Shown here: piece by piece, positions 1 to 64,000 of the stretch
Position numbering within the stretch: position 1 is the stretch's first letter
How the letters are laid out: each line of letters starts with the position of its first letter
Assembly (NCBI GenBank): GCA_051874695.1
Contig: JBJEGC010000015.1
Span: forward strand, 119,800 to 183,799
Direction: 5' to 3'
DNA length: 64,000 nucleotides
DNA from: Candidatus Bruticola sp.
GTDB lineage: Bacteria > Vulcanimicrobiota > Xenobia > Xenobiales > Xenobiaceae
Notes under the pieces: generated by a model
Databases searched by the model: none
The model's input: only the letters and a program-made list of their open reading frames with translations
What the model was told of the DNA's origin: nothing
Program-made: the position numbers and the translations under genes

Positions 1-134
1 TGGCTGTACCGATATTAACCCCTCGATAAAGCTGAGCAGAATCGGCGCTAATAATTTCACCGTTAAACTTTTTAGCTATTTTTAAACAAAGCGCGGATTT
101 TCCCGAAGCCGTAGGTCCCATAATTGCTAAAATT
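1..134 (-). CDS. miaA: tRNA dimethylallyltransferase MiaA, N-terminal fragment (gene continues beyond the window start)
   Basis: Reverse translation of 1..134 gives [48 protein letters not shown]. This contains the P-loop GPTASGKS and the ISADSxQxYRGxxIGTA motif typical of MiaA N-termini. The ATG is at 132-134 (complement). Confidence 0.8.
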
Positions 135-878
135 TTAGGTTTCATAACTTTGAATTTCTCCCATACTAGCCTTACGCATAAAACCGGCAAAGTCGTCCGG
201 AAGAGGGGCGCTGATAGTCAGGATGCGTTTAGTTAACGGATGAGTAAAAGTAAGCTTATAAGCGTGGAGCATAGGACGTTCAACTGAGTACACGTTCCTT
301 TCCAGTTTAATGCTGCCACAGCCGCCGTAAAGAGTATCACCTAAAATAGGCAGTTTTTGAGCAGCCAGATGGGCCCTTATCTGGTGCTTGCGACCACTCT
401 GCAGCCTCGCTTCTAAAAGCAGTAAACCACTGCCCCGTTTAAGCAGCTTAAACTTGGTACAAGCTGTTTTAAAACCAGCTTCAGCAGCATGTTCATTACG
501 ACGCCAACTGACGGGTCCTCCACGGTACCTGGGCTGTCCTAAAGAATAGCGACACTCCCACTCACGAGCAGCTAAGTGACCTTTCGAGGGAACTAAAGCT
601 AAGTACTTTTTCTCAAGGCTATGAGCCGCAAACTGAGCGGCTAAGTTGGCGTTAGCTTCCGGACAGCGGGTAAAAATTACCAATCCGGACGTCCCTAAGT
701 CCAACCGCTGATGAATTCCCAGATAGCCCGCTTTGCCATCTCGTTGTTGAAGTATTTGCAAAATACGGTCAACAAAATTGTCTCGACTGCGGTCAAGATT
801 AACGTGCATCGGCAGGCCAGACGGCTTCAAAGCGACTAAAACAGCTTTATCTTCATATAAAATGTTTACAGTGACCAT
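135..878 (-). CDS. RluA-family 23S/tRNA pseudouridine synthase
   Basis: 247 aa ORF. Contains HQIRAHLA and the catalytic-loop region [11 protein letters not shown] (RluA/RluC/RluD-like). Its stop abuts the miaA start. Confidence 0.8.
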
Positions 879-1173
879 AAAACCTGCGGCATTCTTTCTT
901 GCATAATGTACTTACCTGCCTAAAATATTTTATATGTCTGTCGATATCGTTAACATTAGAAACTCTGCACAAAAAAATAACTACATGAAAATAAAACATA
1001 AATGAAGAATAAAGATTTCATAGATATATACCGAGAATATACGGGACTTCACCATACCAGTTTAAATATTACTCTTATAGTGTAGTATAGTATTAAGAAA
1101 CAACTGAGAACTAAGTTGTTTTTAATAAATGGCTGCGGAAACCATATATTCTTAGACAGAAAGAAGGTAGCGT

Positions 1174-3225
1174 ATGAGGAAAGCCACTGTTACCAGATTC
1201 GCTTGTTCATTGTTAATTCTGGCTATATGCATGCTTCTGCCCTTGCAAGCCGGTGCGAAACCGAGTAAACAGGCTAAAGAACTTTCCGATATTGAGCAAA
1301 CCTTAGCTCCGATAGCTCTGTATCCCGACAGCTTGCTCGGCAATGTTTTAATAGCTTCAACCTATCCAGAACAAATTATTACAGCTCAAGAATTGCTCGA
1401 TAAATATCCGAAAGACAACCTGGATGATTTAACAAAAAGAGCTGAACATCAAGACTTAGATGAAAGTGTCGTCTCCCTCTTAGCCACTCCAGACGTTGTT
1501 CGAACTATGTCGAGCGACATGGATTGGACAAACGATCTCGCCGACATTTTCACTAATAAAAATGATGAAATGTATACGGCTCTGCAGAGTTTGCGCCGCA
1601 TTGCTTACGATAATAAAAAACTCGCCTCGAACGACGATGTACAAGTAACTACCGAAAACAACTATATATACATCAATCCGACCAATCCTAATACGATGAC
1701 CGTACCTACTTACGATGTAAATTATGTGTACGGCATATCATCTCCCAATTACGGATACACTTTTGTAAATTCCGCCATTCAGTGGGGTACGTTTACTCTT
1801 TTGAACGAACTCTTCTATGGCAGCAGCTGGGACTGGCACGGACGCCGCTTCTGGTGGGGTCCTGGCTACAACTACTACCGTTATTGGAATAACAGCTGGT
1901 ATCCTTGGAACTATAATCGCCACTACTACAATCCTCCGCCGCCTCCGCCGCCTCATCGTCCCAGTTATACTCCTCCGCCACCACGCCCTCACCGCCCTGG
2001 CTATAACGGTTATCGCCCCGGTCACGAACGTCCGCATGCAGATAGACCACACCCCGTACACGGTTGGGATAGCGATCGTCCGGGACGCCCAAGCAGACCG
2101 GGAATTGACAGCAGCAGGCCCGTGCGCCCGGGCAGACCTAGTCTCGACAGCGGAAAGCATAGCCGCCCCGACAAACCTAGTCTCGACGGCGGAAAGCACG
2201 GCCGCCCCGGACGCCCCAGCTTCGACAGCGGAAAAGCCACACTTCCCAGTAGAGAAGGCGTAGACGGCGGAAAGTACAACCGACCCGGACGCCCCAGCTT
2301 CGACAGCGGAAAAGCCACACTTCCCAGTAGAGAAGGCGTAGACGGCGGAAAGCACAGCCGCCCCGGACGCCCCAGCTTCGACAGCGGAAAAACTACGCTT
2401 CCCAGTAAGGCAGGTGTAGACAGCGGAAAGTACAACCGACCCGGACGCCCCAGCTTCGACAGCGGAAAAGCCACACTTCCCAGTAGAGAAGGCGTAGACG
2501 GCGGAAAGTACAACCGACCCGGACGCCCCAGCTTCGACAGCGGAAAAGCCACGCTTCCCAGTAAAGCCGGTGTAGACGGCGGAAAGTACAACCGACCCAG
2601 CAAGTCGTCTTCGGACAGTTCGAGCTACAGCAGGCCTAGCAGGCCATCTTCGAGCAGCTCAAGTTACAGCAGGCCTAGCAAGTCGTCTTCAGACAGTTCA
2701 AGCTACAGCAGGCCTAGCAGGCCATCTTCGAGCAGCTCAAGCTACAGCAGGCCCAGCAGGTCATCTTCGGACAGCTCAAGCTACAGTAGACCTAGCAGGT
2801 CATCTTCGGACAGCTCAAGCTACAGTAGACCCAGCAGGACATCTTCGAGCAGTTCAAGCTACAGTAGACCTAGCAGGTCATCTTCGGACAGCTCAAGCTA
2901 CAGCAGGCCTAGCAGGCCATCTTCGAGCAGTTCAAGCTACAGCAGGCCTAGCAGGCCATCTTCGGACAGTTCAAGCTACAGCAGGCCTAGCAGGCCATCT
3001 TCGAGCAGCTCAAGCTACAGCAGGCCCAGCAGCCCATCTTCGAGCAGTTCAAGCTACAGTAGACCCAGCAGGTCGTCTTCGAGCAGTTCAAGCTACAGCA
3101 AGCCCAGCAGGTCGTCTTCGAGCAGTTCAAGCTACAGCAAGCCCAGCAGGCCATCTTCGAGCAGTTCAAGCCACAGCAGGCCTAGCAGAGCTTCTTCTAA
3201 ATCAAAGGGTGAGCACAACGACTAA
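1174..3225 (+). CDS. Secreted protein with a DUF3300-like N-terminal domain and a long Pro/Ser/Gly-rich tandem-repeat tail
   Basis: Signal peptide MRKATVTRFACSLLILAICMLLPLQAGA. Motif LAPIALYPDSLLGNVLIASTYPEQ, which I recall as the DUF3300 signature. After about 250 aa come a PPPPPPPHRP stretch, 26-aa repeats (GRPSFDSGKATLPSREGVDGGKYNRP) and then 14-aa repeats (SYSRPSRPSSSSSS). The stop is TAA. Confidence 0.7.
   Translation: MRKATVTRFACSLLILAICMLLPLQAGAKPSKQAKELSDIEQTLAPIALYPDSLLGNVLIASTYPEQIITAQELLDKYPKDNLDDLTKRAEHQDLDESVVSLLATPDVVRTMSSDMDWTNDLADIFTNKNDEMYTALQSLRRIAYDNKKLASNDDVQVTTENNYIYINPTNPNTMTVPTYDVNYVYGISSPNYGYTFVNSAIQWGTFTLLNELFYGSSWDWHGRRFWWGPGYNYYRYWNNSWYPWNYNRHYYNPPPPPPPHRPSYTPPPPRPHRPGYNGYRPGHERPHADRPHPVHGWDSDRPGRPSRPGIDSSRPVRPGRPSLDSGKHSRPDKPSLDGGKHGRPGRPSFDSGKATLPSREGVDGGKYNRPGRPSFDSGKATLPSREGVDGGKHSRPGRPSFDSGKTTLPSKAGVDSGKYNRPGRPSFDSGKATLPSREGVDGGKYNRPGRPSFDSGKATLPSKAGVDGGKYNRPSKSSSDSSSYSRPSRPSSSSSSYSRPSKSSSDSSSYSRPSRPSSSSSSYSRPSRSSSDSSSYSRPSRSSSDSSSYSRPSRTSSSSSSYSRPSRSSSDSSSYSRPSRPSSSSSSYSRPSRPSSDSSSYSRPSRPSSSSSSYSRPSSPSSSSSSYSRPSRSSSSSSSYSKPSRSSSSSSSYSKPSRPSSSSSSHSRPSRASSKSKGEHND
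2086..2600 (+). repeat. Tandem coding repeat, 78-bp unit (about 5 full copies plus degenerate half-units upstream)
   Basis: Near-identical 78-bp units beginning ggacgccccagcttcgacagcggaaaagccac at about 2208, 2286, 2364, 2442 and 2520. All are in frame within the 1174..3225 CDS. Confidence 0.8.
2596..3190 (+). repeat. Tandem coding repeat, 42-bp unit x about 14
   Basis: Unit agctacagcaggcctagcaggccatcttcgagcagctcaagt with small variations. It encodes SYSRPSR[PS]SS[SD]SSS. In frame within the 1174..3225 CDS. Confidence 0.85.
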
Positions 3226-3260
3226 CAATTAAAGTACGCCGATAAGGCGGATCTGTTTTA

Positions 3261-3307
3261 AGAAGCGAGAATTGCGCCGCTGCGCAACGATCGCTTCTTT
3301 ATTTTTT
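3261..3307 (+). terminator. Intrinsic terminator downstream of the first DUF3300-like gene
   Basis: gaagcga...tcgcttc stem with an internal ttgcgc/gcgcaa palindrome, followed by tttatttttt. Confidence 0.5.
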
Positions 3308-3383
3308 ACACAATTTTTTGAAACGGAAATCGATTGCGCAACTTATATATAAACAAACAATATAGGAAAGGAACGTCAGCTAT

Positions 3384-4589
3384 ATGGCTTTTAATAACCA
3401 GTACAGCAAAAAAACACTGCTCAGCTTGATTGCCTGCCTGATAATTTCAGTGTGGCTGCCCTTAACAGCTCAAGCTTCTAGCTATTCAGATCATGAGCTT
3501 GACCAAATTATGGCTCCCGTAGCTCTCTATCCTGACAGCTTATTGGGCAACGTTTTAGCTGCCTCAACTTATCCGGATCAATTAATAGAAGCAGACAGCT
3601 GGGCCTCTCAGCATCATTACAACAGTGCCTCCGACACCTTAAATAGCGTCGCCAATAAAACCTGGGATGACAGCGTTAAATCCCTTCTCTTAACACCTGA
3701 AGTAATTGCTATGATGGTCAACGATTTGACCTGGACAGACAAACTGGCGCAAGCTTTCACTACTCAGAAGAGTGAACTCTGCGATTCTGTTCAGAGATTG
3801 CGTCGTCAAGCAAAAAGCAACGGTGTTTTGGAAACAAACGATCAAGTTAAAGTAGTAGAACAGAATAACGTTATCTCTATTGGCTCGTCCCAAAGCGACA
3901 TTATCGCCGTACCTCAATATTCCACGCTTGTTTGTACGCAAACATTCGATCCGCTCGATACGTTCTTAAAAACGGCCTTAGTATGGGGAACTGTCCGCAC
4001 CTTGGATACCATATTTTTCGGAAGTTATTGGGATTGGCACTCTCACGACATTTACATTGGTCCAGGATACAATCATTTTTACTGGGATGGCGCTCCCAGA
4101 GCGTGGTATCCTCATCCTCCAGTTCCGCCGCCGCCTCACCACGATCCGCACCATCCGGCTCCCGCTCCATATGTTCCTAAAATGCATCCCAGCCACAATC
4201 CCCCGCCTCCTCATTATGTGAGCCAACAAAAAACATACCAAGATCGCCGTCCCGGCCAGTACTCACCTAACAAGCACCACAGTGAACCGGCTCACTCATC
4301 AGCTCCAAATCATCCGGCCACTAAAGGTAACCCCAATTACCACTCCCCTGCTCATATAGACCAAAGCATACACAGTCGTCAAACAACTCCCCAGCATCAA
4401 AATGAGCGTCCCAATTTTGATAAGAGCCATTCTGACCCCACTAGGGCAGAGCTCAAACATGAAGAAGCCAAGCAGCATCTGCAGCAAAATCAGCATGAAG
4501 AAGCTAAGCAGCACCTGCAGCAGAATCGGCGTCAAAGCAGCAGCCGGACAAAAGAACGCCGTACCCGATCTTCACGACTGAGAAAATAA
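3384..4589 (+). CDS. Secreted DUF3300-like paralog with a Pro/His-rich C-terminal tail
   Basis: Signal peptide. MAPVALYPDSLLGNVLAASTYPDQ is homologous to the first gene through roughly the first 250 aa (WDWH..IGPGYN conserved). The tail is Pro/His-rich with a duplicated HEEAKQHLQQN. Confidence 0.7.
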   Translation: MAFNNQYSKKTLLSLIACLIISVWLPLTAQASSYSDHELDQIMAPVALYPDSLLGNVLAASTYPDQLIEADSWASQHHYNSASDTLNSVANKTWDDSVKSLLLTPEVIAMMVNDLTWTDKLAQAFTTQKSELCDSVQRLRRQAKSNGVLETNDQVKVVEQNNVISIGSSQSDIIAVPQYSTLVCTQTFDPLDTFLKTALVWGTVRTLDTIFFGSYWDWHSHDIYIGPGYNHFYWDGAPRAWYPHPPVPPPPHHDPHHPAPAPYVPKMHPSHNPPPPHYVSQQKTYQDRRPGQYSPNKHHSEPAHSSAPNHPATKGNPNYHSPAHIDQSIHSRQTTPQHQNERPNFDKSHSDPTRAELKHEEAKQHLQQNQHEEAKQHLQQNRRQSSSRTKERRTRSSRLRK

Positions 4590-4696
4590 ATATTTTCTGC
4601 CTGCAGAGATATATTCACACTTATATTGGCAGTGGGCAGGGAAAAAAAGTTTAAACTTATAAAACTACAAACGCTTTACAGCGAAATAACATTATT

Positions 4697-4733
4697 AAAG
4701 CCCGCCGGTACTAGCATCACTTAGGCGGGCTTT
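4697..4733 (+). terminator. Hairpin (terminator-like) after the second DUF3300-like gene
   Basis: Perfect 10-bp stem aaagcccgcc / ggcgggcttt with a 17-nt loop. The U-tract is weak. Confidence 0.4.
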
Positions 4734-4753
4734 GGATTGCAAAAACAACTACT

Positions 4754-6199
4754 ATGAACACTACCGTAATCAGACGTTTTTTAGGTGCAGTTCTGCTGCT
4801 TGGTGCCGTTACTTATGGGGCTGTTTCAGGCACTATGAGCGTTCGGGCTGCCGACGATCAGACTCCTATTTTGAAACGCGAACTCTATTCTATAGTACAA
4901 AATGCCAAAATAGATGATAAAACGAAAGTAGGCGTCTACATTCAGGTACTGGAAAACGGCCGAGTAGTCTTTTCATCTGACGGCAATACACCTCTTGTTC
5001 CAGCTTCCAATCTTAAAGTACTCACTACAGCAGCTTCTTTAAGTGTATTAGGACCGAACTACCGCCTAAAAACTGAACTGCGCGGTCCTTTGCCCAATAG
5101 CAACGGCCAGATTGAGGGGAATCTTTACCTGCGCGGCGGCGGCGATCCCACTACAACTCCTCCCTACGATCAGCCCTGTACCTCTCCGTACTCTAAATTT
5201 ATCGCCAGTCTGAAAGCCGCTAAAGTTAGAGAAATACATGGAGATCTAGTCGCAGATGACTCTATTTTTGATCGCAATTTTCTGCCCGAAGGTTGGCTTG
5301 AGCATTATCGCCTCGACGCCTTTTCCGCTCCGGTAGGCGGTTTATCTCTTAACGGCAACCTAGTAGAGGCGGTAATATCCCCTTTAGGCTGCTCTTTAGA
5401 GCCGTCTTGCTCCACCATGTCTATTCAAACTCAATATGGCGACGGATACGATACAGCGATAGAGCGTCCCAAAGGCAGCAACATAGTTAAAGTTTTGGGC
5501 AGTGCCCCGAGCGGTGAAATACGAAGACAAATTTGCGTAGAGAATCCGCCACTTTTCAGCATAGGCGTGTTTAAAAAACTTTTAAACAAAGAAAACATAA
5601 CTGTTCGGGGTAACGTTCGGCTAATCGATCAAGCAGGAGAAGCAGCTCTAGTAGATCAGCTGCCCCGTTACGGTCTCCATCTCTCTCTGCCGATTTCTAC
5701 TATTATCCAAGAAATCAATCACGAGAGCGACAATCTTTTTGCCGAGCATCTTTACCGCTATATCGGTCAGTTAGTATCAGGTCAGGGTTGCGCGGCCAGC
5801 GGCATGCAGGCTTGTCGTCAATACCTTGAGAGTAATAATATAAACAGCAACGGACTAAAAATGGTCGACGGATGTGGTCTATCTACACAAAACAGAATCT
5901 CGCCCAACCAGTTGGCCAGTGTACTTGATGCTATGGATCGCAGTTATTACCGCAGTTGGTATAAAGAAAGCTTACCTCACAGCGGACGTGGCACTCTGCG
6001 CGGACGCCTAGGCGACCTGGAACTTAGAGCCAAAACGGGTACTTTAGACCACGACTCCGCTTTGACCGGATATATTATCACTGCTGCAGGTCAGGAGCTG
6101 ATATTCTCTGTTATTGTTAACGATGCACCTATATGGATTGCAGTTGATACGCAGAATAAAGTAGTACAAGCTCTGGGGAACTGGAACAAACGCATTTAA
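4754..6199 (+). CDS. dacB: D-alanyl-D-alanine carboxypeptidase/endopeptidase, PBP4 family (peptidase S13)
   Basis: Signal peptide. SxxK motif in PASNLKVLTTAASL, SDN in HESDNLFAE, KTG in AKTGTL. The order and spacing are typical of DacB/PBP4. Confidence 0.8.
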   Translation: MNTTVIRRFLGAVLLLGAVTYGAVSGTMSVRAADDQTPILKRELYSIVQNAKIDDKTKVGVYIQVLENGRVVFSSDGNTPLVPASNLKVLTTAASLSVLGPNYRLKTELRGPLPNSNGQIEGNLYLRGGGDPTTTPPYDQPCTSPYSKFIASLKAAKVREIHGDLVADDSIFDRNFLPEGWLEHYRLDAFSAPVGGLSLNGNLVEAVISPLGCSLEPSCSTMSIQTQYGDGYDTAIERPKGSNIVKVLGSAPSGEIRRQICVENPPLFSIGVFKKLLNKENITVRGNVRLIDQAGEAALVDQLPRYGLHLSLPISTIIQEINHESDNLFAEHLYRYIGQLVSGQGCAASGMQACRQYLESNNINSNGLKMVDGCGLSTQNRISPNQLASVLDAMDRSYYRSWYKESLPHSGRGTLRGRLGDLELRAKTGTLDHDSALTGYIITAAGQELIFSVIVNDAPIWIAVDTQNKVVQALGNWNKRI

Positions 6200-6333
6200 C
6201 CCATCCCTCTGTAGGCGGTGAGATGAATTGCTCTTCGGAGCCAACGGTGCTGTCCTCAATGAAGCAGGAAGCTCCCGCCTCTGTAGGCGGGAGTACGTTC
6301 ACACTGACAGATAACTATCTGTACACACCGCAT

Positions 6334-6376
6334 AAAAAAAGCAGGAATCTCTAGAGGTTCCTGCTTTTTTTGTTTT
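6334..6376. terminator. Bidirectional intrinsic terminator between the convergent dacB and xdhC-like genes
   Basis: aaaaaaa GCAGGAA tctctagagg TTCCTGC ttttttt. A-run and T-run flank a 7-bp stem. Confidence 0.7.
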
Positions 6377-6392
6377 TTCTCTACACCTAAAT

Positions 6393-7580
6393 TTAAGACT
6401 GACCTGACAGTTTGGCAGCGATATTCTTATTTAAACTTATTTCAGAACCTTTGCCCTTGTTAAAAGTACTGATTATTTCTGCCATTATAGATACGGCTAT
6501 CTCTTCCGGAGTTTCGCCCCCTAAATCGAGACCTATAGGAGCATGAACGCGTGACAACCATTCTGGCGAAACACCGTCTGTCAACAAATGTTCCATAATG
6601 ATGCGAGTACGCCGTTTGCTGCCAATCATTCCCAAATAGCCTAAGTTTTTGCCTATCAGGCAGCGCAAACATTCTTCGTCGTGCTTATGTCCGCGAGTCA
6701 CCAAAACTACCGCACAATCGGCATCTAGGCGAGGTTCCAAATCGGCAAAAAATTCGCTGAAAGGCTTAGAAATAACTTCGATTCCTTCGGCAAAAAGGCT
6801 TGGATCGGCGTAAAGAGGACGATCGTCGTTAACCGTGACTGCGAAACCACACATCTTGCCGATGGCAGCTACAGGGCGGGATACATGACCGGCGCCAGCA
6901 ATATATAGACGTTTAGAAGGAGCAATTAACTCGGCAAAAACTTCCAGATGTCCGTCGCGGTAGGGTAGCAAACGGCACAAAGAGACACCACTATCCAGCA
7001 CTTCTTCAGCCAGACTGCTCAAAAGTTCAGAAAAGCAGCTGTCGTCGGCGCCTTCCTGCTCGGCCTGCAAACCGTTGCCGCGCCTGTACAACCAGCGCCT
7101 GCTCAGCAGCGGCTCTTCTTTTAAAGTTATAGGATCGGCAGAACCGGCACTTTTCTTCTGGGAACCCAGGCAGACAATACTGACAACCGCTTCATTTTTA
7201 TCGAGCAGACAAGCAAGAAGATTTTCGGCAATTTTTACCTTGGCAGGTTGATCTTTGAAAGTTTCTACCAACACCACAAGACGTCCGCCGCAAATCATGG
7301 CCTCGCCACCGTCTTTTTGCAGATCGCCAGTATAAGCCAAATTGACATTCAGCAAAGCGCTGCCGCCTTTGCGAGCCGCATTTTTGGCTTCCTGCCAAGC
7401 CTCGGCTTCAGGGCATCCGCCGCCGATAGTACCAACAACCTTACCTTCGCCATCGACCAGCATTTTAGCCCCGGCACCGCGCGGCGTCGAACCGTAAGTG
7501 CGCACCACAGTTACCAGCGAAAAAGGATCCTGACTGTGCAAATAACTGCGCCAGCGTTGATAAAGTATACTGCTCATCAA
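6393..7580 (-). CDS. XdhC/CoxI-family molybdoenzyme maturation factor
   Basis: 395 aa. N-terminal XdhC_CoxI-like motif GAKMLVDGEGKVVGTIGGGCPEAEA. C-terminal Rossmann-like XdhC_C region (LYIAGAGHVSRPVA). Confidence 0.7.
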   Translation of the reverse strand: MMSSILYQRWRSYLHSQDPFSLVTVVRTYGSTPRGAGAKMLVDGEGKVVGTIGGGCPEAEAWQEAKNAARKGGSALLNVNLAYTGDLQKDGGEAMICGGRLVVLVETFKDQPAKVKIAENLLACLLDKNEAVVSIVCLGSQKKSAGSADPITLKEEPLLSRRWLYRRGNGLQAEQEGADDSCFSELLSSLAEEVLDSGVSLCRLLPYRDGHLEVFAELIAPSKRLYIAGAGHVSRPVAAIGKMCGFAVTVNDDRPLYADPSLFAEGIEVISKPFSEFFADLEPRLDADCAVVLVTRGHKHDEECLRCLIGKNLGYLGMIGSKRRTRIIMEHLLTDGVSPEWLSRVHAPIGLDLGGETPEEIAVSIMAEIISTFNKGKGSEISLNKNIAAKLSGQS

Positions 7581-7624
7581 ACTGCTCCTTGTATAGAAAG
7601 CCTACAATAGAACAAAGAAAGTAA

Positions 7625-8197
7625 CTATTCGTCCGCTTTATTGTTCGACCGATTATTTGTATGTTCCAAAACAGTTGAATCTGCAGCGCTTTCACTGGGA
7701 ACAGCTTGGGGCGCCTCAGCGGCTTCGACCGTCTCGGGCTTAACGGCACTGACTTTAACCTCGGCGGGCCAAATGCGGTACAGGTCAGCGGCCAAGGCGC
7801 GACTGTCGCCGTTATAGCAAACTTCCAAAAATTCCCCTATAACGGCAGTGTCGGCTTTAATTTTTTGATGTTCAGGAAAAGCGGCTGCACATCGGCAAAA
7901 CTCTTTAGCAACCTTAGGAGCCAGTTTAGCGGACCGAGCAGCCAAGGAGCCTACACCATCTATATAAGACCAACTCTTATCTACCCCCCAAGCAGCCAGA
8001 ACAGAAGCAGACAGACTAGGATCGATAGAATGCAGAAATATCCAGGTTTTTTGCTCGTTGCTTAAACTTTCCAGAGGTGGTACATCGGAATTCTTTTCAC
8101 AAAAATAGATAACTGCCATAACCGCAACTAGCGGCAGCAAAGCCAGCAAAACTCCGCAGGGGAGCTGCTGGCCGAAAATAGTACAAACAATAAGCAT
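7625..8197 (-). CDS. Hypothetical membrane-anchored protein
   Basis: 190 aa with an N-terminal TM helix. Its ATG overlaps the upstream stop (TAATG coupling). I recognise no motif. Confidence 0.45.
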   Translation of the reverse strand: MLIVCTIFGQQLPCGVLLALLPLVAVMAVIYFCEKNSDVPPLESLSNEQKTWIFLHSIDPSLSASVLAAWGVDKSWSYIDGVGSLAARSAKLAPKVAKEFCRCAAAFPEHQKIKADTAVIGEFLEVCYNGDSRALAADLYRIWPAEVKVSAVKPETVEAAEAPQAVPSESAADSTVLEHTNNRSNNKADE

Positions 8198-9288
8198 TAC
8201 TTGTTACCGGGACGATCTTTAAGCGTCATTCTGGGATGCTCAAGATGCTTGGGATTGTCCGGATTAACGCCTCTAGACATAGCAATATAGAACATCATGA
8301 ACTGAGCAACCGGCAGCACAAGCAGCACGCGGGCGATCTCACTGACTCCAGACTTGAGCTCTAAAAGCTCATCGCAACGGGTCATTAAGTCGTTAGCTCC
8401 GTCTTCTGCCACAATCAAACGATGAGATCTGGTAATAGCCAAATCGGCCATAACTCTCTCTTCTACAGCTCTGAACGAGTTGGAAATCATACCTACTACC
8501 AGAGTTTGATTGGTGGAATATCCGTAGTATCCGTGACGATATTCGATAAAATAATTGCTTGTACAAGGAAGACCAGCAATTCTTGAAACTAAATAGGCCG
8601 CCTCCTGAGCCACTCCATAGAAAGGACCAGATCCTAAGAAAGCCACATTGCTGAGTTTATCCATCATAACAACCTGCTGAGCTCTGATCTGCCAGTCTTT
8701 CAAATGGGCCCCTAACACATCGGGAAGAGCGTTAAGCTCGTTAAGAAGCACCTGCTTGCCGCAGAGCCACCCCACCAAGTTCATACAAGCCAGGAGCATA
8801 CCGTTAGCGTGCAGCACAGGCACTTTGAGGTTACTCTTAAGAGACGGGAAAACTATGGAAGTAATGGCTAAACCGGCTTCTAAGGAGGCACTCTCACCGG
8901 CTTCAAAAGAAATGACTTGAGCCTTAGGATCGAGCTGTTTGAGCTTTTCAACGCCCCAACCCAATTCCTGAGAAATTTCCGGAGTAGACAGAGCAACAAC
9001 TAAAGTGCGGATACGGGCATCGTAAGGAGGACGTCGTCCGAACATAATCTCGCTGGGAGTTACGGCTAAGGAGTTCAAACCAGATACCAAATGGGTTATT
9101 TTGGCAGCCGAGACAGCAATATTATAAAAGTCGGAAGTAGCTGTATAAACTACCTGTCCAAAGTTCTGTCTTCGGATCCATTCAATCATGGAAGCGCTGT
9201 TAGAGGCCATAGTATCTAAAACGCCGCGCCAAACTTTGGGCTGTTCCTGCATTTCGTTAAAGAAAATGGAACCTTTTCTATAAAGCAT
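8197..9288 (-). CDS. Tandem SIS-domain sugar-phosphate isomerase/deaminase-like protein (AgaS/GlmS C-terminal-like)
   Basis: 363 aa. Two SIS-like halves, each with a G-S-G/phosphosugar-binding loop (VAFLGSGPFYGVAQEAAY in the second). Confidence 0.55.
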   Translation of the reverse strand: MLYRKGSIFFNEMQEQPKVWRGVLDTMASNSASMIEWIRRQNFGQVVYTATSDFYNIAVSAAKITHLVSGLNSLAVTPSEIMFGRRPPYDARIRTLVVALSTPEISQELGWGVEKLKQLDPKAQVISFEAGESASLEAGLAITSIVFPSLKSNLKVPVLHANGMLLACMNLVGWLCGKQVLLNELNALPDVLGAHLKDWQIRAQQVVMMDKLSNVAFLGSGPFYGVAQEAAYLVSRIAGLPCTSNYFIEYRHGYYGYSTNQTLVVGMISNSFRAVEERVMADLAITRSHRLIVAEDGANDLMTRCDELLELKSGVSEIARVLLVLPVAQFMMFYIAMSRGVNPDNPKHLEHPRMTLKDRPGNK

Positions 9289-9381
9289 TGTATCCTCTCA
9301 TTTCCAACTAATCGTCCGCCAACTCCCAGCTATCGGAGCGATCGTTTTTTTATTATGTGCTATCTTGGGTTATCCGGTATT

Positions 9382-11106
9382 TTACGGCAGGTTTTCCAAA
9401 GTGTCGACCTGCGTACCGGTGAAGTACCGAGATAAGATTTGAAGGTAGCTTTGACCGCGCTTGGCCATGCCGATGGCTCCCCATTGGCACATGCCGCCCC
9501 CATGTCCCCAGCCTTGCCCTGATACAACGATATATCCGGGCTCATGTTCACACTCGACAACCGGAGCTTCTGAATTTGAATTTAGAGTACTGTATTCCGT
9601 ATCCAACAGATTTAACACCTGCCCCAAAGCCGGAAGTTCCTCTTGAAATTCCTGCCTCTTAGGCTCTGTTTGCATATAATTGCCACTGACAATTACAAAC
9701 TTAGCTGAAGGCAAAGAACGGTATCGGCCGGAAGCATCTTTAAAACGCATAGCCGAACGCACAGCCCCGTATTCTAATGTTTCCGTGGATCCATTCTGGA
9801 AATGAATACGCAGTTTAGAGACACGACCCGAAGGTCCCTGTTCTGCTATTTCCAAGCCGGACACAGGTCCCAGTTTTTTCCCGAAATATTGGCTCAGCTC
9901 CTGCCCTAACTCTGTTTCACTCCAACGAGCCTGCCAAGAATAATAACCCGATGCCGAGCAGTCGGCTTCCCCATCTTCGTTAACACACTCAACACTGGCT
10001 AAGTAAGGTGCAGATTCGGAGCCGTAAATATAAAGCGGACTCTCCGTTTGTCCGCCACACGCAGAATGATAAAGAGTCTGATCGGCTAAGCGCCCGTTGT
10101 AAGTGAGTACTTGACCGGCTGTATCCGCTGTGGCCCGATCCGACTGGATAGTTTCGACCGCAGCCCCTCCGTAAACTTGAGAATTGGTGCTACAATCCAC
10201 ATCCCAGACTTTGTTGTTAGAACGACGGGCCCAGGCGTAAGTGCGCGCAGCCACAGCCTGAGCTTTCATAGCTTCAGGAGCACTGCAAAGTAACTCTTTA
10301 GGAATAACACCGCGCAGATAATCTTCCAAAGAAAGATAATTAACAACATAAAGGCTGCCTGAAAGGCGCTCAGCCTTCAAGCACCCTCGATAAGCTTCGC
10401 TACCAATCTGCAGCACAAATCCAGAAGCACAACTTACAATTTCTGCAGAAGCTTCATCTTGTCCAATTTCAGCTGTACTCTGACCGGTTGCCCGTCCATT
10501 AATAACCAAATCTGCACCGCCCTGGTAAGCAGAAGGACAAAATGACGGTGAGGGCTCCGGTTTAAGACTAACTCTAACGGGACCGCGCCCCTGATAAATT
10601 AAAACTCGAATAGGGCAAGACAATCCTTCCAGCTGCGCAATACGCTCATTGTGAGGCGACACACCAGAAGTGTCCAGTTGCTCAACCGCACTTTCTTGAT
10701 TAGTTGCTCCCCCTTCGGAAGTATCTGGGCCATTCTTTTCGGTTAAAGAAGACGATTCAGCAGCTGCTTCCGGGGTTATTATAGTATACGGCTTGGGCGC
10801 AGGCCCCCAATCGACCGCTTTTCTCTCCGCTCCAGACTTACGATTACCGAAACGGCTCGCTTTATGGCGCCTGCTTCGACTGCGGCACCCTGCTTCTTCG
10901 GCCGAGGACTCTACAGCTGATACATTTTTACTGTTGTCAGAATGGGTAGTAGGTGTGGGGGCGGGAAGCGGAGAGTCAGGAACTTCGGCATAAACAGCAG
11001 CTGACAGTAGCATTAGAAGTGCAATCGAGAGCCCCAAAATTTTTACTGCCGCTGCTGCAATCGACCTAACTTTCAAACTATTCGAAGTAATTAACTTGAT
11101 CTTCAT
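9382..11106 (-). CDS. SpoIID/LytB-domain protein with an N-terminal anchor and a low-complexity linker
   Basis: Motifs AMKAQAVAARTYAWARR, HSACGGQTES and C-terminal GHGGGMCQWGAIGMAKRGQSYLQILSRYFTGT match the SpoIID/LytB amidase-enhancer domain. Confidence 0.75.
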   Translation of the reverse strand: MKIKLITSNSLKVRSIAAAAVKILGLSIALLMLLSAAVYAEVPDSPLPAPTPTTHSDNSKNVSAVESSAEEAGCRSRSRRHKASRFGNRKSGAERKAVDWGPAPKPYTIITPEAAAESSSLTEKNGPDTSEGGATNQESAVEQLDTSGVSPHNERIAQLEGLSCPIRVLIYQGRGPVRVSLKPEPSPSFCPSAYQGGADLVINGRATGQSTAEIGQDEASAEIVSCASGFVLQIGSEAYRGCLKAERLSGSLYVVNYLSLEDYLRGVIPKELLCSAPEAMKAQAVAARTYAWARRSNNKVWDVDCSTNSQVYGGAAVETIQSDRATADTAGQVLTYNGRLADQTLYHSACGGQTESPLYIYGSESAPYLASVECVNEDGEADCSASGYYSWQARWSETELGQELSQYFGKKLGPVSGLEIAEQGPSGRVSKLRIHFQNGSTETLEYGAVRSAMRFKDASGRYRSLPSAKFVIVSGNYMQTEPKRQEFQEELPALGQVLNLLDTEYSTLNSNSEAPVVECEHEPGYIVVSGQGWGHGGGMCQWGAIGMAKRGQSYLQILSRYFTGTQVDTLENLP

Positions 11107-13255
11107 CTATATAGCCACTACTGCTGCCCTGACTGAAATCGGGAATAACAGTCTTGGGAGGCTGAGAAAGATCTTCAGGAGCATTAGGAATTATTTCCCC
11201 GCTTTCAGTACGATTGACAAATTCTGGCGGCTCGGAACTTTCTGCAGGCGAAGTTTCACCATCGTCGGCTGCGGGCACCTCAGAATTGGCTTCTTCTTCA
11301 GACCGAACTTCATCTTGACCGTAGTCGTCCGCTTCCCAACCGGTGTCGGCATTTTCATCGAAAGAAGAGTTGTAAGAGGCGTTATCTTCTGATAATTCGG
11401 AGCCGACTTCACTGACAGGCGCGGTGGTCTTGACAGCTTTAGGAGTAAGTTGCTCTAAAGAACGCAGCTTTTTAGCAGGATTAGCTGCAGAATTCTTTGC
11501 TTCAGTCCCTTTGGCAGCTTTGCCGCCTACTCCCGGCAGAGGATCGAAAACACAACGAAAACCTGAGTTGGCCAGACGTCCTTGTTCAGGTAGCACCCCA
11601 TGCTCCTGAGTGAGCATACATTCCACAGCACTGTCGCTGCGCGAACCTCCTTTAATAACTTTTGTGAGAGGTGTATACTCAGCGGCGGCTCCGTAAGGTA
11701 TGAACCAAGTGTCGACCCATTCCCATACATTACCGGCCATATCTTCAACTCCGTACGGAGAAGCACCGCGCGGGAAAGTCCCCACTGCAGAAGTATTAGT
11801 CAAACCGCTCTCTACACAATTAAACCTGGTGTAATCTGGCTCCCTACCTCCCCAGGGATACAAACGCAGATCTCCTCCCCGAGCAGCTTTTTCCCACTCA
11901 TTGGCCGTGGGCAATCGCTTGCCAGCCCAGTGAGCGTAAGCTTCACAATCATAAAAAGATACTCTGATGACCGGATGATCGAGACGATCATCGGAAGCAG
12001 CTTCCTCCCAGTTTCCTTGAGCCTTATAGCCTGTGGCTTCCACAAATTTTTTGAATTGACGGTTGGTAACCTCGTACCTGTCCATATAAAAAGCGGGCAA
12101 TTCCACTACCAAAGGACGAGCTGCCTTGCCGGCAGCCGGTACAGGACCGCTGTAATAAGGGCCGGCAGGTATCAAAATCATGGGAGCTCCATCCTTGGGC
12201 GACACCCAAGATTGTGGCAAATTATCTACCGTGGGTGCGGGACGACCCGTTTCTTTAGTTGCTAAAATCGGCTTTTCATCGGTAGTAACTATGCCGCTAT
12301 AGAACAGCAAACCGCCCACGCAGAGGCTGCCTATCAGAGGAAGAGCCACCATAGCCACAATCGACCAGTCAACGCTCTTCAGCATCCTCTTAAAAGCTCC
12401 AGCGCCCTGAGCCAAAGAAGCCGCTAAGGGATCAGCGTCATCAGCATATTCACTTTCAATAGCAATAACATCGGCAGTTTTTGGAGCAGGCAGTTCGGCG
12501 GACTCACCAACCACAGCCGGATATTCGGCAGAGGAAGTCCAACGTTGCTTTTTTTTCTTCTTAAGCTGCTTTTCTTCTTGGCGCAAACGATTGGCCCAAT
12601 CGCGAAATTCAGGCAGAATATCTGCAGGCAAAGGACGCTCTCGAGGATCGGCTTCGAACAGGCGGCTAAGCTGTTTGTTGAGCTTGTGGGATAAACCAGG
12701 AATAGGCTCTAATTCCACATCGGGGATGAGCAGAGTCTGAGCATCGGGAGGCTGATGACCACTCAACAGATGATAAAGAGTAGCCCCCAGCTGGTAGTCA
12801 AGCACACCGGGGCCTATTTCCCCTCTATTCACTTGCTCCGGAGCACAGTAAGGAGAATGGCCTCGCTCCTCAAAGCCAGGATCGCAAAGTACAATCTTCT
12901 GCCCCTGACGAATTAGATGTTCCGGACGGAGATCACAAATTATAAATTCCGAAGGCACCGAAGAAAGAAGTTCCAGAATAGCGCATACGGTTTCGGCGTC
13001 AATGACAGGTTCAAGAGGCGTACCTTCAGCCCAAGGACGAATCACAAAAAGACGCCCTTCTTCTTCGCAAACTGTATAAGGAACAACCAGCCCTTTTATT
13101 TCGCAGGAACTCAATTCGTGAAGACGCCTCTGAGCCTCTTCCAAGTTAATATGACGCAGTTCACGAATTGCCACCAAACCGAACTGATCCGTTTTCCCGT
13201 ACCAGGTGCGCGGCCCCAAGCTTTTCAGTTTGGGTAAAAGTGACAAAACTTCCAC
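11078..13255 (-). CDS. Ser/Thr protein-kinase-like domain (predicted pseudokinase) fused via a TM segment to an FGE/SUMF1 (formylglycine-generating-enzyme-like) domain, with an acidic C-terminal tail
   Basis: Kinase-like subdomains: hinge VIRPWAEGTPL, YCAPEQ (APE), DYQLGATLYHLLSG. Catalytic motifs are substituted: VAIK is VAIR, HRD is ICDLRPEH, DFG is DPG. FGE domain: RLPTANEWEKAARGG, YPWG, GNVWEWVDTW, GGSRSDS, GFRCV. Overlaps the SpoIID gene start by 29 bp. Confidence 0.75.
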   Translation of the reverse strand: MEVLSLLPKLKSLGPRTWYGKTDQFGLVAIRELRHINLEEAQRRLHELSSCEIKGLVVPYTVCEEEGRLFVIRPWAEGTPLEPVIDAETVCAILELLSSVPSEFIICDLRPEHLIRQGQKIVLCDPGFEERGHSPYCAPEQVNRGEIGPGVLDYQLGATLYHLLSGHQPPDAQTLLIPDVELEPIPGLSHKLNKQLSRLFEADPRERPLPADILPEFRDWANRLRQEEKQLKKKKKQRWTSSAEYPAVVGESAELPAPKTADVIAIESEYADDADPLAASLAQGAGAFKRMLKSVDWSIVAMVALPLIGSLCVGGLLFYSGIVTTDEKPILATKETGRPAPTVDNLPQSWVSPKDGAPMILIPAGPYYSGPVPAAGKAARPLVVELPAFYMDRYEVTNRQFKKFVEATGYKAQGNWEEAASDDRLDHPVIRVSFYDCEAYAHWAGKRLPTANEWEKAARGGDLRLYPWGGREPDYTRFNCVESGLTNTSAVGTFPRGASPYGVEDMAGNVWEWVDTWFIPYGAAAEYTPLTKVIKGGSRSDSAVECMLTQEHGVLPEQGRLANSGFRCVFDPLPGVGGKAAKGTEAKNSAANPAKKLRSLEQLTPKAVKTTAPVSEVGSELSEDNASYNSSFDENADTGWEADDYGQDEVRSEEEANSEVPAADDGETSPAESSEPPEFVNRTESGEIIPNAPEDLSQPPKTVIPDFSQGSSSGYIDEDQVNYFE

Positions 13256-13665
13256 TATTCGTTCTCCCCTTCATCTGATTGAGACTGGCAGTCTGCAGCA
13301 GACCTTCCGCTTTGATCAGCCTTGATCGAGTCATCGGCCAAAATTTTGGCTAACACGTCTGCCAAATCGCGGTCTTCGACCGATTCCAAATTTTCTATAT
13401 CTGGTAAGCCCACAAAGCGCTCTTCGGCTTTAAGACAATCAGCACTCCACGGTTCCCAGTACGGACAAGCCTCTTTTTTACTATCTTCCACGGTGCCGGT
13501 AACGGGAGCCATTAAATACTCTTCATGGCGAAATACATCCAACTTGGAGCAGTGAAACAGAGAATACTCTGTATCAAGAATTTCATCTATTTCTAAACCG
13601 CGATCCACAGTATCCAAATAACGACATAAGGCACAAACTTTCCATTTATCTTGAGTCATAAACAC
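13255..13665 (-). CDS. Small acidic hypothetical protein, translationally coupled to the kinase-FGE gene
   Basis: 136 aa, pI clearly acidic, several Cys (CALCRY...C...C). Its stop overlaps the start of the kinase-like gene. Confidence 0.45.
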   Translation of the reverse strand: MFMTQDKWKVCALCRYLDTVDRGLEIDEILDTEYSLFHCSKLDVFRHEEYLMAPVTGTVEDSKKEACPYWEPWSADCLKAEERFVGLPDIENLESVEDRDLADVLAKILADDSIKADQSGRSAADCQSQSDEGENE

Positions 13666-13696
13666 CTCTGCCTTAATCTAAAGAATACTTTATATA

Positions 13697-13741
13697 AAAA
13701 AAACAGCTCCCTAATCTTGATAAAACAAAAGACGGGAGCCT
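13697..13741 (-). terminator. Intrinsic terminator after the lipoprotein gene
   Basis: On the minus strand: GGCTCCC, 22-nt loop, GGGAGC, then tttttttt. Confidence 0.5.
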
Positions 13742-13754
13742 TACAAACTGAGTT

Positions 13755-14660
13755 CTATTCAGCGACAATGGGTTGTTCACTTTTAACCGGCGCAGTCGAC
13801 TGCTTAACCTCAGATACGGATGGCTCTACCCCTTCTGTTGAAGTAGTTGCCGGTGCAGAAAGCTCGCCGTCTTTAACAGAGTTTTTTTCCGCACTTTCTA
13901 CGGAAACGGCCGGAATTTTCGGCTCGGCTGTCGGAGACACAGAAGAAAGCAATTTATCTTCAATAGCCGTCAAAGCCTCAGCATGTTTTATAAATCCGGA
14001 ACGAAAACGTCCGAAACTAAAAGTTTGAGCAATATCATGGAACTTGCCGAAAACCGCCTCCAAAGTTTGGCCGTTAAGGTCAGGATTTTGCTTCAACTGT
14101 TCAGCTGAGGGACGGTAATCTACAGCCGAACCTAACAAAACATAACCGAACCGCTGTTCCTGATTATCTTTGGCCGGTTCAGTAAAAAACCAAGCCTTGC
14201 TATAAACTTTGAGCTCCTCTTTCATCTGGGTAAAGCATACCCAGGGGGCGGCATCATCAGCTCCCTCTTCAACGTTGTCGACTCCCTGAAGCTCACTGCG
14301 CAGCTCCTCTATTTGGGCTTTGGCGAACTCGCTCGAGTCCACCTTAGGACTGTCGATCTTCTTCTTAGTAAGAACGATATTGCTTCTGAAACGGCTTCCG
14401 TCGGACAGCTCAACTGAAGGTGCTAAAGCCGTCACAATGGTATTGCCTATGCCTCGGCGCAGTTCCCAAAATTGGTCTTCACCGGAAACTTCTGCCGATC
14501 GCTCCACCATCGGAACGGTAAAAGAAACCCCGTCTTCACAAAAACGCCCGATTTGAGCGCTATAATAGGTGGATTGGGAGGCAGGGCCACAAGCACACAA
14601 GCTGGACAGCAAAAGTATAGACACAGAAAAAGCAGTAAAGCGTTTAGAATTCAACAACAT
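13755..14660 (-). CDS. Hypothetical lipoprotein
   Basis: Signal peptide with a lipobox-like LCAC. 301 aa with no recognised catalytic motif. Confidence 0.5.
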   Translation of the reverse strand: MLLNSKRFTAFSVSILLLSSLCACGPASQSTYYSAQIGRFCEDGVSFTVPMVERSAEVSGEDQFWELRRGIGNTIVTALAPSVELSDGSRFRSNIVLTKKKIDSPKVDSSEFAKAQIEELRSELQGVDNVEEGADDAAPWVCFTQMKEELKVYSKAWFFTEPAKDNQEQRFGYVLLGSAVDYRPSAEQLKQNPDLNGQTLEAVFGKFHDIAQTFSFGRFRSGFIKHAEALTAIEDKLLSSVSPTAEPKIPAVSVESAEKNSVKDGELSAPATTSTEGVEPSVSEVKQSTAPVKSEQPIVAE

Positions 14661-14818
14661 ATCAGCCCCTTTTGTTCTGGGAGTGAGCTATCCCTCCTCT
14701 AAAAAGCGGAAAGCTCTCTTTCCGGTACTTCAAAAAAAAAGAATGAGGCGAACCAGACCGGCCCGTCTCACTCTCTCAGCTGCACGCTGCCACATAGCGT
14801 GGCCGCGGCTCACCTTTA

Positions 14819-15376
14819 TTATAAGCGGCGCAGATACTCTCCGGAGCGGGTATCGACCTGAACTTTAGTGCCGATTTCCACGAACAGAGGAACGTTAATC
14901 ACTGCTCCAGTCTCCAAAGTGGCCGGCTTAGTAGCACCGGTGGCGGTATCTCCCTTGAAACCGGGCTCGGTCTGGGTAACTACTAACTCGACAAAGTTGG
15001 GCACTTCAACACCGATGGGGACATCGTTATGCAAAGCGACATCGACTTCCATGCCATCTTTGAGCCAGTGCTTCTGATCGCCAAGCAGAACGGAATCGAT
15101 AGCCAAATCTTCGTAGTTTTCCAAATCCATGAAGTGATACATATCGCCATCGACATAGGTGAACTGCATTTTGCGACGATCGATATGAGCCCGCATAATT
15201 TTTTCACCGCCGCGGAACGTTTTCTCGATAACGTAACCGGTTTTGATGTTTTTAATCTTAGAACGGACAAAAGCGGCGCCTTTGCCGGGTTTCACGTGCA
15301 AGAATTCGACTATCTGATAGAGGTCACCGTCAATTTCAACCGTTAAGCCGGTACGAAAATCGTTAACCGAGATCAT
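14819..15376 (-). CDS. efp: Translation elongation factor P
   Basis: 185 aa. KPGKGAAFVRSKIKNIKTG (the conserved beta-lysylation loop with KPGKG) and overall EF-P architecture. Confidence 0.95.
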   Translation of the reverse strand: MISVNDFRTGLTVEIDGDLYQIVEFLHVKPGKGAAFVRSKIKNIKTGYVIEKTFRGGEKIMRAHIDRRKMQFTYVDGDMYHFMDLENYEDLAIDSVLLGDQKHWLKDGMEVDVALHNDVPIGVEVPNFVELVVTQTEPGFKGDTATGATKPATLETGAVINVPLFVEIGTKVQVDTRSGEYLRRL

Positions 15377-15552
15377 AAAGTTCCTCCGCTAGGTAAGATA
15401 TATTTGCAAAAATTAACCTCGAACCATTCGAACCCAACGGCGTAATACCTGCCTAACACCAAATCAGAAAGCAAATTTTACTGAATTGAAAACACCGATT
15501 TTATTTTGCAAGACTGAATAGAATTAATCAGGCAAAACACTAAGTTTTTTTC

Positions 15553-16797
15553 TTAATTTTGACGCCCTCCCCAATTCAGATCAACGTCTAAATGGTACGA
15601 AGTGCGGGGCATACTGCCACGCAAAGGATGGCGCCCCTGGCCTGTAAGTACTTTTTCTTCACCAGGTTGCAAGTTGCCGATATTCTCGTTTTTAGTAATC
15701 AGCTTCCGGTCACTGCCATCTGTTACACAAAGGACCACACTTATATTTTTAGCCTCTGCTTTTGATCGGTTGACAATGGTAACCGAATAGTTCATGGTGC
15801 CATCGCCGTAATTGGCGCTAACTTTAGGCATAGTGTAGGCAACAAAAGGCACAGCCTGAACGACAGGCGAAGACGACACCTGAGCAGCCTCCTCTTGTGT
15901 TTCAACTTTAGGTTTCACTTCGGCGGCAGTTTTTTTATTGGAAGGCTCGTTTTTCTTAACGGCTTTAGGCTTGGCTTTAGGATATGTACTGCCTTCTTCT
16001 ACCGGTTTGGTTTGCACGGCAGCTCCGCCAGTATGAGTGGCTTTTCCTGGCGCGGTAACGTGCAACAAAGCGGCGTCGTCATCGAACTCGCTGGGGAAAT
16101 CTCCTTCGGCGGAATAAGAAACACGACGGCGCTTGACTCCGGCGGAATCATTCGTTTTATTTTTCGCCGCCTTCTTCTTATTTAAAGCTGCTTTTTTAGC
16201 TTCTTCGGCTTCTTGTTGCCGACGCTTAATTTTTTCGGCGCGGCGGACAGCCAACACTTTCTCCGCCCTTTTCACTTGAGCGGCTTTTTCGGCTTTGAGC
16301 TCCTCAGCAGCTAGCCGATCTTGATTGCTAATAGGACGGGGAGCCACTATATCGATAATACCGGTGGCCGGATAATTTTTTATAGTAAATCCTAGCCTTT
16401 CCGATATAAGGCGAACCGGCACCCAAATTTCACCACCGCGCTTGATGTATGGCACAGGAAAGACCGTCTGGTCATATTCAGACTCAAAAACGCCCTCTGA
16501 CTGTGAAGCTGACAGCCAACCGCGAACCGTAAGAGCAGACTCAAACTCAGAAGCGCTCAGGGAATCGGCTTCCGGCACAAAAATTAGGCGTCCGTCGTTG
16601 TTAACAGAAATTCCCGAGCGCATAGCCTTCACCAGCGAATACAAAGGAGCATATAAACTCGATTCAACGTAAACAACCTGTTTAAAAGGTTTGTTGCGCA
16701 CATAAACTTCGTCGGCTTGCACCGGAGCAGCCGATAAACAGACTGCTGCAGCCAAACAGACGCATATTTTCTGGGTAAAGCCAAAAGTTAAACGCAT
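15553..16797 (-). CDS. Secreted hypothetical protein with a Lys/Ala-rich charged coiled segment
   Basis: Signal peptide. Central KAEKAAQVKRAEKVLAVRRAEKIKRRQQEAEEAKKAALNKKKAAK segment. No recognised enzymatic motif. Confidence 0.45.
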   Translation of the reverse strand: MRLTFGFTQKICVCLAAAVCLSAAPVQADEVYVRNKPFKQVVYVESSLYAPLYSLVKAMRSGISVNNDGRLIFVPEADSLSASEFESALTVRGWLSASQSEGVFESEYDQTVFPVPYIKRGGEIWVPVRLISERLGFTIKNYPATGIIDIVAPRPISNQDRLAAEELKAEKAAQVKRAEKVLAVRRAEKIKRRQQEAEEAKKAALNKKKAAKNKTNDSAGVKRRRVSYSAEGDFPSEFDDDAALLHVTAPGKATHTGGAAVQTKPVEEGSTYPKAKPKAVKKNEPSNKKTAAEVKPKVETQEEAAQVSSSPVVQAVPFVAYTMPKVSANYGDGTMNYSVTIVNRSKAEAKNISVVLCVTDGSDRKLITKNENIGNLQPGEEKVLTGQGRHPLRGSMPRTSYHLDVDLNWGGRQN

Positions 16798-16926
16798 TTT
16801 CAGTGTGGCCTCTTTGCTAACAAAGCTGGTAAAACAGTAACTGATCCGCTTCCCGCGGCCTTACAGTCTGCAGAAACAACAGCCTCGGTTGCTCCTTAGC
16901 AGCAGAGACCGTTTTTTAACTGTTGT

Positions 16927-17262
16927 CTATTTAGAGAAAATAGGACGACTCAGCCTAGTTTTGAGAGCTACTTCGCGAACTTCAGCGTATTGGCGCATTT
17001 TTCCGATACGTTCTTGAAGCTCTTTCACTTCTCCCTGCATGGCCGCAATATTCTGCTCCAGCTCTTTATCGGCCTCGGGATTGCTGCTCTTAGCCTTCTG
17101 TCCCACTGCCTGAGCGGCTTTATCGGCCCAAGCTTCAATAACCTGGGATGAAGCCCCAATCTCTTTAGCCAATTTTCCGGCATCTTCTCCAGCTAGATAG
17201 CGAACTACCACAGCAGCCCGCTCCTCATCAGTAAAACTAGCATAGTTGATATTTCTTTTCAC
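16927..17262 (-). CDS. Small HTH plus leucine-zipper protein resembling an IS3-family transposase OrfA (HTH_Tnp_1-like); no OrfB present
   Basis: FTDEERAAVVVRYLAGEDAGKLAKEIGASSQVIEAWADKA follows the IS911 OrfA HTH pattern. It is followed by a heptad coiled coil. No downstream frameshifted catalytic ORF. It lies next to the tRNA cluster. Confidence 0.35.
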   Translation of the reverse strand: MKRNINYASFTDEERAAVVVRYLAGEDAGKLAKEIGASSQVIEAWADKAAQAVGQKAKSSNPEADKELEQNIAAMQGEVKELQERIGKMRQYAEVREVALKTRLSRPIFSK

Positions 17263-17401
17263 GACAAAACCTCAAAACATATAAAAACTGCAAGCGCCGC
17301 CCTCTTCTATTAAGCCGCGCACCATTCCCCCTATGCAATTGGAGAGAAAGGATCGGCGTTCCTAACAGAATCATTTATCGATGAACAGGCGCGAACTAAA
17401 C

Positions 17402-17436
17402 AAAAAAAAACAGGCATCTTGTACAAGAAACCTGTT
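17402..17436 (-). terminator. Intrinsic terminator of the tRNA operon
   Basis: On the minus strand: ACAGGtttcttgtacaagatgCCTGT followed by TTTTTTTTT, immediately 3' of tRNA-Lys. Confidence 0.65.
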
Positions 17437-17439
17437 CTT

Positions 17440-17514
17440 TGGTGGGTTGTACAGGACTCGAACCTGTGGCCACCTGATTAAAAGTCAGATGCTCTACCAC
17501 TGAGCTAACAACCC
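17440..17514 (-). tRNA. tRNA-Lys (anticodon UUU)
   Basis: Cloverleaf folds by hand. Acceptor gggttgt/acaaccc, anticodon loop cuUUUaa, T-arm ggttcgagtcc. CCA is encoded. Confidence 0.85.
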
Positions 17515-17548
17515 ATACTCACCATCAACCTTATACAGCTGTCAGAGC

Positions 17549-17626
17549 TGGGGTGGATAGTGGGATTCGAACCCACGACCTCCGGTTCCACAGACCGGCG
17601 CTCTAACCGACTGAGCTATATCCACC
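17549..17626 (-). tRNA. tRNA-His (anticodon GUG)
   Basis: Extra 5' G(-1) paired with C73. Anticodon loop cuGUGga. T-arm gggttcgaatccc. CCA is encoded. Confidence 0.85.
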
Positions 17627-17637
17627 ATATTTTCTCT

Positions 17638-17713
<76 letters not shown>

Positions 17714-17743
17714 ATATACCTTATGCTCTTTACCAGCGACACT

Positions 17744-17821
17744 TGGTCGGAGCGGCCGGATTTGAACCGGCGACCCCTTGCTCCCAAAGCAAGTGCGCTA
17801 TCCAGGCTGCGCTACGCTCCG
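17744..17821 (-). tRNA. tRNA-Pro (anticodon UGG)
   Basis: Acceptor cggagcg/cgctccg. Anticodon stem cttgc/gcaag with loop uuUGGga. T-arm ggttcaaatcc. CCA is encoded. Confidence 0.85.
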
Positions 17822-17844
17822 TCACAACCTTCCGGGCGAGAGCA

Positions 17845-17873
17845 ATTATATGTTAGCAAGCATAGTAAGTCAA
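17845..17873 (-). promoter_or_regulatory. Near-consensus sigma70 promoter of the tRNA operon
   Basis: On the minus strand: TTGACT, 17-nt spacer, TATAAT, located about 24 nt upstream of the mature tRNA-Pro 5' end. Confidence 0.6.
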
Positions 17874-18215
17874 TACCTTTACTAAAAAAAAATACATTTT
17901 TTCTTTCATATCTTTCAAGCGACGGCTATATACCATCGGCAGCCGGTATACTTTTTTCTGCCTAACTGTAAAAGAAACAGCGCCCTCCAGAGGCAAAACA
18001 GCAGTCAAAAACTAAACAATTCTCTCTCCCAGGAACTATGCAAACAAAGTATCCCAATTTTAACATAGATTAAAAAGAATATAGGCAAATTTCCCATTAA
18101 ATAATTAGAGAATTTCCCATTTTAAGCTTTATAAAACATAAAAGACAGGTTAAAAATATTAAGACAAATATGGGTCTTATCAATGTTTTACTGATCGGAG
18201 ATAGATATACGTATC

Positions 18216-20090
18216 ATGTTCATTAAGAAAAACACGTATCTAAAGTTTGCCAGCGTTTCTCTTGTACTACTTTTATCAGGAGGAGTAGCTGTCACCTCAG
18301 CCGGATGCAGCGAAGGCGACGTCGTTCATAACCATTATGCGGCTACTTCCAACGGCGGATCAGCCTCAGATCCTTCAGATCCCTCCTCTCCTTCGGACCC
18401 TTCAAATCCTTCAGATCCGTCCTCTCCCACAGATCCCGGCCAGGTTTGGGGGCGCACGGTCTTTATCTCTATAGCTACCGACACTTTACCTGCAGAAGTA
18501 GTCAGCGCCCAGTATAGCTACAGCGACGCCGACGGCAATCAAATTAAAAAGTCCGATCCGGAAACTATCGATCGCGAAGGCTCCAATGTTTATACCGCCA
18601 CAGACGACAGCGTGCCCGAAGGGGCTGTAAAAATTACTATTGCTTATTACGACAAAGACGGTAATCTTTTGGCGGTTGATGAAAAAGACCTCGATTGGTA
18701 AAGTGGCGGCTCTGAAGGCAGCAGCAGCGAAGGAACAGCCAGCATAGAAAGCAGTGATCCCGCCACTATTTCTACCGATTCTACACTGGTACTTCAAGCT
18801 GACAAATACGTTTTAAAGCCTTCGGAAACGACTAAACTAACCTGCCTCTTGGTCAATGCAGATGGCACCAGCGTCGATGTAACTCCCTTTGCTGCCTTCG
18901 GCAATGTCTATAGCGACGTCTTAACCAGCAGTAACAGTGAAATTCACGGTCAGTATCAAGCGGTTGGCTACAACGGCAAACACGAAGGCGTAGCCGATAA
19001 AATTTCAGCCACTGCCTCGACCCCTTCAGGCAAGCAAACCGTTCTTATTGCTAGTCCAATATATGTCACGGAGCAAAAGGTAGACAGCATTAAGCTAGCC
19101 CCGGCTAATCTCGACGGCCTGGAGATAACAGTCAGCGACAACAACACGCCCAATAACCCCAACGACGACTACTCAACTTTGGTCTGTGTGCCAGAAGTAT
19201 TTAACGGCAAAACAGTACACCAGAGTTTCAACCGAAAAGCTGGTACTTTCAGCTTGCACGGATTGAATGCTGAGGTTGACGCCATAAACGAACAGCCCAT
19301 GCTCGCTTTAGCCTCGTTTACCAGCGAATCAGGAAAAGGCCCCTCCCCGACTGGAGTCGATGTAACAGATCAAACTACTTTTTCGGCCCAAAATACTACA
19401 ACTTACGCGATCTGGATAACCTTCGACGTTGAAACTGAGGGCAATATCATCCGTCCTAAAGCCATAGAGTCAAAACTGGCCAGCAATGTAGGATATTCAA
19501 ACGATATTCAAGTTACGGGCGTATATTCGAACGACGGCACCGAGCTTACCGCCTCTACTAAGGTGCGTGCCAAGCTAGGCTGGTCGCACACCTCTTTTGC
19601 ATTTAAACAGGATGATGGCACCTATCGACCGGTCAGCTACGAACTAAATCAGTATGTATATAAAACCAATAGCGATCCCCTCAACGCTGGCAACGATATA
19701 CTCTGTGGCGTCAAAACTAACCCTAAGCTGGTGGTCAGCCAAGAATTCTATCTAAAAGGAGTAATTTGCTACGGAGGTAAGACATTCTGCTGCGATATTC
19801 CCGAAGAGTTGCTGCCTGCTGATGGCTACCCAGGTGCATCTTCCGGAGGAGCAGGCATTAGCACAGTAACTCCCTCCCTTAGACAGACTGTTTCCAAGCA
19901 CAACAACTATCTCTTTGAGGTGACCTGGTACGGTTCTTCCAGTTATGATCATGCCTACCTGAAAATTAGAGAAGATAGCGTATGGACTGCGGCTTGCCTG
20001 CCTTCATTTGCCCCTGGTGAAGTCTATAACATCAACCGCAGCTACGGAAGTTATATCGCTTCAGGTATAATCGATATCGGCAGCAACTAA
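18216..20090 (+). pseudogene. Big_2-like lipoprotein gene (paralog 1) with one in-frame TAA at 18699-18701; otherwise a continuous 624-codon frame
   Basis: Lipoprotein signal ending TSAGC. ORFs 18216..18701 and 18849..20090 are in the same frame, separated only by the TAA. Sequence on both sides aligns colinearly to paralogs 2 and 3 (AYYDKDGN, ADKYVLKPSE, KGVICxxGKTFCCDIPEE). Downstream terminator at about 20110-20156. Confidence 0.7.
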
Positions 20091-20109
20091 CTTTTCAGCG
20101 CAAATAACA

Positions 20110-20156
20110 AAAAAAGCCCTCTTCAGTCTTACAGACAGAGTAGGGCTTTTTTTTGT
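20110..20156 (+). terminator. Intrinsic terminator after lipoprotein paralog 1
   Basis: gccctc...gagtagggc stem followed by tttttttt. Confidence 0.6.
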
Positions 20157-20603
20157 TACTTAACTAACCAGCCTGAAAATTTCTTACTTCCCCTCTACGG
20201 CATTACATATTACAAAAAGGCGATTAAATATTATACATACAACCCTCTTTTGTTGAAGCGCTTCCCTAGATAAAGATCCATAAAAACATAGCATCCACCA
20301 ATAACATCTTTATAGATACAATTATTCTACTAACATATACCGTATTTATCATATACAACATAATAAGTACAATTAAAAAAAACACATTAATTGATTAATA
20401 ACAATTTTATACACAATATTTCATCATATTTTACATAAAACATTAACTGAATAATTACACAAAAACATATACTGTTATATAGATAAGTAAGTTTAAAAAA
20501 CCTATATTTTCGGACATTTAAACGCTTTAAACCAGGACAAAATTTTTTTTAAGTAATATAAATAACCTCTTATTATTCCCCAGGGAGACAAAAAAACTTC
20601 ACC

Positions 20604-22451
20604 ATGAATCTTAACTCAAAAATGTGCTTAAACTTTACTCGTATTTCACTCATACTACTTTTAGTTGGAGGAGTTGCCTGCATGTCGTCCGGATGCGGTG
20701 ATGACGTAACGCACAATCACTACACAACCGGCAGCAGTGCCTCTACCGATACACCTGGCGGCGGTTCCAGATCTTCTACCGACGATCCGGGCAGCGGTTC
20801 TCAAGACCCCAGCCAAGTATGGGGACGCACCGTTTTCATATCTATTGCGACAGATACTCTACCTTCGGAAGCGGTTACTGCTCAATACACTTACAGTGAC
20901 AGCTAAGGCAACCCTATTAAACAGTCCGGACAAGAAACTATTGATCGCTCAGGAGCAACTAACTACACCATCACCGATGAGTCTGCGCCCAGCGAAGCGG
21001 TCAAGATGGTAATTGCTTACTACGATAAAAACGGTAACATTATAGCTATCGACGAACGGGACATTACTTGGGACGGCGAAGAAACCGGCAGTGTCCAAAG
21101 CAGCGATCCCAAAGAGCTCAGCCGCACGGCCAAGCTGGTACTTACAGCCGACAAATACGTTTTGAAGCCTTCAGAACAAACACAGCTGACCTGCATGTTG
21201 GTAAACGAAGACGGCAGCAGCGTTAACGTTACTAATTTCGCTGCTTTTAGCAACATTTACAGCGATGTCCTCAAGGGCTCCGGTGAAAGCACACGCGGAC
21301 TCTATGAAGCCGTTGGTCATAGCGGAACTCACGGCGGCGTAGCCGATAAAATTCAAGTTACCGCTTCTACCCCTGCCGGCGAGCAGACTGTGTCTTTGGA
21401 CAACCCCATTTATGTAACCGAACAGAGTATTAACGGCTTTTATTTAAAGCCCGGCGATATTGACGGACATAAAATTACTGTCAATGACAACTCTACCCCA
21501 AATAACCCCAACGACGACTACTCTGTGGTTCTTTATCTGCCCAATGAAGTCAAAGGCGAAGTTGTCAATCAAACTTTAAACCATAAATGGGGTACCTTCA
21601 CTAAATACGACGATTTAGTAGAAAATTATGCTATAAATGAACTGCCTATAACTGCTATAGCGACATTCGGCAGTGAAGAAGGCAAAGGTCCCTCTCCCAC
21701 AGGCCTCGATATCACTGACAAGGTGTCTTTCTCGGCTGAAGTTACTAAAGTTTGGTCTTCAGAATTACTTCCTACTGTTTCCATGAGAGACAAGGTCGTC
21801 TTACCCAGTTTTGACTATTCCACTGCCAAGTTCTTTAGCGGCATAAATTCAGCAAGTACTGTAACTGTCACCGGTACTTACAAAGAAGGAAGTCTTGACA
21901 CTTCATCAAGTTGTTTGGTTAAGATGGCGCCAAGTTGGACAAAAACAGCTTTTGCCGTAAAGAAAGAGGATGGAACTTACAGAGCTATCGGCTACGAACT
22001 CGGTGATCAAGTATACGATTCCTCAACTACCCCTGAAGCTGGTTACGCTACTGGAGCCAAAACTTATCCCAATACGACAGTCAAAAGAACCCTGTATTTA
22101 AAGGGAGTAATATGCGCTCTGGGTAAAACTTTCTGCTGCGATATTCCGGAAGAAATACTCCCCAACGGCAAATATCCCAGTGCTTCCTCAGCTTCTTACG
22201 GAGGTAATGTCACGGAAACTATCAGCCAAGTAGAATCCGGCAAAAATGAATACCTTCTCACAATAACCTGGCAAACTACTGGCACCGATGTCAATTTCTC
22301 CGCCGACCGTGTAAAGTTGTCTTTGAATGTAGACAGCACCTATACCGATGCTTGCTTGCCTTCATTCTCCTTGGCCGAGTTCTTCTACAAAACATATATC
22401 TACGGCAGTTATTCTACTGCTGGTGAGTACTTCATGGATAACGACGAATAA
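20604..22451 (+). pseudogene. Big_2-like lipoprotein gene (paralog 2) with one in-frame TAA at 20904-20906; otherwise a continuous 615-codon frame
   Basis: Lipoprotein signal MSSGC. ORFs 20604..20906 and 21006..22451 share a frame. The TAA occupies the position of an Asp codon (GAC) in paralog 1 (YSDADGN vs YSDS*GN). Homology to paralog 1 is colinear through the C-terminal Cys-rich motif. Confidence 0.7.
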
Positions 22452-22500
22452 ATAGACAAAAATCTGCTACAGTTACACTGCAGGCAGACTGTTGATAACT

Positions 22501-22542
22501 AAAAAGCGGAGTACCGCGTTGGCAGTACCCCGCTTTTTAGTT
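22501..22542. terminator. Bidirectional terminator between paralog 2 and the convergent hypothetical gene
   Basis: aaaaaGCGGagtaccgcgttggcagtacCCCGCttttt. Confidence 0.6.
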
Positions 22543-22548
22543 TGTCAT

Positions 22549-23349
22549 TCAAACTGGAAGCTTCATAAAGGCAAGCTGCCCAGATGAACTCCACGTTGTG
22601 CCAGGCTGATTAACTTTGCTAAGTTTAACAGCAAAAGTGCGCTTTTCTTCACTGCGGGGCGCAGGAGGTGTAACCAGATAAAAAGAGGTATACTCGGCAT
22701 CCGCTCCAGCTTCAGCTAAACTCAGCAGTGTACTACAGCAAAAACAAACCCTAAAACCGACTTTAAGCAGAGCGGCCACACTACAAGGAAGTTCGGAACG
22801 ATCGGCGCCGACAGTCCAAAATTGACTCAGAATCTGGTCAGCCCGCAAAGGAATACTGTCCGGATCCGAATCTTTATAACCAGCTAATAAGCTAAAACGC
22901 TCTTTTTCTAACGAAACACACTTCTGCTCCGCCATAAAACGAGAGTATAAATCATCGGCTTTTTCTAAAATTTCTTCCTGCCAATCTTCACAAATATCTG
23001 AGGAGGCAAAACTTTGAAAAGAGCACAGACTCATATCATAGACGCGCTCCCAGCTACTTTTCCAGCCTAGCGATTCCACAATTTGTTCGATAATGTCTAC
23101 GGCTATCGGCTGCTGAGCTAACCACTCCACAAAAAGCCGGTTCAGCAGTGAGTCAGGCTCAGCTATGCCGCAAATTGTATACCACTCGTGGGCCGGCAAG
23201 CAGAAAAAGCTTCTCTCAGCTTCGGGACTCCCTGCTTCACGAGCACATATATACACAAATTCAGTTCTGCTCTCTTCGAGATCGGAACCACCTTCTATAA
23301 ATTGGCTCTCACAGCTGAGATTTTTTTCCATAAATCGGGGAAAATTCAA
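22549..23349 (-). CDS. Hypothetical protein downstream of rapA
   Basis: 266 aa. No recognisable motif. Confidence 0.4.
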   Translation of the reverse strand: MNFPRFMEKNLSCESQFIEGGSDLEESRTEFVYICAREAGSPEAERSFFCLPAHEWYTICGIAEPDSLLNRLFVEWLAQQPIAVDIIEQIVESLGWKSSWERVYDMSLCSFQSFASSDICEDWQEEILEKADDLYSRFMAEQKCVSLEKERFSLLAGYKDSDPDSIPLRADQILSQFWTVGADRSELPCSVAALLKVGFRVCFCCSTLLSLAEAGADAEYTSFYLVTPPAPRSEEKRTFAVKLSKVNQPGTTWSSSGQLAFMKLPV

Positions 23350-23372
23350 CCTGACGCGCCCCCTGACTACTC

Positions 23373-26183
23373 TTAATTATTTCCGTTCTCTCCAGTCTCC
23401 ATAACTACTAAGCGCACGGCATCTAAACGAGGGCTGGAATCGGCAATAGCAGAGTACACTGTTTCGTTTAGTTCGTCCTGAGCCTCTATGTCGCACTGAG
23501 AGACCGAAGGGTTAATCTTGCTCAGTTCTTGCAGACGGAGTTTTTCGCCTTCCAAGGTAAACTTAGCTTTTTCCATTGCTTTATCGCGCATAGGTTTAAC
23601 CATATTCTGGACGGCTTGGACAACTTTCTCGGTGATAAGTTCAACCCTCTCTCCACATTTTTCCCAGAGCTTAACCACGCCGTTTGGCTTAATACGCTTC
23701 ATACCTTTATGAGCAGGTATTTCACCCTTATAAATGTTGCCGTTTAAAGTTACATTAATCAAAATGGGCACAGGAGATAGATAACGTCCTAATTCCAAAT
23801 TGTCTTGGCCGACAGCCTCAAAAATAAACAGAAATTGAATAATTACTCCAGCTTGAGGAGCCGCTTTCCAGTAAACGGCTGAGGCACTGCCTTCAGTTCC
23901 GTCTACAGCAAAAGATAAAATTTCTTTCACCAAAGGATGAGCCCCGTTCAGATACTCAATCTCTTCGCGAGCCAGCGCCAAATTACGATCGAAAGTAGCC
24001 AACATGCCACCTTCACGCAAACGAGAAAGCGACTCAATTTGCATATTCTTACTGGGAGTAAGATGATACATACCGGCCGTACTTAGCTCTTCCACATTGA
24101 TGCCAAAACGTTCTAAGAGCTTTATAACTACATTTTCAATGTCGAACTGTTTTGTCTCCGCTTCAATTAAAGAAGCCAACTGGCTGCCGCGCTCCTCATT
24201 GAACGAATTTAAATCAACTAAATAATCTACGTTTTCCTCAGCTTTCCGCCTGAAATCTTTAGCCAATTCCAAAGATTTACTTAAAACAGCCCTAAAATCG
24301 CCCGCTTCAAGCAGAACTTTATCTAACCTAACGGCAGTAGCAATCTCTTCCCCACCCTCTACAGGCCCTTCAAAGGAACCCAAAATTTTATGCCAGGCAA
24401 AAAGACGCTCTTCCGGCGTTCCCTTAAAATACATTATGTATACATCGACAGGGTGAGTCTGGCCAATACGATCTAAACGGCCAATACGCTGTTCTACAGT
24501 GTCTGGACTCAGAGGGATATCCCAGAAAATTAGAGTATGCGCAGCTTGAAAATTACGCCCTTCACTACCGATTTCGCTACAAAGCAAAATATCTGCTCCT
24601 TCAGGATCGGTAAACCAGACAGCCTGCTTATCGCGTTCAAATACGGTTAAGCCTTCATGAAAAACAGCCGAATAAATGCCGAAATTGTCGCGCAGCCTCT
24701 CGTGCAAAGCTGACACCAACTGCATGCGCTTGGCAATCAGCACAACTTTTTCACCGGGATGTGATTTTATATACGAGGCAATCCAAATGACGCGCTGATC
24801 TTGGCGCATCTGAGCAGCAGTCAACTCCTTTAGGCCGACAAAAACATTTTCTGCGGCATTGCGGGAAAGGGGCACGGGATGAATAACACGCCCGGAAAAT
24901 AGATCGGACAGACGGCTGCGCCTGTTGCGGAAAAGTACCCGACCCGGGCCGTGACGATCAATAAGAGCACTAAGTAAAGCTCGGCTGTGAGAGTCGGCAC
25001 CCTCATTATCCAAATTATTTCTTAAACCGTCGGCCAAATGATGTACTTGAGAATCGTTAGGAAAGGCCTCTTCAATTGCCTGCAGCGACTCCAAAGTCTG
25101 ACAGCGTCGCTCAGAAAGTTCATTTTCTTGCAAAGCGGCACAAAGTTTTTTCGCTAAATCGGAACCGCGCTTCCAAGCGGCCCGCTCCTGACAATAATTG
25201 GAGAAGTCGGTAAAGCGTTTAGGATCGACTAAACGGAGCAAACCGAACTCAGTTTCCAAACCGCTTCTGGAAGGAGTAGCAGTAAGCAGAAGAACACTGG
25301 CTGACTTATCGGCCAATTTGCGGACTGCTTCATAAGCGCTCTGGCCTTCGTGCAAGTGATGCGCTTCATCGATAATAAGCAAATCCCAATCGTATTTTAA
25401 AGCTTCGTCGATTAGTCCATCTTTCAAGGCCGTCCAAGGGGTAATTGCTCGGCGGGCGGCCATGTAAGGATCTTCTTCCTCCAGCGCCTCACTGTCCACT
25501 AAGCTGAAAACTTCGTTGAACCGGCGGGCCATTTCCGCTAACCACTGATTCGTTAAGCTGTCGGGCAGCACAACTAAAACTCTGGAAGCGCGGCCGCATT
25601 CGCGCAGCACGCTGAAAATGCGTCCGGCCTCAATAGTTTTGCCCAATCCTACTTCATCGGAGAGCAAAACGCGCGGATTCAGCATAGAACAAACTCGTTC
25701 AGTGACATAGAGCTGATGAGGCAAAAGGCTGGCTCTGGAAGCACCGACAAAGTAGGATCCGGAACTCATCATTTTGGAACGCAATTTATGAGCAGCTAAA
25801 CGCAGATGAAGGTCTTCCGGATAACCTACATTACCGTAATACATGCGTCCTAAAGAACTGGAAAGAGGCACTTTATCTTCTAAGTCGGCCTCCGACATGA
25901 ATTGCTCACCATGCCAGTATATTACTAAACCATCTTGCTGAGTAAGCCGCTCAATACGAAAATGGCGTCCATCGCGAGCTACAGCCATTTGACCGGGGCG
26001 CAAAATAATACGACGCAAAGGAGCAGTTTTAATTCTATACAAACATTCTTCCGATTTTGCCGGGAAATAAACTTTGAGCAAACGCTCATCAATAACTTCT
26101 TCGACACACCCCAATCCCATCTGCGGATTGGACTCATTGATAATCCTTTGACCCTTCACAAATTTTTCTAATAGATCCGACAT
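23373..26183 (-). CDS. rapA: RNA polymerase-associated SNF2-family ATPase RapA (HepA)
   Basis: 936 aa. N-terminal region resembles RapA (NPQMGLGCVEEV like E. coli ESELGLGTVV). LLPHQLYVTERV..PRVLLSDEVGLGKTIEAG (motif I), DEAHHL (motif II), helicase C motifs. Confidence 0.8.
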   Translation of the reverse strand: MSDLLEKFVKGQRIINESNPQMGLGCVEEVIDERLLKVYFPAKSEECLYRIKTAPLRRIILRPGQMAVARDGRHFRIERLTQQDGLVIYWHGEQFMSEADLEDKVPLSSSLGRMYYGNVGYPEDLHLRLAAHKLRSKMMSSGSYFVGASRASLLPHQLYVTERVCSMLNPRVLLSDEVGLGKTIEAGRIFSVLRECGRASRVLVVLPDSLTNQWLAEMARRFNEVFSLVDSEALEEEDPYMAARRAITPWTALKDGLIDEALKYDWDLLIIDEAHHLHEGQSAYEAVRKLADKSASVLLLTATPSRSGLETEFGLLRLVDPKRFTDFSNYCQERAAWKRGSDLAKKLCAALQENELSERRCQTLESLQAIEEAFPNDSQVHHLADGLRNNLDNEGADSHSRALLSALIDRHGPGRVLFRNRRSRLSDLFSGRVIHPVPLSRNAAENVFVGLKELTAAQMRQDQRVIWIASYIKSHPGEKVVLIAKRMQLVSALHERLRDNFGIYSAVFHEGLTVFERDKQAVWFTDPEGADILLCSEIGSEGRNFQAAHTLIFWDIPLSPDTVEQRIGRLDRIGQTHPVDVYIMYFKGTPEERLFAWHKILGSFEGPVEGGEEIATAVRLDKVLLEAGDFRAVLSKSLELAKDFRRKAEENVDYLVDLNSFNEERGSQLASLIEAETKQFDIENVVIKLLERFGINVEELSTAGMYHLTPSKNMQIESLSRLREGGMLATFDRNLALAREEIEYLNGAHPLVKEILSFAVDGTEGSASAVYWKAAPQAGVIIQFLFIFEAVGQDNLELGRYLSPVPILINVTLNGNIYKGEIPAHKGMKRIKPNGVVKLWEKCGERVELITEKVVQAVQNMVKPMRDKAMEKAKFTLEGEKLRLQELSKINPSVSQCDIEAQDELNETVYSAIADSSPRLDAVRLVVMETGENGNN

Positions 26184-26392
26184 AGTAATCCATCCAATAA
26201 AGCACTATTGTTATGTGTTATTCCAGCAAAAAAAATAAGCATAGCGACCCCTCCCGCATCCCCCCAGCCAAATCAAGCTAAGAAAACAAACAGCGCAGTC
26301 TATACCACTTTTTTAGGTGCTTTTCCTTTAGATCAAACTCACAAAAGCAGTGTTCGCCGATGTATCAAGCTGTTGCCTCTCAAATGTTTCAT

Positions 26393-26440
26393 AAAGAAAA
26401 CAGACACGTCCTCATACCCAAGTATAAGAACATGTCTGCT
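26393..26440 (-). terminator. Intrinsic terminator after the OPT transporter gene
   Basis: On the minus strand: cagacatgt...acgtgtctg stem followed by ttttcttt. Confidence 0.45.
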
Positions 26441-26454
26441 TTCTATCCAATTTT

Positions 26455-28623
26455 CTATTCCTTAGCCGGGTACTCTTCCGCCTGGCCTGCACTGTCATCA
26501 ACCCCGTCCATTTTACCATCCGCAGCCTCAGTTTTTCCGGTATTAGACTTAACAATAGCAGAAAGAGCCCTTTCGGACATTTTTCCGTCGAAACACGCCC
26601 AGCAGAAAAGCAAGCCTCCCAATCCGACAAAACACAGAGTGCCCAGCAAATCGTAACCCGCTACCCCCAGGATAGCCGTAAGCATTTTTTCCAAACTGAT
26701 ACCAGTTAAAAAAGCAGAAGCAGTATAATTGACACTGCAGAGAGCGATAAACACACCAGACAAAGCACCACCGGCGACCAAACCAGTTGCAAATAAACTG
26801 CCGCTGCTCAGATCGTCATCGAAAGTTTTATTTTGGATGCTGTTGTATCTGTCAGCCAAACCGCGAACTACTCCACCGGCGAATATGGGCAGAGTAGTAG
26901 AAATGGGTAGATAAGCTCCCACAGCAAACGATAGAGAATTGACCCCGCAGAGCTCAAAAGTAAGGGCTAGAAATGCCCCTACCAGAACGAACTGCCAATC
27001 AAGATTAAAAGAGAGCAAACCGCGAATAAGCGTAGCCATAAGCGTGCCCTGAGGAGTCGGATATTGAGCTGTACCAATAGCGTGTACAATACCCTTAGCC
27101 TGCATTGCCAAAGTAGGAGCATCCAACACATGTATGGTCCACCCCACGGCAAAAGAAGAAACAATCGCTCCAATAAAAAGGGCTATTTGCTGATACTTGG
27201 GGGTAGCCCCTACTAAATACCCCGTCTTAAGGTCCTGACTGGTCGCTCCGGAAGTAGCTGCGGCGATGCACACTATGCTACCTACTACCAAAGCTAAAGG
27301 TTCATAAAAACGTCCGGTCCACCCCAAAGCAATGAATATAAGGCAAGTTCCCATTATGGTAGCTATGGTCATACCGGATATAGGGCTTGAGCTGCTGCCA
27401 ATTAACCCGACAATGCGACTAGAAACGGTCACAAAGAAGAAACCAAAAACTACAATTAAAACAGCTAAAACAAGTTTTCCCCACAGAGTATGAGCCGGTA
27501 AAATGGGCAAAAAGGCAAGTACCGCTACCAAAACAGCACAGCCGATCAACACTGTTACCATCGAAAGATCGCGCTCTGTACGCACCTTTTGCGCCGCGGC
27601 TTCTTTGTTTTGCAGCGATTTAAAACTGGACAAAAAAGAAGAAACAATAGTGGGAAAAGTTTTTAAAAGAGTTAAAAAACCTCCGCAAGCCACGGCTCCA
27701 GCGCCTATTTGACGCACGTAAGCGCGGTAAATAGCTCCAGGCACATCGGTAAAAGTATGAGTAATGGGATTCCAGCCGCAAGGTCCTCCCGCAGTCATCA
27801 GGTCTGGCATTTCTCCCAAATTAACCAGCTGCTGAGCCACCACCTCCGTAGGCAGCAAAGTAGCCAGTAAAGGTATAAGGGCTAACCAAGAAAGCACACC
27901 TCCGGCAACCATTACCCCGGCCAACTGCGGACCAACGATATAACCTATACCCAAATATTCAGGAGTAATCTCTCCTCCTACGTAGGCCGACGGCCAAAAC
28001 TTATTTTTTAGCGAGGTAACTACGCAAGGGGTCTGGGCTATAAAGCGGATCCCTTTCTGCAGAAAAGCGTAAACAAAAGCTGCCGCCACTCCCCAATAGG
28101 CATTTTTAGCAAATTCTCCGCCTTGATCACCGGCAATTAGCACCTGCGCACAGGCTGTGCCCTCAGGATAGGGCAGGTTATCATGTTCATGAACTATTAA
28201 ATTAGGACGCAACGGCACCATCATAAGAGTGCCCAGTAGGCCACCGCACAGAGCCAAAATAAAAATTACCCAGTAGTGGAAAAACGAAGGCCCATCCGAA
28301 CCAGCGCTTAGGAATAGAAAACCGGGCATGGTGAAAATTACTCCCGAAGCAATAGATTCACTGGCCGAACCAGCCGTTTGAATAATGTTATTTTCTAAAA
28401 TAGTTGTTTGAAATAGACGACGACCGCAAGATATGGCCAGTACAGCAATAGGAATGGAAGCCGAGACGGTCATTCCGGCCTTTAAGGCCAAGTACACTGA
28501 AGCTGCACCGAAAAGGGCACCGAAAACAACTCCCAAAATTATGGCTCTGAGAGTAAATTCGCGCATTTCTTGTTGCGGCGGCACATAAGGAGTAAATTCT
28601 GTTTTATTAATTCCGGAAGTCAC
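26455..28623 (-). CDS. OPT-family oligopeptide transporter
   Basis: 722 aa polytopic membrane protein. N-terminal FTLRAIILGVVFGALFGAASVYLALKAGMTVSASIPIAVLA and overall length and topology are typical of the OPT family. Confidence 0.7.
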   Translation of the reverse strand: MTSGINKTEFTPYVPPQQEMREFTLRAIILGVVFGALFGAASVYLALKAGMTVSASIPIAVLAISCGRRLFQTTILENNIIQTAGSASESIASGVIFTMPGFLFLSAGSDGPSFFHYWVIFILALCGGLLGTLMMVPLRPNLIVHEHDNLPYPEGTACAQVLIAGDQGGEFAKNAYWGVAAAFVYAFLQKGIRFIAQTPCVVTSLKNKFWPSAYVGGEITPEYLGIGYIVGPQLAGVMVAGGVLSWLALIPLLATLLPTEVVAQQLVNLGEMPDLMTAGGPCGWNPITHTFTDVPGAIYRAYVRQIGAGAVACGGFLTLLKTFPTIVSSFLSSFKSLQNKEAAAQKVRTERDLSMVTVLIGCAVLVAVLAFLPILPAHTLWGKLVLAVLIVVFGFFFVTVSSRIVGLIGSSSSPISGMTIATIMGTCLIFIALGWTGRFYEPLALVVGSIVCIAAATSGATSQDLKTGYLVGATPKYQQIALFIGAIVSSFAVGWTIHVLDAPTLAMQAKGIVHAIGTAQYPTPQGTLMATLIRGLLSFNLDWQFVLVGAFLALTFELCGVNSLSFAVGAYLPISTTLPIFAGGVVRGLADRYNSIQNKTFDDDLSSGSLFATGLVAGGALSGVFIALCSVNYTASAFLTGISLEKMLTAILGVAGYDLLGTLCFVGLGGLLFCWACFDGKMSERALSAIVKSNTGKTEAADGKMDGVDDSAGQAEEYPAKE

Positions 28624-28673
28624 AACGCTGCAAACCTATCTATGTAAATTAAAGAAAACTTATATTAAAGTGA

Positions 28674-29480
28674 TTAAAGGACACTGGGACTCTGGCCTTT
28701 GTTATGTTCTGAAAGGCCGTATTCAGCGCGCAAACCTTCAACTCGATCCTGAATGTCCTCAATGCGATCTTGGGTTAACGGATGCGTACTGAGCAAGGAA
28801 TTCATAAACTGACTGTCACCCTTGCCACTGTCATTCTTTTTCAGAATTTGCAAAGCTTCTACACCGTAACCGGGATCGTATCCGGCTTTACACATAAGTA
28901 CCGTGCCTCCGCTATCAGCTTCTTTTTCCTGAGACTGGCTATAGCGGTTGCTAATGACAAAATTAGTCATACCAACTAGGTTGGAAATTTGATTGCGATT
29001 GCCGCCCCTGATTAGACTAGTCAACAGAGCTCCGCCCAGCTGCCCCATCATAGAGCGCTCCAAAGTTTTTACAGAGTGGCGCTTCTCTACATGAGTAATT
29101 TCGTGCCCTAGAACAAAACTCAGCTGGTTTAGGCTCATCACTTTGCATATTCCCTTAGTGACGTAGATATAACCTCCGGGAAAGGCAAAAGCATTGATTA
29201 CATCTTGGTTTAACACCTTAAAACTGTAAGGAATGCCGCGCTCACCGTGTTTGACCAAACTCTGTCCCAAATTGTCTATCTGAGCTGCCAGCCGGACATT
29301 CTGAACTAAACCGTATTTTTTTTCTATCTGTTGGGAGGAAGATTTACCTATCTGAATTTCCTGCTTAACAGAGATCATAGCAGCCAAAGCCGGAATAGTG
29401 AAGGCAAAGATCAGTACAAGCAGATATAAGCCCATTTTCTTTGTCTTGTTGTAATTAAACATACCGGAAAACCTCTGCAA
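28674..29480 (-). CDS. M48-family zinc metalloprotease (BepA/YcaL-like), secreted
   Basis: Signal peptide. HEITHVEKRH HExxH motif. About 270 aa, typical of periplasmic M48 peptidases. Confidence 0.75.
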   Translation of the reverse strand: MQRFSGMFNYNKTKKMGLYLLVLIFAFTIPALAAMISVKQEIQIGKSSSQQIEKKYGLVQNVRLAAQIDNLGQSLVKHGERGIPYSFKVLNQDVINAFAFPGGYIYVTKGICKVMSLNQLSFVLGHEITHVEKRHSVKTLERSMMGQLGGALLTSLIRGGNRNQISNLVGMTNFVISNRYSQSQEKEADSGGTVLMCKAGYDPGYGVEALQILKKNDSGKGDSQFMNSLLSTHPLTQDRIEDIQDRVEGLRAEYGLSEHNKGQSPSVL

Positions 29481-29505
29481 AATTTACGACATATATGAGG
29501 CGATT

Positions 29506-30312
29506 CTAACAGTTTATATTAGATCTTATAAAGATTTTAGGAGGTGATTCAGCTGTAATTTCCGCCTGAACCTGAAAAACTTGACTGATTAAACTTTGGG
29601 TAAGCACTTGCGACGGCTGACCTTCAGCGGCTATTTGCCCTTTGTTCAGCACAATCAACCGGGAACAGTATTGCGCAGCCAAATTTAGGTCGTGTAAGAC
29701 GGACACCACTGTCAGATGCCTTTCTCTATTTAAACGCCAAACCAGATCCATAATTTCTATTTGAAAGCAGACATCCAAATGATTAGTTGGCTCATCTAAG
29801 AACAAAACGGAAGTTGATTGAGCTAAGGCCTGAGCTATACGTACTCTCTGCACTTCGCCGCCGGAAAGTTCGGAAATATAGCGATCGGCTAAGTGGAAAG
29901 TAGCGGTATCTTGCATGGCCTGAATAACTGTCCGAGCGCGACTTCTGTAATTGTTCCATATGCTGTTCCGAGCACAGCAGCCCATCTCTACAATTTCCTG
30001 ACAGGTAAAATCTTGCCAAACGGAAGCCGTCTGAGGCACAAAAGCCAACTTCTGGGCGATCTGGCGGCGCGACATGGTGTTGCAGTTAATCCCATATAAA
30101 AAAGCGGCTCCGCTATCGGCAGGCAATAATCCGGCCAGAATACGCAACAGAGTAGACTTACCCGCACCATTAGGTCCTAAAATACCGACAAATTCCCCCT
30201 CTTTTATCGTCAGGGACAGATTATCCAGCACCTTAGCGCCCTCTTTGTAGGCACAAGTGATACCGTCAGCTTTTATTACGGAATCTGTCATTTTATCTTC
30301 ATGTTTATCCAT
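29506..30312 (-). CDS. ABC transporter ATP-binding protein (FecE/BtuD/HmuV type)
   Basis: Walker A GPNGAGKST, signature LSGGEVQRV, Walker B LFLDEPTNHLD. Confidence 0.85.
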   Translation of the reverse strand: MDKHEDKMTDSVIKADGITCAYKEGAKVLDNLSLTIKEGEFVGILGPNGAGKSTLLRILAGLLPADSGAAFLYGINCNTMSRRQIAQKLAFVPQTASVWQDFTCQEIVEMGCCARNSIWNNYRSRARTVIQAMQDTATFHLADRYISELSGGEVQRVRIAQALAQSTSVLFLDEPTNHLDVCFQIEIMDLVWRLNRERHLTVVSVLHDLNLAAQYCSRLIVLNKGQIAAEGQPSQVLTQSLISQVFQVQAEITAESPPKIFIRSNINC

Positions 30313-30373
30313 AAATACTACAAAACAGGCTAAGGCACCGCTGCGACCCGATAATTTTTCCTCGTCAGATCTT

Positions 30374-31474
30374 TCAGCGGTGTTCCCTTTTCAAAATAAA
30401 GAAAAAGAAAGGTGCCCCTACTAAAGCGGTAAGTACCCCTACCGGCAATTCCTGAGGAGCTATTATCGTTCTGGACATAATGTCGGCAATTACCAGAAAA
30501 GAAGCTCCGTTTATGGCGGCCGCTGGTAAAAGCAGTCGATGATCCGGCCCCGTAAGAAGACGCGTCACGTGCGGCACAACTAAGCCCAAGAAACCGATCA
30601 TGCCTGCCACAGCTACCGAAGCGGCCGTCATCAGAGAGCAGGCCGCCACAACGGATAGTTTCAAAGCTTCTGTATTTATCCCCAACGATTTGGCGTGTTC
30701 TTCTCCCATGCAGAGCATGTTAAGAGGGACTGCACACCAACAAAGTACGGCAAAACCTATCAGCAAATAAGGAGCGGTCATAAGTATAGAGGAAAAGTCG
30801 GCTTGGTCCAGTGTTCCCATCATCCATAGAATAACTCTCTGCAAATCTTGTTTGGCAGCGCTCATTAATAAACTCACTACCGCACTAGTAAAAGAGCCTA
30901 CTATTACTCCCGCCAACAGAAATGTGCCCACAGGCAATCCTCTGTCAGCTTTAGCCAAACGATAAACAGCCAGCATAGCTATTACCGCACCTGCGAAAGC
31001 CATAATAGGCACCGAGGGAAGATAAGGACTGAAATTGGGAATATGAAACACTATGGCCAACGTGGCTCCTAAAGAAGCTCCAGAAGAGGTTCCTACTATG
31101 TATGGATCAGCCAACGGATTGCGCAAAATAGCTTGAAATCCGCATCCGGCCAAAGACAGAGACGCTCCCGAAAGTATAGCCATAAGAATGCGCGGCCAGC
31201 GCAGCTCAAAAATAATAATTCTGCTGGCTTCCGGCAAACGTGCCGGATCCGTAATCAGACAGACAAAATCGGACCAAGGCAAAGTTACCGCTCCAAAGAA
31301 AGAAGCGGCGGCAGCGGCAATTAATAGCAAAGCTGCCGAAAGCAGCAAAATAGATAATCTTTTCCAATTGGCATAGCGAAGACGGCACAAATAAGCGTCA
31401 GTAAGTCTTTCCCTACTGAGTTCTTTTTCCTTATGCTGCTGACTAACGGACTTTAGCGTCATAATCTTCCTCAA
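30374..31474 (-). CDS. ABC transporter permease, FecCD/BtuC family
   Basis: 366 aa with about 10 TM segments. Hydrophobic profile and Gly-rich helices typical of FecCD. Overlaps the binding-protein gene. Confidence 0.8.
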   Translation of the reverse strand: MRKIMTLKSVSQQHKEKELSRERLTDAYLCRLRYANWKRLSILLLSAALLLIAAAAASFFGAVTLPWSDFVCLITDPARLPEASRIIIFELRWPRILMAILSGASLSLAGCGFQAILRNPLADPYIVGTSSGASLGATLAIVFHIPNFSPYLPSVPIMAFAGAVIAMLAVYRLAKADRGLPVGTFLLAGVIVGSFTSAVVSLLMSAAKQDLQRVILWMMGTLDQADFSSILMTAPYLLIGFAVLCWCAVPLNMLCMGEEHAKSLGINTEALKLSVVAACSLMTAASVAVAGMIGFLGLVVPHVTRLLTGPDHRLLLPAAAINGASFLVIADIMSRTIIAPQELPVGVLTALVGAPFFFFILKREHR

Positions 31475-32390
31475 AATATCGGTGCAGAAGTTCTACTCCT
31501 TGCAGGGACCGCATAGTCGCCCTATGCAGCAAGCTGGAAGGGACATGGTGAACACGACCAGAGCGAACCGCCCGCAAGGAATCCCAACCAGGCAGCAGCT
31601 TTAAGTCGGGAGCACCTTCACAATTCATAATTACTATGTCCGGATCACGGCGCAGCAGATCTTCAATCGAAACCGTAGGATAGGAAGCACTCAAATCGAT
31701 ATAGCAGTTGTTGCCACCAGCCATATTTATTAAGTCGTTTATAAAAGAACTGCTACCGACAGTCATTATCGGAGCGGGCCAAATGGCCAAAAAAACTTTG
31801 GGACGGTGCGTTTTTTCTTTATTGCGTTCGGAACACATTGAGCGGAAAGTAGCCAGTTGTTCAGACAAAACAGCCGCTTCTTTTTCTCGTCCTAAAGCAC
31901 AACCTAGCACCGGCAAAGCTGCCGCCAAGTCATCCAAACTATCCAACTGCAATCTTAACCGTTCGGCCTTCATTTTATTTAAACGCTCCGCCGCACCTGC
32001 AGGCAGAAATCTGTCATCGTAAACGATCAAGTCAGGAGCAGCAGCGGCAATAAGTTCAAAGTTCGGATACATATCGCCTACGCTGGGAATACGCTTAACG
32101 GACGGCGGGTAGTCGTCGTTATCTGTTACACCCACTAACAAATCTTCTGCTCCCAAATTGCAAATAGTTTCGGTGAGGCTGGGGGTCAGTGAAACCGTAC
32201 GCAAAGATCGGCGGCGCCCAAGAGGAGAGAACTCCTCGTCCCAAAGAGAAGCTCGGGCTGCCTCTCCCTGAGTTTTCCAGTTACTTCTAACTGAAGAAAT
32301 GCGGTAAGTAGCGCAAATAAGAAAAGCCAAAATAAAAAAAACAACCGTTCCCCAACGCAATGTTGTCGCATTACTACTAAGCTTCTTCAT
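31443..32390 (-). CDS. ABC transporter periplasmic binding protein (BtuF/FhuD class III PBP). The start is probably the ATG at 32388-32390 (MKKLSS...) rather than the ORF-track start at 32549
   Basis: Signal/TM after MKKLSSNATTLRW. TVSLTPSLTETICNLGAEDLLVGVTDNDDYP and DLIVY motifs are typical of BtuF-like binding proteins. The longer N-terminus in the track has no signal-peptide logic. Confidence 0.7.
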   Translation of the reverse strand: MKKLSSNATTLRWGTVVFFILAFLICATYRISSVRSNWKTQGEAARASLWDEEFSPLGRRRSLRTVSLTPSLTETICNLGAEDLLVGVTDNDDYPPSVKRIPSVGDMYPNFELIAAAAPDLIVYDDRFLPAGAAERLNKMKAERLRLQLDSLDDLAAALPVLGCALGREKEAAVLSEQLATFRSMCSERNKEKTHRPKVFLAIWPAPIMTVGSSSFINDLINMAGGNNCYIDLSASYPTVSIEDLLRRDPDIVIMNCEGAPDLKLLPGWDSLRAVRSGRVHHVPSSLLHRATMRSLQGVELLHRYFEEDYDAKVR

Positions 32391-32399
32391 AGGCGGAGG

Positions 32400-32545
32400 T
32401 TGTTTTTCTGTCGGCCTCCCCTTCTTCCTTCCATTAAGCCCTAAGCCCACAAGGAAGAAGCTTTCTACCGTCGAAAGCGGGCAAATTCCGGGGGAATTTT
32501 TACCCTCCGGCCTATTTTCTATTAAGCCGGAGGGTGGGTGTATGC
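32400..32545 (-). ncRNA. Possible cobalamin riboswitch in the leader of the BtuFCD-like operon (weak)
   Basis: The minus-strand RNA contains AAUAGG..GGAGGGUAAAAAUUCC..GCCCGC..GACGGUAG, resembling conserved segments of the B12 aptamer (AAnAGGGAA, GGUGnAAnUCC, CCCGCCACUGU). The B12-box match is imperfect. Confidence 0.3.
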
Positions 32546-32700
32546 CCATTTTTTTGTAAAATCGGCGGTGTGCTGCGCTTTGCTAAAAAGTTTGCAGCCA
32601 ACTCGCTTCCGCGAACGCAGAGCCGGTCTTAGAACTATGTGAACCGACTATGTATGAAGTTTGCGCGCCGCCAGCCTGCCAGGAGTATAGTAAGTAGAGA

Positions 32701-33957
32701 ATGACCGAAGAATTAACTTCAAAAGAAGTAGCCCGCCTGTACAAGGACTACATTAACCCCGATTTGGCCCGCATGATGCGTATAACCGGTCTGGGCACTG
32801 TCGAAGATCATGCCGAAGGTTCATACGTTTGGGACATTAGCGGTAAAAAATATCTAGATATGGCCGGCGGATACGGGGTGTTCTGCGTAGGGCACTCCCA
32901 CCCTCATGTGATTGCCGCTGTTGAAAAACAGCTCCACAAAATGTCTCTCTCTGCCAAAGTTTTTTTCACAGAAGCTCAAGCGCGTCTGGCTAAGAAGCTA
33001 GCCGAAATAACCCCCGGTGATTTGCGCTACTCTTTCTTCTGCAACAGCGGTACCGAAGCTGTGGAGGGAGCCCTAAAGATTGCCCGTTTGGCTACTGGAC
33101 GCACTACCTTTGTGGCTATGCACAACGCCTTCCATGGGAAATCAACTGGTGGTTTGGCCGTCTCTGGTCGTCCTAACTACAGAACTCCTTTTGAGCCACT
33201 CATGCCTGAAGTCCGCCATATTCCTTTTGGCGATGCCGATGCCTTAAGTGAGGCCGTCGACGAAACCGTTTCAGCCGTAATCGTCGAGCCGGTTCAAGGC
33301 GAGGGAGGCATTCACGTAGCCCCCGACGGCTATATGCAGAAAATGCGCGAAGTTTGCGACAAGCACGGGGCGCTTTTAATCGCCGATGAAGTGCAGACCG
33401 GTTTTGGCCGCACTGGCAAAATGTTTGCCGTAAATCATTGGAATATTACCCCAGATATTTTGGTCTTAGCTAAAGCGCTCAGCGGAGGCATTCTGCCTAT
33501 CGGTGCTTTTGTCGGCACTCCCAAAGTTTGGTCGGCTTTTAAAGGACGTCCTACCATCCACACTTCCACTTTCGGAGGTAGCCCGCTGGCCTGTACCGCT
33601 GGCTTGGCTGCTCTCGAAGTTTATGAAAAGGAAGACCTTTGCCGCAAATCGGCGGAAAGCGGCGCCTACTTCAAAGGTAAATTGGAAGAACTGGCCGCTC
33701 AATATCCCGATTTGGTAAAGGAGATCCGCGGCCTCGGCCTGCTTTTAGGATTAGAATCGACCAAAGAAGAGTATGCCGGCTCCATAATTTCAGAAATGTC
33801 TCATCGAGGCGTCATAGCTGTCTACACTTTAAATCAGCCCAAAGTGATTCGCTTCGAACCGGCTTTAGCAATTGCTCGAGAGGATATCGACATATGTTTA
33901 AAGGCTTTAGCCGAATCGTTGGCCCAAACTAGAGAGCTTTTTGCCGGACGCATGTAA
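32701..33957 (+). CDS. Class III PLP-dependent aminotransferase (acetylornithine/4-aminobutyrate aminotransferase family)
   Basis: 418 aa. LIADEVQTGFGRTGKMFA (PLP-Lys in GRTGK) and GHSHPHV are hallmarks of class III aminotransferases. Confidence 0.85.
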   Translation: MTEELTSKEVARLYKDYINPDLARMMRITGLGTVEDHAEGSYVWDISGKKYLDMAGGYGVFCVGHSHPHVIAAVEKQLHKMSLSAKVFFTEAQARLAKKLAEITPGDLRYSFFCNSGTEAVEGALKIARLATGRTTFVAMHNAFHGKSTGGLAVSGRPNYRTPFEPLMPEVRHIPFGDADALSEAVDETVSAVIVEPVQGEGGIHVAPDGYMQKMREVCDKHGALLIADEVQTGFGRTGKMFAVNHWNITPDILVLAKALSGGILPIGAFVGTPKVWSAFKGRPTIHTSTFGGSPLACTAGLAALEVYEKEDLCRKSAESGAYFKGKLEELAAQYPDLVKEIRGLGLLLGLESTKEEYAGSIISEMSHRGVIAVYTLNQPKVIRFEPALAIAREDIDICLKALAESLAQTRELFAGRM

Positions 33958-34268
33958 AATTCACCTAACCGGACCGGCCTGTGTAGGTCGGCCCGACTAT
34001 TTTTCAGCGGACTAGGTTTGCTTTTCAGCAGTCTGTTCCGAAATTTTGTAGATAATTGGCTTACCAAAGTCCTACCCACAGAACATGGGGAGGTTAAGTC
34101 TGCAGCTGCCAACGCCTTACCTTTCGGTAAAGGTTACTGCTCAAATAAAGCAGCTGCGGAAAAAAATGAGGAGAGCGGCGCCTCTCCGCAGCCGTCAGGC
34201 TTGACAAAAAGTCGGCCCTACGGTAGTTCGCTCTCGCCCCAGTCCAAATAGCAGTAATCGGAGGAACT

Positions 34269-34709
34269 ATGACCTACGTAGTCCGCAGTATCGTTGCCAA
34301 AGGCGACCCCAGGGCCGCTTATGAACTCACCAAAGACATGGAAAGCTTTCCCAAGTTTATGCCCGATGTTCAAAGTGTAGAGGTCGTTAAACGCGGCGAG
34401 AACATGACCGTCACCGATTGGAGCACGGAAGTTGACGGTACCGAACTTATCTGGACAGAAGAAGATCACTTCGATGACGAAAACTTAATCGTAACTTACA
34501 AACTTATTGAAGGCGATTTGGATAAATTTGAAGGCCAATGGGTGTTCGAGCCCTGTGAAGAAGGCTGCAAAATTACTCTTTCTGTCGATTTTGATTTCGG
34601 CATTCCTGAGCTTATCCACCTTATAGGTGGTGTTCTGGAAATAAAAGTGACTGAAAATTCAGACATGATGCTCAACAGCTTAAAATCCCGCATTGAAGGA
34701 CAGGCTTAA
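34269..34709 (+). CDS. SRPBCC (START/Bet v1/polyketide-cyclase-like) small protein
   Basis: 146 aa, beta-rich, with the pattern of the SRPBCC superfamily. Stop is 4 nt before the next start. Confidence 0.55.
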   Translation: MTYVVRSIVAKGDPRAAYELTKDMESFPKFMPDVQSVEVVKRGENMTVTDWSTEVDGTELIWTEEDHFDDENLIVTYKLIEGDLDKFEGQWVFEPCEEGCKITLSVDFDFGIPELIHLIGGVLEIKVTENSDMMLNSLKSRIEGQA

Positions 34710-34712
34710 TCA

Positions 34713-35822
34713 GTGAACCGTTTCGGCTTCTTAATCCATCCTCTGGGAATGCGCGATATTATCCGTCACCTTCCAAACGTGGCCGGTAAGCGTGAGCCTC
34801 TGGTAAAGAAAGTACTGGAGTGGACTCCTTCTTACCACGCTTCTCATATTACCGGCGTAACTTCGGCTTTTGACGGCAGAGAAATCGAAGGCGATTTTTA
34901 CACTGTTCCCCTTTTTCCCCAGCAAATTACCGGCCTAGATCGCCAGTTTGTACTCGAACGCATTATCAGTGCGTGTAAACTGGCCGAAGCTGATGGTGCC
35001 CAAATAGTCGGTCTCGGAGGCTATACTTCCGTAGTAGGCTCAGCTGGCATGACCGTAGCGAAAGAGATAGACATTGCCGTTACTAGCGGCAACAGTTACA
35101 CCGTAGCCACTGCTGTTGAAGGAGCGACATCTGCTTGTGAGCTTTTGGGTTTAGATCCTGCCCAAGCAGTGGTAGCCGTTGTAGGAGCTACCGGGTCTAT
35201 AGGTAGTGTTTGCTCCAAGATATTGGCCAAACGTGGTGTTGGCACACTTATCCTGCTAGGCCGCTCTGAACAGCGTTTGGCCAATATCGCAGAAGAAATA
35301 AGCGCTCTGTATCCTCACACCAATATAGAAATATCTATAGATATGGGAACTAATATCAGGCGCTCCGACCTAGTGGTAAGTTGCACTTCTTCCGGAGGCG
35401 ACATTTTACAGCCCGCTATTTTCAAGTCTGGTTCGGTAATTTGCGACGTAGCCGTACCTCACGACGTCTGCCGTGAAGTGGCTCAGCTGCGTCCCGATGT
35501 CTTGGTCATTGAAGGAGGCGTCTGCGTAGCCCCCGGCCTAAATCCCAAATTCAATTTTGACTTCGGCTTCCCCGAAGGCATATGCTTAGCCTGTATGGCC
35601 GAAACTATGATTCTCACCATGGAAGGACGCTTCGAAGACTTTTCTATCGGTCGAGGTTTACAAATCGAAAAAGTGGAAGAAATAAGTCGTTTAGCCAAGA
35701 AACACGGTTTTAAGCTGGCCGGATTCCGCGCTTTCGATGAGCCAATTACAGCCGAACGCATCGAACAGGTCAAAACCTTGTCTAAGGAATACTATAAGGA
35801 TCAACACACATTCCAATTATGA
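34713..35822 (+). CDS. NAD(P)-binding Rossmann-fold oxidoreductase with an N-terminal substrate domain (shikimate/quinate-dehydrogenase-like fold)
   Basis: VVAVVGATGSIGSVCSKILAKRG dinucleotide-binding motif at about residue 150, after an N-terminal 150-aa domain. Overlaps the next gene by 4 bp. Confidence 0.5.
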   Translation: MNRFGFLIHPLGMRDIIRHLPNVAGKREPLVKKVLEWTPSYHASHITGVTSAFDGREIEGDFYTVPLFPQQITGLDRQFVLERIISACKLAEADGAQIVGLGGYTSVVGSAGMTVAKEIDIAVTSGNSYTVATAVEGATSACELLGLDPAQAVVAVVGATGSIGSVCSKILAKRGVGTLILLGRSEQRLANIAEEISALYPHTNIEISIDMGTNIRRSDLVVSCTSSGGDILQPAIFKSGSVICDVAVPHDVCREVAQLRPDVLVIEGGVCVAPGLNPKFNFDFGFPEGICLACMAETMILTMEGRFEDFSIGRGLQIEKVEEISRLAKKHGFKLAGFRAFDEPITAERIEQVKTLSKEYYKDQHTFQL

Positions 35823-36757
35823 CAGAGCAGGCAAAAAATAAAAATATGAAACGTGTTGTCAGCATCAGTATAGGCTCCTCGGTTCGCGATCACAGCGTAA
35901 CGGCAGAGCTTTTGGGCCAAACTTTTGAAATTTCTCGCCGCGGCACCGATGGCGATCTGCGCCGAGCCAAAGAGCTTATCAGTGAACTGGACGGCCAAGT
36001 CGATGCTATAGGTCTGGGTGGACTCGACGTTTACTTGTACAGTAAAACGAAACGTTACGCCCTGCGCGACGGTTTAAAGCTTCTGCAGATAGCTAAAAAA
36101 ACTCCGGTAGTTGACGGCAGCGGCTTAAAGAATACTTTAGAGCGCGAAATTATTCGTATGTTGTCTTCCGATAAGCGAATTCCACTTCAAGGCAGCAAAG
36201 TATTAATGGTTTGCGCTCTCGATCGCTTCGGTATGGCCGGAGCTCTGGAAGAAGCTGGAGCCAAAGTAACTTACGGAGATCTAATTTTTTCCCTCGATCT
36301 CGACCAGCCCATTCTCAGTCTCGATGAGTTGGCTGAAAGGGCAGACAAGCTGCTGCCCGACTTCTGCAAGCTTCCCATCAGTATGCTTTATCCTACAGGC
36401 AAAAAGCAAACTGCTATCGAGCCCTCTCCCTTGACAGATAAGTATTATCAAGATGCCGATATTATTGCGGGAGACTTCCTCTTCATACGACGTCGCCTTC
36501 CCGATCGTCTAGAAGGTAAAATTATTATCACAAATACGGTCACCAGTGCCGATCTTGACGAATTGCGCAAACGTGGTGTAGCATACTTGGTCACTACTAC
36601 GCCCGAATTTAACGGACGCTCCTTCGGAACTAACGTGATGGAGGCCGTAATGCTGGCGATTCTAGGCAAAAAGTGGGAAGAAGTCGAACCGCAAGATTAT
36701 TTAAGTCTGATTACGCGTTTAAACTTCCAACCGCGTGTTGTAAAACTCCAAAATTAA
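35819..36757 (+). CDS. Hypothetical protein, possibly AroM-like/racemase-fold
   Basis: 312 aa. KRVVSISIGSS and VDAIGLGGLD loosely resemble AroM family motifs. Low certainty. Confidence 0.35.
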   Translation: MTEQAKNKNMKRVVSISIGSSVRDHSVTAELLGQTFEISRRGTDGDLRRAKELISELDGQVDAIGLGGLDVYLYSKTKRYALRDGLKLLQIAKKTPVVDGSGLKNTLEREIIRMLSSDKRIPLQGSKVLMVCALDRFGMAGALEEAGAKVTYGDLIFSLDLDQPILSLDELAERADKLLPDFCKLPISMLYPTGKKQTAIEPSPLTDKYYQDADIIAGDFLFIRRRLPDRLEGKIIITNTVTSADLDELRKRGVAYLVTTTPEFNGRSFGTNVMEAVMLAILGKKWEEVEPQDYLSLITRLNFQPRVVKLQN

Positions 36758-36809
36758 ATCTTCCTATTTGACAGATAAACGTACCTAACGCTATGCGCCG
36801 GAGGCAGAT

Positions 36810-37334
36810 ATGGCTAACGAAAAAACTAATTATTTAACTAGACAGGGCCTGCTTGAAGCCCAGCAAAAACTCCAGTATCTTAAAACCACAAAGCGTGAGC
36901 AGATTGCCGAGCGCATTCGTGTGGCCCGTGAATTCGGTGATATTTCTGAAAACGCCGAATATGAAAGCGCCAAAGCAGAACAAGGTTTTGTAGAAGGAAC
37001 TATCAGCGAACTTGAGCGAGTACTGCAGAACTACACTATCATTGGTGAATCTACCGACGACGGCGACGCCCAACTTAGCGAGGTTAACTTAGGCACTTTG
37101 GTTACCATAGTCAATATGGCCAAAGATGAGAATGGCCAAGAAGAACGCTATTCTTTGGAACTGGTCGGTACGCGCGAGACTAATCCTCAAGGCGGACGCA
37201 TTTCTAACGAGTGCCCCTTAGGTGCAGCTCTGCTCCATCATGGTTTAGGCGATATAGTCGACGTAAAGACTCCCAGCGGCGTCATTTCTTGGAAAATTGA
37301 GAAGATTCAACCTGCCGGCATTAAGACTGCCTAG
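36810..37334 (+). CDS. greA: Transcription elongation factor GreA
   Basis: 174 aa. N-terminal coiled coil with DISENAEYESAK and a C-terminal FKBP-like domain. SD GGAGG upstream. Confidence 0.9.
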   Translation: MANEKTNYLTRQGLLEAQQKLQYLKTTKREQIAERIRVAREFGDISENAEYESAKAEQGFVEGTISELERVLQNYTIIGESTDDGDAQLSEVNLGTLVTIVNMAKDENGQEERYSLELVGTRETNPQGGRISNECPLGAALLHHGLGDIVDVKTPSGVISWKIEKIQPAGIKTA

Positions 37335-37454
37335 TCTATATTTTTAAACAGCAAGTTTTTCGCTGAGTTTTAAGGTTCCGCCTTAGGCCGAATGCAGGCA
37401 GAATAAGACGGAGCCTCTTTTTATGGTAGCGCACAAAACAGAGAGAGGTCATTC

Positions 37455-38972
37455 ATGAATCAGGAACAGAAAAAAGGTAAGCGCCAGGCTGCTCCCGAGC
37501 TCAGCTTGAGCGAACAGCAAGCTATTCGCATCCAACACTTAAGAACTTTAGAAGAGCAAGGCCTTAACCCTTACGGACACAGTTTCGCCCGTACTAAAAA
37601 TGCAGCTTTTATTAAAGAGAAATACAACTATTTGGAAGCTGAGCAGGAATCAGAAGAAGAAGTCAGTTTAGCGGGCCGTATTACAGCCTGGCGCGGCCAC
37701 GGCAAAGCTTCATTTATCGATCTTACCGATCTTTCCGATCGCATTCAACTGTACTTCAAATACGATGTTTTAGGTGAAGAGTCTTATAAGAGGTTGAGTC
37801 TGGCCGACTTAGGAGATTTGATTACCGTCAGCGGCCCAGTTTTCCGCACCAGCCGCGGCGAACTTTCCATTAGAGTCAAGGAGTGGAGTATTGCAGCTAA
37901 AAGCCTGATTCCCCCGCCTGAAAAGTTCCACGGCCTCACCGATATAGAAGTGCGTTACAGACAGCGTTATGCCGACTTAATTGCCAACAAAGATGTGCGT
38001 GAAGTATTTATTAAGCGCAGCCGCATTATTTCCACCATCCGCCATTATCTCGACAGTCTGGGGTTCCTGGAGGTAGAAACTCCCTGCATGTCATCTGTAG
38101 CCGGCGGCGCTTCAGCTCGTCCTTTCATCACTCATCACAACGCTTTAAATACAACCATGTACTTGCGCATCGCTACAGAGCTCCACCTGAAGCGCTGCAT
38201 TGTGGGCGGCTTGGAAAAAGTTTATGAAATTGGCCGCCTGTTCCGCAATGAAGGACTCGACACCAAACACAACCCAGAGTTCACCACTATCGAGCTTTAT
38301 GAAGCCTGGAGTGACTGCGCCGGTATGATGAAAATTACCGAGAGCATTATCGATACTTGCTGCCGCGAAGTGCTAAACACTCATAATATTACTTTTATGG
38401 GCCATGAGCTTGATATGCGTCCTCCTTATCCGCGCCTGACCATGGATTCGCTCTTCCAAAAATATGCCGGCATTTCTATTAAAGAACTCAGAGAACCCGG
38501 ACGTGCTAAAGCCAAAGCTTTAGAGCTGGGCATCAATTTGGGCAATAAAGAACACACTTTGGCCCATCTTATGGACAAAATTTTCGAAGCTACTTGTGAA
38601 GAGCATTTGATTCAACCGACTTTTGTTACAGAACAGCCCACAGAGCTCTCTCCTTTAGCTAAACGCAAAGACGACGATCCAACGCTTACCGACCGCTTTG
38701 AGCTCTTCGTTTGCGGCAGCGAACTGGCCAACGCTTTCAGCGAAGTTAACGATCCTTTCGATCAGCGCAAACGTTTTGAAGAGCAGCAGGCTCTCAAAAA
38801 TATCGATGAGGAAGCTCATCCTCTAGACGAAGACTTCTTAAACGCTCTCATGTACGGCATGCCTCCCACGGGCGGCTTAGGCTTGGGTATCGACCGTCTG
38901 GTTATGCTCTTAACTGGTCAGAGTTCCATCCGCGATGTCATCCTCTTCCCCACTATGAAGCCGATAGACTAA
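37455..38972 (+). CDS. lysS: Lysine--tRNA ligase, class II
   Basis: 505 aa. N-terminal anticodon-binding OB fold. Class II motifs 2 and 3 (FRNEG, GGLGLGIDRLVMLLT). Confidence 0.95.
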   Translation: MNQEQKKGKRQAAPELSLSEQQAIRIQHLRTLEEQGLNPYGHSFARTKNAAFIKEKYNYLEAEQESEEEVSLAGRITAWRGHGKASFIDLTDLSDRIQLYFKYDVLGEESYKRLSLADLGDLITVSGPVFRTSRGELSIRVKEWSIAAKSLIPPPEKFHGLTDIEVRYRQRYADLIANKDVREVFIKRSRIISTIRHYLDSLGFLEVETPCMSSVAGGASARPFITHHNALNTTMYLRIATELHLKRCIVGGLEKVYEIGRLFRNEGLDTKHNPEFTTIELYEAWSDCAGMMKITESIIDTCCREVLNTHNITFMGHELDMRPPYPRLTMDSLFQKYAGISIKELREPGRAKAKALELGINLGNKEHTLAHLMDKIFEATCEEHLIQPTFVTEQPTELSPLAKRKDDDPTLTDRFELFVCGSELANAFSEVNDPFDQRKRFEEQQALKNIDEEAHPLDEDFLNALMYGMPPTGGLGLGIDRLVMLLTGQSSIRDVILFPTMKPID

Positions 38973-39060
38973 CCTGACACTTTGAAAATGCGACGACAAG
39001 AAGCTTATTAAGTTCAAGAATTACTGTAAAATACGCTAATTTCGTCCGCAGCCGCAACAA

Positions 39061-39095
39061 GGTTGCTGCCTTTAACAGGCAGCAGCCTTTTTTAT
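39061..39095 (+). terminator. Intrinsic terminator after lysS
   Basis: GGTTGCTGCCT ttaac AGGCAGCAGCC TTTTTT. Confidence 0.7.
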
Positions 39096-39243
39096 TGCCT
39101 GCGACCTCTTCAATAATAGATTCAAACAGCCTTATTAGACCACTAATTGAGCCGACAGCCGACTTATCCTTAAATATTATGCGCAACCCCTGCTATAGGA
39201 AAGAGGTTAGCTCTGTAGTAAATACACCTGATATTTTTCTAGC

Positions 39244-40632
39244 TTGGAACCGCTTTCTATGAAAAAAAGCCCCTATGTTATTTTACTGGCCACACTGCTA
39301 GCAGCCGTACTTTTTTATGAAATAAGACCGTTGTTTGCCTTCGGTATGTTTTTCCATAAAAGTTTAACCTCCATAGCCCAATCTAACATACTCTTTATGA
39401 CTGCTTGCTTAGGAGGTGCCTGTGCGTATTGGTTCTTACTCCCGATACGAAAAACTGAACTGATAGCAGCTTCAGCTCTGGGCTTAGCTATTGATGGGGC
39501 TTTAATCAACTACCGATTAGCTCATATCATAAACGATCCGCTGGAGGAACATCTGCTCTGCGTAGCAGATTTAGGCCCGGGCCTTCTCATAGGAGCAGTC
39601 TTAGCTATACTGTGGAGAATTTTTCAGCACATACGCCAAAAACAATCAGAAAGCATACAAAAGTGCTTAGAAGTACTGGGGTTAACCTTAGCTATGCCCA
39701 TTATATTGAGCTTAGCTTCTGTAAAATGTGATCCTTACGTATACGATCCGCATTGTTATACGCTCGATTCCCTCTGGGGCACGCAAATAAGCTTCATTAT
39801 TTCTAAATTTTTGCGCAGTTCTCTGCCTCTGCGTCTGTTTATGACAGCCGTATACGTATATTTATCACTATATATGATGATAGCCCAGGTTATAGTTTAT
39901 AAAGACAACGAACGCCTTGGGCTCAAGCATAGCCGCTTTTTAATACCGGCTTTTTACTTTATTTTAATTGGCGTTTGGGGCGGTTTCCTTTACGAATTTT
40001 TTCCTGTAGTTGGCGTAGATCTGTATTGCGGTCAAAACCGCTTTCCCGACGGTCCTTGGCCAGCAGCTAACATGAATCCTGTACCTATTGCAGCTCCTCC
40101 CCAATTTATCCGCAATGGCATGCCCAGCCTGCATTTAGCCTGGATTTTAGCCGTTTATTACTCACTATACCGGGCTAAACCTATATATCGGTATGCCGCC
40201 TTGGGACTAATATTTTTGACTGTCCTATCTACCTTCAGCGTCGGCTGCCACTACCTCATAGATTTGCTGATTGGTGTGCCTTTCTGTACCGCTTCTTTAG
40301 CAGCAGTTATGACTGAAGCTCCTAAAAAGCTTCGTTTTACTTCATTTACTCTGTGTACTGCAGCCACCCTAATTTGGCTGGCAGTTTTCAAATACAGCAT
40401 CCACTCGGCTCTGGCCTTCCCTATACTAACCAATAGCCTGTTAATTATTACAGATCTAATTTCTCTGTACTTGGCTCACCTTCTTTGCCGCCAATCAGCT
40501 GATGAAATTAAAAGAATCGTAGAAGCTGCTCATTCCCATGCTAACCCAACAGAGAAGGAGAGCGCAAAAAATCTTCCTACCGAAACGGAAAGCTCAGCTG
40601 CGACGGAGATTCAACCATCTTCAAATAACTAA
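39244..40632 (+). CDS. Polytopic membrane protein of the PAP2_C/sphingomyelin-synthase-like (Aur1/SMS) branch of the PAP2 superfamily, paralog 1
   Basis: 462 aa, about 10 TM. NGMPSLHLAW (SGH-like motif) and GCHYLIDLLIGVPF (H-Y-x-x-D, SMS D4-like) within the last TM helices. Confidence 0.5.
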   Translation: MEPLSMKKSPYVILLATLLAAVLFYEIRPLFAFGMFFHKSLTSIAQSNILFMTACLGGACAYWFLLPIRKTELIAASALGLAIDGALINYRLAHIINDPLEEHLLCVADLGPGLLIGAVLAILWRIFQHIRQKQSESIQKCLEVLGLTLAMPIILSLASVKCDPYVYDPHCYTLDSLWGTQISFIISKFLRSSLPLRLFMTAVYVYLSLYMMIAQVIVYKDNERLGLKHSRFLIPAFYFILIGVWGGFLYEFFPVVGVDLYCGQNRFPDGPWPAANMNPVPIAAPPQFIRNGMPSLHLAWILAVYYSLYRAKPIYRYAALGLIFLTVLSTFSVGCHYLIDLLIGVPFCTASLAAVMTEAPKKLRFTSFTLCTAATLIWLAVFKYSIHSALAFPILTNSLLIITDLISLYLAHLLCRQSADEIKRIVEAAHSHANPTEKESAKNLPTETESSAATEIQPSSNN

Positions 40633-40681
40633 TGCTTTTATACGCTCTCTGCGAGCACTCGAGTGAAGAAGTGAGATCACT

Positions 40682-42037
40682 ATGAAAAAAAGTCCCTATA
40701 TCCTTCTGCTGGCGGCTCTGCTCCTGCTGACAATCTTTTTTGAAACGGCCCCTGTATTTGACCTACCCATACGCTTCCTACACACAAGCCTAATGAGCGA
40801 AGCTTACTACAATCCTCTATTCGGCACAGCCTGCTTGGGAGGCGTCTTTGTTTACTGGTTCCTGCTGCCTATTAACAAAAAAGAACTCGCTGTTTTCTCT
40901 ATTTTAGGTTTAATTGTCGAAGCACTGCTCATCAAATGGAGATTATCTATTGTCGGCCCAGTCGGCCAAATTCTTCATATAGGACCAGGACTACTTTCGG
41001 CCTATCTTCTGGCCATAATAGGACGTTCAATTTATCACTATCGCCTCTCGCAAAAAGAAGAGCTCCTTGCCAGTTTGGAAGCACTGTGTTTGGCCGCAGT
41101 CATGCCTATTATGCTCGGTCTAGGAGCGTCAATTAAGCGCCTCAATCCGTATGTATACGATCCTCACTGCTACGCCCTCGATTCTCTATGGGGAGGACAG
41201 ATCAGCTTTATTATCAGCAAATTTTTCAGCAGCACTCTTACCTTGCGCTTAATTATGTATGCCGTCTATTTTTATTTGTCTTTATACATGATAGGCGCCC
41301 AGATTATTGTTTTCCTAGATAATAAGAAGAATAAAATAGCTCACAGCAGCCGCTTAGTTCCAGCATTTTTCTTTATAACTATTGCCGTAGCCGGCAGCTT
41401 TCTATACAATTTCTTTCCCGTAGTGGGCGTGCAAGCTTATTGCGGCGTCTCTCGCTTCCCTAATGGTCCCTGGCCAGCAGCCAACCTGACTCCTGTTCCT
41501 ATAGAAGCTCCGATGTTTTTGTCCCGCAACGGCATGCCCAGCCTGCATTTATCTTGGATTATAGCGACACTTTTCTCCCTCTACGGTTCCAAAATAATCT
41601 GGCGCCGCATAGCTTTGATACTGACTATACTTACAGCTATATCAACCTTTAGTGTAGGATATCACTATCTTATAGATCTAATTATAGCTTTGCCTTTCTG
41701 CCTGGCGGCTCTATCCGTTACCTTAGTTGAAGCATCTGCTCGGTGGCGTTTAATAAGTGCTATTTACGGCACGACAGCAGTAATGGGCTGGCTAAGTCTG
41801 TTTAAATACAACATAACTCTGGCTTTAAGCCACCCTGCCCTGACCACATTCGGTCTGACTTTAACTGCTTTACTATCTGTAGGCTTATTTATCAAGTTAT
41901 ACCATGAAACGCAAGCAACCTCACACCAAGTAACCGAAGTAGACAAATTATCGGTTGGCAGTTTACATAACCAACCGGCAGAAGTAGCGGCCTTAAGCGA
42001 CGGCGACTCTGCAGAAAATCAGCCTCATCTCTCTTGA
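40682..42037 (+). CDS. PAP2_C/sphingomyelin-synthase-like membrane protein, paralog 2 (tandem duplicate)
   Basis: 451 aa. Colinear with paralog 1 (MKKSPYILLLAALL, NGMPSLHLSW, GYHYLIDLIIALPF). Confidence 0.5.
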   Translation: MKKSPYILLLAALLLLTIFFETAPVFDLPIRFLHTSLMSEAYYNPLFGTACLGGVFVYWFLLPINKKELAVFSILGLIVEALLIKWRLSIVGPVGQILHIGPGLLSAYLLAIIGRSIYHYRLSQKEELLASLEALCLAAVMPIMLGLGASIKRLNPYVYDPHCYALDSLWGGQISFIISKFFSSTLTLRLIMYAVYFYLSLYMIGAQIIVFLDNKKNKIAHSSRLVPAFFFITIAVAGSFLYNFFPVVGVQAYCGVSRFPNGPWPAANLTPVPIEAPMFLSRNGMPSLHLSWIIATLFSLYGSKIIWRRIALILTILTAISTFSVGYHYLIDLIIALPFCLAALSVTLVEASARWRLISAIYGTTAVMGWLSLFKYNITLALSHPALTTFGLTLTALLSVGLFIKLYHETQATSHQVTEVDKLSVGSLHNQPAEVAALSDGDSAENQPHLS

Positions 42038-42137
42038 AGCAGGTTTAATATAAATATAGTAAAATAAACAGCGCAGCCCCAAGATCATCTCTTAGGCAAT
42101 ACAAACTTTCTTCAACTAACTTAATCAAGTTAAGAAG

Positions 42138-42833
42138 GTGAGCAATTTGGCATTTTTTACTCACTACACCGATCCTCAAAAAAAGAAACTCCAGATATTC
42201 GAAATTATTGTAGTTATCGTGAGTCTAGCGGTTCTGTTAGTTATGCTTCCGCGTTCCATCCGCGATTACAGGCAATTTAAAGCGGCGGTTCAATTCCATG
42301 AAATGGGCCACGAACGCCTGCACGCCAACGACAGCGAAGGGGCTATGCGCTGCTTTGAAACAGCGGTCCGCACCTATCCTCTAGAGAGCAGCTATATGGA
42401 AATAGCCAGTATCCACCACTTCAATGGGAAACACGACAGAGAGATAGATGTATACCGCGACGCTTTAAAAGTCATCAAAAACAGTGTGGCGTTGCGCTAT
42501 GCTCTGGCAGAAGCTTATTATCTCAAAAACGATTACGATCCGGCTATAACCGAACTGCAAATTGTTTTAGAGATAGATCCGAGCAATCCTCAAGCTAAAG
42601 GACTGCTGGATCGCTGCCGCAAGTACAAAGCCCATCCCGAACAAAGAGGCAGTCATCAGCAGGCTGAGGGTCTTTCTGCCGAGAGTAGCAAGCTGATCGA
42701 AAGTCTTCACGGCCACGAGCATCACCACGATACAGCCGATTGGCATAAAACTCAGCCTACTGCTCCTCCTACTCCGGCGCAAAACGCTGAAAACCGATCG
42801 GATAGCGCACCTACTGCCCCGGAGCACCACTAA
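42138..42833 (+). CDS. TPR-repeat protein with an N-terminal TM helix and a His-rich C-terminus
   Basis: TPR-like 34-aa units (AMRCFETAVRTYP, ALAEAYYLKNDYDPAITELQIVLEIDPSNPQA). C-terminal HGHEHHHD. Confidence 0.55.
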   Translation: MSNLAFFTHYTDPQKKKLQIFEIIVVIVSLAVLLVMLPRSIRDYRQFKAAVQFHEMGHERLHANDSEGAMRCFETAVRTYPLESSYMEIASIHHFNGKHDREIDVYRDALKVIKNSVALRYALAEAYYLKNDYDPAITELQIVLEIDPSNPQAKGLLDRCRKYKAHPEQRGSHQQAEGLSAESSKLIESLHGHEHHHDTADWHKTQPTAPPTPAQNAENRSDSAPTAPEHH

Positions 42834-43158
42834 CAAAATTGCGACTTCTTACCTTATCACTCTAACGCTTCAGATGACCGGCCTAAAAAACAGACTTGTT
42901 CAGATACCAAGTCGTGAAAGGTACAAAACCTGAAACGTTGAAAATATTAGGTTGTTATCATTTTTTTAGCTGCGGGGCGCAATGCTTCATGTTCAGTCGC
43001 TTACAGGAAAGTGTTTCTTACAAGTAAGCAGAAAATTCGTAGCGCTGCACGGCAGACAAGTCTGAACACAGAGCGGGCAAATCCTGCTCCAAAGCACGGC
43101 TCCCAAGTGATAGTGGCCGTTTCAGTATCATGCGAAAGGATTCTTTCAAATAAACATT

Positions 43159-44787
43159 ATGGCAAAAAAGAACAAATTCGGTTTTATTGCTTTCACCGCT
43201 GCTGCCAGCCTTGGTCTAGCTCTAACTGCCGCTGGTTGCGGCACTCACAATGGTTCATCCGAGGCAGCATCCCTCGGAGGCAATAACAGCGTAATTTTCC
43301 GTTATTACTTAACTCCTGCCCAGCGTGCTTTTGTACTAAACGACATTACTAAGGTTCGTTACAGCTTCTTGGACGGTCAGGGCAGCGTATTAAAGACCAC
43401 TCAAGCTTACGATTTAAAACACACTTCTCAATTAACTGAGCGCAATATTTCCGTTCCCAACGTACCCAGTGTAGCCTATAAAGTTGCGGCAGCCTATTAC
43501 GATGACTTCGGCTCTATAGTTGCAGTCGGCGTAAACAACATAGAATGGGACTACGATCTGGTTCAAGCCGAAGTTGAGACTCCGCAAATTTCTAAATTTG
43601 TCTATTCGGACACCGGTTTGCAGGCCAGCTCATACGTTTTAAAGCCTGATAAAATTACCGTTCTGTCTCTGCCGGTTACAACCACCGACGGATCCGACCG
43701 TGTCGTCAACCTGATCGCTTTTGCCGATGTTACAGGTTTAGAAGGCTATACCGACGTTCTGGAGCCAATCGAAGACTCACAGACTTACAAAGGCGTCAGT
43801 TTCACCGGCGAGCATAAAGGCGTCGTTCCGGCCGGAACTGTAAAAGCAGTCGTGCCCATCGCTGACGGAAATATCAGTGCCACTCTCGATCGTCCCATCT
43901 ATGTAACTTCCCAAACGATCGCTTCTATCAAACTTGAGCCTACTGCCATCGATGATACAGCCATTACCGTTCGTAATGCCGATACCGATACTCCTTACAG
44001 CAAAATTTTAACGTTTGACCCAGCTCTCAAAAATGCTGATCTCGGCCAAAAGGTAGCGGTTTTCCATCCTTACCATGAGCCTGTCACCGAGACCGAAGCT
44101 GTAGCTATCGGCACTCAGTACTTCACCGTCACCGGTGTTTACAGCGATACTGCCAACAGAGGTCCTGTACCTGAAGATGTCGATGTAACCGACCTGTCAA
44201 CTTTCACTATTGAGCAGGAATCAGAAATGGCTTCTATCACCAAAAACAGAGTCGACGTCTACAAACAGGTATTGGAGCCTTTGGGTGTCAACAGTGTGTT
44301 GGTAAAAGCCTCCTTCAGTGATCAAGGTCAGCTTGATGAGCCTCTTACAGCTCAGCACAGACTCGATGTCTACTACGGCGAAGGCAATGTAGGCTTAACT
44401 CACGCCTCCGATTACGAAGACGGCATCATTTTAGAGACTCTTTCCGCCGACGATATACCCGAAAAAGATGGATTGCCGCTCGACATGGTCGGAACTATAG
44501 TTTATGTTCCCGGCGACATCGATACGGAACTCATGTCAACTAGCTGCTTCGTACTTCCCGAGAGCATTGTATCCGAATATCCCGAACTGGAAACCTACTG
44601 TGCTTACGAAGTAGGCAAGTTGAACATTAATAATGTTGCCGGCAACCAGTATAGACTCAGCAAAAATACGGAAACTTACGGTGAAATAACCAAAGATCAT
44701 GTTATCCGCCTTGTAAATCAAGCTGACTATACTAAGCTTGCTCTTCCCACATTCTATCCGCTTCCCGTGACGGCTCCTACTGAGTAG
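43159..44787 (+). CDS. Big_2-like lipoprotein, intact paralog 3 of the family at 18.2-22.5 kb
   Basis: Lipobox LTAAGC. AAYYDDFGSIVAVGVNNIEWDYD and DRPIYVTSQTIASIKLEP align to paralogs 1 and 2. Single uninterrupted 542-codon frame. Confidence 0.7.
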   Translation: MAKKNKFGFIAFTAAASLGLALTAAGCGTHNGSSEAASLGGNNSVIFRYYLTPAQRAFVLNDITKVRYSFLDGQGSVLKTTQAYDLKHTSQLTERNISVPNVPSVAYKVAAAYYDDFGSIVAVGVNNIEWDYDLVQAEVETPQISKFVYSDTGLQASSYVLKPDKITVLSLPVTTTDGSDRVVNLIAFADVTGLEGYTDVLEPIEDSQTYKGVSFTGEHKGVVPAGTVKAVVPIADGNISATLDRPIYVTSQTIASIKLEPTAIDDTAITVRNADTDTPYSKILTFDPALKNADLGQKVAVFHPYHEPVTETEAVAIGTQYFTVTGVYSDTANRGPVPEDVDVTDLSTFTIEQESEMASITKNRVDVYKQVLEPLGVNSVLVKASFSDQGQLDEPLTAQHRLDVYYGEGNVGLTHASDYEDGIILETLSADDIPEKDGLPLDMVGTIVYVPGDIDTELMSTSCFVLPESIVSEYPELETYCAYEVGKLNINNVAGNQYRLSKNTETYGEITKDHVIRLVNQADYTKLALPTFYPLPVTAPTE

Positions 44788-44851
44788 TTCGCTTACACCG
44801 TCTTTTGTGGGAAGACTGCTCTGTTTTCTTCCATAAAAGACCTACTGAAAG

Positions 44852-44890
44852 AAAACAGCCCGGAGAATTACTTCTCCGGGCTGTTTTTTA
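44852..44890. terminator. Bidirectional intrinsic terminator between the convergent paralog 3 and radical SAM genes
   Basis: aaaACAGCCCGGAGAAttacTTCTCCGGGCTGTtttttt. Confidence 0.75.
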
Positions 44891-44942
44891 CGTACACTCT
44901 GCCAAACAGAGCTTACAAACAGGTGAACGAATGTGCAACCAC

Positions 44943-46622
44943 CTACAAACCGGCCCAATTGCGCCTTTCTATAAAGGTACCTGGCTCTACAGTAAATCCG
45001 TTCTTCAACCGCATAGCCTCACGTCTGATGGAAGCTAAAATAGCAGGACCGCTGAGCATACCGACCATTTTGGTCAGCGAACCGAAATCACAGGAAAACT
45101 GTTGGCGCAGAGCATGGATACGCTCCTGCACATAGTGATTAGACTCTTTGAAGTACTGTTCCATAGCCCAAAGAGCTCCGTAAGCGTAGCGGCGCACAGA
45201 AGCAGAATCTTGCTCCAAGCGGCGCAGTACGCGGGCGTTATCGTAATTGCGGAAGTTTTTCCAGCCTTTCCAAATAGTATTGATCACTCTGAAAACGCTG
45301 GGGCCATTTACATCGTAATCGGCTTGGAAAGCCCGCAGCAGAAACTCTTCACTCTGTTCTGGAGTTATATAGGGATGTCGGAAATTAAAGCGATACTGTC
45401 CGTGAATGTCTGCCAAATCGACATTATCGAGCATAGTTCCTTTTTCCATTTGCTCCTTAAACAAGGGAGTGCCCGGCAAAGGAGTATAGAGCATAAACTG
45501 ATGGAAATCGGTATTGTGCTTTATAGCTCTGGCAATAACACTGTCAATATTTTCGGGAGTATGATTTTCCAAACCGATAATGCTGGAACCTAAAACCTTT
45601 ATACCCAGCTCTTGCAAACGGCCAACGAATTCTACAGAATCGCATCCCTTAAGCTTAGCATACTGGCTGTCCTCACCTTCCAGTCCCATCCAGAGCCAAG
45701 ACAGACCTAAGCACAGTAGCTCATCCATGGAATACTGACGTAAAGCATTGGCCGAGGAGAAACAGTAAAGCGACCAAGCCTTACCGTCTCGTTCCATCAA
45801 ATCGAGCAGTTCCATAGCTCGAGGGCGATTAAGTAAAAAGTTCTCGTCCATCATAAAGAACGAGCTGGTACCAAGCCTCTTTTCAAAACCGCACATCAAA
45901 TTGTAAAGTTCTTCACCGCTATTGTAAAAAGTAACCGAATGTCCTTTACCTCCGAAAAGAGCCGAGGTGGCACAGAAATTGCATCCCATAGGACAGCCAA
46001 CCGAAGTAATAACCGTGGCAGCAGTATCTTGAGTACGAGTTTTTACGTCGATACCGAAAAGGCGCGTACCGAATCCGGAAACAATGTCAGGATGAACTAT
46101 TTTAGCGGTTTCATCTTCGCCAAGAAAATGACGGAACCAGCTTACTCCCTCGCCTTTAGCAATATAATCGGCCTCTATCATATTTTCCAAACCCGGAATA
46201 GAAGCAACATGACCGCCTACTACGATGACACTGCGCGGCGAATAAGTGCGCACTAAGCGACACATACGGCGCACTTTGCCTACATTAGCTACAATGCCGC
46301 TTATGCCGACAATATCATAATCGCCAGTCTGCAGTTCGTGAATAAAGCTTTCCTGAGTAGGAAAATCGAGCAAAGTTGAAGGAGCGGAAATGTTTTGCTG
46401 GATAAACATTAAACCCCAGGAACGGTGGAACATGCGCAGAGAAAAAGGTCCCTGCACTCTAGTCACCTGATTGTGATACAACTCCATGGGGTTAATAGCT
46501 CTACTCCCGAACGAATCATTTTGAGCATAAGGTCCGAAAACAGAAGAGAACAAAATTGTAGGCTGCCTCCGCCCGGTGCTTTTGTATACAGGACGTTCAG
46601 CATCAGCGTTATTAAAACTCAT
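44943..46622 (-). CDS. B12-binding-domain radical SAM enzyme (class B rSAM)
   Basis: N-terminal cobalamin-binding Rossmann segment (DIVGISGIVANVGKVRRMCRLVRTYSPRSVIVVGGHVAS). CxxxCxxC in SVGCPMGCNFCATS. 559 aa, typical of this family. Confidence 0.8.
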   Translation of the reverse strand: MSFNNADAERPVYKSTGRRQPTILFSSVFGPYAQNDSFGSRAINPMELYHNQVTRVQGPFSLRMFHRSWGLMFIQQNISAPSTLLDFPTQESFIHELQTGDYDIVGISGIVANVGKVRRMCRLVRTYSPRSVIVVGGHVASIPGLENMIEADYIAKGEGVSWFRHFLGEDETAKIVHPDIVSGFGTRLFGIDVKTRTQDTAATVITSVGCPMGCNFCATSALFGGKGHSVTFYNSGEELYNLMCGFEKRLGTSSFFMMDENFLLNRPRAMELLDLMERDGKAWSLYCFSSANALRQYSMDELLCLGLSWLWMGLEGEDSQYAKLKGCDSVEFVGRLQELGIKVLGSSIIGLENHTPENIDSVIARAIKHNTDFHQFMLYTPLPGTPLFKEQMEKGTMLDNVDLADIHGQYRFNFRHPYITPEQSEEFLLRAFQADYDVNGPSVFRVINTIWKGWKNFRNYDNARVLRRLEQDSASVRRYAYGALWAMEQYFKESNHYVQERIHALRQQFSCDFGSLTKMVGMLSGPAILASIRREAMRLKNGFTVEPGTFIERRNWAGL

Positions 46623-46887
46623 TTTATCAACTACCCCTACCTAAGAAAAACAGCAAATCGACATTAGAAGTTAGCAGATCAGTCAAAGACTAAAGACTAC
46701 GGATTCTATCAGCAGAACAGCTGAGCAACTAGTTAAATTTAAAAGTACATTTTCTGCATTAATCGAGCTTTTTTCTATCTCGAACTAAAAATGCAAAAGA
46801 CAAACAGAATCTGACAAAAACCTTACTGCGAGAGTTCGAAAGAGTACAGTGCAAACCTCCTGCGCCTATCCGCATACTAAAAAATAA

Positions 46888-48999
46888 TTACGCTTCCAAA
46901 ACTTTAGATTCTTGAGCCGCGAATTCTGCCACAACCGCTAATATAGCTGCTCCGTATTTTCGTAATTTTACCAGGCCGAATCCTGATATTTGAGACAGTT
47001 CCTCTAAAGTGCGGGGACGCTGCTTGGCAATTAGCAGCAAAGACGTATCGTGCAGCACCATATAAGGAGCCAATCTTTCCTGACGAGCCAATTCCATGCG
47101 TTTTCGCCGCAGTATTTCAAAAAGAGCACTAACTGACTGAGCGCTGACACTTCCCGCAACCACCCCTGTTAAAGTATTCAGAACTGAAGCGGCAGCCGTC
47201 TTCTGGTTTTTCGAAACCTTACGCGTTCTTTCAGATGTTGCTTCTGAATCGATACGCAGCATAAGCTCAGTTTTACTGCCATCTAATATTTCGCGACTGC
47301 GCTTAGTCAGTTTAACACTGCCACAGCCAACCATGTCAGTTTTTAAGTAACCTGCCGCCAAGAGCTGACGAAACACGGAAGTCCATTGTTTAGCGCTAAG
47401 TTCTTTACCTATAGCATAAGTGCTGATTTTATCGTGTCTCCTAGCTAAAATACGTTCAGTCTTGCCGCCGCGCAATACTTGAATCAAATAAGATACTCCG
47501 TACATTTGACCGGTGCGGTAAACACAAGATAGAGCTTTTTGAGCATAAATAATACCGTTAGAAGCTTCGGGAGGATCGAGACAGTTATCACAGTGACCAC
47601 AATCATGTTCCAGCTGCTCGCCAAAATAGCCCAGCAGGGCCCTCCTTCGGCAAGAGACCGTTTCGCATATTCCTAACAGAGCGCGCAACCTGCGCCTGTC
47701 TATGGCCTTATGATTTTCATCGGCTTCAGAATCTTCTATAAATTTTTGGCGTAGCACTATATCTTTTATATTATAAGAGAGCCACGCCGAAGCCGGCAAC
47801 CCGTCTCTTCCTGCCCTCCCGGTTTCCTGATAATACGCCTCCACGCTGCCGGGCAGAGCAAAATGCGCCACAAAACGCACATTAGGTTTATCTATCCCCA
47901 TGCCAAAAGCGATGGTCGCAGCCATAATCACTCCTTCTTCTCTAAGAAAACGCGCCTGATTGGCAGCCCGTTCACTTTGAGTCATACCGGCATGATAAGG
48001 CAGAGCTTCGTATCCCAAACTGCAGAGCCACCGAGCAGTTTCTTCTGTATCTTTGCGACTCAAACAGTAAACAATGCCCGAATCACTGCGATGCCTACTC
48101 TCGATAAAGCTAATAAAACGCTGTCTGGTTTCGTTAATTCCCGCCGACTGGGAACAAATTGTATAAAAAATATTAGGACGATCAAAACTGGTAACAAAAC
48201 GTTTAGCGTCTTGAAGCTCCAAATGATTGATAATATCTAATCTGGTGGCTTCATCAGCCGTGGCCGTCAGAGCTACCCAAGGGACATTAGGAAAAAATTG
48301 GCGCAGCTTTACCAGCTGCACATATTCAGGACGGAAATCGTGTCCCCACTGAGATACACAATGGGCTTCGTCTATTGCTATTAAAGACAAGCGGCAACTG
48401 CTGAGCATATTCAGAAAGCCGTCCATAATAGCTCTTTCCGGAGATACATAAAGCAAATCGAGCTCTCCGGCATAAAGTTTAGCGCAAACACGGCGGGCTT
48501 GTTCAGGCTCTAGGGAGGAATTTAAAAACGCAGCCCTCACTCCGCTACTGATTAAGGCGTCTACCTGGTCTTGCATAAGAGCAATCAGAGGTGAAATGAC
48601 CAAGGCCACACCAGACCGAAGTAAAGCCGGAATTTGGTAACAAAGCGACTTCCCCCCTCCGGTAGGCATAAGCACTACCGCACTGCCACCCCTAGCCACA
48701 TGAAAAATAATATCTTTCTGAGGGCCACGGAAGGAGTGATAACCAAAAACACGCTGCAAAACGGTATGGGCTTCCCGTTCTAACTCTTCATCTGTTAAAG
48801 CAGATATAGGATCGGTGCTATCAGCCGAACTTTTTTGCCCCTGTTGCCCTCCAGTTAAAAAATTATATTCCCATGTTTCTTCCGAAGCGGCAGAAGCGGA
48901 CCACAAGAAGTCGTCATCGTAGGTGCGGCTGTAATTCGGTTGGGTATCACCTTCACCAAAAATTAAACTGCCGCCATCATCCTTACTCTTCATATTCAA
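46888..48999 (-). CDS. recQ: ATP-dependent DNA helicase RecQ with an approximately 70-aa N-terminal extension
   Basis: FGYHSFRGPQKDII, PTGGGKSLCYQIPAL, DEAHCVSQWGHDFRPEY, Zn-binding CGHCDNC, and a C-terminal HRDC domain. Confidence 0.9.
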   Translation of the reverse strand: MNMKSKDDGGSLIFGEGDTQPNYSRTYDDDFLWSASAASEETWEYNFLTGGQQGQKSSADSTDPISALTDEELEREAHTVLQRVFGYHSFRGPQKDIIFHVARGGSAVVLMPTGGGKSLCYQIPALLRSGVALVISPLIALMQDQVDALISSGVRAAFLNSSLEPEQARRVCAKLYAGELDLLYVSPERAIMDGFLNMLSSCRLSLIAIDEAHCVSQWGHDFRPEYVQLVKLRQFFPNVPWVALTATADEATRLDIINHLELQDAKRFVTSFDRPNIFYTICSQSAGINETRQRFISFIESRHRSDSGIVYCLSRKDTEETARWLCSLGYEALPYHAGMTQSERAANQARFLREEGVIMAATIAFGMGIDKPNVRFVAHFALPGSVEAYYQETGRAGRDGLPASAWLSYNIKDIVLRQKFIEDSEADENHKAIDRRRLRALLGICETVSCRRRALLGYFGEQLEHDCGHCDNCLDPPEASNGIIYAQKALSCVYRTGQMYGVSYLIQVLRGGKTERILARRHDKISTYAIGKELSAKQWTSVFRQLLAAGYLKTDMVGCGSVKLTKRSREILDGSKTELMLRIDSEATSERTRKVSKNQKTAAASVLNTLTGVVAGSVSAQSVSALFEILRRKRMELARQERLAPYMVLHDTSLLLIAKQRPRTLEELSQISGFGLVKLRKYGAAILAVVAEFAAQESKVLEA

Positions 49000-49489
49000 A
49001 ATCAGTTTCTTCTAAACGATCTTGATGTTCATCGGCTTCACGCTGCGAGGCCATAGCTACCATAAAAGCATCATCGAAGTCAGCTATTAAATCGCGCAAG
49101 TGAATAAAAGCCATTCTAGCTCCAGCCAATTCAGCGAAAATAGGAGATTCGGTTAAACAAGCCTGTTCTTCTGCGTCTTCACACGAGCACTCTCCGCTAC
49201 ACTCATGTTCTTTCGACTCATCGCAATTTTCAACCACTTCCGCCCGATCCGCACAATTAGCCAATCTGGGCAAAACATCCATATATAAATTTTTGGCGCT
49301 GACCATTATCTCAGCAAAGCGATAGGCCACACTTTCGCGCTCGCCTGGTTGCAGGCATTTCTGCTTAGTTAGCTGCTCATAGATGACTTTAGTAATAGCT
49401 ATCTCTTCACTGCCCGGTTCCAATTCGGGAACCATGGCCGGAATAAGCTGCTCCTCAGAGGTGAAATTATTATCCAAATTGTCACACAT
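48983..49489 (-). CDS. Acidic Cys-rich hypothetical protein, overlapping the recQ start by 17 bp
   Basis: 168 aa. CSGECSCEDAEEQAC cluster. No known motif. Confidence 0.45.
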   Translation of the reverse strand: MCDNLDNNFTSEEQLIPAMVPELEPGSEEIAITKVIYEQLTKQKCLQPGERESVAYRFAEIMVSAKNLYMDVLPRLANCADRAEVVENCDESKEHECSGECSCEDAEEQACLTESPIFAELAGARMAFIHLRDLIADFDDAFMVAMASQREADEHQDRLEETDFEYEE

Positions 49490-49494
49490 AATAA

Positions 49495-50655
49495 TTATTT
49501 GCCTTTCTCAACTTTTGGAGCCGCTTCGGAATCTGAAGAAGCTGAAGCCCCCGATTTCATAATTTCTAATGCGTATAAAGTGAGGAGACTATGGTAATCG
49601 ACACGCAAGCGATCTACATTTTGTTCCATCCAAGCCAGTTGCCTGTCATTAAGCAGTTCCCCGATATCTTTGCGTATTGTATTCTCTCGCTTTTTGTCCA
49701 GATCAGCCAATTCACGCAACAAAGGAGCGACTGCCGCCCTCTGCCCTGCACTCATTTTCAGAGTTTCTACATCTTCCATCTTGACAATCATACTGGCTAT
49801 ATCTTGAATCTGGAAATCGACAAACTTGTGAGAATAAGTTTCACGCGCTTTGAGTAAACCGGCTCCACGAGCAAGAACTTCCAGAGCCTTAGCTACTACA
49901 GGCTGATAGCCGGATTTTTCTCCGGACTTATAACCGATTAAATTGGGTTCTCCGCGGTGAGAACGGGCCCATTTAATCTGTTCGTCTGTAAAATAACTCA
50001 TCAATTCGTTAATCAGTCGATTAGTTTTATCAATATCCTGTTCTAATCCGCTTAAAATTTTAGTACCTTCGCTAATTTGGGCCTTACTTAAACGCAACTC
50101 CGGATCAGGACAACGGTAAAAGTAAATAAAACCCGAAAGTACCTGAGTACCATATGCCTGGGCCCTCTTAACAGGAAGGGGCTTCGGATTGTCCTGCTTG
50201 GGATATACTGGCGTAATCTCTTTAGTATCAGAAGGGCCTATTGATTGGCTTCCGGGCACCACGGCCGGAGGAGACGGTACCCCGACCGGAGGTTTTAACT
50301 GAAGAGAACTATTACTTACCTGTTCTGAAGGAGGCGGCGGAGCATCGGCAACAATAACCGGCTCAGGTTGGTTGGGAACGCCGCTCTGCAGTAGACCTGG
50401 ACCTCTGCTGCTTTCCCCTTTACCCAAGTTATCTAGAGCACCGCTGTAAATAACCAGGTTGAAAGCGACTAACAAGACTACAAATACTATACCTGCAATG
50501 TTGGCAGGGGTCCAAAAGGTACTATTCTCAGTATCGCTCTCTTCGGAAGAGCCTTCCTTGACCTCGGTTTCCAACTTTTCTTTGTGCTCGACAGACTCAG
50601 ACTGCTCTTCTCTATGCCGTTCAGAAGACAGATTATTTTCACTCTGCATTTCCAT
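49495..50655 (-). CDS. Membrane-anchored hypothetical protein with a Pro-rich linker
   Basis: N-terminal acidic segment, one TM (IAGIVFVVLLVAFNLVIY), Pro-rich region, alpha-helical C-terminal domain. Confidence 0.45.
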   Translation of the reverse strand: MEMQSENNLSSERHREEQSESVEHKEKLETEVKEGSSEESDTENSTFWTPANIAGIVFVVLLVAFNLVIYSGALDNLGKGESSRGPGLLQSGVPNQPEPVIVADAPPPPSEQVSNSSLQLKPPVGVPSPPAVVPGSQSIGPSDTKEITPVYPKQDNPKPLPVKRAQAYGTQVLSGFIYFYRCPDPELRLSKAQISEGTKILSGLEQDIDKTNRLINELMSYFTDEQIKWARSHRGEPNLIGYKSGEKSGYQPVVAKALEVLARGAGLLKARETYSHKFVDFQIQDIASMIVKMEDVETLKMSAGQRAAVAPLLRELADLDKKRENTIRKDIGELLNDRQLAWMEQNVDRLRVDYHSLLTLYALEIMKSGASASSDSEAAPKVEKGK

Positions 50656-50658
50656 GTT

Positions 50659-52092
50659 TTAATCCTCTCTTGTAGTCGGAGCAGACAACTTAGACTGTTC
50701 TCGGCGGACACCCAGAAAAGTAGTGAATTCCAGAATCAGGGCCTCTCCTCCCCTCTCAAAGCCTAAACGCGATTTTGGATTGGTTAAGTCGTCTTCTATA
50801 GCTTTTATCTGCTCATCACTAAGCAGATTAATTAATTCAGCCTGTACCTCAGGATACCGTTCATAAGTTTCATGCTTATTAATGCTACTTATACAAGCGA
50901 TAATTTCAGCCTCAAGCCTACCGACAATTTCTACCTGTTCATCAGTAAGGCGCACTTTCTCGTTAGGCTCTAAAACGCGCATAATACCCAAGATAGCCTG
51001 ACGAAGCGGAATTTCTGCTCCTCCAGATACAGGAACTGTTATTGAAGCTTCATCGGTAACATGAGCAGGCGTGCTCAATAAACTAGTTAAATCTAATTCA
51101 AAGCCGGCATCGCTAATATGATAAGCTAACAGAGAGTCAAAACTGCGCATAACACTGTGACTGTTCAGCTTTAAAGACAAGACTGAATGCTCCCACAATA
51201 ATTCGAGCAAACGTTCCTGTTGTTTATCTGTCAACACTGAACGAACTTGCGCCTCCAAAATGGGGAAATAGGTAGAGCTGACCTTGGCAAAGTCTATAGC
51301 CAGTGTAGATCGGAGTGGTTCTTCCATAGCCCTTAAAAGAATTGCCTGTTTCCTATTGATGGCACATTCAGGATCGCTTTCCAGCAAAATCACTCCAACC
51401 AGCCAATGCAGCATACGAAGCTGACTAACTCTTTCACGCATTGGTGAAAGCCCGTAGTTGGTAAAATCGTTGCGCATACCGGCGTCTTGACAAAGATCGA
51501 CATAAAACTCAGTCAAAAACCTGGTCAGCTGCTCATCAGAATTAGCCAAACGATTATTTACATAAAGTTTATAAATAGCGGCCTGCTGATTGGGACGAAG
51601 CAGAGACCAAAGATAATTTTTCAAACAATCAGGCATAGACTTGCCCAGAGCAAAAGCGGAATTCGCAGATTTTGATTCAGCCGAACTCGCTGAGCTTGTA
51701 CGACTGGTACCTATTTGACCGCTCTCAACAAGCTGACGCGCCAAAGGTAGAACCGTAGCTATTTTAGCAGCCTGTTCGGCGTCACAGAGTAAGTCCGGAT
51801 CTCCGCTTAAAGAGTACATACCCTCTAAAACTTGCGGAAGAGTTAGTTTCCAAGTTATCTCCGAAGCATAATCGTTGCTCTGCTTAGGCAGCACAGAAAC
51901 AGCATTAAGCGGGGACGCGACATGGCTGACAAAAATCCATAAAAGCAAAGACACCGCAGCTAAAGACGCAAACAAAAATGCGGCGGCCAACTGCCATAGA
52001 AACAATTTCTTTTCAGAGCGAGTCTTTAATTTTTCATTGTTAAATCCAGTATCTTCCATTTGTCCGCTCCGCAGTCTCTTCTGACTGCACAT
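50659..52092 (-). CDS. Membrane-anchored hypothetical protein; distantly similar C-terminal module to the 49495..50655 product
   Basis: Single N-terminal TM. Shared LSDEQIKAI / FTDEQIKWA module. Confidence 0.45.
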   Translation of the reverse strand: MCSQKRLRSGQMEDTGFNNEKLKTRSEKKLFLWQLAAAFLFASLAAVSLLLWIFVSHVASPLNAVSVLPKQSNDYASEITWKLTLPQVLEGMYSLSGDPDLLCDAEQAAKIATVLPLARQLVESGQIGTSRTSSASSAESKSANSAFALGKSMPDCLKNYLWSLLRPNQQAAIYKLYVNNRLANSDEQLTRFLTEFYVDLCQDAGMRNDFTNYGLSPMRERVSQLRMLHWLVGVILLESDPECAINRKQAILLRAMEEPLRSTLAIDFAKVSSTYFPILEAQVRSVLTDKQQERLLELLWEHSVLSLKLNSHSVMRSFDSLLAYHISDAGFELDLTSLLSTPAHVTDEASITVPVSGGAEIPLRQAILGIMRVLEPNEKVRLTDEQVEIVGRLEAEIIACISSINKHETYERYPEVQAELINLLSDEQIKAIEDDLTNPKSRLGFERGGEALILEFTTFLGVRREQSKLSAPTTRED

Positions 52093-52114
52093 TATTGTTG
52101 ACAGCCGTTCGAGC

Positions 52115-53920
52115 TTATCGGTTGGTTATGTTTTTCTCTTCTTCTGCCTGAGGAACGGCAAAAACAGCCATTCTGCTCCAAGCTATTTCTCTCTTATCCG
52201 GTGTGGGCCACCCCCAGCGTCCTTTCGATATAGGCTCAAAGTCATCAACTACAGGCATACCCAGAAGATTATACAACACCAAATAATCGCGAAAAAAAAC
52301 AGAGCCGCTCAAAGGTCCCGATTTCAGTTCGACATGGGCGCAGCCACGCTCGTGCAAGTTGATTAAACATATTCCTCTCTTGCGTAGCTCAGTCCAGGCC
52401 TCTTCTCTCATATTTTTGTCATTAAGCAATGCTGCGATTTCTTGCTTTTCATTAATACCACGTTTTCCTAACTTACAAAGCACTCGACAAAACTCGGCGT
52501 ATCCGGGCGGAGCTTGTTCAATTCCTGCCAGCAAATCGGAGCGACTAACCAACGGCATACCATGCTCAGACTGAGCGAAGAGATACAGAGGCTGATCAAC
52601 GAAAGGAAGCTCTAAAATTTTTTTATTTTTAAATTCCTCCAGACCAGACAATACACTGTAAATCGGAGCTAAATTGGAATTTAAACCTCCCAAGGGAGAG
52701 AACCTGCCCCATTCGAGCAGTAGACCAAACACAACCAGCATCATTGCAGCCACTGCAGTCGCCTTTTCGGGACTGCGCCTCAAAGAATTTTCCGGCACGG
52801 CACTTAATAAAATTGAAGAACCGAAAGCGAAAATTAAACCGCCGACGAGCAAACCGGCCTTACCTGTCAGCGAAAGCAGCAGGAAAACTAGAAAAATCCC
52901 CACACCGATTTTGCCTCCCCGCACACTGTCATTAGAGGATATGGCCCAAGTAAACCCCCACCACATAACGAGTATACTGCCAACAGCCCAAAAAGTACGA
53001 GGATTATGTCCTGTCCACCTTAAAGAAAGTGACGGGCAAGAAGCAAAAATCAGATAAAAAGACAAAGCAGTCAATATTGCTGCTATCCATATATAATCTC
53101 GACGGAGCGAAACTATCTCCCGTTGCGAGACATAAACTACCCCAAAAATTGCTCCCCATATTGCCAATAGCAGCAAGGCATAATATCCGCAAAAAAAAGC
53201 GGAAACGGTTAGCACAAGACTTAGCTGCAACCAGCTTACGGATTGACGGCGCCACATTTTTATAGCCAGAGTAACGCCGACAGCCAACCCGGCCAGCCAA
53301 GCCCACCCCCAGTTCAGTGCCTGCAACGCTGAAAGAGTCAAAGGGTTGAACATGAAAACCAGCGTCCCCACCGCTACTCCGGGACCACTGCGTTCCAAAG
53401 TTTTCAGCAACCAAACAGCGGCACCTCCACTGCTAAAAAGCACCCCTACAATGAAGACAACATTTGTCCAGCGCCTCCCTAAAATATTCAGCGCAGGGCC
53501 CATCAACAGGTTATTAACCCAAGGACTGCCGCGATGGGTGTACCAATAATAGAAGTCGCTGTCTTGGCGTTCAAAAGTAGCGAATTGTTTGAATTCCCCC
53601 ACTTTGGGAGCCCCAACGCGTTCCCCACTTAACACATAGAAAATTTTCCTTTTCAGACCGCCGACCTGACCGACGGCCTGGCAGCGCTTTTGGCAGATAC
53701 TTTGCTGCCAGTAAGCAACTTCTGCGAAACGACCTCCCGGCAAATCGTACATGGAACTTATATTGCCGCGAAAGAACAAAATAGTTGCCAATATTGCAAA
53801 ACCTAAGAGCAGCAATCCACCCGTGCCCCACACCTTATTCCCCGCGCAATAGTCAATACGGCTGTCTGCTGCCAGTAAAGCATCGATACTTTCCCGACGC
53901 CAATATCTAATTTTCTCCAT
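52115..53920 (-). CDS. Polytopic membrane protein with a C-terminal soluble domain (GT-C-like glycosyltransferase candidate)
   Basis: 601 aa, 10 or more TM. Paralogous to the 54092..55984 product (NLLMGPALNILG...AAVWLL vs DQLNALTTACLS...GAWLLARL). Confidence 0.5.
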   Translation of the reverse strand: MEKIRYWRRESIDALLAADSRIDYCAGNKVWGTGGLLLLGFAILATILFFRGNISSMYDLPGGRFAEVAYWQQSICQKRCQAVGQVGGLKRKIFYVLSGERVGAPKVGEFKQFATFERQDSDFYYWYTHRGSPWVNNLLMGPALNILGRRWTNVVFIVGVLFSSGGAAVWLLKTLERSGPGVAVGTLVFMFNPLTLSALQALNWGWAWLAGLAVGVTLAIKMWRRQSVSWLQLSLVLTVSAFFCGYYALLLLAIWGAIFGVVYVSQREIVSLRRDYIWIAAILTALSFYLIFASCPSLSLRWTGHNPRTFWAVGSILVMWWGFTWAISSNDSVRGGKIGVGIFLVFLLLSLTGKAGLLVGGLIFAFGSSILLSAVPENSLRRSPEKATAVAAMMLVVFGLLLEWGRFSPLGGLNSNLAPIYSVLSGLEEFKNKKILELPFVDQPLYLFAQSEHGMPLVSRSDLLAGIEQAPPGYAEFCRVLCKLGKRGINEKQEIAALLNDKNMREEAWTELRKRGICLINLHERGCAHVELKSGPLSGSVFFRDYLVLYNLLGMPVVDDFEPISKGRWGWPTPDKREIAWSRMAVFAVPQAEEEKNITNR

Positions 53921-54091
53921 AAATCGGCACTTTCAGCAACGAATTTGCAAGCCATACCGAGGCGAAGGCTGCCAAAGGCCTTCTTGTTGTTCAAATAAAG
54001 TTTATTCCTGCTTGTCAATAGAAAATTCAGCCTATAAACAATAAAAAATATGGTATACTGAGGCCCAAAATGACAACCGCCGAGGCTCATC

Positions 54092-55984
54092 TTGCTCTCT
54101 TCCCAATCCCAACAAAATTTAAAAAAATTCAGTGTCTGTCCGAACTGGCGCGAATTTATCAGCATATCTGTATTGTTCTTAATGCTAATTTGCGCCTGGA
54201 CCGGATCTTCACTTATGAACGTACAAAAAGGAGAGGAGCCGACCACAGTACGTTCTTGTTTGACTCAGCGTCTGTTGGGGCACCCTTATTCAGACTTATG
54301 GAAACATATTTGGGGAGCCTGGTGGACTGGTGAAGAGCTTAAGCAAGGGCGTTGGCCTTCCCAAACGAATTTACAGAATTTTCCTAAGGGCGGCAAACTA
54401 TATGTAATTGACCAGCTAAACGCCCTAACAACGGCTTGTTTGAGCCATTTTTTTGGTTTGGTTGCAGCTTTTAACCTGACTCAAATCTTCAAACTCTATA
54501 TGTCATGTCTGGGCGCTTGGTTATTAGCCCGTCTGATCTCTCAAGATAGTTGGAGCGCGACGGCTGCAGGAACAATTTACGGCTTATGTCCATTTATTTT
54601 AACCAGCGGCTTAACTAGCGCCATATGTGAAACGACCAACCTAGAGTGGCTGCCACTAAGCCTAATCGGCATAATTGTCTGTTTAAAATCGAGGCGCACC
54701 AACATAGCAGCCATAGTATTTACCTCGGCGACCCTGGCACTTAGTGCTTTGGGGTCGTGGTATTACGCCGAAGCCTGCCTGATAAGCGCCGCCGTAATAG
54801 TCATATGGGCCGCTGCAGATAAAAGTATTCCCATTCTGGACGGCTCCGAAGCAGAGAAGCCGATTAAAAACTCCGGCGACGCAAAGTCTACCAAGTTTCA
54901 AGCGAACTGGTTCAATGTAGCCTTGGCCTGTATGTTATCTCTTGTTTTAGCCGCCCCTATGACCTTCCTTTTTGCCGATAGTTTAAGCGGCCAAGATTCA
55001 TTGCTGGCAAAAATAGACATAACCAACAGACAACAGGCAGATAATCTTAAATTTTTCCATAAAGAGGGAGACTTCCACAATAACGCCAGTTTAGCCGGTT
55101 ATTTCCTACCTGGCAAAGGGCAAGTTTCTATATCTCAAGACGTAGATTTGCGCTGCAAAAGTACCTATATAGGCTGGATTGCCCTCGTTTTAGCCTCAAT
55201 AGGTCTGTGGCAAAATAAAAAAATAGGCCGTTTCTGGATGATACTGGGACTTTTTTCCTTGTTTATATCATCAGGACCTTATTTAGTTTATTTCGGCAGC
55301 AAATCTTTTGAGAACCCCATAAACATATTCTATTGGATAACCTATAATTTCGTACCGGGTTTTAAAATGGCGGTAATTACCGACCGTTTTTCTATAATAG
55401 TGCAGTTAAGCATAGCCGTACTGGCAGCTTTAGGTCTGAAATATATCTGCTCAAAGATACAATTTAGCCGATTTTTAGCTGTTACAGTAGTAATATTGCT
55501 AATAAATACAGAAATTGCTATGTTGTCTCCAGTACCTTTTCCTCTGCCCTCTTCGTCGGCCTCTCAACCCCCTCAGAGTTTGTACCTGGCCGCTCAGCCC
55601 GGAGACGAAGGGGTTATACTGCTGCCTTTATCCAGGCCGGACAGCCATCTGCAACCCGGAGAATATTATTACTGGCAAACTTGCCATCACAAACCTATGG
55701 CTCTCTCTCTAACTACGCGTATCCACCCCTATTTGATGACCAACCTGCTTGTCAGCACTCTGTTCCTCTGCGAAGATCCTCAATACGGTGAAATCACCTC
55801 AGGAAAAATATTTGCTTCCGACATAGAAGCACTGCGGAAGGACGGCTTCGGTTGGATTTGCGTCAACGACCAGCTCATGGAAGAAAAGGCTGCTGCTAAA
55901 GCCAACAAAATTCTCACCGAACTGTTGGGGAAACCTCAGGAATTTACCAATAAAAGCAAAGTGTACACCATCGGCAAAACTTAA
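54092..55984 (+). CDS. Polytopic membrane protein, paralog of the 52115..53920 product, divergently transcribed
   Basis: 630 aa, 12 or more TM. Shares conserved blocks with its divergent neighbour. Confidence 0.5.
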   Translation: MLSSQSQQNLKKFSVCPNWREFISISVLFLMLICAWTGSSLMNVQKGEEPTTVRSCLTQRLLGHPYSDLWKHIWGAWWTGEELKQGRWPSQTNLQNFPKGGKLYVIDQLNALTTACLSHFFGLVAAFNLTQIFKLYMSCLGAWLLARLISQDSWSATAAGTIYGLCPFILTSGLTSAICETTNLEWLPLSLIGIIVCLKSRRTNIAAIVFTSATLALSALGSWYYAEACLISAAVIVIWAAADKSIPILDGSEAEKPIKNSGDAKSTKFQANWFNVALACMLSLVLAAPMTFLFADSLSGQDSLLAKIDITNRQQADNLKFFHKEGDFHNNASLAGYFLPGKGQVSISQDVDLRCKSTYIGWIALVLASIGLWQNKKIGRFWMILGLFSLFISSGPYLVYFGSKSFENPINIFYWITYNFVPGFKMAVITDRFSIIVQLSIAVLAALGLKYICSKIQFSRFLAVTVVILLINTEIAMLSPVPFPLPSSSASQPPQSLYLAAQPGDEGVILLPLSRPDSHLQPGEYYYWQTCHHKPMALSLTTRIHPYLMTNLLVSTLFLCEDPQYGEITSGKIFASDIEALRKDGFGWICVNDQLMEEKAAAKANKILTELLGKPQEFTNKSKVYTIGKT

Positions 55985-56002
55985 TTTGCCATTTAAACAA
56001 CT

Positions 56003-56036
56003 TTAGCCCAAAAACTAACAAGGTTTTTGGGCTAAA
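56003..56036. terminator. Bidirectional intrinsic terminator
   Basis: TTAGCCCAAAAACtaacaagGTTTTTGGGCTAA between convergent genes. Confidence 0.75.
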
Positions 56037-56062
56037 GTTCATGCACCAAATTTTTGGGGCAG

Positions 56063-56578
56063 TTATACATCCAATTCAGTAGAATCAGCTTCGTTATCGG
56101 AAGTCTCTCCGCTTTCCGACTCAAGGTGGGCGGCTTTAAATTCTTCCGCCTTAGACCACGACTCCAAGAAATCGCCTACAATATCTTGATAGCGTTCATC
56201 TTCCATAATAGTCCGCACTATTTTATCTTTCATTTGGGGATACCCGCGACTGAGTTCTAAACGCCCTCCAAACGCTTCCCTCAGCGCTGAATCAACCAGA
56301 GCCGAAACAGAATCATAGAAAAAAGCATCAGACTGAGGATTTAACTTGGAAAGCTGCCCCACGGCGTCGGCTAAAAAGCGTTCCTGCGGAGTTTGCGGAG
56401 CACTAGTTCCAGCTCCCATAGCCTCCTGAGCTTCAGCGGCTTCCGAAGACAAAGAAACATTGTCCGCAGCTTCAGCGGCAGATGTTTTAGAAATGCCCGA
56501 CTGTTTGAGCATTTTCTTCTGCATGCCCAAAATATTGCTGCAGAATGAAGCTAAAATGCCAGTATGCAACGGATCCAA
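56063..56578 (-). CDS. Acidic hypothetical protein, divergent from the flagellar operon
   Basis: 171 aa, Ala/Glu/Ser-rich. No motif recognised. Confidence 0.4.
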   Translation of the reverse strand: MDPLHTGILASFCSNILGMQKKMLKQSGISKTSAAEAADNVSLSSEAAEAQEAMGAGTSAPQTPQERFLADAVGQLSKLNPQSDAFFYDSVSALVDSALREAFGGRLELSRGYPQMKDKIVRTIMEDERYQDIVGDFLESWSKAEEFKAAHLESESGETSDNEADSTELDV

Positions 56579-57195
56579 AAGAATAAAACCTCACAAAATT
56601 ATAAATATTCGCCTTCTATTTTCTGCTCCGGCCAAGCCCACTCAAGAGGGCCCTGCAAATAAAAGACGCGCAGATCAACCAGTTTATTCCTTAAGACAAA
56701 GAGAAAAAAACAAATATATATCAAACAAGATAGGCATTCTTTAATGTGAGCAAGATATTCTCCTGTTATGCTCAATAAAGAAAAGAACTGCGCGGCAGGA
56801 TTCTCGTATATTAACTAGTCCCCCTGCCTAACAAACTATTCACTATGTTGCGTTACCTTCTCACAAGCGGTCGTCCATCTCCACAGCCAATTTTTGTCTC
56901 TAAAAACAAAAAAGGAAAGCTCAGCAGGCCCCTAGAATTTTTTTCGTGGCTTTCTGCCTATTTTAGAAAGATAGAGCTGTGTACATCATTTTCTGAAAAT
57001 GACGAAGCAGATCCAATCGAAATAGAACAATATTTCGGTTGTACCATACTTCGGGAACGCTTGTTTACAATTTATCAATATTTAAACAAACTATCAGCAA
57101 TAGCTCCCTTCTATGATGGTAGGAAGAAAAAGAAGTTAATTTTTCCGCTAAATCCGCTCCTGGCGGACAACCGGAACAGGGAGGAGAATACACCG

Positions 57196-57609
57196 ATGAA
57201 GCCAGTAAAGTTAGTTGACACCAATTTGCTTGAGAGAGCACTGGACGCCGCCTCTTTACGTCAGCAGGTCATCTCCAGTAACATAGCTAATGTCAATACA
57301 GAGGGATACGATTCCCAGCGGGTAGTTTTCGAAAGCCATCTCAAAGAAGTCATGGCCATGGAGCAGGAAGACGAAACTGGCGAGTTAACAGCTAACACAG
57401 CTGTAGATCCGGAATTCCGCCTCGGTTCCAGCGGCGGTTACACTGCCGATACCTTGAAAGCCACAGTTGAATCTGTTGGAGGCCCTCTCGACATTAACCA
57501 AGAGATGAGCAACCTCGCCAAGAACCAAATTATGTACAATGCCTTAGCCTCGAAAATTTCAGGCGTCTACGGCACCTTAAAGTATGTAATCGACAACTCT
57601 GGTCGCTAG
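57196..57609 (+). CDS. flgB: Flagellar basal-body rod protein FlgB (start at MKPVKL; the ORF-track start at 56845 is rejected)
   Basis: SD gaggag 10 nt upstream of the ATG at 57196. LRQQVISSNIANVNTEGYDSQRVVFE and C-terminal NQIMYNALASKISGVYGTLKYVI match the FlgB rod family. Confidence 0.8.
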   Translation: MKPVKLVDTNLLERALDAASLRQQVISSNIANVNTEGYDSQRVVFESHLKEVMAMEQEDETGELTANTAVDPEFRLGSSGGYTADTLKATVESVGGPLDINQEMSNLAKNQIMYNALASKISGVYGTLKYVIDNSGR

Positions 57610-57645
57610 TTTAAGCCCTAAATTCAAGGTAGGAGGAAATACATA

Positions 57646-58107
57646 ATGAATTTTTTCAATACATTTGATATAGCATCCAGCGGTATGACTGCCCAGCGCA
57701 AAATGATGGATGTCACCGCAGCTAATATTGCCAACGTCAACACCACCGAAACTGCCGATGGCACCCCCTTCCGTCGCATGGTTGCCGTAGTCACTCAGAA
57801 GCAGATTGGCGACTTCGAAAATGAATTCCAAGCTTGCTCCTTCGACGACGAAGCTCCCCAGGTGGCTCAGGGCGTAGAGGTTTCCGGTGTTCAGGCCGAC
57901 AATTCCGATTTCCGCTGGGTGTACGATCCTTCTAACCCCAAAGCCCAGACCAGCGGCGAGCACAAAGGCTATGTGGCCATGCCTAACATTAACGTCATCT
58001 CCGAAATGACCAACATGATGATGGCCAGCCGTGCGTTCGAAGCCAACGCTACCATTTTGGAAGCTTCCAAGTCCATGGCCAGCAAGGCCCTCGAAATTGG
58101 CAAGTAG
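57646..58107 (+). CDS. flgC: Flagellar basal-body rod protein FlgC
   Basis: MNFFNTFDIASSGMTAQRKMMDVTAANIANVNTT and C-terminal YVAMPNINVISEMTNMMMASRAFEANATIL. SD aggagg present. Confidence 0.9.
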   Translation: MNFFNTFDIASSGMTAQRKMMDVTAANIANVNTTETADGTPFRRMVAVVTQKQIGDFENEFQACSFDDEAPQVAQGVEVSGVQADNSDFRWVYDPSNPKAQTSGEHKGYVAMPNINVISEMTNMMMASRAFEANATILEASKSMASKALEIGK

Positions 58108-58147
58108 TTTCTAGCCGCTCTTTTCAACGTTTTGAGGAGGTTATAAT

Positions 58148-58501
58148 ATGCAGTTTTCTTCCATTCAGGGAATCGGCGGTCTGACCCAGGCCCCCCAAAT
58201 GAACTCCGTAAGTTCCACCAATTCCATTCAGGGCATTTCTACCAGCCTGCCTTCCGTCAGCGCTCCTTCCGAAGCCGATGCCAAGTCCTTCTCCAACATG
58301 CTCGGAGACGCTCTTTCCAACGTCAACACTACCATGACTGAAGCTCAAGAGTGCACCAGCAAATTGCTCGACGGCAGCTTAAATAATCTTCACGAAATGT
58401 CTATAGCCGGTGCTAAGTCTGAGGTAATGCTCCATTTGACCACCCAGATCGCCTCTAAACTTTGCTCCTCCGCTACCACTTTATTCCAAATGCAGTTATA
58501 A
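58148..58501 (+). CDS. fliE: Flagellar hook-basal body protein FliE
   Basis: 117 aa. FSNMLGDALSNVNTTMTEAQ and C-terminal EVMLHLTTQIASKL...LFQMQL match the FliE pattern. SD gaggagg present. Confidence 0.8.
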   Translation: MQFSSIQGIGGLTQAPQMNSVSSTNSIQGISTSLPSVSAPSEADAKSFSNMLGDALSNVNTTMTEAQECTSKLLDGSLNNLHEMSIAGAKSEVMLHLTTQIASKLCSSATTLFQMQL

Positions 58502-58631
58502 TCCAAGTATACTGTAGGGAATTATTCGGAAGCGGCGTTCCCTCTGCAAGGAGGAAACGCCGTTGTGGCTTATAAATGAAGTCACGGGGGAATATCGAAT
58601 TTTATCCCCACTGTAGGAAGGAGAAACAACT

Positions 58632-60338
58632 ATGGCCACCGGTATCCAGACGGGCATGCGGACAGGTAGTGGTCCGTTAGCTACAGGAAGAGGTCCCCTG
58701 GGCAAACCGCCGGGTGGAGCCAATAACGGTAGTCCTTTGGGCAAGCTCGGCGCAGTATGGACGAGCATGAACCCGAAGGTGAGGATTGCGATCGTCTGCG
58801 TTATAGTTCTAATGGTAGTAGGAATGGTCGGACTGAACGTTTACAGTTCTGCCAATCAACCTGTAGAACTTTATGCAACTAAACTCAGTGAAGACGACGT
58901 CAAAGACGTCTCCATGAAACTGCAAGAGTGGAACATTCCCCACCAGGTAGCTCAAACTAACGATAACCTCTTGGTCTCACCTAAAGATAAGGTTAGAGCT
59001 CAGGCTCAATTAGCTTCCCACGGCCTTCCCCGTCATGCAGTAATGACAGCCGCCACGAAGCCGGATTCAAGCGGCATTAATACAATGTCCGAAAAAGAAA
59101 AGGACGACATTCGCAAACAAGTTCTCGAAGGAGAACTTACCGAATCCATGCGCCAAATGGATGGAGTTGCCGATGCTTATGTAAAGCTTGGTCTTCCTGA
59201 GCGTACTTTGTTCGACAACGGACAAGAAGGTGCCAAGGCTGCCGTTATGCTTAAACTTAAGCCTGGTGCTCAGCTCAGCCGCGATCAAATCACTGGCATT
59301 GTCAACTTAGTAGCCTATTCCGTACCGGATTTAAAAGCAGAGAACGTCAAAATTGTTGACACAAACGGCCGTGACCTCACTGCGAACCTTCCTATTAATG
59401 GCAACAATTTCGGCATGGCTCCCAGCAGTCAGCTTGAGTACAAACTGGCTCTGGAGAAGCACCTGAAAGACAAAGTAGAGCAGCAGCTGGCTACTGTGCT
59501 CGGAGCTCAGAAATTTGCTGCTCAGGTAACAGCTGAAGTAGATTTTTCTCAGAACGAAGTTCAGCGTGAAGTTGTCGGCGGTCCCGATGACAGCGGTAAG
59601 GTTAAAGTCGGCGGTCAAAAACGCGTCGAGCAGTATAACAAAGACGGCAACGGCTCTTCGTCCAGTAACGATGACGACGGTGCCGTACAGATGGATACTA
59701 GCAGTACTGAAAAGAAGAAGGGCACTTACGTAAAGACCGAAGAATCCGAAAAGTACGAAGTAAACAAAACCATCTCCAAAAATGTAGATACTTCTCCCCG
59801 CATTCAGCGCTTGACAGTGTCCGTTGCGGTAGATAATTTGAAACCAGATCAGGAAGCTGCTATCGCCGGCTTGGTGAAAGACGCTATCGGCATCAACGAA
59901 AGCCGCGGCGACTCTGTAACCGTGAAGAGCGTACCTTTCGCTACAGCAACTCTCGACGGAGTTTACAGCGAAATGGCAGCTGGCATGGCCTCAGGTAACA
60001 CCCCTGTCGCTCCTCCCAGCAGCGGTATCAGCACTTCTACCTTAGCAGCTATTGCTTTCATCCCTGCTGTTCTGCTTATGGCCTTGGTAGCTGTTTACGT
60101 TTCTCGCCAGCGTCAAGTGAAAGCTAGCCAGTCCCAGCTCATTCTCGGTGCTTCTACTGGCGGAGCCAGTTCTGATATAGCTGACCTGCTCAATGAAAAG
60201 TCGGGCAAATCTAAAGCGATGGGTGAAACCAGAGTAAACACTTCCGATCAGCTTGAGCGTCTCGCCAAAGAGCGCCCCAACAAGTTAGCTGAAATGATCA
60301 AGAACACCTGGCTCAGCGATCAACAGCAGCAAAGATAG
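58632..60338 (+). CDS. fliF: Flagellar MS-ring protein FliF with a Gly/Pro-rich N-terminal extension
   Basis: 568 aa. TM1 VRIAIVCVIVLMVVGMV, LSEDDVKDVSMKLQEWNIPHQV, TM2 near the C-terminus, C-terminal FliG-binding tail. SD aggagaa present. Confidence 0.85.
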   Translation: MATGIQTGMRTGSGPLATGRGPLGKPPGGANNGSPLGKLGAVWTSMNPKVRIAIVCVIVLMVVGMVGLNVYSSANQPVELYATKLSEDDVKDVSMKLQEWNIPHQVAQTNDNLLVSPKDKVRAQAQLASHGLPRHAVMTAATKPDSSGINTMSEKEKDDIRKQVLEGELTESMRQMDGVADAYVKLGLPERTLFDNGQEGAKAAVMLKLKPGAQLSRDQITGIVNLVAYSVPDLKAENVKIVDTNGRDLTANLPINGNNFGMAPSSQLEYKLALEKHLKDKVEQQLATVLGAQKFAAQVTAEVDFSQNEVQREVVGGPDDSGKVKVGGQKRVEQYNKDGNGSSSSNDDDGAVQMDTSSTEKKKGTYVKTEESEKYEVNKTISKNVDTSPRIQRLTVSVAVDNLKPDQEAAIAGLVKDAIGINESRGDSVTVKSVPFATATLDGVYSEMAAGMASGNTPVAPPSSGISTSTLAAIAFIPAVLLMALVAVYVSRQRQVKASQSQLILGASTGGASSDIADLLNEKSGKSKAMGETRVNTSDQLERLAKERPNKLAEMIKNTWLSDQQQQR

Positions 60339-60571
60339 CAAAAAAAATCGGATAGAGCACCCCAAGGTGCAAAGTGCAAGGGTGCGCCTCGGGGCTTAGC
60401 TAAGCCCCGAGGCGCATTTTTCGCTTCTCCCCCTGAGTTTATTAAAGCTTGTGAATTGTTTAAGCAGAATGCTTAGCAAGATATAATTACCGGCAGTCGA
60501 ACAACAGCCCCATACCTTTCTCTGCTGCACACCTGCAGCTGACGAACCACTTTATAAATTATGCCGAGGAG

Positions 60572-61579
60572 TTGCGGTCAATGTCTGTAAATTTGCCACC
60601 TAAACAGAAGACAGCAATATTATTGATGTCCCTCCCGCCTGAGGCTTCAGCGGAGATTTTCAAAGAACTTGGCCCCGAAGAAGTTCAGGCCATTACTACC
60701 GAAATTTCTAAATTGCCTCAAATCTCGCCTGAGACACGAGCTCAAGTTATCCAAGAGTTCTTAAATCAGGATGGCGGCGGCGATGCTCCTCGGCCTTTTG
60801 CCGGCTTGGGCCAGCTTGGCCACTCTATGGGCGGCCCCAGCAGTTTGGGAGGCCCTCCTCCGATGGGCAGCTTTACACAAACAGCTGCTATGTCAACATC
60901 CTCAAGCAATCGCCCCCTTGATTTCCTGCGCCGCGTCGATCCTCGCCAACTGCTCCAACTAATACGCAAAGAGCATCCTCAGACTATCGCAGTTATCCTT
61001 TCTTACCTACAGCCTAGCCAAGCTTCGGCCGTTCTTAGCGACTTACAGCCCCAAACACAGACAGAAGTGGCCAAACGACTGGCAGAGCTTCATCCTGTCA
61101 ACGCAGAAATTCTGACAGAACTGGAAAAAGTATTGGAGTCTCGCCTGCATCAGGCTTTAGAAGAAGGCTCTTACTCTCATGCAGATGGCAAAGAAGCCCT
61201 TCTAGAAATCCTCAATCAAGCTGACCGTGGCACAGAAGAAAGAGTTCTCAGCGGTTTAGCGACTAGAAGTCCTCAGCTAGTCAACAATTTAAAGACAAAA
61301 TTATGCGACTTTGAAGATTTAAACAACGTAGACGATCCTTCGCTTGAACAAGTATTGCGGTTGACTGACTTCCGCGATCTGGTTTTAGCCCTTAAGGGGG
61401 CCGATGAAAATCTGTCTAAGAGAGTGTACCGCTTCTTATCTCCCGATGTAGCCCGAGCCTTACGAGACGACGTCGAAAGTTTAGTGCAAGTTTCCTGGGA
61501 TGAAATAAAGCAAGCTCAGCAGCGCATCCGTAACATTTTGCGCGGTTTGGTCACTTTAGGAAAGATAAAATTCAGATAA
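60572..61579 (+). CDS. fliG: Flagellar motor switch protein FliG (with a Gly/Pro-rich insert between the N-terminal and middle domains)
   Basis: KQKTAILLMSLPPEASAEIFKELGPEEVQ, EHPQTIAVILSYLQP, C-terminal torque helix region. Confidence 0.9.
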   Translation: MRSMSVNLPPKQKTAILLMSLPPEASAEIFKELGPEEVQAITTEISKLPQISPETRAQVIQEFLNQDGGGDAPRPFAGLGQLGHSMGGPSSLGGPPPMGSFTQTAAMSTSSSNRPLDFLRRVDPRQLLQLIRKEHPQTIAVILSYLQPSQASAVLSDLQPQTQTEVAKRLAELHPVNAEILTELEKVLESRLHQALEEGSYSHADGKEALLEILNQADRGTEERVLSGLATRSPQLVNNLKTKLCDFEDLNNVDDPSLEQVLRLTDFRDLVLALKGADENLSKRVYRFLSPDVARALRDDVESLVQVSWDEIKQAQQRIRNILRGLVTLGKIKFR

Positions 61580-61603
61580 ATATCTAAATTACAAGCAAAG
61601 TAG

Positions 61604-62698
61604 GTGAGCACACTGGCTCTTTTCAAGGGAAATAACAACGGCATGTCCGGTTCCGACGGCCCCCCCAAGCGTTCAGCTCTGCTGAAACAGCGTCCTGCGG
61701 GTATAACCTCAGGTGCGCCCGGCGGCGATCTCAGCGATTTCGTACCTACAAACTTTGGAGCGACCAAAGTTTCCTCCGATGGAGGACGCATATTTAGAGG
61801 GCGAAGCGCTGCTTATGACGATCCTCCTCAACCAAACGGAGACGGAGAGTTTCATCCTCATACCGGGCGTCCTCCAGCAGCTTCTGCTTCAGGAAAAGTT
61901 TTTGGTGGCAGGCGGGCAGATCATTCCGATTATAAACTGCCTCCCATATCTTCCCATTCAGTGAGCGTACCTACAGGAGATCCTCCTCCTCCGGGCGCCC
62001 CTCTACCTCCCCCTCCTCCACCGGTAGATAAAGAGATCATCGCCAAGGCCGAAGCTAAAGCCAAAGAGATAATTGCTCAGGCTCAAAATCAGATTCAGCA
62101 GATGATCAACCAGGCCAACGAACAGATTCAGCAGTTCAATGAACAAGCTGCCGCCGATGCCGAACATGCCAGACAAGCAGCTTTCCAACAGGGCACTTTA
62201 CAAGGTATCGAGGAAGGCCGACGTCTAGCTCACCGTGAGTACGTCGATTTAATGCTTATGGCCCGCGATCTTTACGTTCAGGCTATTAAAGAGCGGCGCA
62301 AGCTCATAGAAAATACCGAACCGGCTTTAGCTAAACTGTCCATAAGTATTGCCGAAAAGATCATAGGTCTAGAAGTAAGCACCAATAACGACGTCATTAT
62401 GGGCGTAGTTAAAGAGGCCCTGGGAGACATGAAAGATCGCGAAGAAGTTCGCATCCGTGTAAATCCCGACGACTACCACATTGTAAATAATGATCGTTCA
62501 TCTCTGATGCGCATGGTTGAAGGACTGAAAGATTTCGATCTCTCTATCGATTCCAAAGTCACTCGCGGAGGGTGCGTCATTGAAACGAACTTAGGCAACA
62601 TCGATGCTCGTTTAGAAACACAGCTCGGTGCCATTACAACAGCTTTTGACAGAAGCGGCAAAGGAGAGGACATAGACGATGGCGCAAATGCCAGCTAG
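61604..62698 (+). CDS. fliH: Flagellar export ATPase regulator FliH with an approximately 190-aa Pro/Gly-rich N-terminal extension
   Basis: The C-terminal 170 aa ([13 protein letters not shown]...[15 protein letters not shown]...[11 protein letters not shown]...[20 protein letters not shown]) matches FliH. The start codon is uncertain (GTG at 61604). Confidence 0.7.
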
Positions 62699-64000
62699 AA
62701 CGTCTGCCAGATCAGCGGCTGCTCGTCCGGCTTCAGTTCCTAAAACAAACTTTACGGCTCCGCGCCACGGAGACGGCAAAACGGCCCCTGCTCCGCCGCC
62801 TCCGCCTCAGGCTCCCCCTCAGCCTACACCACCTGCTCCGCCTGTCTCCAAACCGGCCGACGACGGCTTGGCTGCTAAAGAAGAGGCTCTAGCCCAGCCT
62901 CTTCCTGCAGCCGATCCTCTGCCTAACATTACTTTTCCGGCTTACTACTTATCGCTGAGCCGCTGTAAGCCCATCCGCATGCACGGACGAGTCAGTCAGG
63001 TTATAGGTCTTACCATCGAATCCGAAGGGCCGGCGGTAAAAATGGGCGAGCTTTGCTATATCTATGAACGTGAAGGTTCCAAGCCGATCCGTTCTGAGGT
63101 AGTAGGTTTTAAAGGCAGCAAAGTTATGCTTATGCCCTTGGGCGAATTAGGAGGTATCAGCCCCGGATGTGAAGTCCGGGCCACAGGCAAGCCACTCTCT
63201 GTAAAGGTAGGGCCTAAACTTTTAGGACGCGTTCTCGACGGTCTGGGCAACCCTATCGACGGTCTGGGGCCGCTGGAGTACGAAACAGAGTACTCCATTT
63301 ACAATGAGCCCCCAAATCCCATCACCCGACCGCGTATCAAAAGGGCTCTCCCCATGGGAGTGCGTGTACTCGACTCAACATTAACTTTGGGCGCCGGCCA
63401 GCGTGTCGGTATCTTCGCTGGTTCCGGTGTAGGAAAATCGACTACTCTTTCCATGATAGCCCGAAATACGGCGGCTCAAGTAAACGTTTTAGCCCTCATC
63501 GGAGAACGCGGACGTGAGCTTCGCGACTTTATTGAACGCGACTTAGGACCTGAAGGCATGAAGCGTTCCGTGGTAGTTGTAGCTACTTCCGACCAACCAG
63601 CTTTGGTTCGTTTAAAAGGAGCATATACCGGCACAGCTTTAGCCGAATACTTCCGCGATCAAGGCAACGACGTCATGCTCATGATGGACTCCGTAACGCG
63701 TTTTGCTATGGCCCAGCGTGAAGTAGGTTTGGCAGTAGGCGAACCGCCGGCCACAAAAGGATACACTCCTTCCTGCTTCGCTTTGCTGCCTAAGCTTATG
63801 GAACGTGCCGGTACCTCCCCTCACGGTTCCATAACCGGCATCTATACCGTATTGGTAGAAGGCGACGACATGAACGAGCCTATTGCCGACACCGTGCGAG
63901 GCATTCTCGACGGCCACATAGTGCTCAATCGTAAAATTGCCCACAAAAACCGTTATCCCGCCGTCGACGTCCTGCAATCTGTATCCCGTCTGTTTACCGA
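62679..64000 (+). CDS. fliI: Flagellum-specific ATP synthase FliI, 3' truncated by the window end; not in the ORF track
   Basis: ATG at 62679 with SD aaggagagga 8 nt upstream, overlapping the fliH stop. After an approximately 95-aa Pro-rich N-terminal extension: [24 protein letters not shown] (Walker A), [27 protein letters not shown] (Walker B), [13 protein letters not shown]. Confidence 0.9.

Follow-up and report, generated by a model that had tools for sequence, protein, structure and literature searches.

A lineage-restricted receptor joining a degenerate kinase-like domain to an FGE-fold ectodomain, with a putative four-cysteine partner, in Candidatus Bruticola

Bacterial receptors that combine a kinase, a single transmembrane (TM) helix and an FGE-sulfatase domain are already known, and a bacterial STK atlas lists the kinase-TM-FGE-sulfatase architecture as "Proteo1" (bioRxiv 10.1101/2025.01.12.632604). 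The same source describes the pseudokinase families ActPs1-3, in which the HRD and DFG Asp are lost in 97–100% of members; ActPs2 shows a Lys to Arg change in strand beta3, and the MviN/MurJ pseudokinase domain of M. tuberculosis belongs to ActPs3 (bioRxiv 10.1101/2025.01.12.632604). FGE itself requires both of its catalytic Cys, with which it binds Cu. The Tsi3 family of T6SS immunity proteins, PvdO and PorK/GldK are grouped as non-catalytic proteins with the FGE fold, which is common to them and to the ectodomain described here.

The locus lies in a window of 64,000 nt (the whole stretch of DNA analysed) from Candidatus Bruticola, an uncultured gut bacterium of the phylum Eremiobacterota, and the record of a MAG assigned to Candidatus Bruticola contains a protein 100% identical to the receptor. 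Three open reading frames noted in a first-pass annotation are present there on the minus strand, at the coordinates given (Table 1). The receptor gene had been described as translationally coupled to an upstream gene for a 136-aa acidic protein and as overlapping a SpoIID/LytB gene downstream. The stop codon of the small gene does share 1 nt with the receptor's GTG start (TAGTG), which is preceded by a GGGGAG Shine-Dalgarno sequence, and the small protein is acidic (pI 4.3), but it probably begins at the ATG, as NCBI annotates, and so has 134 residues. The overlap with the SpoIID/LytB gene measures 29 nt, and the product of that gene matches TIGR02669 (E 3.8e-58; 197.5 bits, cut-off 83.3) and Pfam SpoIID (E 8e-22) and can be aligned with B. 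anthracis SpoIID (4RWR). Among PDB entries, the double-SIS protein matches PH0510 (E 2.3e-14), P. furiosus 2CB0 (1.6e-13) and T. maritima GlcN6P deaminase (1.4e-7); it also matches NCBIfam GlmD at E 3e-18, yet far under the cut-off of that model. The 190-aa protein has no above-threshold family match in Pfam or NCBIfam. The 395-aa protein matches Pfam XdhC_C (E 1.9e-40) and XdhC_CoxI (5.8e-22), and the convergent neighbor matches PF02113 (E 9.8e-74).

Table 1. Features of the receptor locus, in positions of the window
Feature	Position	Strand	Details
Peptidase_S13 protein, PBP4-type D-Ala-D-Ala carboxypeptidase/endopeptidase	4754..6199	+	convergent neighbor
XdhC/CoxI-family protein, 395 aa	6393..7580	-	final gene of co-directional block
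190-aa protein	7625..8197	-	N-terminal hydrophobic segment; 1-nt overlap with SIS gene
Double-SIS protein, 363 aa	8197..9288	-	resembles GlmD-type glucosamine-6-phosphate deaminases
SpoIID/LytB-domain protein, 574 aa	9382..11106	-	N-terminal signal/anchor sequence
Receptor gene	11078-13255	-	725-aa protein
Acidic low-complexity tail of receptor	11081..11539	-	residues 573-725
Extracytoplasmic FGE-sulfatase-fold domain of receptor	11549..12184	-	residues 358-569
TM helix of receptor, single	12290..12364	-	residues ~298-322
Kinase-like Hanks-fold cytoplasmic domain of receptor	12590..13255	-	residues 1-222
Small acidic Cys4 protein	13255..13665	-	GTG start, 136 aa; ATG at 13659, 134 aa
Hairpin GGCUCCC...GGGAGC, then U8	13695..13740	-	between upstream 301-aa lipoprotein gene and small gene

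We read the receptor as a lineage-restricted new variant of the known kinase-TM-FGE receptors, which would have descended from the Hanks-kinase-TM-FGE-sulfatase receptor kinases of bacteria. The outer FGE-fold domain would be a ligand-binding sensor with no formylglycine-generating role, and the inner domain, its canonical ATP-phosphotransfer apparatus apparently lost, would most likely act as a conformational or binding module. Occupancy by an external ligand would then be relayed through altered contact with the co-translated Cys4 protein, probably a Zn-binding protein and the presumed invariant second component. For the gut clade, to which the window belongs, the pair appears to share an operon with genes for SpoIID/LytB, a GlmD-like amino-sugar enzyme, a small membrane protein and XdhC, with the PBP4 gene adjoining, a setting which suggests that the signal may concern cell-wall or amino-sugar turnover. 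To this reading as a whole (a ligand-sensing FGE-fold receptor, a pseudokinase relay, a putative Cys4 partner and a clade-specific cell-wall signal) we assign a probability of roughly 0.55.

Full-length homology links the receptor to canonical STK-TM-FGE proteins, at 27–31% identity over 61–75% of the query. The canonical fusions found here (P0071, P0079, P0102, P0117 and P0120) have the same order of kinase fold, one TM helix and FGE-sulfatase domain, and their FGE domains are likewise without the catalytic Cys pair. However, they pass the Pfam Pkinase threshold and retain GxGxxG, VAxK, HRDLKPxN, DFG and an activation loop of full length, whereas the Bruticola-type family falls under it and is marked by R31, xYD, R110, H113 and DPG. 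The Bruticola-type family also adds an obligate upstream Cys4 gene, and one of its clades has an acidic tail that closes with a conserved motif. Since most of its members have no PF00069 match on record, this family is probably invisible to the STK atlas.

The kinase-like domain was first recognized as a kinase fold with degenerate catalytic signatures, a description borne out by alignment, family profile and AlphaFold (AF2) model. Its motifs LVAIREL (residues 27-33), IICDLRPEH (105-113), CDPGF (124-128), APEQ (138-141) and DYQLGATLYHLLSG align with VAVK, HRDVKPAN, DFG and SPEQ of M. tuberculosis PknB and the canonical kinase-FGE fusions. The family profile matched PDB kinases at E 4.5e-10 (717 sequences matched), and the AF2 model (pLDDT 93.8) gave 1931 kinase matches in Foldseek at E<=1e-3 (TMq ~0.7), the best matches all being kinases. 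Profile and predicted structure thus confirm the Hanks-kinase fold, although the Pfam Pkinase model, whose cut-off is 31.7 bits, gives the domain a score of just 14.

All three signatures are altered, as had been noted from the sequence, but of the classical triad only the beta3 Lys is lost. At that position the 28 family members have Arg (23), Lys (2; P0011 and P0013) or His (3), so the residue is always basic. D108, at the HRD Asp, is invariant (28/28); D125, at the DFG Asp, is Asp in 26 members and Glu in two, and the motif reads DPG in 25. The APE motif is kept and, with the subdomain XI Arg, is near-invariant across sequences that are ~40% identical. The alpha-C Glu is not conserved, with Glu or Asp at the nearest position in 19/28. 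Further changes, which the first-pass annotation had not recorded, are the loss of the Gly-rich loop (GxGxxG; one Gly is left), the replacement of the catalytic-loop Lys by Arg in 27/28 and of the Asn by His in 28/28, and an activation loop that falls ~17 residues short of the PknB loop.

The domain keeps 35–50% identity at distances where linkers drop to ~10%, and its conservation indicates strong purifying selection. Invariant D108, R110, H113, D125 and G127, together with the basic residue 31, suggest an active or ligand site that is being preserved, not one in decay. The label pseudokinase is valid by the standard sequence definition only: that much of the earlier assignment holds, but the strong conservation of both Asp and of a basic beta3 residue calls for caution about a dead scaffold, and nucleotide binding or atypical catalysis could still take place. 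The beta3 change is shared with ActPs2 and the attenuated activation loop with MviN/ActPs3, whereas the family differs from ActPs1-3 in retaining both Asp, in phylum and in ectodomain.

The conserved residues also speak for an alternative in which the receptor is an atypical active enzyme. It would hold a nucleotide through R31, D108, R110, H113 and D125, and His113 might bind a different metal; once the ectodomain had bound its ligand, the enzyme would phosphorylate or otherwise modify the Cys4 protein or another substrate. The near-invariance of D108, D125, R110, H113, APE and the subdomain XI Arg and the always basic beta3 position, with Lys kept in two members, are consistent with it, as is the precedent of several sequence-defined pseudokinases that bind ATP or catalyse reactions. 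Against it stand the missing glycine-rich loop, the unconserved alpha-C Glu, the replaced Mg-binding Asn, the minimal activation loop and the sub-threshold Pfam Pkinase score. Lys to Arg at beta3 is the classical kinase-dead substitution and normally abolishes phosphotransfer. We consider this alternative possible but less probable than the relay.

A conformational relay to the Cys4 protein, which we prefer, is consistent with the receptor's topology and with the constancy of its neighbor. Residues ~298-322 form the sole TM-grade segment outside the kinase core in a Kyte-Doolittle analysis (19-residue window maximum 2.37, residues 299-317), which agrees with the earlier proposal of a TM helix joining the kinase-like domain to an outer FGE domain. 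A topology with the N terminus inside, one TM helix, and the FGE-like domain and C terminus outside is supported, and a periplasmic FGE domain is plausible because the phylum's cultured relative is a Gram-negative diderm. The acidic tail, estimated at first as ~190 aa, has 153 residues (net charge -22). Tail identity between orthologues is only 8–52%, but the tail terminates in a conserved motif, VIPDFSxGSSSGY[IV]DEDQVNY[YFH] (residues 706-725, nt 11081-11140), with 52–89% identity within the clade. This motif was restricted to these receptors among all loci examined, and the tail is missing from the clade P0014/16/19/25-27.

Four of the six Cys in the small protein (C11, C14, C39 and C67) do not vary among 40 homologues and lie in a conserved core of ~65 aa with the pattern CxxC-x24-C-x27-CP. 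The AF2 model of the core has a pLDDT of 85–89; its fold had no PDB match passing E 0.001, and the protein had no match in Pfam, NCBIfam or PADLOC. It is a probable cytoplasmic partner of the receptor and putatively binds Zn. In three more distant loci its gene stands beside a rhomboid protease without a kinase-like protein, so the Cys4 protein is not specific to the receptor.

Co-occurrence, counted over 18 species representatives, separates a constant pair from variable neighbors. The three genes had been expected to be co-conserved, and for the small gene this held: it directly precedes the receptor gene in 18/18 species, overlapping it or lying <30 nt away in most. The SpoIID/LytB gene, however, is downstream in only 9/18, including the ~50%-identical lineages L019 and L020; it does not occupy this position in L001/L017, in L021 or in any of the seven distant species retaining the Cys4-receptor pair, and throughout the distant half of the receptor family it is missing. 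The conserved core therefore works without SpoIID. The GlmD-like SIS gene is downstream in 10/18 species (11 if the incomplete L017 is counted through its near-identical counterpart L001), the 190-aa protein is co-conserved with it at 28–64% identity, and the PBP4 gene keeps its position in the gut clade. Class-wide, the chromosomal synteny is stable (EF-P, lipoprotein and a RapA/OPT/M48 block). Gene order thus points to the peptidoglycan link (SpoIID, GlmD-like SIS, convergent PBP4) as a clade-specific neighborhood rather than a defining property of the module, and a cell-wall link is plausible for the gut clade only. The original proposal of a module tied to peptidoglycan remodelling stands to that extent, leaving its observations partly confirmed and its interpretation partly supported.

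A stronger form of that proposal makes the receptor a scaffold or regulator that controls or positions the SpoIID/LytB lytic transglycosylase and whose ectodomain or tail senses peptidoglycan. The gene overlap, the position held in half of the species, the GlmD-like GlcN6P deaminase homologue in the same block and the PBP4 gene opposite would all fit. There is also a precedent in M. tuberculosis MviN, whose pseudokinase domain is reportedly tied to cell-wall synthesis; MviN resembles the receptor in being a membrane-anchored pseudokinase with an extracytoplasmic domain, in a possible cell-wall context. We find this stronger form doubtful, as SpoIID is missing from the site in L001/L017, L021 and the seven distant species, adjacency could be inherited synteny, and no peptidoglycan-binding PASTA, LysM or SPOR domain was detected with Pfam or NCBIfam.

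The FGE-like domain is the receptor's most conserved part (60–97% identity) and matches PF03781 strongly (E 1.7e-49; 169 bits, cut-off 23.3). Human FGE, detectable at E ~1e-27, shares the fold, and in the alignment D541 corresponds to Cys336 and C546 to Cys341. The first catalytic Cys is thus replaced by Asp, while C546 and C568 are kept; D541 and C546 are each invariant (27/27). True FGE has Cys336, Cys341 and two structural disulfides, whereas the receptor has Ala at the equivalents of C218 and C235 (29/29) and its domain is tethered in a membrane receptor. With an invariant Asp in place of a Cu ligand, the domain is not a true FGE, and the incomplete Cys pair, as in Tsi3, predicts a binding rather than an enzymatic role. 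The initial view that sulfatase maturation is not involved agrees with this, and the 64,000-nt window holds no sulfatase open reading frame. The opposing idea, a genuine FGE or other SUMF1/EgtB/PvdO-type oxidase (as in NCBI naming) that matures an exported substrate, with the kinase-like domain as a regulatory add-on, could draw on the Pfam match, the conservation of the domain and invariant C546, but is close to refuted: besides the Asp at Cys336, the EgtB, SenA, OvoA, PvdO and GldK models of NCBIfam all score far under their cut-offs, a DinB domain is absent, and the Cys pair is missing in the canonical kinase-FGE fusions too.

The best relatives of the FGE domain include Peptidase_C14 (caspase-like) and TIR fusions, and the kinase-like domain has weak PADLOC matches (mad6 and PD-T4-6, E 3e-6 to 1e-2), but a role as sensor in a conflict or anti-phage system is very improbable, since those matches are confined to the generic kinase C-lobe, no effector domain is present, and stable class-wide synteny indicates vertical housekeeping inheritance.

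At the margins of the gene block, the hairpin upstream of the small gene is the centroid structure of the RNA fold and had no call in a consensus terminator scan; tentatively, it may be a terminator that marks where the unit begins at its 5' end. Beyond the XdhC gene, at 6332-6373, there is a bidirectional terminator-like hairpin.

Analysis of the receptor, a 725-aa protein with an N-terminal kinase-like domain (residues 1–222) and an FGE-fold ectodomain, showed an architecture derived from receptor kinases in which elements of the ATP site and the FGE catalytic Cys have been lost, with an obligate, translationally coupled gene for a small acidic protein with four invariant Cys residues (the Cys4 protein). 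We favor a non-catalytic receptor as the explanation of these features, with a probability of roughly 0.55.

The receptor gene lies in a block of six co-directional, closely packed minus-strand genes that runs from 13665 to 6393. An NCBI protein from Candidatus Bruticola matches its product at 100% identity, and the window comes from a MAG of the phylum Vulcanimicrobiota/Eremiobacterota, class Xenobia. The first-pass annotation proposed translational coupling to the small gene, and we found that the stop codon of that gene overlaps the receptor's GTG start by one base (TAGTG), with a GGGGAG Shine-Dalgarno sequence upstream of the start. The overlap that it described with the SpoIID/LytB gene was also present, spanning 29 nt from the ATG of the latter to the end of the receptor gene. 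The SpoIID/LytB protein matched TIGR02669 (197.5 bits versus a cut-off of 83.3, E 3.8e-58) and could be aligned to SpoIID 4RWR. For the double-SIS protein, the closest relatives were GlmD-type glucosamine-6-phosphate deaminases of archaea and Thermotoga (E 2e-14 to 1e-7), and a convergent PBP4-type Peptidase_S13 gene faces the end of the block.

Upstream, a candidate terminator hairpin sits about 35 nt before the ATG of the small gene, leaving almost no space for a separate promoter. The consensus terminator/promoter scan did not call this hairpin, the folding z-score of its region was only -1.0, and promoter-like matches in the scan were as frequent as in shuffled sequence, with no excess; the limits of the operon thus rest on gene spacing only. 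We note that the gene next upstream of the small gene encodes a predicted lipoprotein whose N terminus contains a Cys and resembles a signal sequence; it matched no family. This gene keeps its position, between EF-P and the small gene, in the gut clade (45%–71% identity), and the lipoprotein may be functionally part of the receptor locus.

Features of the window and of related loci (window positions unless a locus of a relative is named)
Feature	Position	Strand	Basis or remark
DUF3300 protein, 683 aa	1174-3225	+	tandem paralogue
DUF3300 protein, 401 aa	3384-4589	+	tandem paralogue
Bidirectional terminator-like hairpin	6332-6373		end of six-gene block
XdhC-family protein	6393-7580	-	last gene of block
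190-aa protein, hydrophobic N-terminal segment	7625-8197	-	ORF call
Double-SIS protein	8197-9288	-	GlmD-type resemblance
SpoIID/LytB protein	9382-11106	-	family match
725-aa receptor	11078-13255	-	ORF call
Small Cys-rich (Cys4) protein	13255-13665	-	ORF call
Candidate terminator hairpin, GGCUCCC...GGGAGC + U8	13695-13740	-	fold; directly after lipoprotein gene
Predicted lipoprotein, 301 aa	13755-14660	-	
Four tRNA genes	17440-17821	-	
Peripla_BP_2-to-RapA block	23373-32549	-	
Peripla_BP_2-to-RapA block, distant relative	L007:9372-16166		
PAP2_3 membrane protein, 462 aa	39244-40632	+	tandem
PAP2_3 membrane protein, 451 aa	40682-42037	+	tandem
Second degenerate kinase-like membrane protein, 674 aa	L001:1619-3643	-	
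Cys4-rhomboid pair	L008:5001-6037		no kinase-like receptor
Cys4-rhomboid pair	L009:5001-5968		no kinase-like receptor
Cys4-rhomboid pair	L010:5001-5862		no kinase-like receptor

Both profile and structure searches recognized the bilobal Hanks kinase-like fold in the N-terminal domain. A profile of 20 orthologous domains retrieved 717 PDB kinase sequences (best E 4.5e-10); this significance came from the family profile only, and a single-sequence PDB search was marginal (E 0.03). The AlphaFold2 (AF2) model, built on the family alignment, had a mean pLDDT of 93.8, and Foldseek matched it to protein kinases alone (1931 at E<=1e-3, TMq ~0.7). The Pfam Pkinase model PF00069 scored 14.0 bits versus its gathering threshold of 31.7 (E 0.034), over the C-lobe only. 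Since just one of the ~29 family members has PF00069 on record, kinome surveys keyed on this model would probably miss the family. A profile of the aligned kinase-like domains, run against an index of 5.8 billion proteins, returned one unrelated canonical kinase, with a candidate list so swamped that it was uninformative on other architectures. In a related genome (L001), 3.4 kb from the receptor gene, we observed a second degenerate kinase-like membrane protein that does have Pfam Pkinase on record. It contains YGDVDAES and LGHFS, lacks HRD, DFG, and GxGxxG, and has a TM segment followed by a long C-terminal region. Going by such sequences, pseudokinase-like receptors may be common in the lineage.

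We placed the kinase motifs by alignment with Mycobacterium tuberculosis PknB and seven canonical kinase-TM-FGE fusions, which came from the receptor's own homology search, and counted residues over 29 family members. The three altered signatures reported in the first-pass annotation are all real, but it overstated the loss of catalytic Asp, and it understated the losses in the ATP-binding half (G-loop, Lys, and Asn). The Gly-rich loop reads LGPRTW-----YG compared with the canonical LGxGGFGxVY, with only G14 conserved, and is five residues shorter than its counterparts in PknB and in the canonical fusions. VAVK has become VAIR (R31; family R 23, K 2, H 3). For the alpha-C Glu, the nearest acidic position is E47 (E/D in 19/28), and the MAFFT register sets the PknB Glu opposite L48. 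In the catalytic loop, HRDLKPxN is replaced by IICDLRPEH: D108 is invariant (28/28), the preceding H and R are I/V/L and C/Y/L/F across the family, and the Lys and Mg-binding Asn have given way to R110 (27/28) and H113 (28/28). D125 of the DFG motif is retained (D 26, E 2), in the form DPG in 25 of 28 members. The activation loop is ~17 residues shorter than that of PknB, and APE (P139 and E140, 28/28) and the subdomain XI Arg (R207, 29/29) are kept. Because the VAIK Lys is missing, the domain is a pseudokinase under the three-residue definition quoted in an atlas of bacterial Ser/Thr kinases (STKs) (bioRxiv 10.1101/2025.01.12.632604); natural Lys-to-Arg replacement at this position defines the ActPs2 family of the same atlas. 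The kinase-like domain is 35%–50% identical where flanking linkers drop to ~10% and, on this comparison, is not decaying. Phosphotransfer is likely absent; this is unproven, since domain identity is maintained and the remaining pocket residues are invariant. The same invariance, together with D108 and D125, fits an atypical active enzyme, which we regard as possible, if unlikely, given the missing G-loop, Lys, and Asn.

To survey co-conservation, each GTDB species was represented by one genome, which was scanned with peptide patterns specific to the family, and flanking ORFs were called and searched by BLASTP. We recovered the receptor in 18 species: Bruticola, "UBP9," an Eremiobacterota MAG, MAGs from rumen and human gut, and a few records whose taxon labels are probably wrong. 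The records L015, L022, and L026, which contain this Xenobia-specific gene pair, bear the titles 'Candidatus Riflebacteria' or 'Burkholderiales' and probably represent mislabelled or mis-binned MAGs. The Cys4 gene was immediately upstream of the receptor in all 18 species, overlapping it or less than 30 nt away in most. SpoIID/LytB was immediately downstream in nine (L011-L016, L018, L019, and L020), and the SIS gene with a small membrane protein was downstream in 10, or 11 when the truncated L017 is counted via L001. XdhC followed the SIS block in nine loci, and L021 stops short of that position. The seven most distant species had the Cys4-receptor pair alone in common. Independent metagenome contigs showed the same neighborhood pattern. 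The refuting outcome named in the first-pass annotation, a lack of co-conservation among the three genes, therefore applies to SpoIID as a universal partner and not to the small protein; what is conserved as a unit is the Cys4-receptor gene pair rather than the trio.

In the gut clade, SpoIID, PBP4, and SIS form a coherent cell-wall/amino-sugar neighborhood, though a neighborhood only. This setting is what would favor a primary role as a scaffold for peptidoglycan remodelling, a reading that we consider quite improbable with SpoIID beside the receptor in half of the species. A sporulation function was considered and rejected; the phylum's cultured relative is non-spore-forming. More broadly, a block of Peripla_BP_2, FecCD, ABC ATPase, Peptidase_M48, OPT transporter, and RapA genes lies 10–19 kb from the receptor in the window and directly adjoins it in a distant relative, as regional synteny across the class, rearranged.

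The predicted order of kinase-like domain, one TM helix, and FGE-type domain was borne out by a single TM-grade hydrophobic segment (298–322) between the two domains. Kinase-then-TM is the usual bacterial STK arrangement (bioRxiv 10.1101/2025.01.12.632604), and the phylum's sole cultured member is a Gram-negative, non-spore-forming diderm, so the FGE-fold domain is plausibly periplasmic. It is the best-conserved portion of the receptor (60%–97% identity) and matched PF03781 FGE-sulfatase over residues 358–569 (169.2 bits versus 23.3, E 1.7e-49). Catalysis by FGE requires both active-site Cys residues (human Cys336 and Cys341) to hold Cu(I). HMMER alignment to human FGE put D541, invariant in 27/27, at Cys336 and the family-invariant C546 at Cys341, with Ala at the structural-disulfide partners Cys218 and Cys235. 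As the Cys336 position is Asp, the ectodomain is not an FGE. Within the 64-kb window, neither a search for the C/S-x-P-x-R motif nor a phmmer run whose query contained a sulfatase revealed a sulfatase ORF, in line with the first-pass annotation, which saw no sulfatase gene there. EgtB-like enzymes were rejected, with EgtB scoring best at 86 bits versus a cut-off of 360 and no DinB domain; the SenA, OvoA, PvdO, and GldK/PorK NCBIfam models were all far under their cut-offs. The canonical fusions likewise lack the catalytic Cys pair, as would be expected if FGE folds on kinases generally serve as sensors or binding domains. A true FGE, excluded by D541 in place of the Cu ligand, and a defence system, for which PADLOC gave only weak generic kinase C-lobe matches (E >= 2.8e-6) with no match to the other six proteins and no system membership, are together very remote.

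The acidic tail after the FGE domain was described earlier as ~190 aa; we measured 153 residues (573–725), with a net charge of -22. It is weakly conserved save for the last 20 residues, VIPDFSxGSSSGY[IV]DEDQVNY[YFH]. A second clade ends in MSSQYTDxDDxELTGDF, and a third lacks the tail. The terminal motif is conserved in L001 and L002, two loci without an overlapping SpoIID gene, and the constraint is therefore on the protein sequence; the motif was absent from all remaining ORFs, both in the window and in 30 related loci. FGE-fold domains bind extended peptides, which makes it an attractive idea that the C-terminal peptide SSGYxDEDxVNYY is a putative tethered pseudo-ligand for the ectodomain's peptide-binding groove.

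The Cys4 protein is acidic (pI 4.3), with a conserved core of ~65 aa in which C11-x2-C14, C39, C67-P, L51, and W70 are invariant across 40 homologues. It had no match in Pfam, NCBIfam, or PADLOC. Its AF2 model has a small beta-rich core (pLDDT 85–89), for which Foldseek found nothing in the PDB below E 0.1 (best, NrdR zinc ribbon, E 0.14). The most economical reading is a putative Zn-binding or redox-sensitive module. The family is small: in a set of 1.84 billion representative proteins, its members fall into 88 clusters when grouped at 90% identity and into 56 at 50%. On long contigs of three more distant loci, a rhomboid gene follows the Cys4 gene, overlapping it in two; the HxxxN, GASG, and AHxGG motifs are intact in the L008 and L009 rhomboids (2/3). 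These loci have synteny in common with some receptor loci, with PPDK lying upstream and a ComM/Mg-chelatase-like gene a short way downstream. In the representative library, the Cys4 domain also forms the N terminus of two longer proteins, P0214 (291 aa) and P0236 (597 aa), neither with a Pfam match; in P0236 it is fused to a 480-aa region with HELGH, an HExxH metallopeptidase-like motif seen by eye only. Given the rhomboid pairings and this fusion, the module is not dedicated to the kinase-like receptor and resembles a portable adaptor that serves membrane proteins on the cytoplasmic side.

Under the non-catalytic receptor model, the ectodomain would bind an extracytoplasmic ligand, the pseudokinase domain would pass binding on by conformational or oligomeric change, and the Cys4 protein, bound or released, would be the effector inside the cell, with an output that, in the Bruticola clade, may concern peptidoglycan or amino-sugar turnover. 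It is a more doubtful proposal that Cys4 and the degenerate kinase form a new non-phosphorylating transmembrane signalling pair, whose Asp/Arg/His pocket would bind Cys4 or a small ligand. If that were true, the rhomboid coupling and HExxH fusion would make Cys4 a portable regulator that acts on membrane proteins from the cytoplasm, and the tethered pseudo-ligand role of the C-terminal peptide would be a corollary.

Kinase-TM-FGE-sulfatase receptors are widespread in bacteria, and to our knowledge none of them has a known ligand or output; the cataloguing of bacterial pseudokinases is only now under way. With a conserved ectodomain, lost ATP-handling loops, a constrained pocket, and a single Cys4 protein always co-encoded, this family is a natural experiment and a concrete, testable candidate for receptor signalling without phosphotransfer. 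The uncharacterised Cys4 family is also of interest because its partner can be either a receptor or a rhomboid protease. The practical reach of these findings is limited, as the organisms that carry the genes are uncultured Eremiobacterota (class Xenobia) from gut and rumen, and all beyond sequence and structure inference is unproven.

The domain order itself is already known from the canonical fusions and from the Proteo1 family, and bacterial pseudokinase families have been described (bioRxiv 10.1101/2025.01.12.632604). The new elements are a coherent Xenobia-restricted family whose kinase half shows a specific and conserved pattern of degeneration (R31, xYD, R110, H113, DPG, no G-loop, and a short activation loop), with Asp for Cys336 plus invariant C546 in the ectodomain, an obligate Cys4 partner, and a clade-specific tail motif. 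Elsewhere in the window, we observed tandem pairs of DUF3300 proteins and of PAP2_3 phosphatase-superfamily membrane proteins, as well as tRNA genes for Lys-UUU, His-GUG, Arg-UCU, and Pro-UGG within 382 nt.

Follow-up and report, generated by a model that had tools for sequence, protein, structure and literature searches.

A tandem pair of lipoprotein genes, each interrupted by a single in-frame TAA, lies in the 64-kb stretch of Candidatus Bruticola DNA analysed here (the window), together with a third, intact and more distant member of the same family. The neighbourhood consists of ordinary chromosomal genes, including those for EF-P and RapA, a tRNA cluster and ABC transporters. The features on which the argument turns are these:

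18088..18121, + strand: 11-nt exact direct repeat AATTTCCCATT, with copies at 18088 and 18111
18216..20090, + strand: paralog 1 lipoprotein gene, 624 sense codons and one TAA (window ORFs, tblastn)
18216..18308, + strand: predicted lipoprotein signal peptide, lipobox-like, ending TSAG and followed by C (read from the sequence; the Cys is nearly invariant)
18366..18436, + strand: 9-nt periodic repeat, the SDP/SSP-rich disordered tether past the lipobox
18699..18701, + strand: ochre codon in the paralog 1 frame, TGG TAA AGT (sequence, alignment)
20109..20160, + strand: intrinsic-terminator-like hairpin, a 21-nt inverted repeat then a T-run, ending paralog 1
20604..22451, + strand: paralog 2 lipoprotein gene, 615 codons and one TAA (tblastn, window ORFs)
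20904..20906, + strand: ochre codon in paralog 2, AGC TAA GGC, inside the first Ig-like domain
43159..44787, + strand: paralog 3, intact distant member, 542 aa (tblastn)

Paralog 1 is read in one frame from the ATG at 18216 to the terminator TAA at 20088-20090, and its sole lesion is the TAA at 18699-18701, in the context GAT TGG TAA AGT GGC; a single uninterrupted tblastn HSP spans the entire gene, as expected of a frame without frameshifts. The segment 18702-18848 is open too, though outside the listed ORF, which starts at TTG 18849; measured from stop to stop the downstream part is 462 codons long. The stop falls directly 3' of the codon for the family-invariant Trp161, where the first Ig-like domain ends, and coincides with the start of a length-variable Gly/Ser/Glu linker (the stop, then SGGSEGSSSEGTASIE). 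In the NCBI annotation the gene appears as two hypothetical proteins, ACI38Q_04945 (161 aa) and ACI38Q_04950 (413 aa). The copies of AATTTCCCATT, 23 bp apart and about 100 nt 5' of the ATG, are possibly an operator or promoter element; the sister species lacks them, and its version of the tether repeat is 14 codons shorter.

Paralog 2 follows in tandem and is 48% identical to paralog 1 over 631 aa (tblastn). It has only one in-frame stop, in the context GAC AGC TAA GGC, and is likewise annotated as two hypothetical proteins, ACI38Q_04955 (100 aa) and ACI38Q_04960 (481 aa). Paralog 3 is much farther removed in sequence, at 26.5% identity to paralog 1 over 437 aa (tblastn). The two stops thus occupy codon 162 of paralog 1 and codon 101 of paralog 2, of about 620; the first in-frame starts past them are TTG 18849 and ATG 21006, neither of which is followed by a signal peptide. 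Among about 46 genes in the window paralogs 1 and 2 are the only interrupted ones, and the probability of both landing by chance in a family of three members is 0.003. The only other same-frame pair of ORFs in the window, 34227/34713, proved to be two unrelated genes belonging to different Pfam families (SRPBCC and a dehydrogenase).

A preliminary description of this DNA had reported the 624-codon frame with one TAA and no other damage, the absence of frameshifts, a terminator belonging to the gene itself and a direct repeat upstream of it; sequence and tblastn bear out each of these. Its alignment with two paralogs, colinear across the stop, is recovered by tblastn at 20604..22451 and 43159..44787, both of these encode Asp at the stop site as it had said (GAC in each), and its second family member with the same kind of lesion at a different site is paralog 2.

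The N-terminus of these proteins comprises a basic stretch and a hydrophobic stretch, then MFIKKNTYLKFASVSLVLLLSGGVAVTSAG followed by Cys31, which is conserved in at least 90% of sequences. The lipobox was called by reading the sequence and has Ser, not the usual Leu, at position -3; on these features the protein would be a bacterial lipoprotein, processed as an Lgt/LspA substrate, with a lipobox-like rather than canonical site. Past the lipobox comes a tether of Ser, Asp and Pro, whose coding sequence is periodic at 9 nt. No piece of the paralogs matched any Pfam profile above threshold, those of Big_2 and related Big families included. The AlphaFold2 model of an intact homolog, P0002, has a mean pLDDT of 73.5; its first 93 residues are disordered and the remainder is all-beta, in about five domains. 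Foldseek aligned this chain weakly to SbsB, SbsC, Sap and cadherins (E about 1e-7, TM 0.1-0.2). The predicted protein is a lipid-anchored string of about five Ig-like beta-sandwich domains on a disordered tether. Lipobox, tether and all-beta domains taken together predict a beads-on-a-string surface protein, an adhesin or surface-layer component. The similarity to bacterial Ig-like proteins is at the level of fold only, and by sequence the protein belongs to no named family. Placed on the model, the paralog-1 stop lies directly past the last strand of domain 1, and that of paralog 2 in a loop inside domain 1.

Relatives of the two genes indicate what the stops replaced. A search of 5.8 billion proteins returned 12 matches, of which eight were close relatives at 50-59% identity. 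Seven of these are complete, at 611-637 aa, and the eighth is a 530-aa fragment. All eight have a sense residue at both stop positions in the alignment; the check proposed in the preliminary description, a comparison of TAA with the codon in related genes, has therefore given a sense codon in all relatives examined. At the paralog-2 site four species have GAA, the syntenic gene of the sister species has GCA, and paralog 1 has GAC. With GAA present in four species, the simplest and likely origin of the paralog-2 stop is one G>T change, GAA to TAA. At the paralog-1 site the codon in relatives is GAC, AAC or AGC, any of which would need two changes to become TAA; GAA and TCA would each be one step away as precursors, and a G>T change from GAA is plausible.

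Wider searches disclosed no intact allele of paralog 1 or 2: there was none among the 5.8 billion proteins, among 1.84 billion cluster representatives or in the GTDB species genomes. The JGI metagenomes yielded only two more intact genes of the P0002 type, and no intact allele of either paralog.

The two genes are old duplicates which have both long been kept under purifying selection. Between them omega (dN/dS) is 0.14, with dS saturated; for paralog 2 against the gene of the sister species, dN/dS is 0.18 in the part downstream of the stop and 0.07 in the stretch immediately before it. Columns that are invariant in intact members are retained to 86% in paralog 1 and to 92% in paralog 2. This retention of family-invariant residues, with the history of purifying selection, makes the lesions recent relative to the age of the genes. 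The preliminary description had offered very recent inactivation as one reading of the lone stop, and the absence of the stop in relatives, the conserved residues and the dN/dS of 0.14-0.18 all support it. It had also held that a random pseudogene should have picked up further lesions, which proves a weak argument. Nonsense changes make up only 4.1-4.2% of the possible substitutions in both frames, and about 17 neutral substitutions (about 0.9% divergence) would have to accumulate before a second stop reached a probability of 50%; the strains carrying the stops are separated by roughly 0.02%. With so few substitutions giving stops and so many needed, a lack of further damage is unremarkable in a young pseudogene.

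That the stops exist in the organism, as far as assemblies can show, is clear from independent data. When the 161-aa and 413-aa pieces were looked up by exact sequence, three Logan contigs matched, two of them from runs SRR30616792 and SRR30616822, and the Logan assemblies of these two runs reproduce both the split into 161 and 413 aa and that into an N-terminal fragment and 481 aa. Across 5.4 kb, both stops included, the contig from SRR30616792 matches the window at 100% identity. That from SRR30616822 also carries both stops and differs from the window at two places over 5.3 kb. The first is in a tRNA, where the contig has a chimeric junction; the second is a true SNP, C>A at window position 22445, which changes Asp to Glu in the tail of paralog 2. 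Two slightly different, independently assembled genotypes carry both stops, and the lesions are therefore shared by both. The stops are known solely from genomes about 99.98% identical at the locus, and these may represent one clone sampled repeatedly in one cohort. The source sequence is a metagenome-assembled genome, and both lesions lie in paralogous genes with short conserved stretches in common; on those grounds one might suspect an artefact of sequencing, assembly or polishing, such as reads that cross-map between the paralogs and corrupt the consensus. Such an artefact is nonetheless a very unlikely explanation, and the sequencing or assembly error entertained in the preliminary description is effectively excluded by the assemblies of these two runs, which agree at both sites and of which one is marked by a genuine SNP. 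Cross-mapping in particular is unlikely because paralogs 1 and 2 share just 65-70% or so of their DNA sequence near the stops, with dS saturated. Nor could TAA be obtained by mixing codons, since the choices at the paralog-2 site are GAC and TAA, and at the paralog-1 site paralog 2 offers no aligned codon in the three-way DNA alignment.

The same locus has a different history in a sister species. In the MAG LOHA09_bin.039 the interval from EF-P to RapA is syntenic, and one intact 611-aa gene stands in place of the two. Three-way DNA alignment shows this gene to be a hybrid: it follows paralog 1 in its upstream region, signal peptide and tether, and paralog 2 from the conserved WGRTV segment on. 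The dS of either half against the window is about 0.4-0.5, as against 1.4-2.5 for the flanking genes, save EF-P at 0.47. Codon bias was considered as a source of the low dS at the lipoprotein locus and rejected: ENC is 56 and 52 here, as in most neighbours, and 45 in EF-P, which is more biased. Recent gene conversion between paralogs 1 and 2 was also rejected, the WGRTVFISIATDTLP segment that they share being full of synonymous differences, with dS saturated. The simplest account, based on these alignments, would be that the tandem paralog-1/paralog-2 locus passed between the two species after their split and that a deletion between the paralogs afterwards gave the sister its hybrid. Elsewhere in the sister genome four family genes stand in a tandem row.

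The family to which these genes belong is very small and, judged by the sequences retrieved, appears restricted to gut Xenobia (Vulcanimicrobiota). A profile search of the 1.84 billion cluster representatives yielded, at E<=1e-3, no more than 51 proteins, several of which are fragments, and the members outside the window come from gut metagenome assemblies, judging by the titles of the records. Candidatus Bruticola belongs to the class Xenobia of the phylum Vulcanimicrobiota, formerly Eremiobacterota. Other broken members exist. A 939-codon member (L013/L014), identical in two runs, is split into 522 and 416 by one in-frame TAA. Another (L017) has TAG just past the lipobox, where its relative L016 has ACG, a less certain case at a coverage of only 2.9x. 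A third (L018/L019), seen in 10 contigs, has both a frameshift at a G7 tract and an in-frame TAG, and is an older pseudogene with two lesions. Of 20 family gene regions compared as DNA, five are interrupted; the rate is not free of bias, since three of the five (L013/L014, L017 and L018/L019) were picked because they looked truncated. TAA, TAG and frameshift at unrelated positions fit repeated loss; they do not fit recoding of a particular codon. No natural one-domain member was identified among the family sequences, the short representatives being gene fragments, frameshifted pieces or chimeras.

Accounts of Bruticola and Xenobia, in their titles and abstracts, contain nothing apparently relevant to recoding or to this lipoprotein family, and searches with the MAG accession, the run accession and the isolate name of the sister MAG led to no paper.

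We consider it probable, at roughly 0.85, that two independent and very recent nonsense substitutions to TAA have made young pseudogenes with one lesion each, or loss-of-function alleles, of paralogs 1 and 2. The ancestral state would have been two old tandem genes for a lipid-anchored surface protein, both functional for long; in this strain each copy would have gained one nonsense substitution independently, in paralog 2 most likely by the G>T transversion of a GAA (Glu) codon and in paralog 1 plausibly by the same change. Translation would then end after 161 residues in paralog 1 and 100 in paralog 2, the former product being a lipoprotein with domain 1 only and the latter a fragment of domain 1. 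Because the 462 and 514 codons downstream have neither a signal peptide nor a convincing restart site, they would provide no functional surface protein. Both losses would be part of a birth-and-death turnover across the family.

The preliminary description had also listed programmed read-through or suppression of the TAA among its options. TAA would then sometimes be decoded, and the gene would give the full-length protein alongside a short lipoprotein with one domain. Two members in one genome and L013 elsewhere do each have a single TAA in a frame otherwise open, and the paralog-1 stop sits exactly at a domain boundary, but the idea finds no support in the remaining data and we regard it as very improbable. 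The stop is absent from every diverged ortholog or paralog; the three TAA codons are at three different positions; and other broken members have TAG and a frameshift instead. TAA is moreover the commonest ordinary terminator here, ending 42 of the 68 stop-to-stop ORFs of at least 120 codons in the window, and reassignment of TAA in the genetic code is ruled out by this dominance and by the confinement of internal TAA to two paralogs in the window. The base 3' of the stop is A in paralog 1 and G in paralog 2; in bacteria where this has been studied, UAA-A and UAA-G terminate efficiently and are not leaky contexts. No stable RNA structure was predicted downstream of either stop (folding z of 0.62 and 0.54 against shuffled sequence), the only Rfam elements found were tRNAs, with no recoding element, and the four tRNAs of the 64-kb window are ordinary (Lys-UUU, His, Arg and Pro), none being a suppressor with a UUA anticodon.

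Three further explanations take the interruptions to be useful in themselves. The 161-aa product of paralog 1 might be a selected short isoform, the downstream part being in the course of disposal: the gene is cut off just where the final strand of domain 1 and the invariant Trp have been encoded, and in front of that point it retains an undamaged promoter region and signal peptide, both conserved in the sister gene (dS 0.41). This we judge unlikely, as no natural one-domain member was identified among the family sequences; the paralog-2 stop, moreover, is inside domain 1, where no folded product is possible, and the downstream frame is free of any decay, which fits a very recent event and not an established short form. 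The one-domain lipoprotein of paralog 1, as predicted from the sequence, could still retain some function. It is also unlikely that the family is toggled at the level of the population as a form of surface variation, with the TAA codons of three members in two organisms as contingency states. Recurrent nonsense or frameshift mutations would turn genes off; tandem paralogs recombining with each other, or a low level of read-through at the ochre codon, would turn them on again. Neither lesion lies in a slippable homopolymer or short tandem repeat, both being base substitutions in non-repetitive sequence, and paralogs 1 and 2 lack the repeat switch of a phase-variable contingency gene. Most improbable of all would be a recombinational on/off switch, in which the two silenced copies serve as a reservoir from which a crossover rebuilds one intact hybrid gene. 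Such a hybrid of paralogs 1 and 2 does stand at the syntenic site in the sister species, and as the paralog-2 stop is upstream of the paralog-1 stop in the alignment a rescuing crossover could occur; it would be required to fall between the stop positions, at about codons 107-161 of paralog 1. The sister's junction, however, is upstream of both stop positions, and hence would not rescue these lesions. The required interval is only about 65-70% identical, with very short identical runs, an identity too low for efficient homologous recombination given the requirements of RecA, and no repeats or invertase sites were found.

The double hit in one family points to a common cause, for instance selection that has been relaxed or reversed, and not to recoding. 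Together with the turnover seen across the family, the p of 0.003 suggests that selection on the surface protein has been relaxed or reversed here. We infer that loss was tolerated since paralog 3, and perhaps others, remains; redundancy with paralog 3 is thus one possible cause. Functional coupling is another, for the second loss may have followed the first as the two proteins work together. Loss may also have been favoured, for instance as an escape from phage or from host antibody aimed at the exposed protein. Adaptive loss and neutral loss are both possible readings, either of which the same data fit. In a picture drawn from assemblies, the population may still include some intact alleles as a minority, and read-through may occur at a low level.

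Such lesions have precedents. The surveys of bacterial pseudogenes by Lerat and Ochman and by Kuo and Ochman reportedly describe strain-specific nonsense alleles. As in young bacterial pseudogenes generally, there is here one inactivating substitution per gene with full-length homologs intact in relatives, the lesion is confined to one near-clonal lineage without further decay, and automatic annotation has split the gene into separate hypothetical coding sequences; the difference is that two adjacent and anciently diverged paralogs have been inactivated at much the same time. Birth-and-death evolution, with many pseudogenes, is seen in the paralogous lipoprotein families of Borrelia and Leptospira. 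The Xenobia family resembles them in being lineage-specific and arranged in tandem (four in a row in the sister genome), and in its deletion-made hybrid gene, interspecies exchange of alleles and repeated independent disruptions; it differs in belonging to another phylum, with unrelated sequences, and in having neither a plasmid location nor evidence of cassettes or gene conversion. From LigA/LigB, intimin/invasin and the S-layer proteins SbsB, SbsC and Sap the Xenobia protein is set apart by the lack of a Pfam Big_2 match and by global TM-scores of 0.1-0.2, by its anchor, which is a lipobox and not a beta-barrel, SLH or LPXTG, and by a conserved Cys-rich C-terminal motif, KGVIC..GKTFCCDIPEE, of which they have no counterpart. 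Known examples of recoding are selenocysteine at UGA, pyrrolysine at UAG and the leaky UGA that gives A1 of phage Q-beta. The paralogs share with these an in-frame stop in a reading frame otherwise open, but here the codon is UAA, unconserved, and accompanied by neither a recoding element nor a weak termination context.

For the annotation of this genome it follows that ACI38Q_04945, 04950, 04955 and 04960 are really two interrupted genes, for which a pseudogene flag is due. No general principle is altered by this: a lone stop in an otherwise perfect frame is the expected look of a young bacterial pseudogene, not evidence of recoding. The analysis also defines a small, uncharacterised family of what are predicted to be large multi-Ig surface lipoproteins, specific to gut Xenobia. 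Rapid gain and loss, hybrid genes and exchange between species are typical of proteins exposed to phage or to host immunity, and a turnover of this kind makes the family a reasonable candidate for a surface through which this uncultured lineage may interact with its host or its phages.

The public annotation of window 18216-22451, which holds the two tandem lipoprotein genes (paralogs 1 and 2), lists four hypothetical proteins (NCBI ACI38Q_04945 to ACI38Q_04960), not two pseudogenes. Another tandem paralog pair in the window consists of two neighbouring DUF3300 genes (1174-3225, 683 aa; 3384-4589, 401 aa), each of them intact. Features upstream of paralog 1 and near its 5' end are as follows:

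17440-17821, minus strand: four clustered tRNA genes (Lys-UUU, His-GUG, Arg-UCU, Pro-UGG), immediately before the lipoprotein locus on its upstream side
18088-18098 and 18111-18121: two exact copies, 23 bp apart, of an 11-nt direct repeat, AATTTCCCATT, upstream of paralog 1
18366-18436: 9-nt periodic repeat that codes for the SDP/SSP tether

One Logan contig (L009/L011) has a chimeric junction at the tRNA-Pro gene. The 11-nt repeat may be a binding site for a regulator; the sister species does not conserve it, and it is missing upstream of paralog 2. At the 9-nt repeat the gene of the sister species has 14 codons fewer than paralog 1, so the length of the tether differs among species.

Interrupted members of the family are found beyond the window. 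A distant member of 939 codons (contig L013, 887-3751) is divided by one in-frame TAA (CTT TCT TAA GAT) into 522 and 416 aa; an identical copy is present on L014, the two coming from another organism (Logan SRR18969901 and SRR18969902). A further member, found on 10 contigs from several runs (L018 / L019, 1664-3458), has a frameshift at a G7 homopolymer and an in-frame TAG downstream. Six Gs in place of seven would restore the frame, and the tract could be a slippage site; the gene is nevertheless dead whatever the poly-G length because of the second lesion. In another family member (L017, 1833-3542) an in-frame TAG directly follows the signal peptide region, at a position that is ACG in a relative, L016; this TAG could be an error, as coverage of the contig is only 2.9x.

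The inter-strain SNP at window 22445 is a G:C/T:A difference. The GAA>TAA change that we infer at 20904, in paralog 2, is of the same type, as would be that at 18699, in paralog 1, if its hypothetical precursor were GAA or TCA. The events are few, and choosing nonsense changes for study introduces a bias, so that an oxidative-damage or MutY-type mutation spectrum is no more than hinted at.

The sister genome also carries a family array, and its single gene at the syntenic locus (on L001) is a hybrid, with a 5' end of paralog-1 type and a body of paralog-2 type:

L015 (sister contig JBJEGD010000035.1) 530-6349: four family paralogs, head-to-tail, of 523, 448, 538 and 539+ aa
Window 18099-18440 and 20804-22456, compared with L001 7882-9836: the two parts of the hybrid

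A run of N precedes the second (448 aa) array gene, whose 5' end therefore cannot be judged. Between window and sister, dS is 0.41 and 0.53 for the two hybrid parts and 1.4-2.5 for most flanking genes, EF-P (0.47) being the exception; codon bias was looked for in the lipoprotein genes and none was found. That the hybrid parts diverge far less than most of their neighbours, with no such bias in the lipoprotein genes, suggests an exchange of the lipoprotein locus between species and then a deletion between the paralogs that gave rise to the sister hybrid.

Follow-up and report, generated by a model that had tools for sequence, protein, structure and literature searches.

The closest described counterparts of the locus reported here are surface proteins that are lost recurrently under within-host selection, as seen for FadL/OmpP1 of non-typeable Haemophilus influenzae (PMC6156194) and for phage-receptor genes generally, in what amounts to antagonistic pleiotropy. 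In these systems, a single gene for a surface protein gathers independent lesions of several types in different lineages and hosts, conserved intact alleles persist, and the loss is irreversible and unprogrammed. On/off heterogeneity of a surface lipoprotein is also produced by contingency loci, that is the simple-sequence-repeat phase variation of host-associated Neisseria, Haemophilus and Mycoplasma. Programmed stop-codon read-through systems, in turn, present a single in-frame stop followed by an open and conserved frame.

We analysed 64 kb of DNA (the window) from a metagenome-assembled genome (MAG) of Candidatus Bruticola sp. (Vulcanimicrobiota, class Xenobia), an uncultured gut bacterium, in which two tandem lipoprotein paralogs are each interrupted by an in-frame TAA. 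Both codons are best explained, with a probability that we put at roughly 0.75, as ordinary, recent and irreversible nonsense mutations that inactivate two copies of a lineage-restricted, conditionally dispensable surface lipoprotein. The locus shares with FadL/OmpP1-type loss all the features listed above; it differs in that the organism belongs to the uncultured gut Xenobia and that two tandem paralogs are struck at once.

Results

Two tandem lipoprotein genes each carry one premature TAA

Translation bore out the earlier note on this DNA, which had described each frame as interrupted by exactly one nonsense codon. Paralog 2 (p2, 20604-22451) spans 616 codons in one frame, with one internal stop, the TAA at 20904-20906 (YTYSDS*GNPIK), and a terminal TAA. 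Paralog 1 (p1, 18216-20090) has only one internal stop as well, the TAA at 18699-18701 (DLDW*SGGSEG). The stops fall at different positions, codon 101 in p2 and codon 162 in p1 (Table 1). The part of p2 behind its stop has no signal peptide of its own, and within it the ATG at 21006 is the earliest in-frame start. Each paralog has its own ribosome-binding site and terminator, and the terminator that follows p1 makes the two genes separate transcription units. The p1 stop sits exactly on the boundary between domains 1 and 2.

Upon close examination, two properties that had made the stops look special needed correction. That both stops replace Asp is doubtful: the p2 TAA faces Asp (GAC) in p1 only, its true ortholog having Ala and the outgroups Glu, and the p1 TAA opens a p1-specific linker insertion of eight codons where the alignment is ambiguous. 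Nor is it striking that both are TAA, which should account for 43-49% of single-base nonsense mutations in p1 and p2.

Table 1. Features of the two-paralog locus (window coordinates)
Feature	Position	Strand	Description	Basis
tRNA cluster directly upstream of p1	17440..17821	-	Lys-UUU, His-GUG, Arg-UCU, Pro-UGG; none a suppressor	
p1 5' part	18216..18701	+	161 aa: signal peptide with lipobox SAGC, SDP/SSP repeat linker, complete domain 1; ends at premature TAA in inter-domain linker	
9-nt tandem repeats in p1 linker	18366..18436	+	frame-preserving	repeat scan
Segment of ~2.4 kb absent from sister species	18420..20804	+	p1 body, intergenic region, p2 5' end	
p1 rest of frame	18702..20090	+	open up to natural TAA; first in-frame start TTG 18849	
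Intrinsic terminator 3' of p1	20109..20153	+		inverted repeat and terminator scan
p2 5' part	20604..20906	+	signal peptide with lipobox-like SSGC, Ser/Gly/Asp-rich linker, first two strands of predicted beta-sandwich domain 1; ends at premature TAA	domain limits from AF2 model of sister ortholog
p2 premature TAA	20904..20906	+	homologous codon GCA (Ala) in sister, GAA (Glu) in other species, GAC in p1	
p2 rest of frame	20907..22451	+	rest of domain 1, Ig-like domain 2, Cys-rich C-terminal region with FCCDIPEE motif; fully open, conserved	
Hairpin and T-run 3' of p2	22497..22542	+	read as intrinsic terminator, common to convergent gene	inverted repeat; consensus terminator scan lists no + strand site here

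The paralogs belong to a small family of predicted multi-domain lipoproteins

The N-terminus of p2, MNLNSKMCLNFTRISLILLLVGGVACMSSGC, carries K6 and R13 and a hydrophobic core ahead of Cys31. This Cys is preceded by Gly (-1), Ser (-2) and, where the lipobox [LVI][ASTVI][GAS]-Cys would have L/V/I, another Ser (-3). All family members that have an N-terminus keep the Cys in an (S/A)GC context. The protein is predicted to be lipid-anchored, with a disordered linker leading to a row of beta-sandwich (Ig-like) domains, and it is probably exposed on the cell surface. In the AF2 model of the sister ortholog, beta-sandwich domains follow one another after a linker at the N-terminus that is disordered; the model has a mean pLDDT of 51 and is confident only for about residues 70-180 (73-88 in blocks of 10 residues), with 75 for residues 191-210. 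Foldseek returned generic beta-sandwich strings as best matches (TM-scores of 0.18 or less, rmsd above 19 Å), among them the multi-domain surface proteins SbsB, an S-layer protein, and bacterial alpha-2-macroglobulin. With a poor model, such low TM-scores and no sequence match, this likeness is architectural only.

Searches of Pfam gave only sub-threshold matches to MucBP and MJ0548_N, and neither NCBIfam nor a PDB profile search matched the family. Among 1.84 billion proteins the family has only 29 representatives at 50% identity, and a literature search on gut Xenobia returned nothing relevant.

The interruptions are confined to the two paralogs and recur in a second assembly

We scanned the window in six frames for single stops with at least 90 open codons on either side. 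Only p1 and p2, out of seven cases, are true interrupted genes; the other five are a pair of separate adjacent genes (from the translation), a same-frame pair of adjacent ORFs (taken as separate genes on the strength of the ORF table alone), one frame on the opposite strand, and two instances of a gene plus a short open stretch. The scan thus found no further interrupted gene in the 64 kb, and the interruptions affect both lipoprotein paralogs (2/2) versus 0 of 42 other window genes (Fisher p = 0.001).

The same two stops appear in L001 (SRR30616792), a Logan assembly that was built separately and is 99.986% identical to the MAG over 14.8 kb. The only two differences in that stretch lie in the OPT gene, and across p1 and p2 the products of two different assemblers are identical, which rules out an assembler artefact. 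Because L001 and the MAG probably derive from a single sample, L001 is not an independent population sample; in the collections searched, the window's own species occurs in one sample only. A sequencing or assembly error, or a chimeric consensus of several strains, is a natural concern for a MAG whose two agreeing assemblies probably share the same reads. We find it scarcely credible here: the lesions are stop-creating substitutions rather than the indels typical of assembly errors, and like lesions occur in many independent samples of related species.

The stops lack the context of programmed read-through

TAA ends 25 of the 42 window genes, including efp and RapA, and is also the natural terminator of p1 and p2. 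These two genes, efp and RapA, agree in length between the sister species and the window (efp, 185 vs 185 aa; RapA, 936 vs 937 aa), as does the adjacent 266-aa gene (266 vs 266 aa), which ends in TGA. The earlier note was therefore right to treat TAA as a genuine terminator and to exclude a global reassignment, which this stop-codon usage rules out.

Its suggestion of translational read-through fared less well. Programmed read-through or suppression of UAA would yield some full-length lipoprotein from each paralog, and it predicts the lack of decay downstream of the stops equally well. The frames there are indeed fully open and conserved, and all four nonsense alleles found in the family are TAA. 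However, the p2 stop occurs in no ortholog (GCA in the sister, GAA in the four other species compared as DNA), p1 has GAC there, and the p1 stop falls in a p1-specific insertion. No stimulatory context or structure is apparent: folding of the 100 nt that start at either stop is no more stable than that of shuffled sequences (z = +1.59 and -0.48), an Rfam scan returned tRNAs and sub-threshold noise with no recoding motif, and the four window tRNAs (anticodons UUU, GUG, UCU and UGG) include no suppressor with anticodon UUA. Of the bacterial stop codons UAA is the least leaky, and in this organism it is the main terminator. Moreover, the frameshift, IS insertion and deletions found in sibling alleles are beyond rescue by read-through. 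On this evidence, we consider read-through very improbable.

No support for a hypermutable element or paralog recombination behind the stops

Deliberate ON/OFF control of surface lipoproteins had also been proposed. One half of this idea stands, since the state does vary in nature, with intact and disrupted alleles co-occurring in related species; the deliberate mechanism finds no support. The repeat scan found no repeat tract at either stop (18699, 20904). Its one tandem repeat, with units of 9 nt, lies in the p1 linker, where it keeps the frame and is thus not a frameshifting contingency tract. Contingency loci rely on hypermutable, frame-shifting repeats, whereas the lesions here are base substitutions that are not readily reversible. 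Convincing inverted repeats are limited to the hairpins of the two terminators and one palindrome beside a tRNA; none flanks a promoter as an invertible element would. The neighbours that could be identified or placed in a family are tRNAs, a RapA-like helicase, OPT and an ABC transporter, and none of them is a recombinase; for the adjacent 266-aa ORF no family match is recorded. The other disruptive alleles of the family (the IS insertion, the 1333-bp deletion, the lost start codon and the frameshift, which lies outside any run) are irreversible, which argues against a reversible switch.

The tandem arrangement offers another route to reversibility, in which recombination (crossover or gene conversion) at a point between the stops would create an intact chimera, as in cassette antigenic variation. 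Joining p1(5') to p2(3') at a point between p2 codon 101 and p1 codon 162 would give an intact gene, and the single gene of the sister species is exactly a p1-5'/p2-3' chimera, indicating that such an exchange has happened in evolution. Yet the sister's junction (codons 80-85) lies upstream of the p2 stop, and that chimera would not repair p2. The nucleotide identity of p1 and p2 is only 60-70%; their longest exact match is 23 nt (codons 313/300), and between the stops no match reaches 14 nt. Efficient homologous recombination would need more than this. The two genes thus cannot readily repair each other. Cassette systems use silent promoterless copies and long tracts of high identity, whereas this locus has two copies only, and with a ribosome-binding site and terminator each, neither is a silent cassette. 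We hold switching by recombination to be highly unlikely.

Constraint downstream of the p2 stop dates it as recent

At the syntenic locus, the sister Bruticola species carries a single gene of 611 aa that is free of interruptions, and intact genes of 635-637 aa occur in at least four other species. The sister's gene joins the p1 5' end (codons 1-80) to the p2 body. Where p2 has its stop, the sister has GCA (Ala), four outgroup loci have GAA at the DNA level, and all six outgroup proteins (6/6) have Glu. From this ancestral GAA, one G-to-T change suffices to make the p2 TAA, and such a change, in a beta-hairpin of domain 1, would be its simplest origin.

Downstream of the stop, p2 and the sister gene differ with dN 0.095 and dS 0.53, an omega of 0.18 where a value of about 1 had been expected of plain pseudogenes. 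Changes at family-conserved sites number 11 in p2 versus 7 in the sister (p = 0.48), or 17 versus 18, revealing no rate acceleration in p2, which keeps 158 of the 163 family-invariant columns, the same as intact members. This lack of decay (dN/dS 0.18, 158/163 residues) means that the stop is recent. Stop-creating changes make up 4.2% of the possible single-base changes in p2; from one stop and no indel, we infer about 1% divergence or less since inactivation. The earlier view that the pattern is improbable for neutral decay thus holds for long-term decay, given the omega and the unaccelerated rate, and does not extend to either of the mechanisms proposed in its place.

The gene is disrupted repeatedly in related species

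The single-copy ortholog in other species carries at least seven further independent disruptive alleles. The substitution C367T, which converts CAA to TAA at Gln123, is the sole difference from an intact allele in 1914 nt and was found in 18 contigs. Deletion of A376 causes a 1-nt frameshift at codon 125/126, outside any run, and at locus L030 a TAA stands in place of Tyr at codon 87. An IS30-like element with a 12-bp target duplication interrupts the gene in three samples, including a GTDB species-representative genome, and a 1333-bp out-of-frame deletion is present in 12 contigs from several sequencing series. One further allele has lost its start codon (ATG to ACG), and in another a 3' deletion takes away the gene end. 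Counting the two window genes, the family shows nonsense mutations in four alleles and single cases of a frameshift, an IS insertion, the 1333-bp deletion, the lost start codon and the 3' deletion. These independent lesions, nine or more in all, are spread over five or more species-level lineages, some of them frequent (18 and 12 contigs), with the proviso that the loci were picked via truncated proteins and the allele frequencies are biased accordingly. Scans of JGI metagenomes and of GTDB added only two loci, both intact, and only five loci, respectively.

Intact and disrupted alleles of the same gene were found together in samples of related species, and the flanking genes are intact in the same contigs: ClpB in 9/9 complete copies, N_methyl in 21/21 and TK in 22/23, with DHFR likewise intact. 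Two candidates were reassigned. A G361T change at L029, considered as a TAA at p2's codon in another species, is a GGC to TGC change (Gly121Cys) and no stop; P0031 and P0034, considered as contig-end artefacts, are the far side of the IS30-like insertion, whose near side lies on L026-L028.

Two aspects of the lesions count against our preferred reading. Tabulation of in-frame stops across the family yielded four nonsense alleles, all TAA and none conserved among orthologs; under equal base-change rates, four TAA codons have a chance of about 0.05, which rises under the usual GC-to-AT bias. In addition, three independent lesions, at the equivalent of p2 Glu120, at Gln123 and at the frameshift codon 125/126, fall within seven codons of one domain 1 hairpin in two species-level lineages, a clustering that plain loss of function does not predict. 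Non-random placement might come from a local mutational hotspot or from selection, instead of simple loss, for truncated N-terminal lipoproteins such as a lipid-anchored p1 product of 161 aa that holds domain 1 only, which would be a heritable 'gene fission' switching; the place of the p1 stop on the domain boundary belongs to the same picture. We regard this as a quite doubtful account of the stops.

A further possibility is neutral loss after relaxed constraint. The protein may have been useless in the strain's niche, or the paralogs may have been paired so that the first knock-out freed the second, and the stops would then be the first hits of decay and confer no advantage. One lesion in each gene and no further decay fit a very recent release from constraint, and on these data it makes the same predictions as recent inactivation under selection; the sister species, besides, manages with one gene. 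Against it stand at least nine independent alleles in five or more lineages, some of them frequent, alongside intact alleles at an omega of about 0.18 and intact neighbours. This looks like more than drift, with the reservation that the loci were chosen via truncated proteins, and we consider neutral loss unlikely.

Discussion

The comparison with related species suggests how the window came to carry two stops. In the preferred reading, that of recent and irreversible loss of function, translation of p1 would stop in the linker after domain 1 and that of p2 within domain 1. The downstream parts, having no signal peptide, would not be exported, leaving no full-length protein on the cell surface. 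That both copies were struck would reflect a property of the gene family rather than of the codon: in the natural populations of related gut species, the gene is knocked out repeatedly by every kind of mutation, with intact alleles under purifying selection. Alternatively, the two paralogs could work together as a pair, in which case loss of one frees the other.

Several independent allele types, combined with intact alleles at an omega of 0.18 and intact neighbours, are what a recurrently inactivated surface protein displays. Recurrent knock-out together with purifying selection on intact alleles is what marks a surface protein as conditionally dispensable or counter-selected; a phage receptor or the target of antibodies would be examples. 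Loss may thus have been advantageous rather than merely tolerated, with phages or host antibodies as candidate selective agents. On the best reading, the event is of a known kind, a recent loss of function, and as such only modestly interesting.

What it means for this lineage is, first, that the in-frame TAA codons need no exotic account such as recoding, an altered genetic code or a new phase-variation device. Annotators should take note that the 'split' genes here are real alleles. The locus also draws attention to its family, a small group of uncharacterised lipoproteins that is an unusually frequent target of knock-out in gut-dwelling Xenobia, including a GTDB species-representative genome. 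For the evolution of the gut microbiome, it offers a candidate phage receptor or immune target in a phylum that, to our knowledge, has no cultured gut member.

Two adjacent lipoprotein genes each carry a single in-frame stop

Translation of the p2 frame (paralog 2) confirmed that it is broken solely by one internal TAA, and its upstream neighbor p1 (paralog 1) likewise contains exactly one. The description of adjacent paralogs with one nonsense codon each, put forward in an earlier note on this DNA, is thus correct. A GGAG-type ribosome-binding site precedes both genes, and a putative intrinsic terminator follows each.

A six-frame scan of the window for single stops with at least 90 open codons on either side returned seven cases, among which p1 and p2 are the only true interrupted genes. 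Two of the others are gene pairs taken as separate (Table); the remaining three comprise one opposite-strand frame and two genes followed by a short open stretch. Interruption therefore affects 2/2 lipoprotein paralogs versus 0/42 other window genes (Fisher p = 0.001), which singles out the lipoprotein family. Little should be read into the shared TAA, since this codon makes up 43-49% of the single-base nonsense changes possible in p1 and p2. The GC-to-AT mutation bias usual in bacteria would push this share higher still. TAA is also the main terminator, ending 25/42 window genes (including efp and RapA) as well as p1 and p2 themselves, so codon reassignment is excluded, as the earlier note had argued.

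A separately built Logan assembly of SRR30616792 is 99.986% identical to the window over 14.8 kb and contains both stops. Because the metagenome-assembled genome (MAG) itself was very probably built from this run, the agreement excludes an assembler artefact and does not represent a second population sample. The only two differences between the assemblies lie in an OPT transporter gene, where a 1-nt gap divides the Logan copy into 271 + 469 aa; either a frameshift polymorphism within the sample or an error in assembly could account for the gap.

Features of the lipoprotein locus and alleles of related species (window coordinates unless a related-species locus, L, is named; alleles a-g numbered on the 637-aa gene L004:8001-9914)
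Feature	Position	Strand	Remarks
tRNA cluster	17440-17821	-	Lys-UUU, His-GUG, Arg-UCU, Pro-UGG; directly upstream of p1
p1	18216-20090	+	paralog of p2, ~50% amino-acid identity
p1 161-aa ORF	18216-18701		
p1 linker repeat	18366-18436		9-nt units, in frame
p1 internal TAA	18699-18701		EKDLDW-stop-SGGSEG
p1 next in-frame start	18849		TTG
Hairpin + T-run after p1	20109-20153		read as intrinsic terminator; also found by consensus terminator scan
p2	20604-22451	+	single frame, 616 codons, terminal TAA
p2 internal TAA	20904-20906		QYTYSDS-stop-GNPIKQS
p2 next in-frame start	21006		ATG
Hairpin + T-run after p2	22497-22542		read as intrinsic terminator
OPT transporter gene	26455..28623	-	A/G at 26656, 1-nt gap at 27241
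Scan case	34269..34709, 34713..35822		separate adjacent genes; translation read
Scan case	49495..50655, 50659..52092		adjacent same-frame ORFs; called separate genes from ORF table alone
Allele a: C367T, CAA to TAA	Gln123		L007, L009-L013; sole difference from intact allele in 1914 nt
Allele b: A376 deletion	codon 125/126		frameshift; L008, L029
Allele c: TAA for Tyr of DGKYVKI	codon 87		L030, a further species
Allele d: IS30-like element (HTH_38 + rve)	after nt 459		12-bp target duplication GCTGTCAAAGTT
Allele e: out-of-frame deletion	nt 60-1392		1333 bp; 12 contigs, several sequencing series
Allele f: start codon ATG to ACG	start codon		L033, L034
Allele g: 3' deletion	last ~20 codons		L035
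IS30-like transposase	L026:4569-5612		
12-nt tandem array	L017:3921-3970		four units (GTTTAAGCGCTT), -80 to -31 of lipoprotein start (4001)
Divided RsmD-like gene (PF03602)	L006:9895-10401		81 + 72 aa; 168 aa in L004

A small family with a predicted multi-domain architecture

The exact 481-aa and 413-aa ORFs downstream of the stops carry hypothetical-protein annotations in a MAG of 'Candidatus Bruticola sp.' (ACI38Q_04960 and ACI38Q_04950; Vulcanimicrobiota, class Xenobia). The family is tiny, with 9 clusters among 5.8 billion proteins, 29 representatives at 50% identity among 1.84 billion proteins, and five loci in GTDB species representatives plus two in JGI metagenomes. Searches of Pfam, NCBIfam and PDB sequences gave no above-threshold match. 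For the intact sister ortholog, AlphaFold2 gave a model of low overall quality (mean pLDDT 51), with a confident stretch at residues ~70-180 (pLDDT 73-88 in blocks of 10), 59 at 181-190 and 75 at 191-210. It places a disordered signal and linker (1-69) before a beta-sandwich domain 1 (~71-150) and further beta-rich domains. Foldseek retrieved only generic beta-sandwich strings (S-layer SbsB, alpha-2-macroglobulins, complement C3) with TM-scores ≤0.18. The protein is probably lipid-anchored and built of multiple Ig-like domains, and presumably exposed at the surface.

The p1 TAA sits exactly in the inter-domain linker at the domain 1/domain 2 boundary. The 161-aa ORF ending there runs from a putative signal peptide and lipobox through the linker to the end of an entire domain 1, and judged from its sequence could be the source of a short lipoprotein. 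The post-lipobox linker consists of short in-frame SDP/SSP tandem repeats in p1 and of GDKDP units in other species, and its length differs among alleles (family members span 626-639 aa).

The stops are recent changes in otherwise conserved frames

In the sister Bruticola species (GCA_051874735.1), the syntenic locus, bounded by the tRNA cluster and a RapA-like helicase, contains one uninterrupted 611-aa gene. This gene (L002:10001-11836) is a chimera of the p1 5' end and the p2 body: in 30-codon windows, nucleotide identity to p1 is 74-87% across codons 1-~80 (81-87% for the initial ~60), and codon ~85 to the end matches p2 (~71-93%, mostly >80%). The window accordingly holds ~2.4 kb extra (~18420-20804), namely the body of p1, the spacer between the genes and the 5' end of p2. 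Either a crossover between p1 and p2 within the conserved 'VWGRTVFISIATDTLP' stretch removed this DNA from the sister, or the window lineage acquired it. The tRNA cluster itself is 92% identical between the two species, and adjacent protein-coding DNA 74-82%.

The claim that both stops replace Asp codons stands only in part. At the p2 site p1 does have GAC, but the sister codon is GCA (Ala), GAA is found in the four further species whose DNA was compared, and 6/6 outgroup proteins have Glu. Because a single G-to-T change turns GAA into TAA, a two-step route from Asp to stop is unnecessary. The p1 TAA begins a p1-specific 8-codon insertion, and its assignment to an Asp position depends on gap placement.

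Downstream of its stop, p2 differs from the sister with dN 0.095, dS 0.53 and omega 0.18; over the 34-codon stretch from the stop up to the following ATG, omega is 0.10. p2 retains 158/163 columns invariant in all other members, and intact members score alike. Private changes are not in excess, either at sites invariant in outgroups and p1 (p2 11, sister 7; p = 0.48) or at outgroup-invariant sites alone (17 and 18). These values refute long-standing pseudogenes, and the earlier note was right to doubt ordinary long-term neutral decay. Since 4.2% of possible substitutions in p2 would make stops, yet p2 has one stop and no indel, divergence since its inactivation would be on the order of 1% or less. 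By themselves these figures cannot separate a very recent knock-out from a frame that is still translated.

The same gene is disrupted repeatedly in related species

What separates knock-out from continued translation is that the family is disrupted repeatedly and by diverse lesions. Other species have one copy of the gene, flanked by clpB and a thymidine kinase (TK) gene. Truncated products encoded on long contigs, noted in cluster-member lists, led to these loci, whose DNA was then read. With p1 and p2 included, we count nine independent disruptive alleles (Table). The Gln123 TAA product occurs on 18 contigs, and the IS30-like insertion in three samples, one of them a Hadza-derived MAG serving as a GTDB species representative. 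Intact alleles are present in the same collections, and flanking genes on the same contigs are intact (ClpB 9/9 complete copies, N_methyl 21/21, TK 22/23, DHFR 14/15; the single shortfalls in TK and DHFR reflect differing lengths in the most divergent species). Ascertainment through truncated proteins biases allele frequencies; it does not affect how varied or how independent the lesions are.

One domain 1 beta-hairpin (L004:8358-8378 equivalents) has been hit independently three times within seven codons, across two lineages: the p2 TAA (Glu120 equivalent), the Gln123 TAA and the A376 deletion. The cluster could reflect a hotspot or the way in which the alleles were ascertained; because events are few and ascertainment is biased, we regard it, together with the p1 domain-boundary stop, as a lead and not a result.

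Several other variations accompany these loci. Beyond the IS30-like element in L026, the contig runs into unrelated BipA and a restriction-system S subunit, which suggests several copies in that genome. The 12-nt array upstream of the lipoprotein start, found in one species, is missing ~50 nt in the L033 start-loss allele, a possible promoter-region copy-number variation. In L006, an RsmD-like methyltransferase gene is divided in two.

Programmed expression is not supported

The earlier note had proposed read-through or deliberate ON/OFF control, and neither proposal is borne out. Against programmed read-through, the p2 stop is not conserved in orthologs, 100-nt segments starting at the two stops are no more stably folded than shuffled sequences (z = +1.59 and -0.48), an Rfam scan found tRNAs only, and the adjacent tRNA cluster contains no suppressor. 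Moreover, frameshifts, an IS element and deletions among the sibling alleles are beyond rescue by read-through. Switching by contingency repeats finds no repeat at either stop, and the sole tandem repeat is in frame; an invertible promoter finds neither suitable inverted repeats nor a recombinase among those neighbors of p1 and p2 that have a recognizable identity. Repair by p1/p2 recombination is attractive, given the staggered stops and the chimeric sister gene. However, the paralogs are just 60-70% identical, their longest exact match (23 nt) lies far downstream with none of at least 14 nt between the stops, and the sister junction is upstream of the p2 stop; this route, too, is not supported.

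Probable loss of a putative surface lipoprotein

The simplest account of all nine alleles is plain, irreversible loss of function, which covers the whole series, including the lesions that read-through could not rescue. In the window, translation of p1 and p2 would end at the TAA, and full-length protein would be absent from the surface, because products restarted at the next in-frame codons would be without a signal peptide. Both paralogs may be hit because losing the protein is beneficial and neither redundant copy can be kept, as would be expected if a phage or antibodies were the putative selective agent being escaped. Alternatively, the paralogs may act together, the first loss having freed the second. 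A like pattern, recurrent surface-protein loss under within-host selection, is seen for FadL/OmpP1 of Haemophilus influenzae (PMC6156194). The p1 and p2 stops are thus two more natural knock-outs in a series affecting a lineage-restricted, presumed surface lipoprotein.
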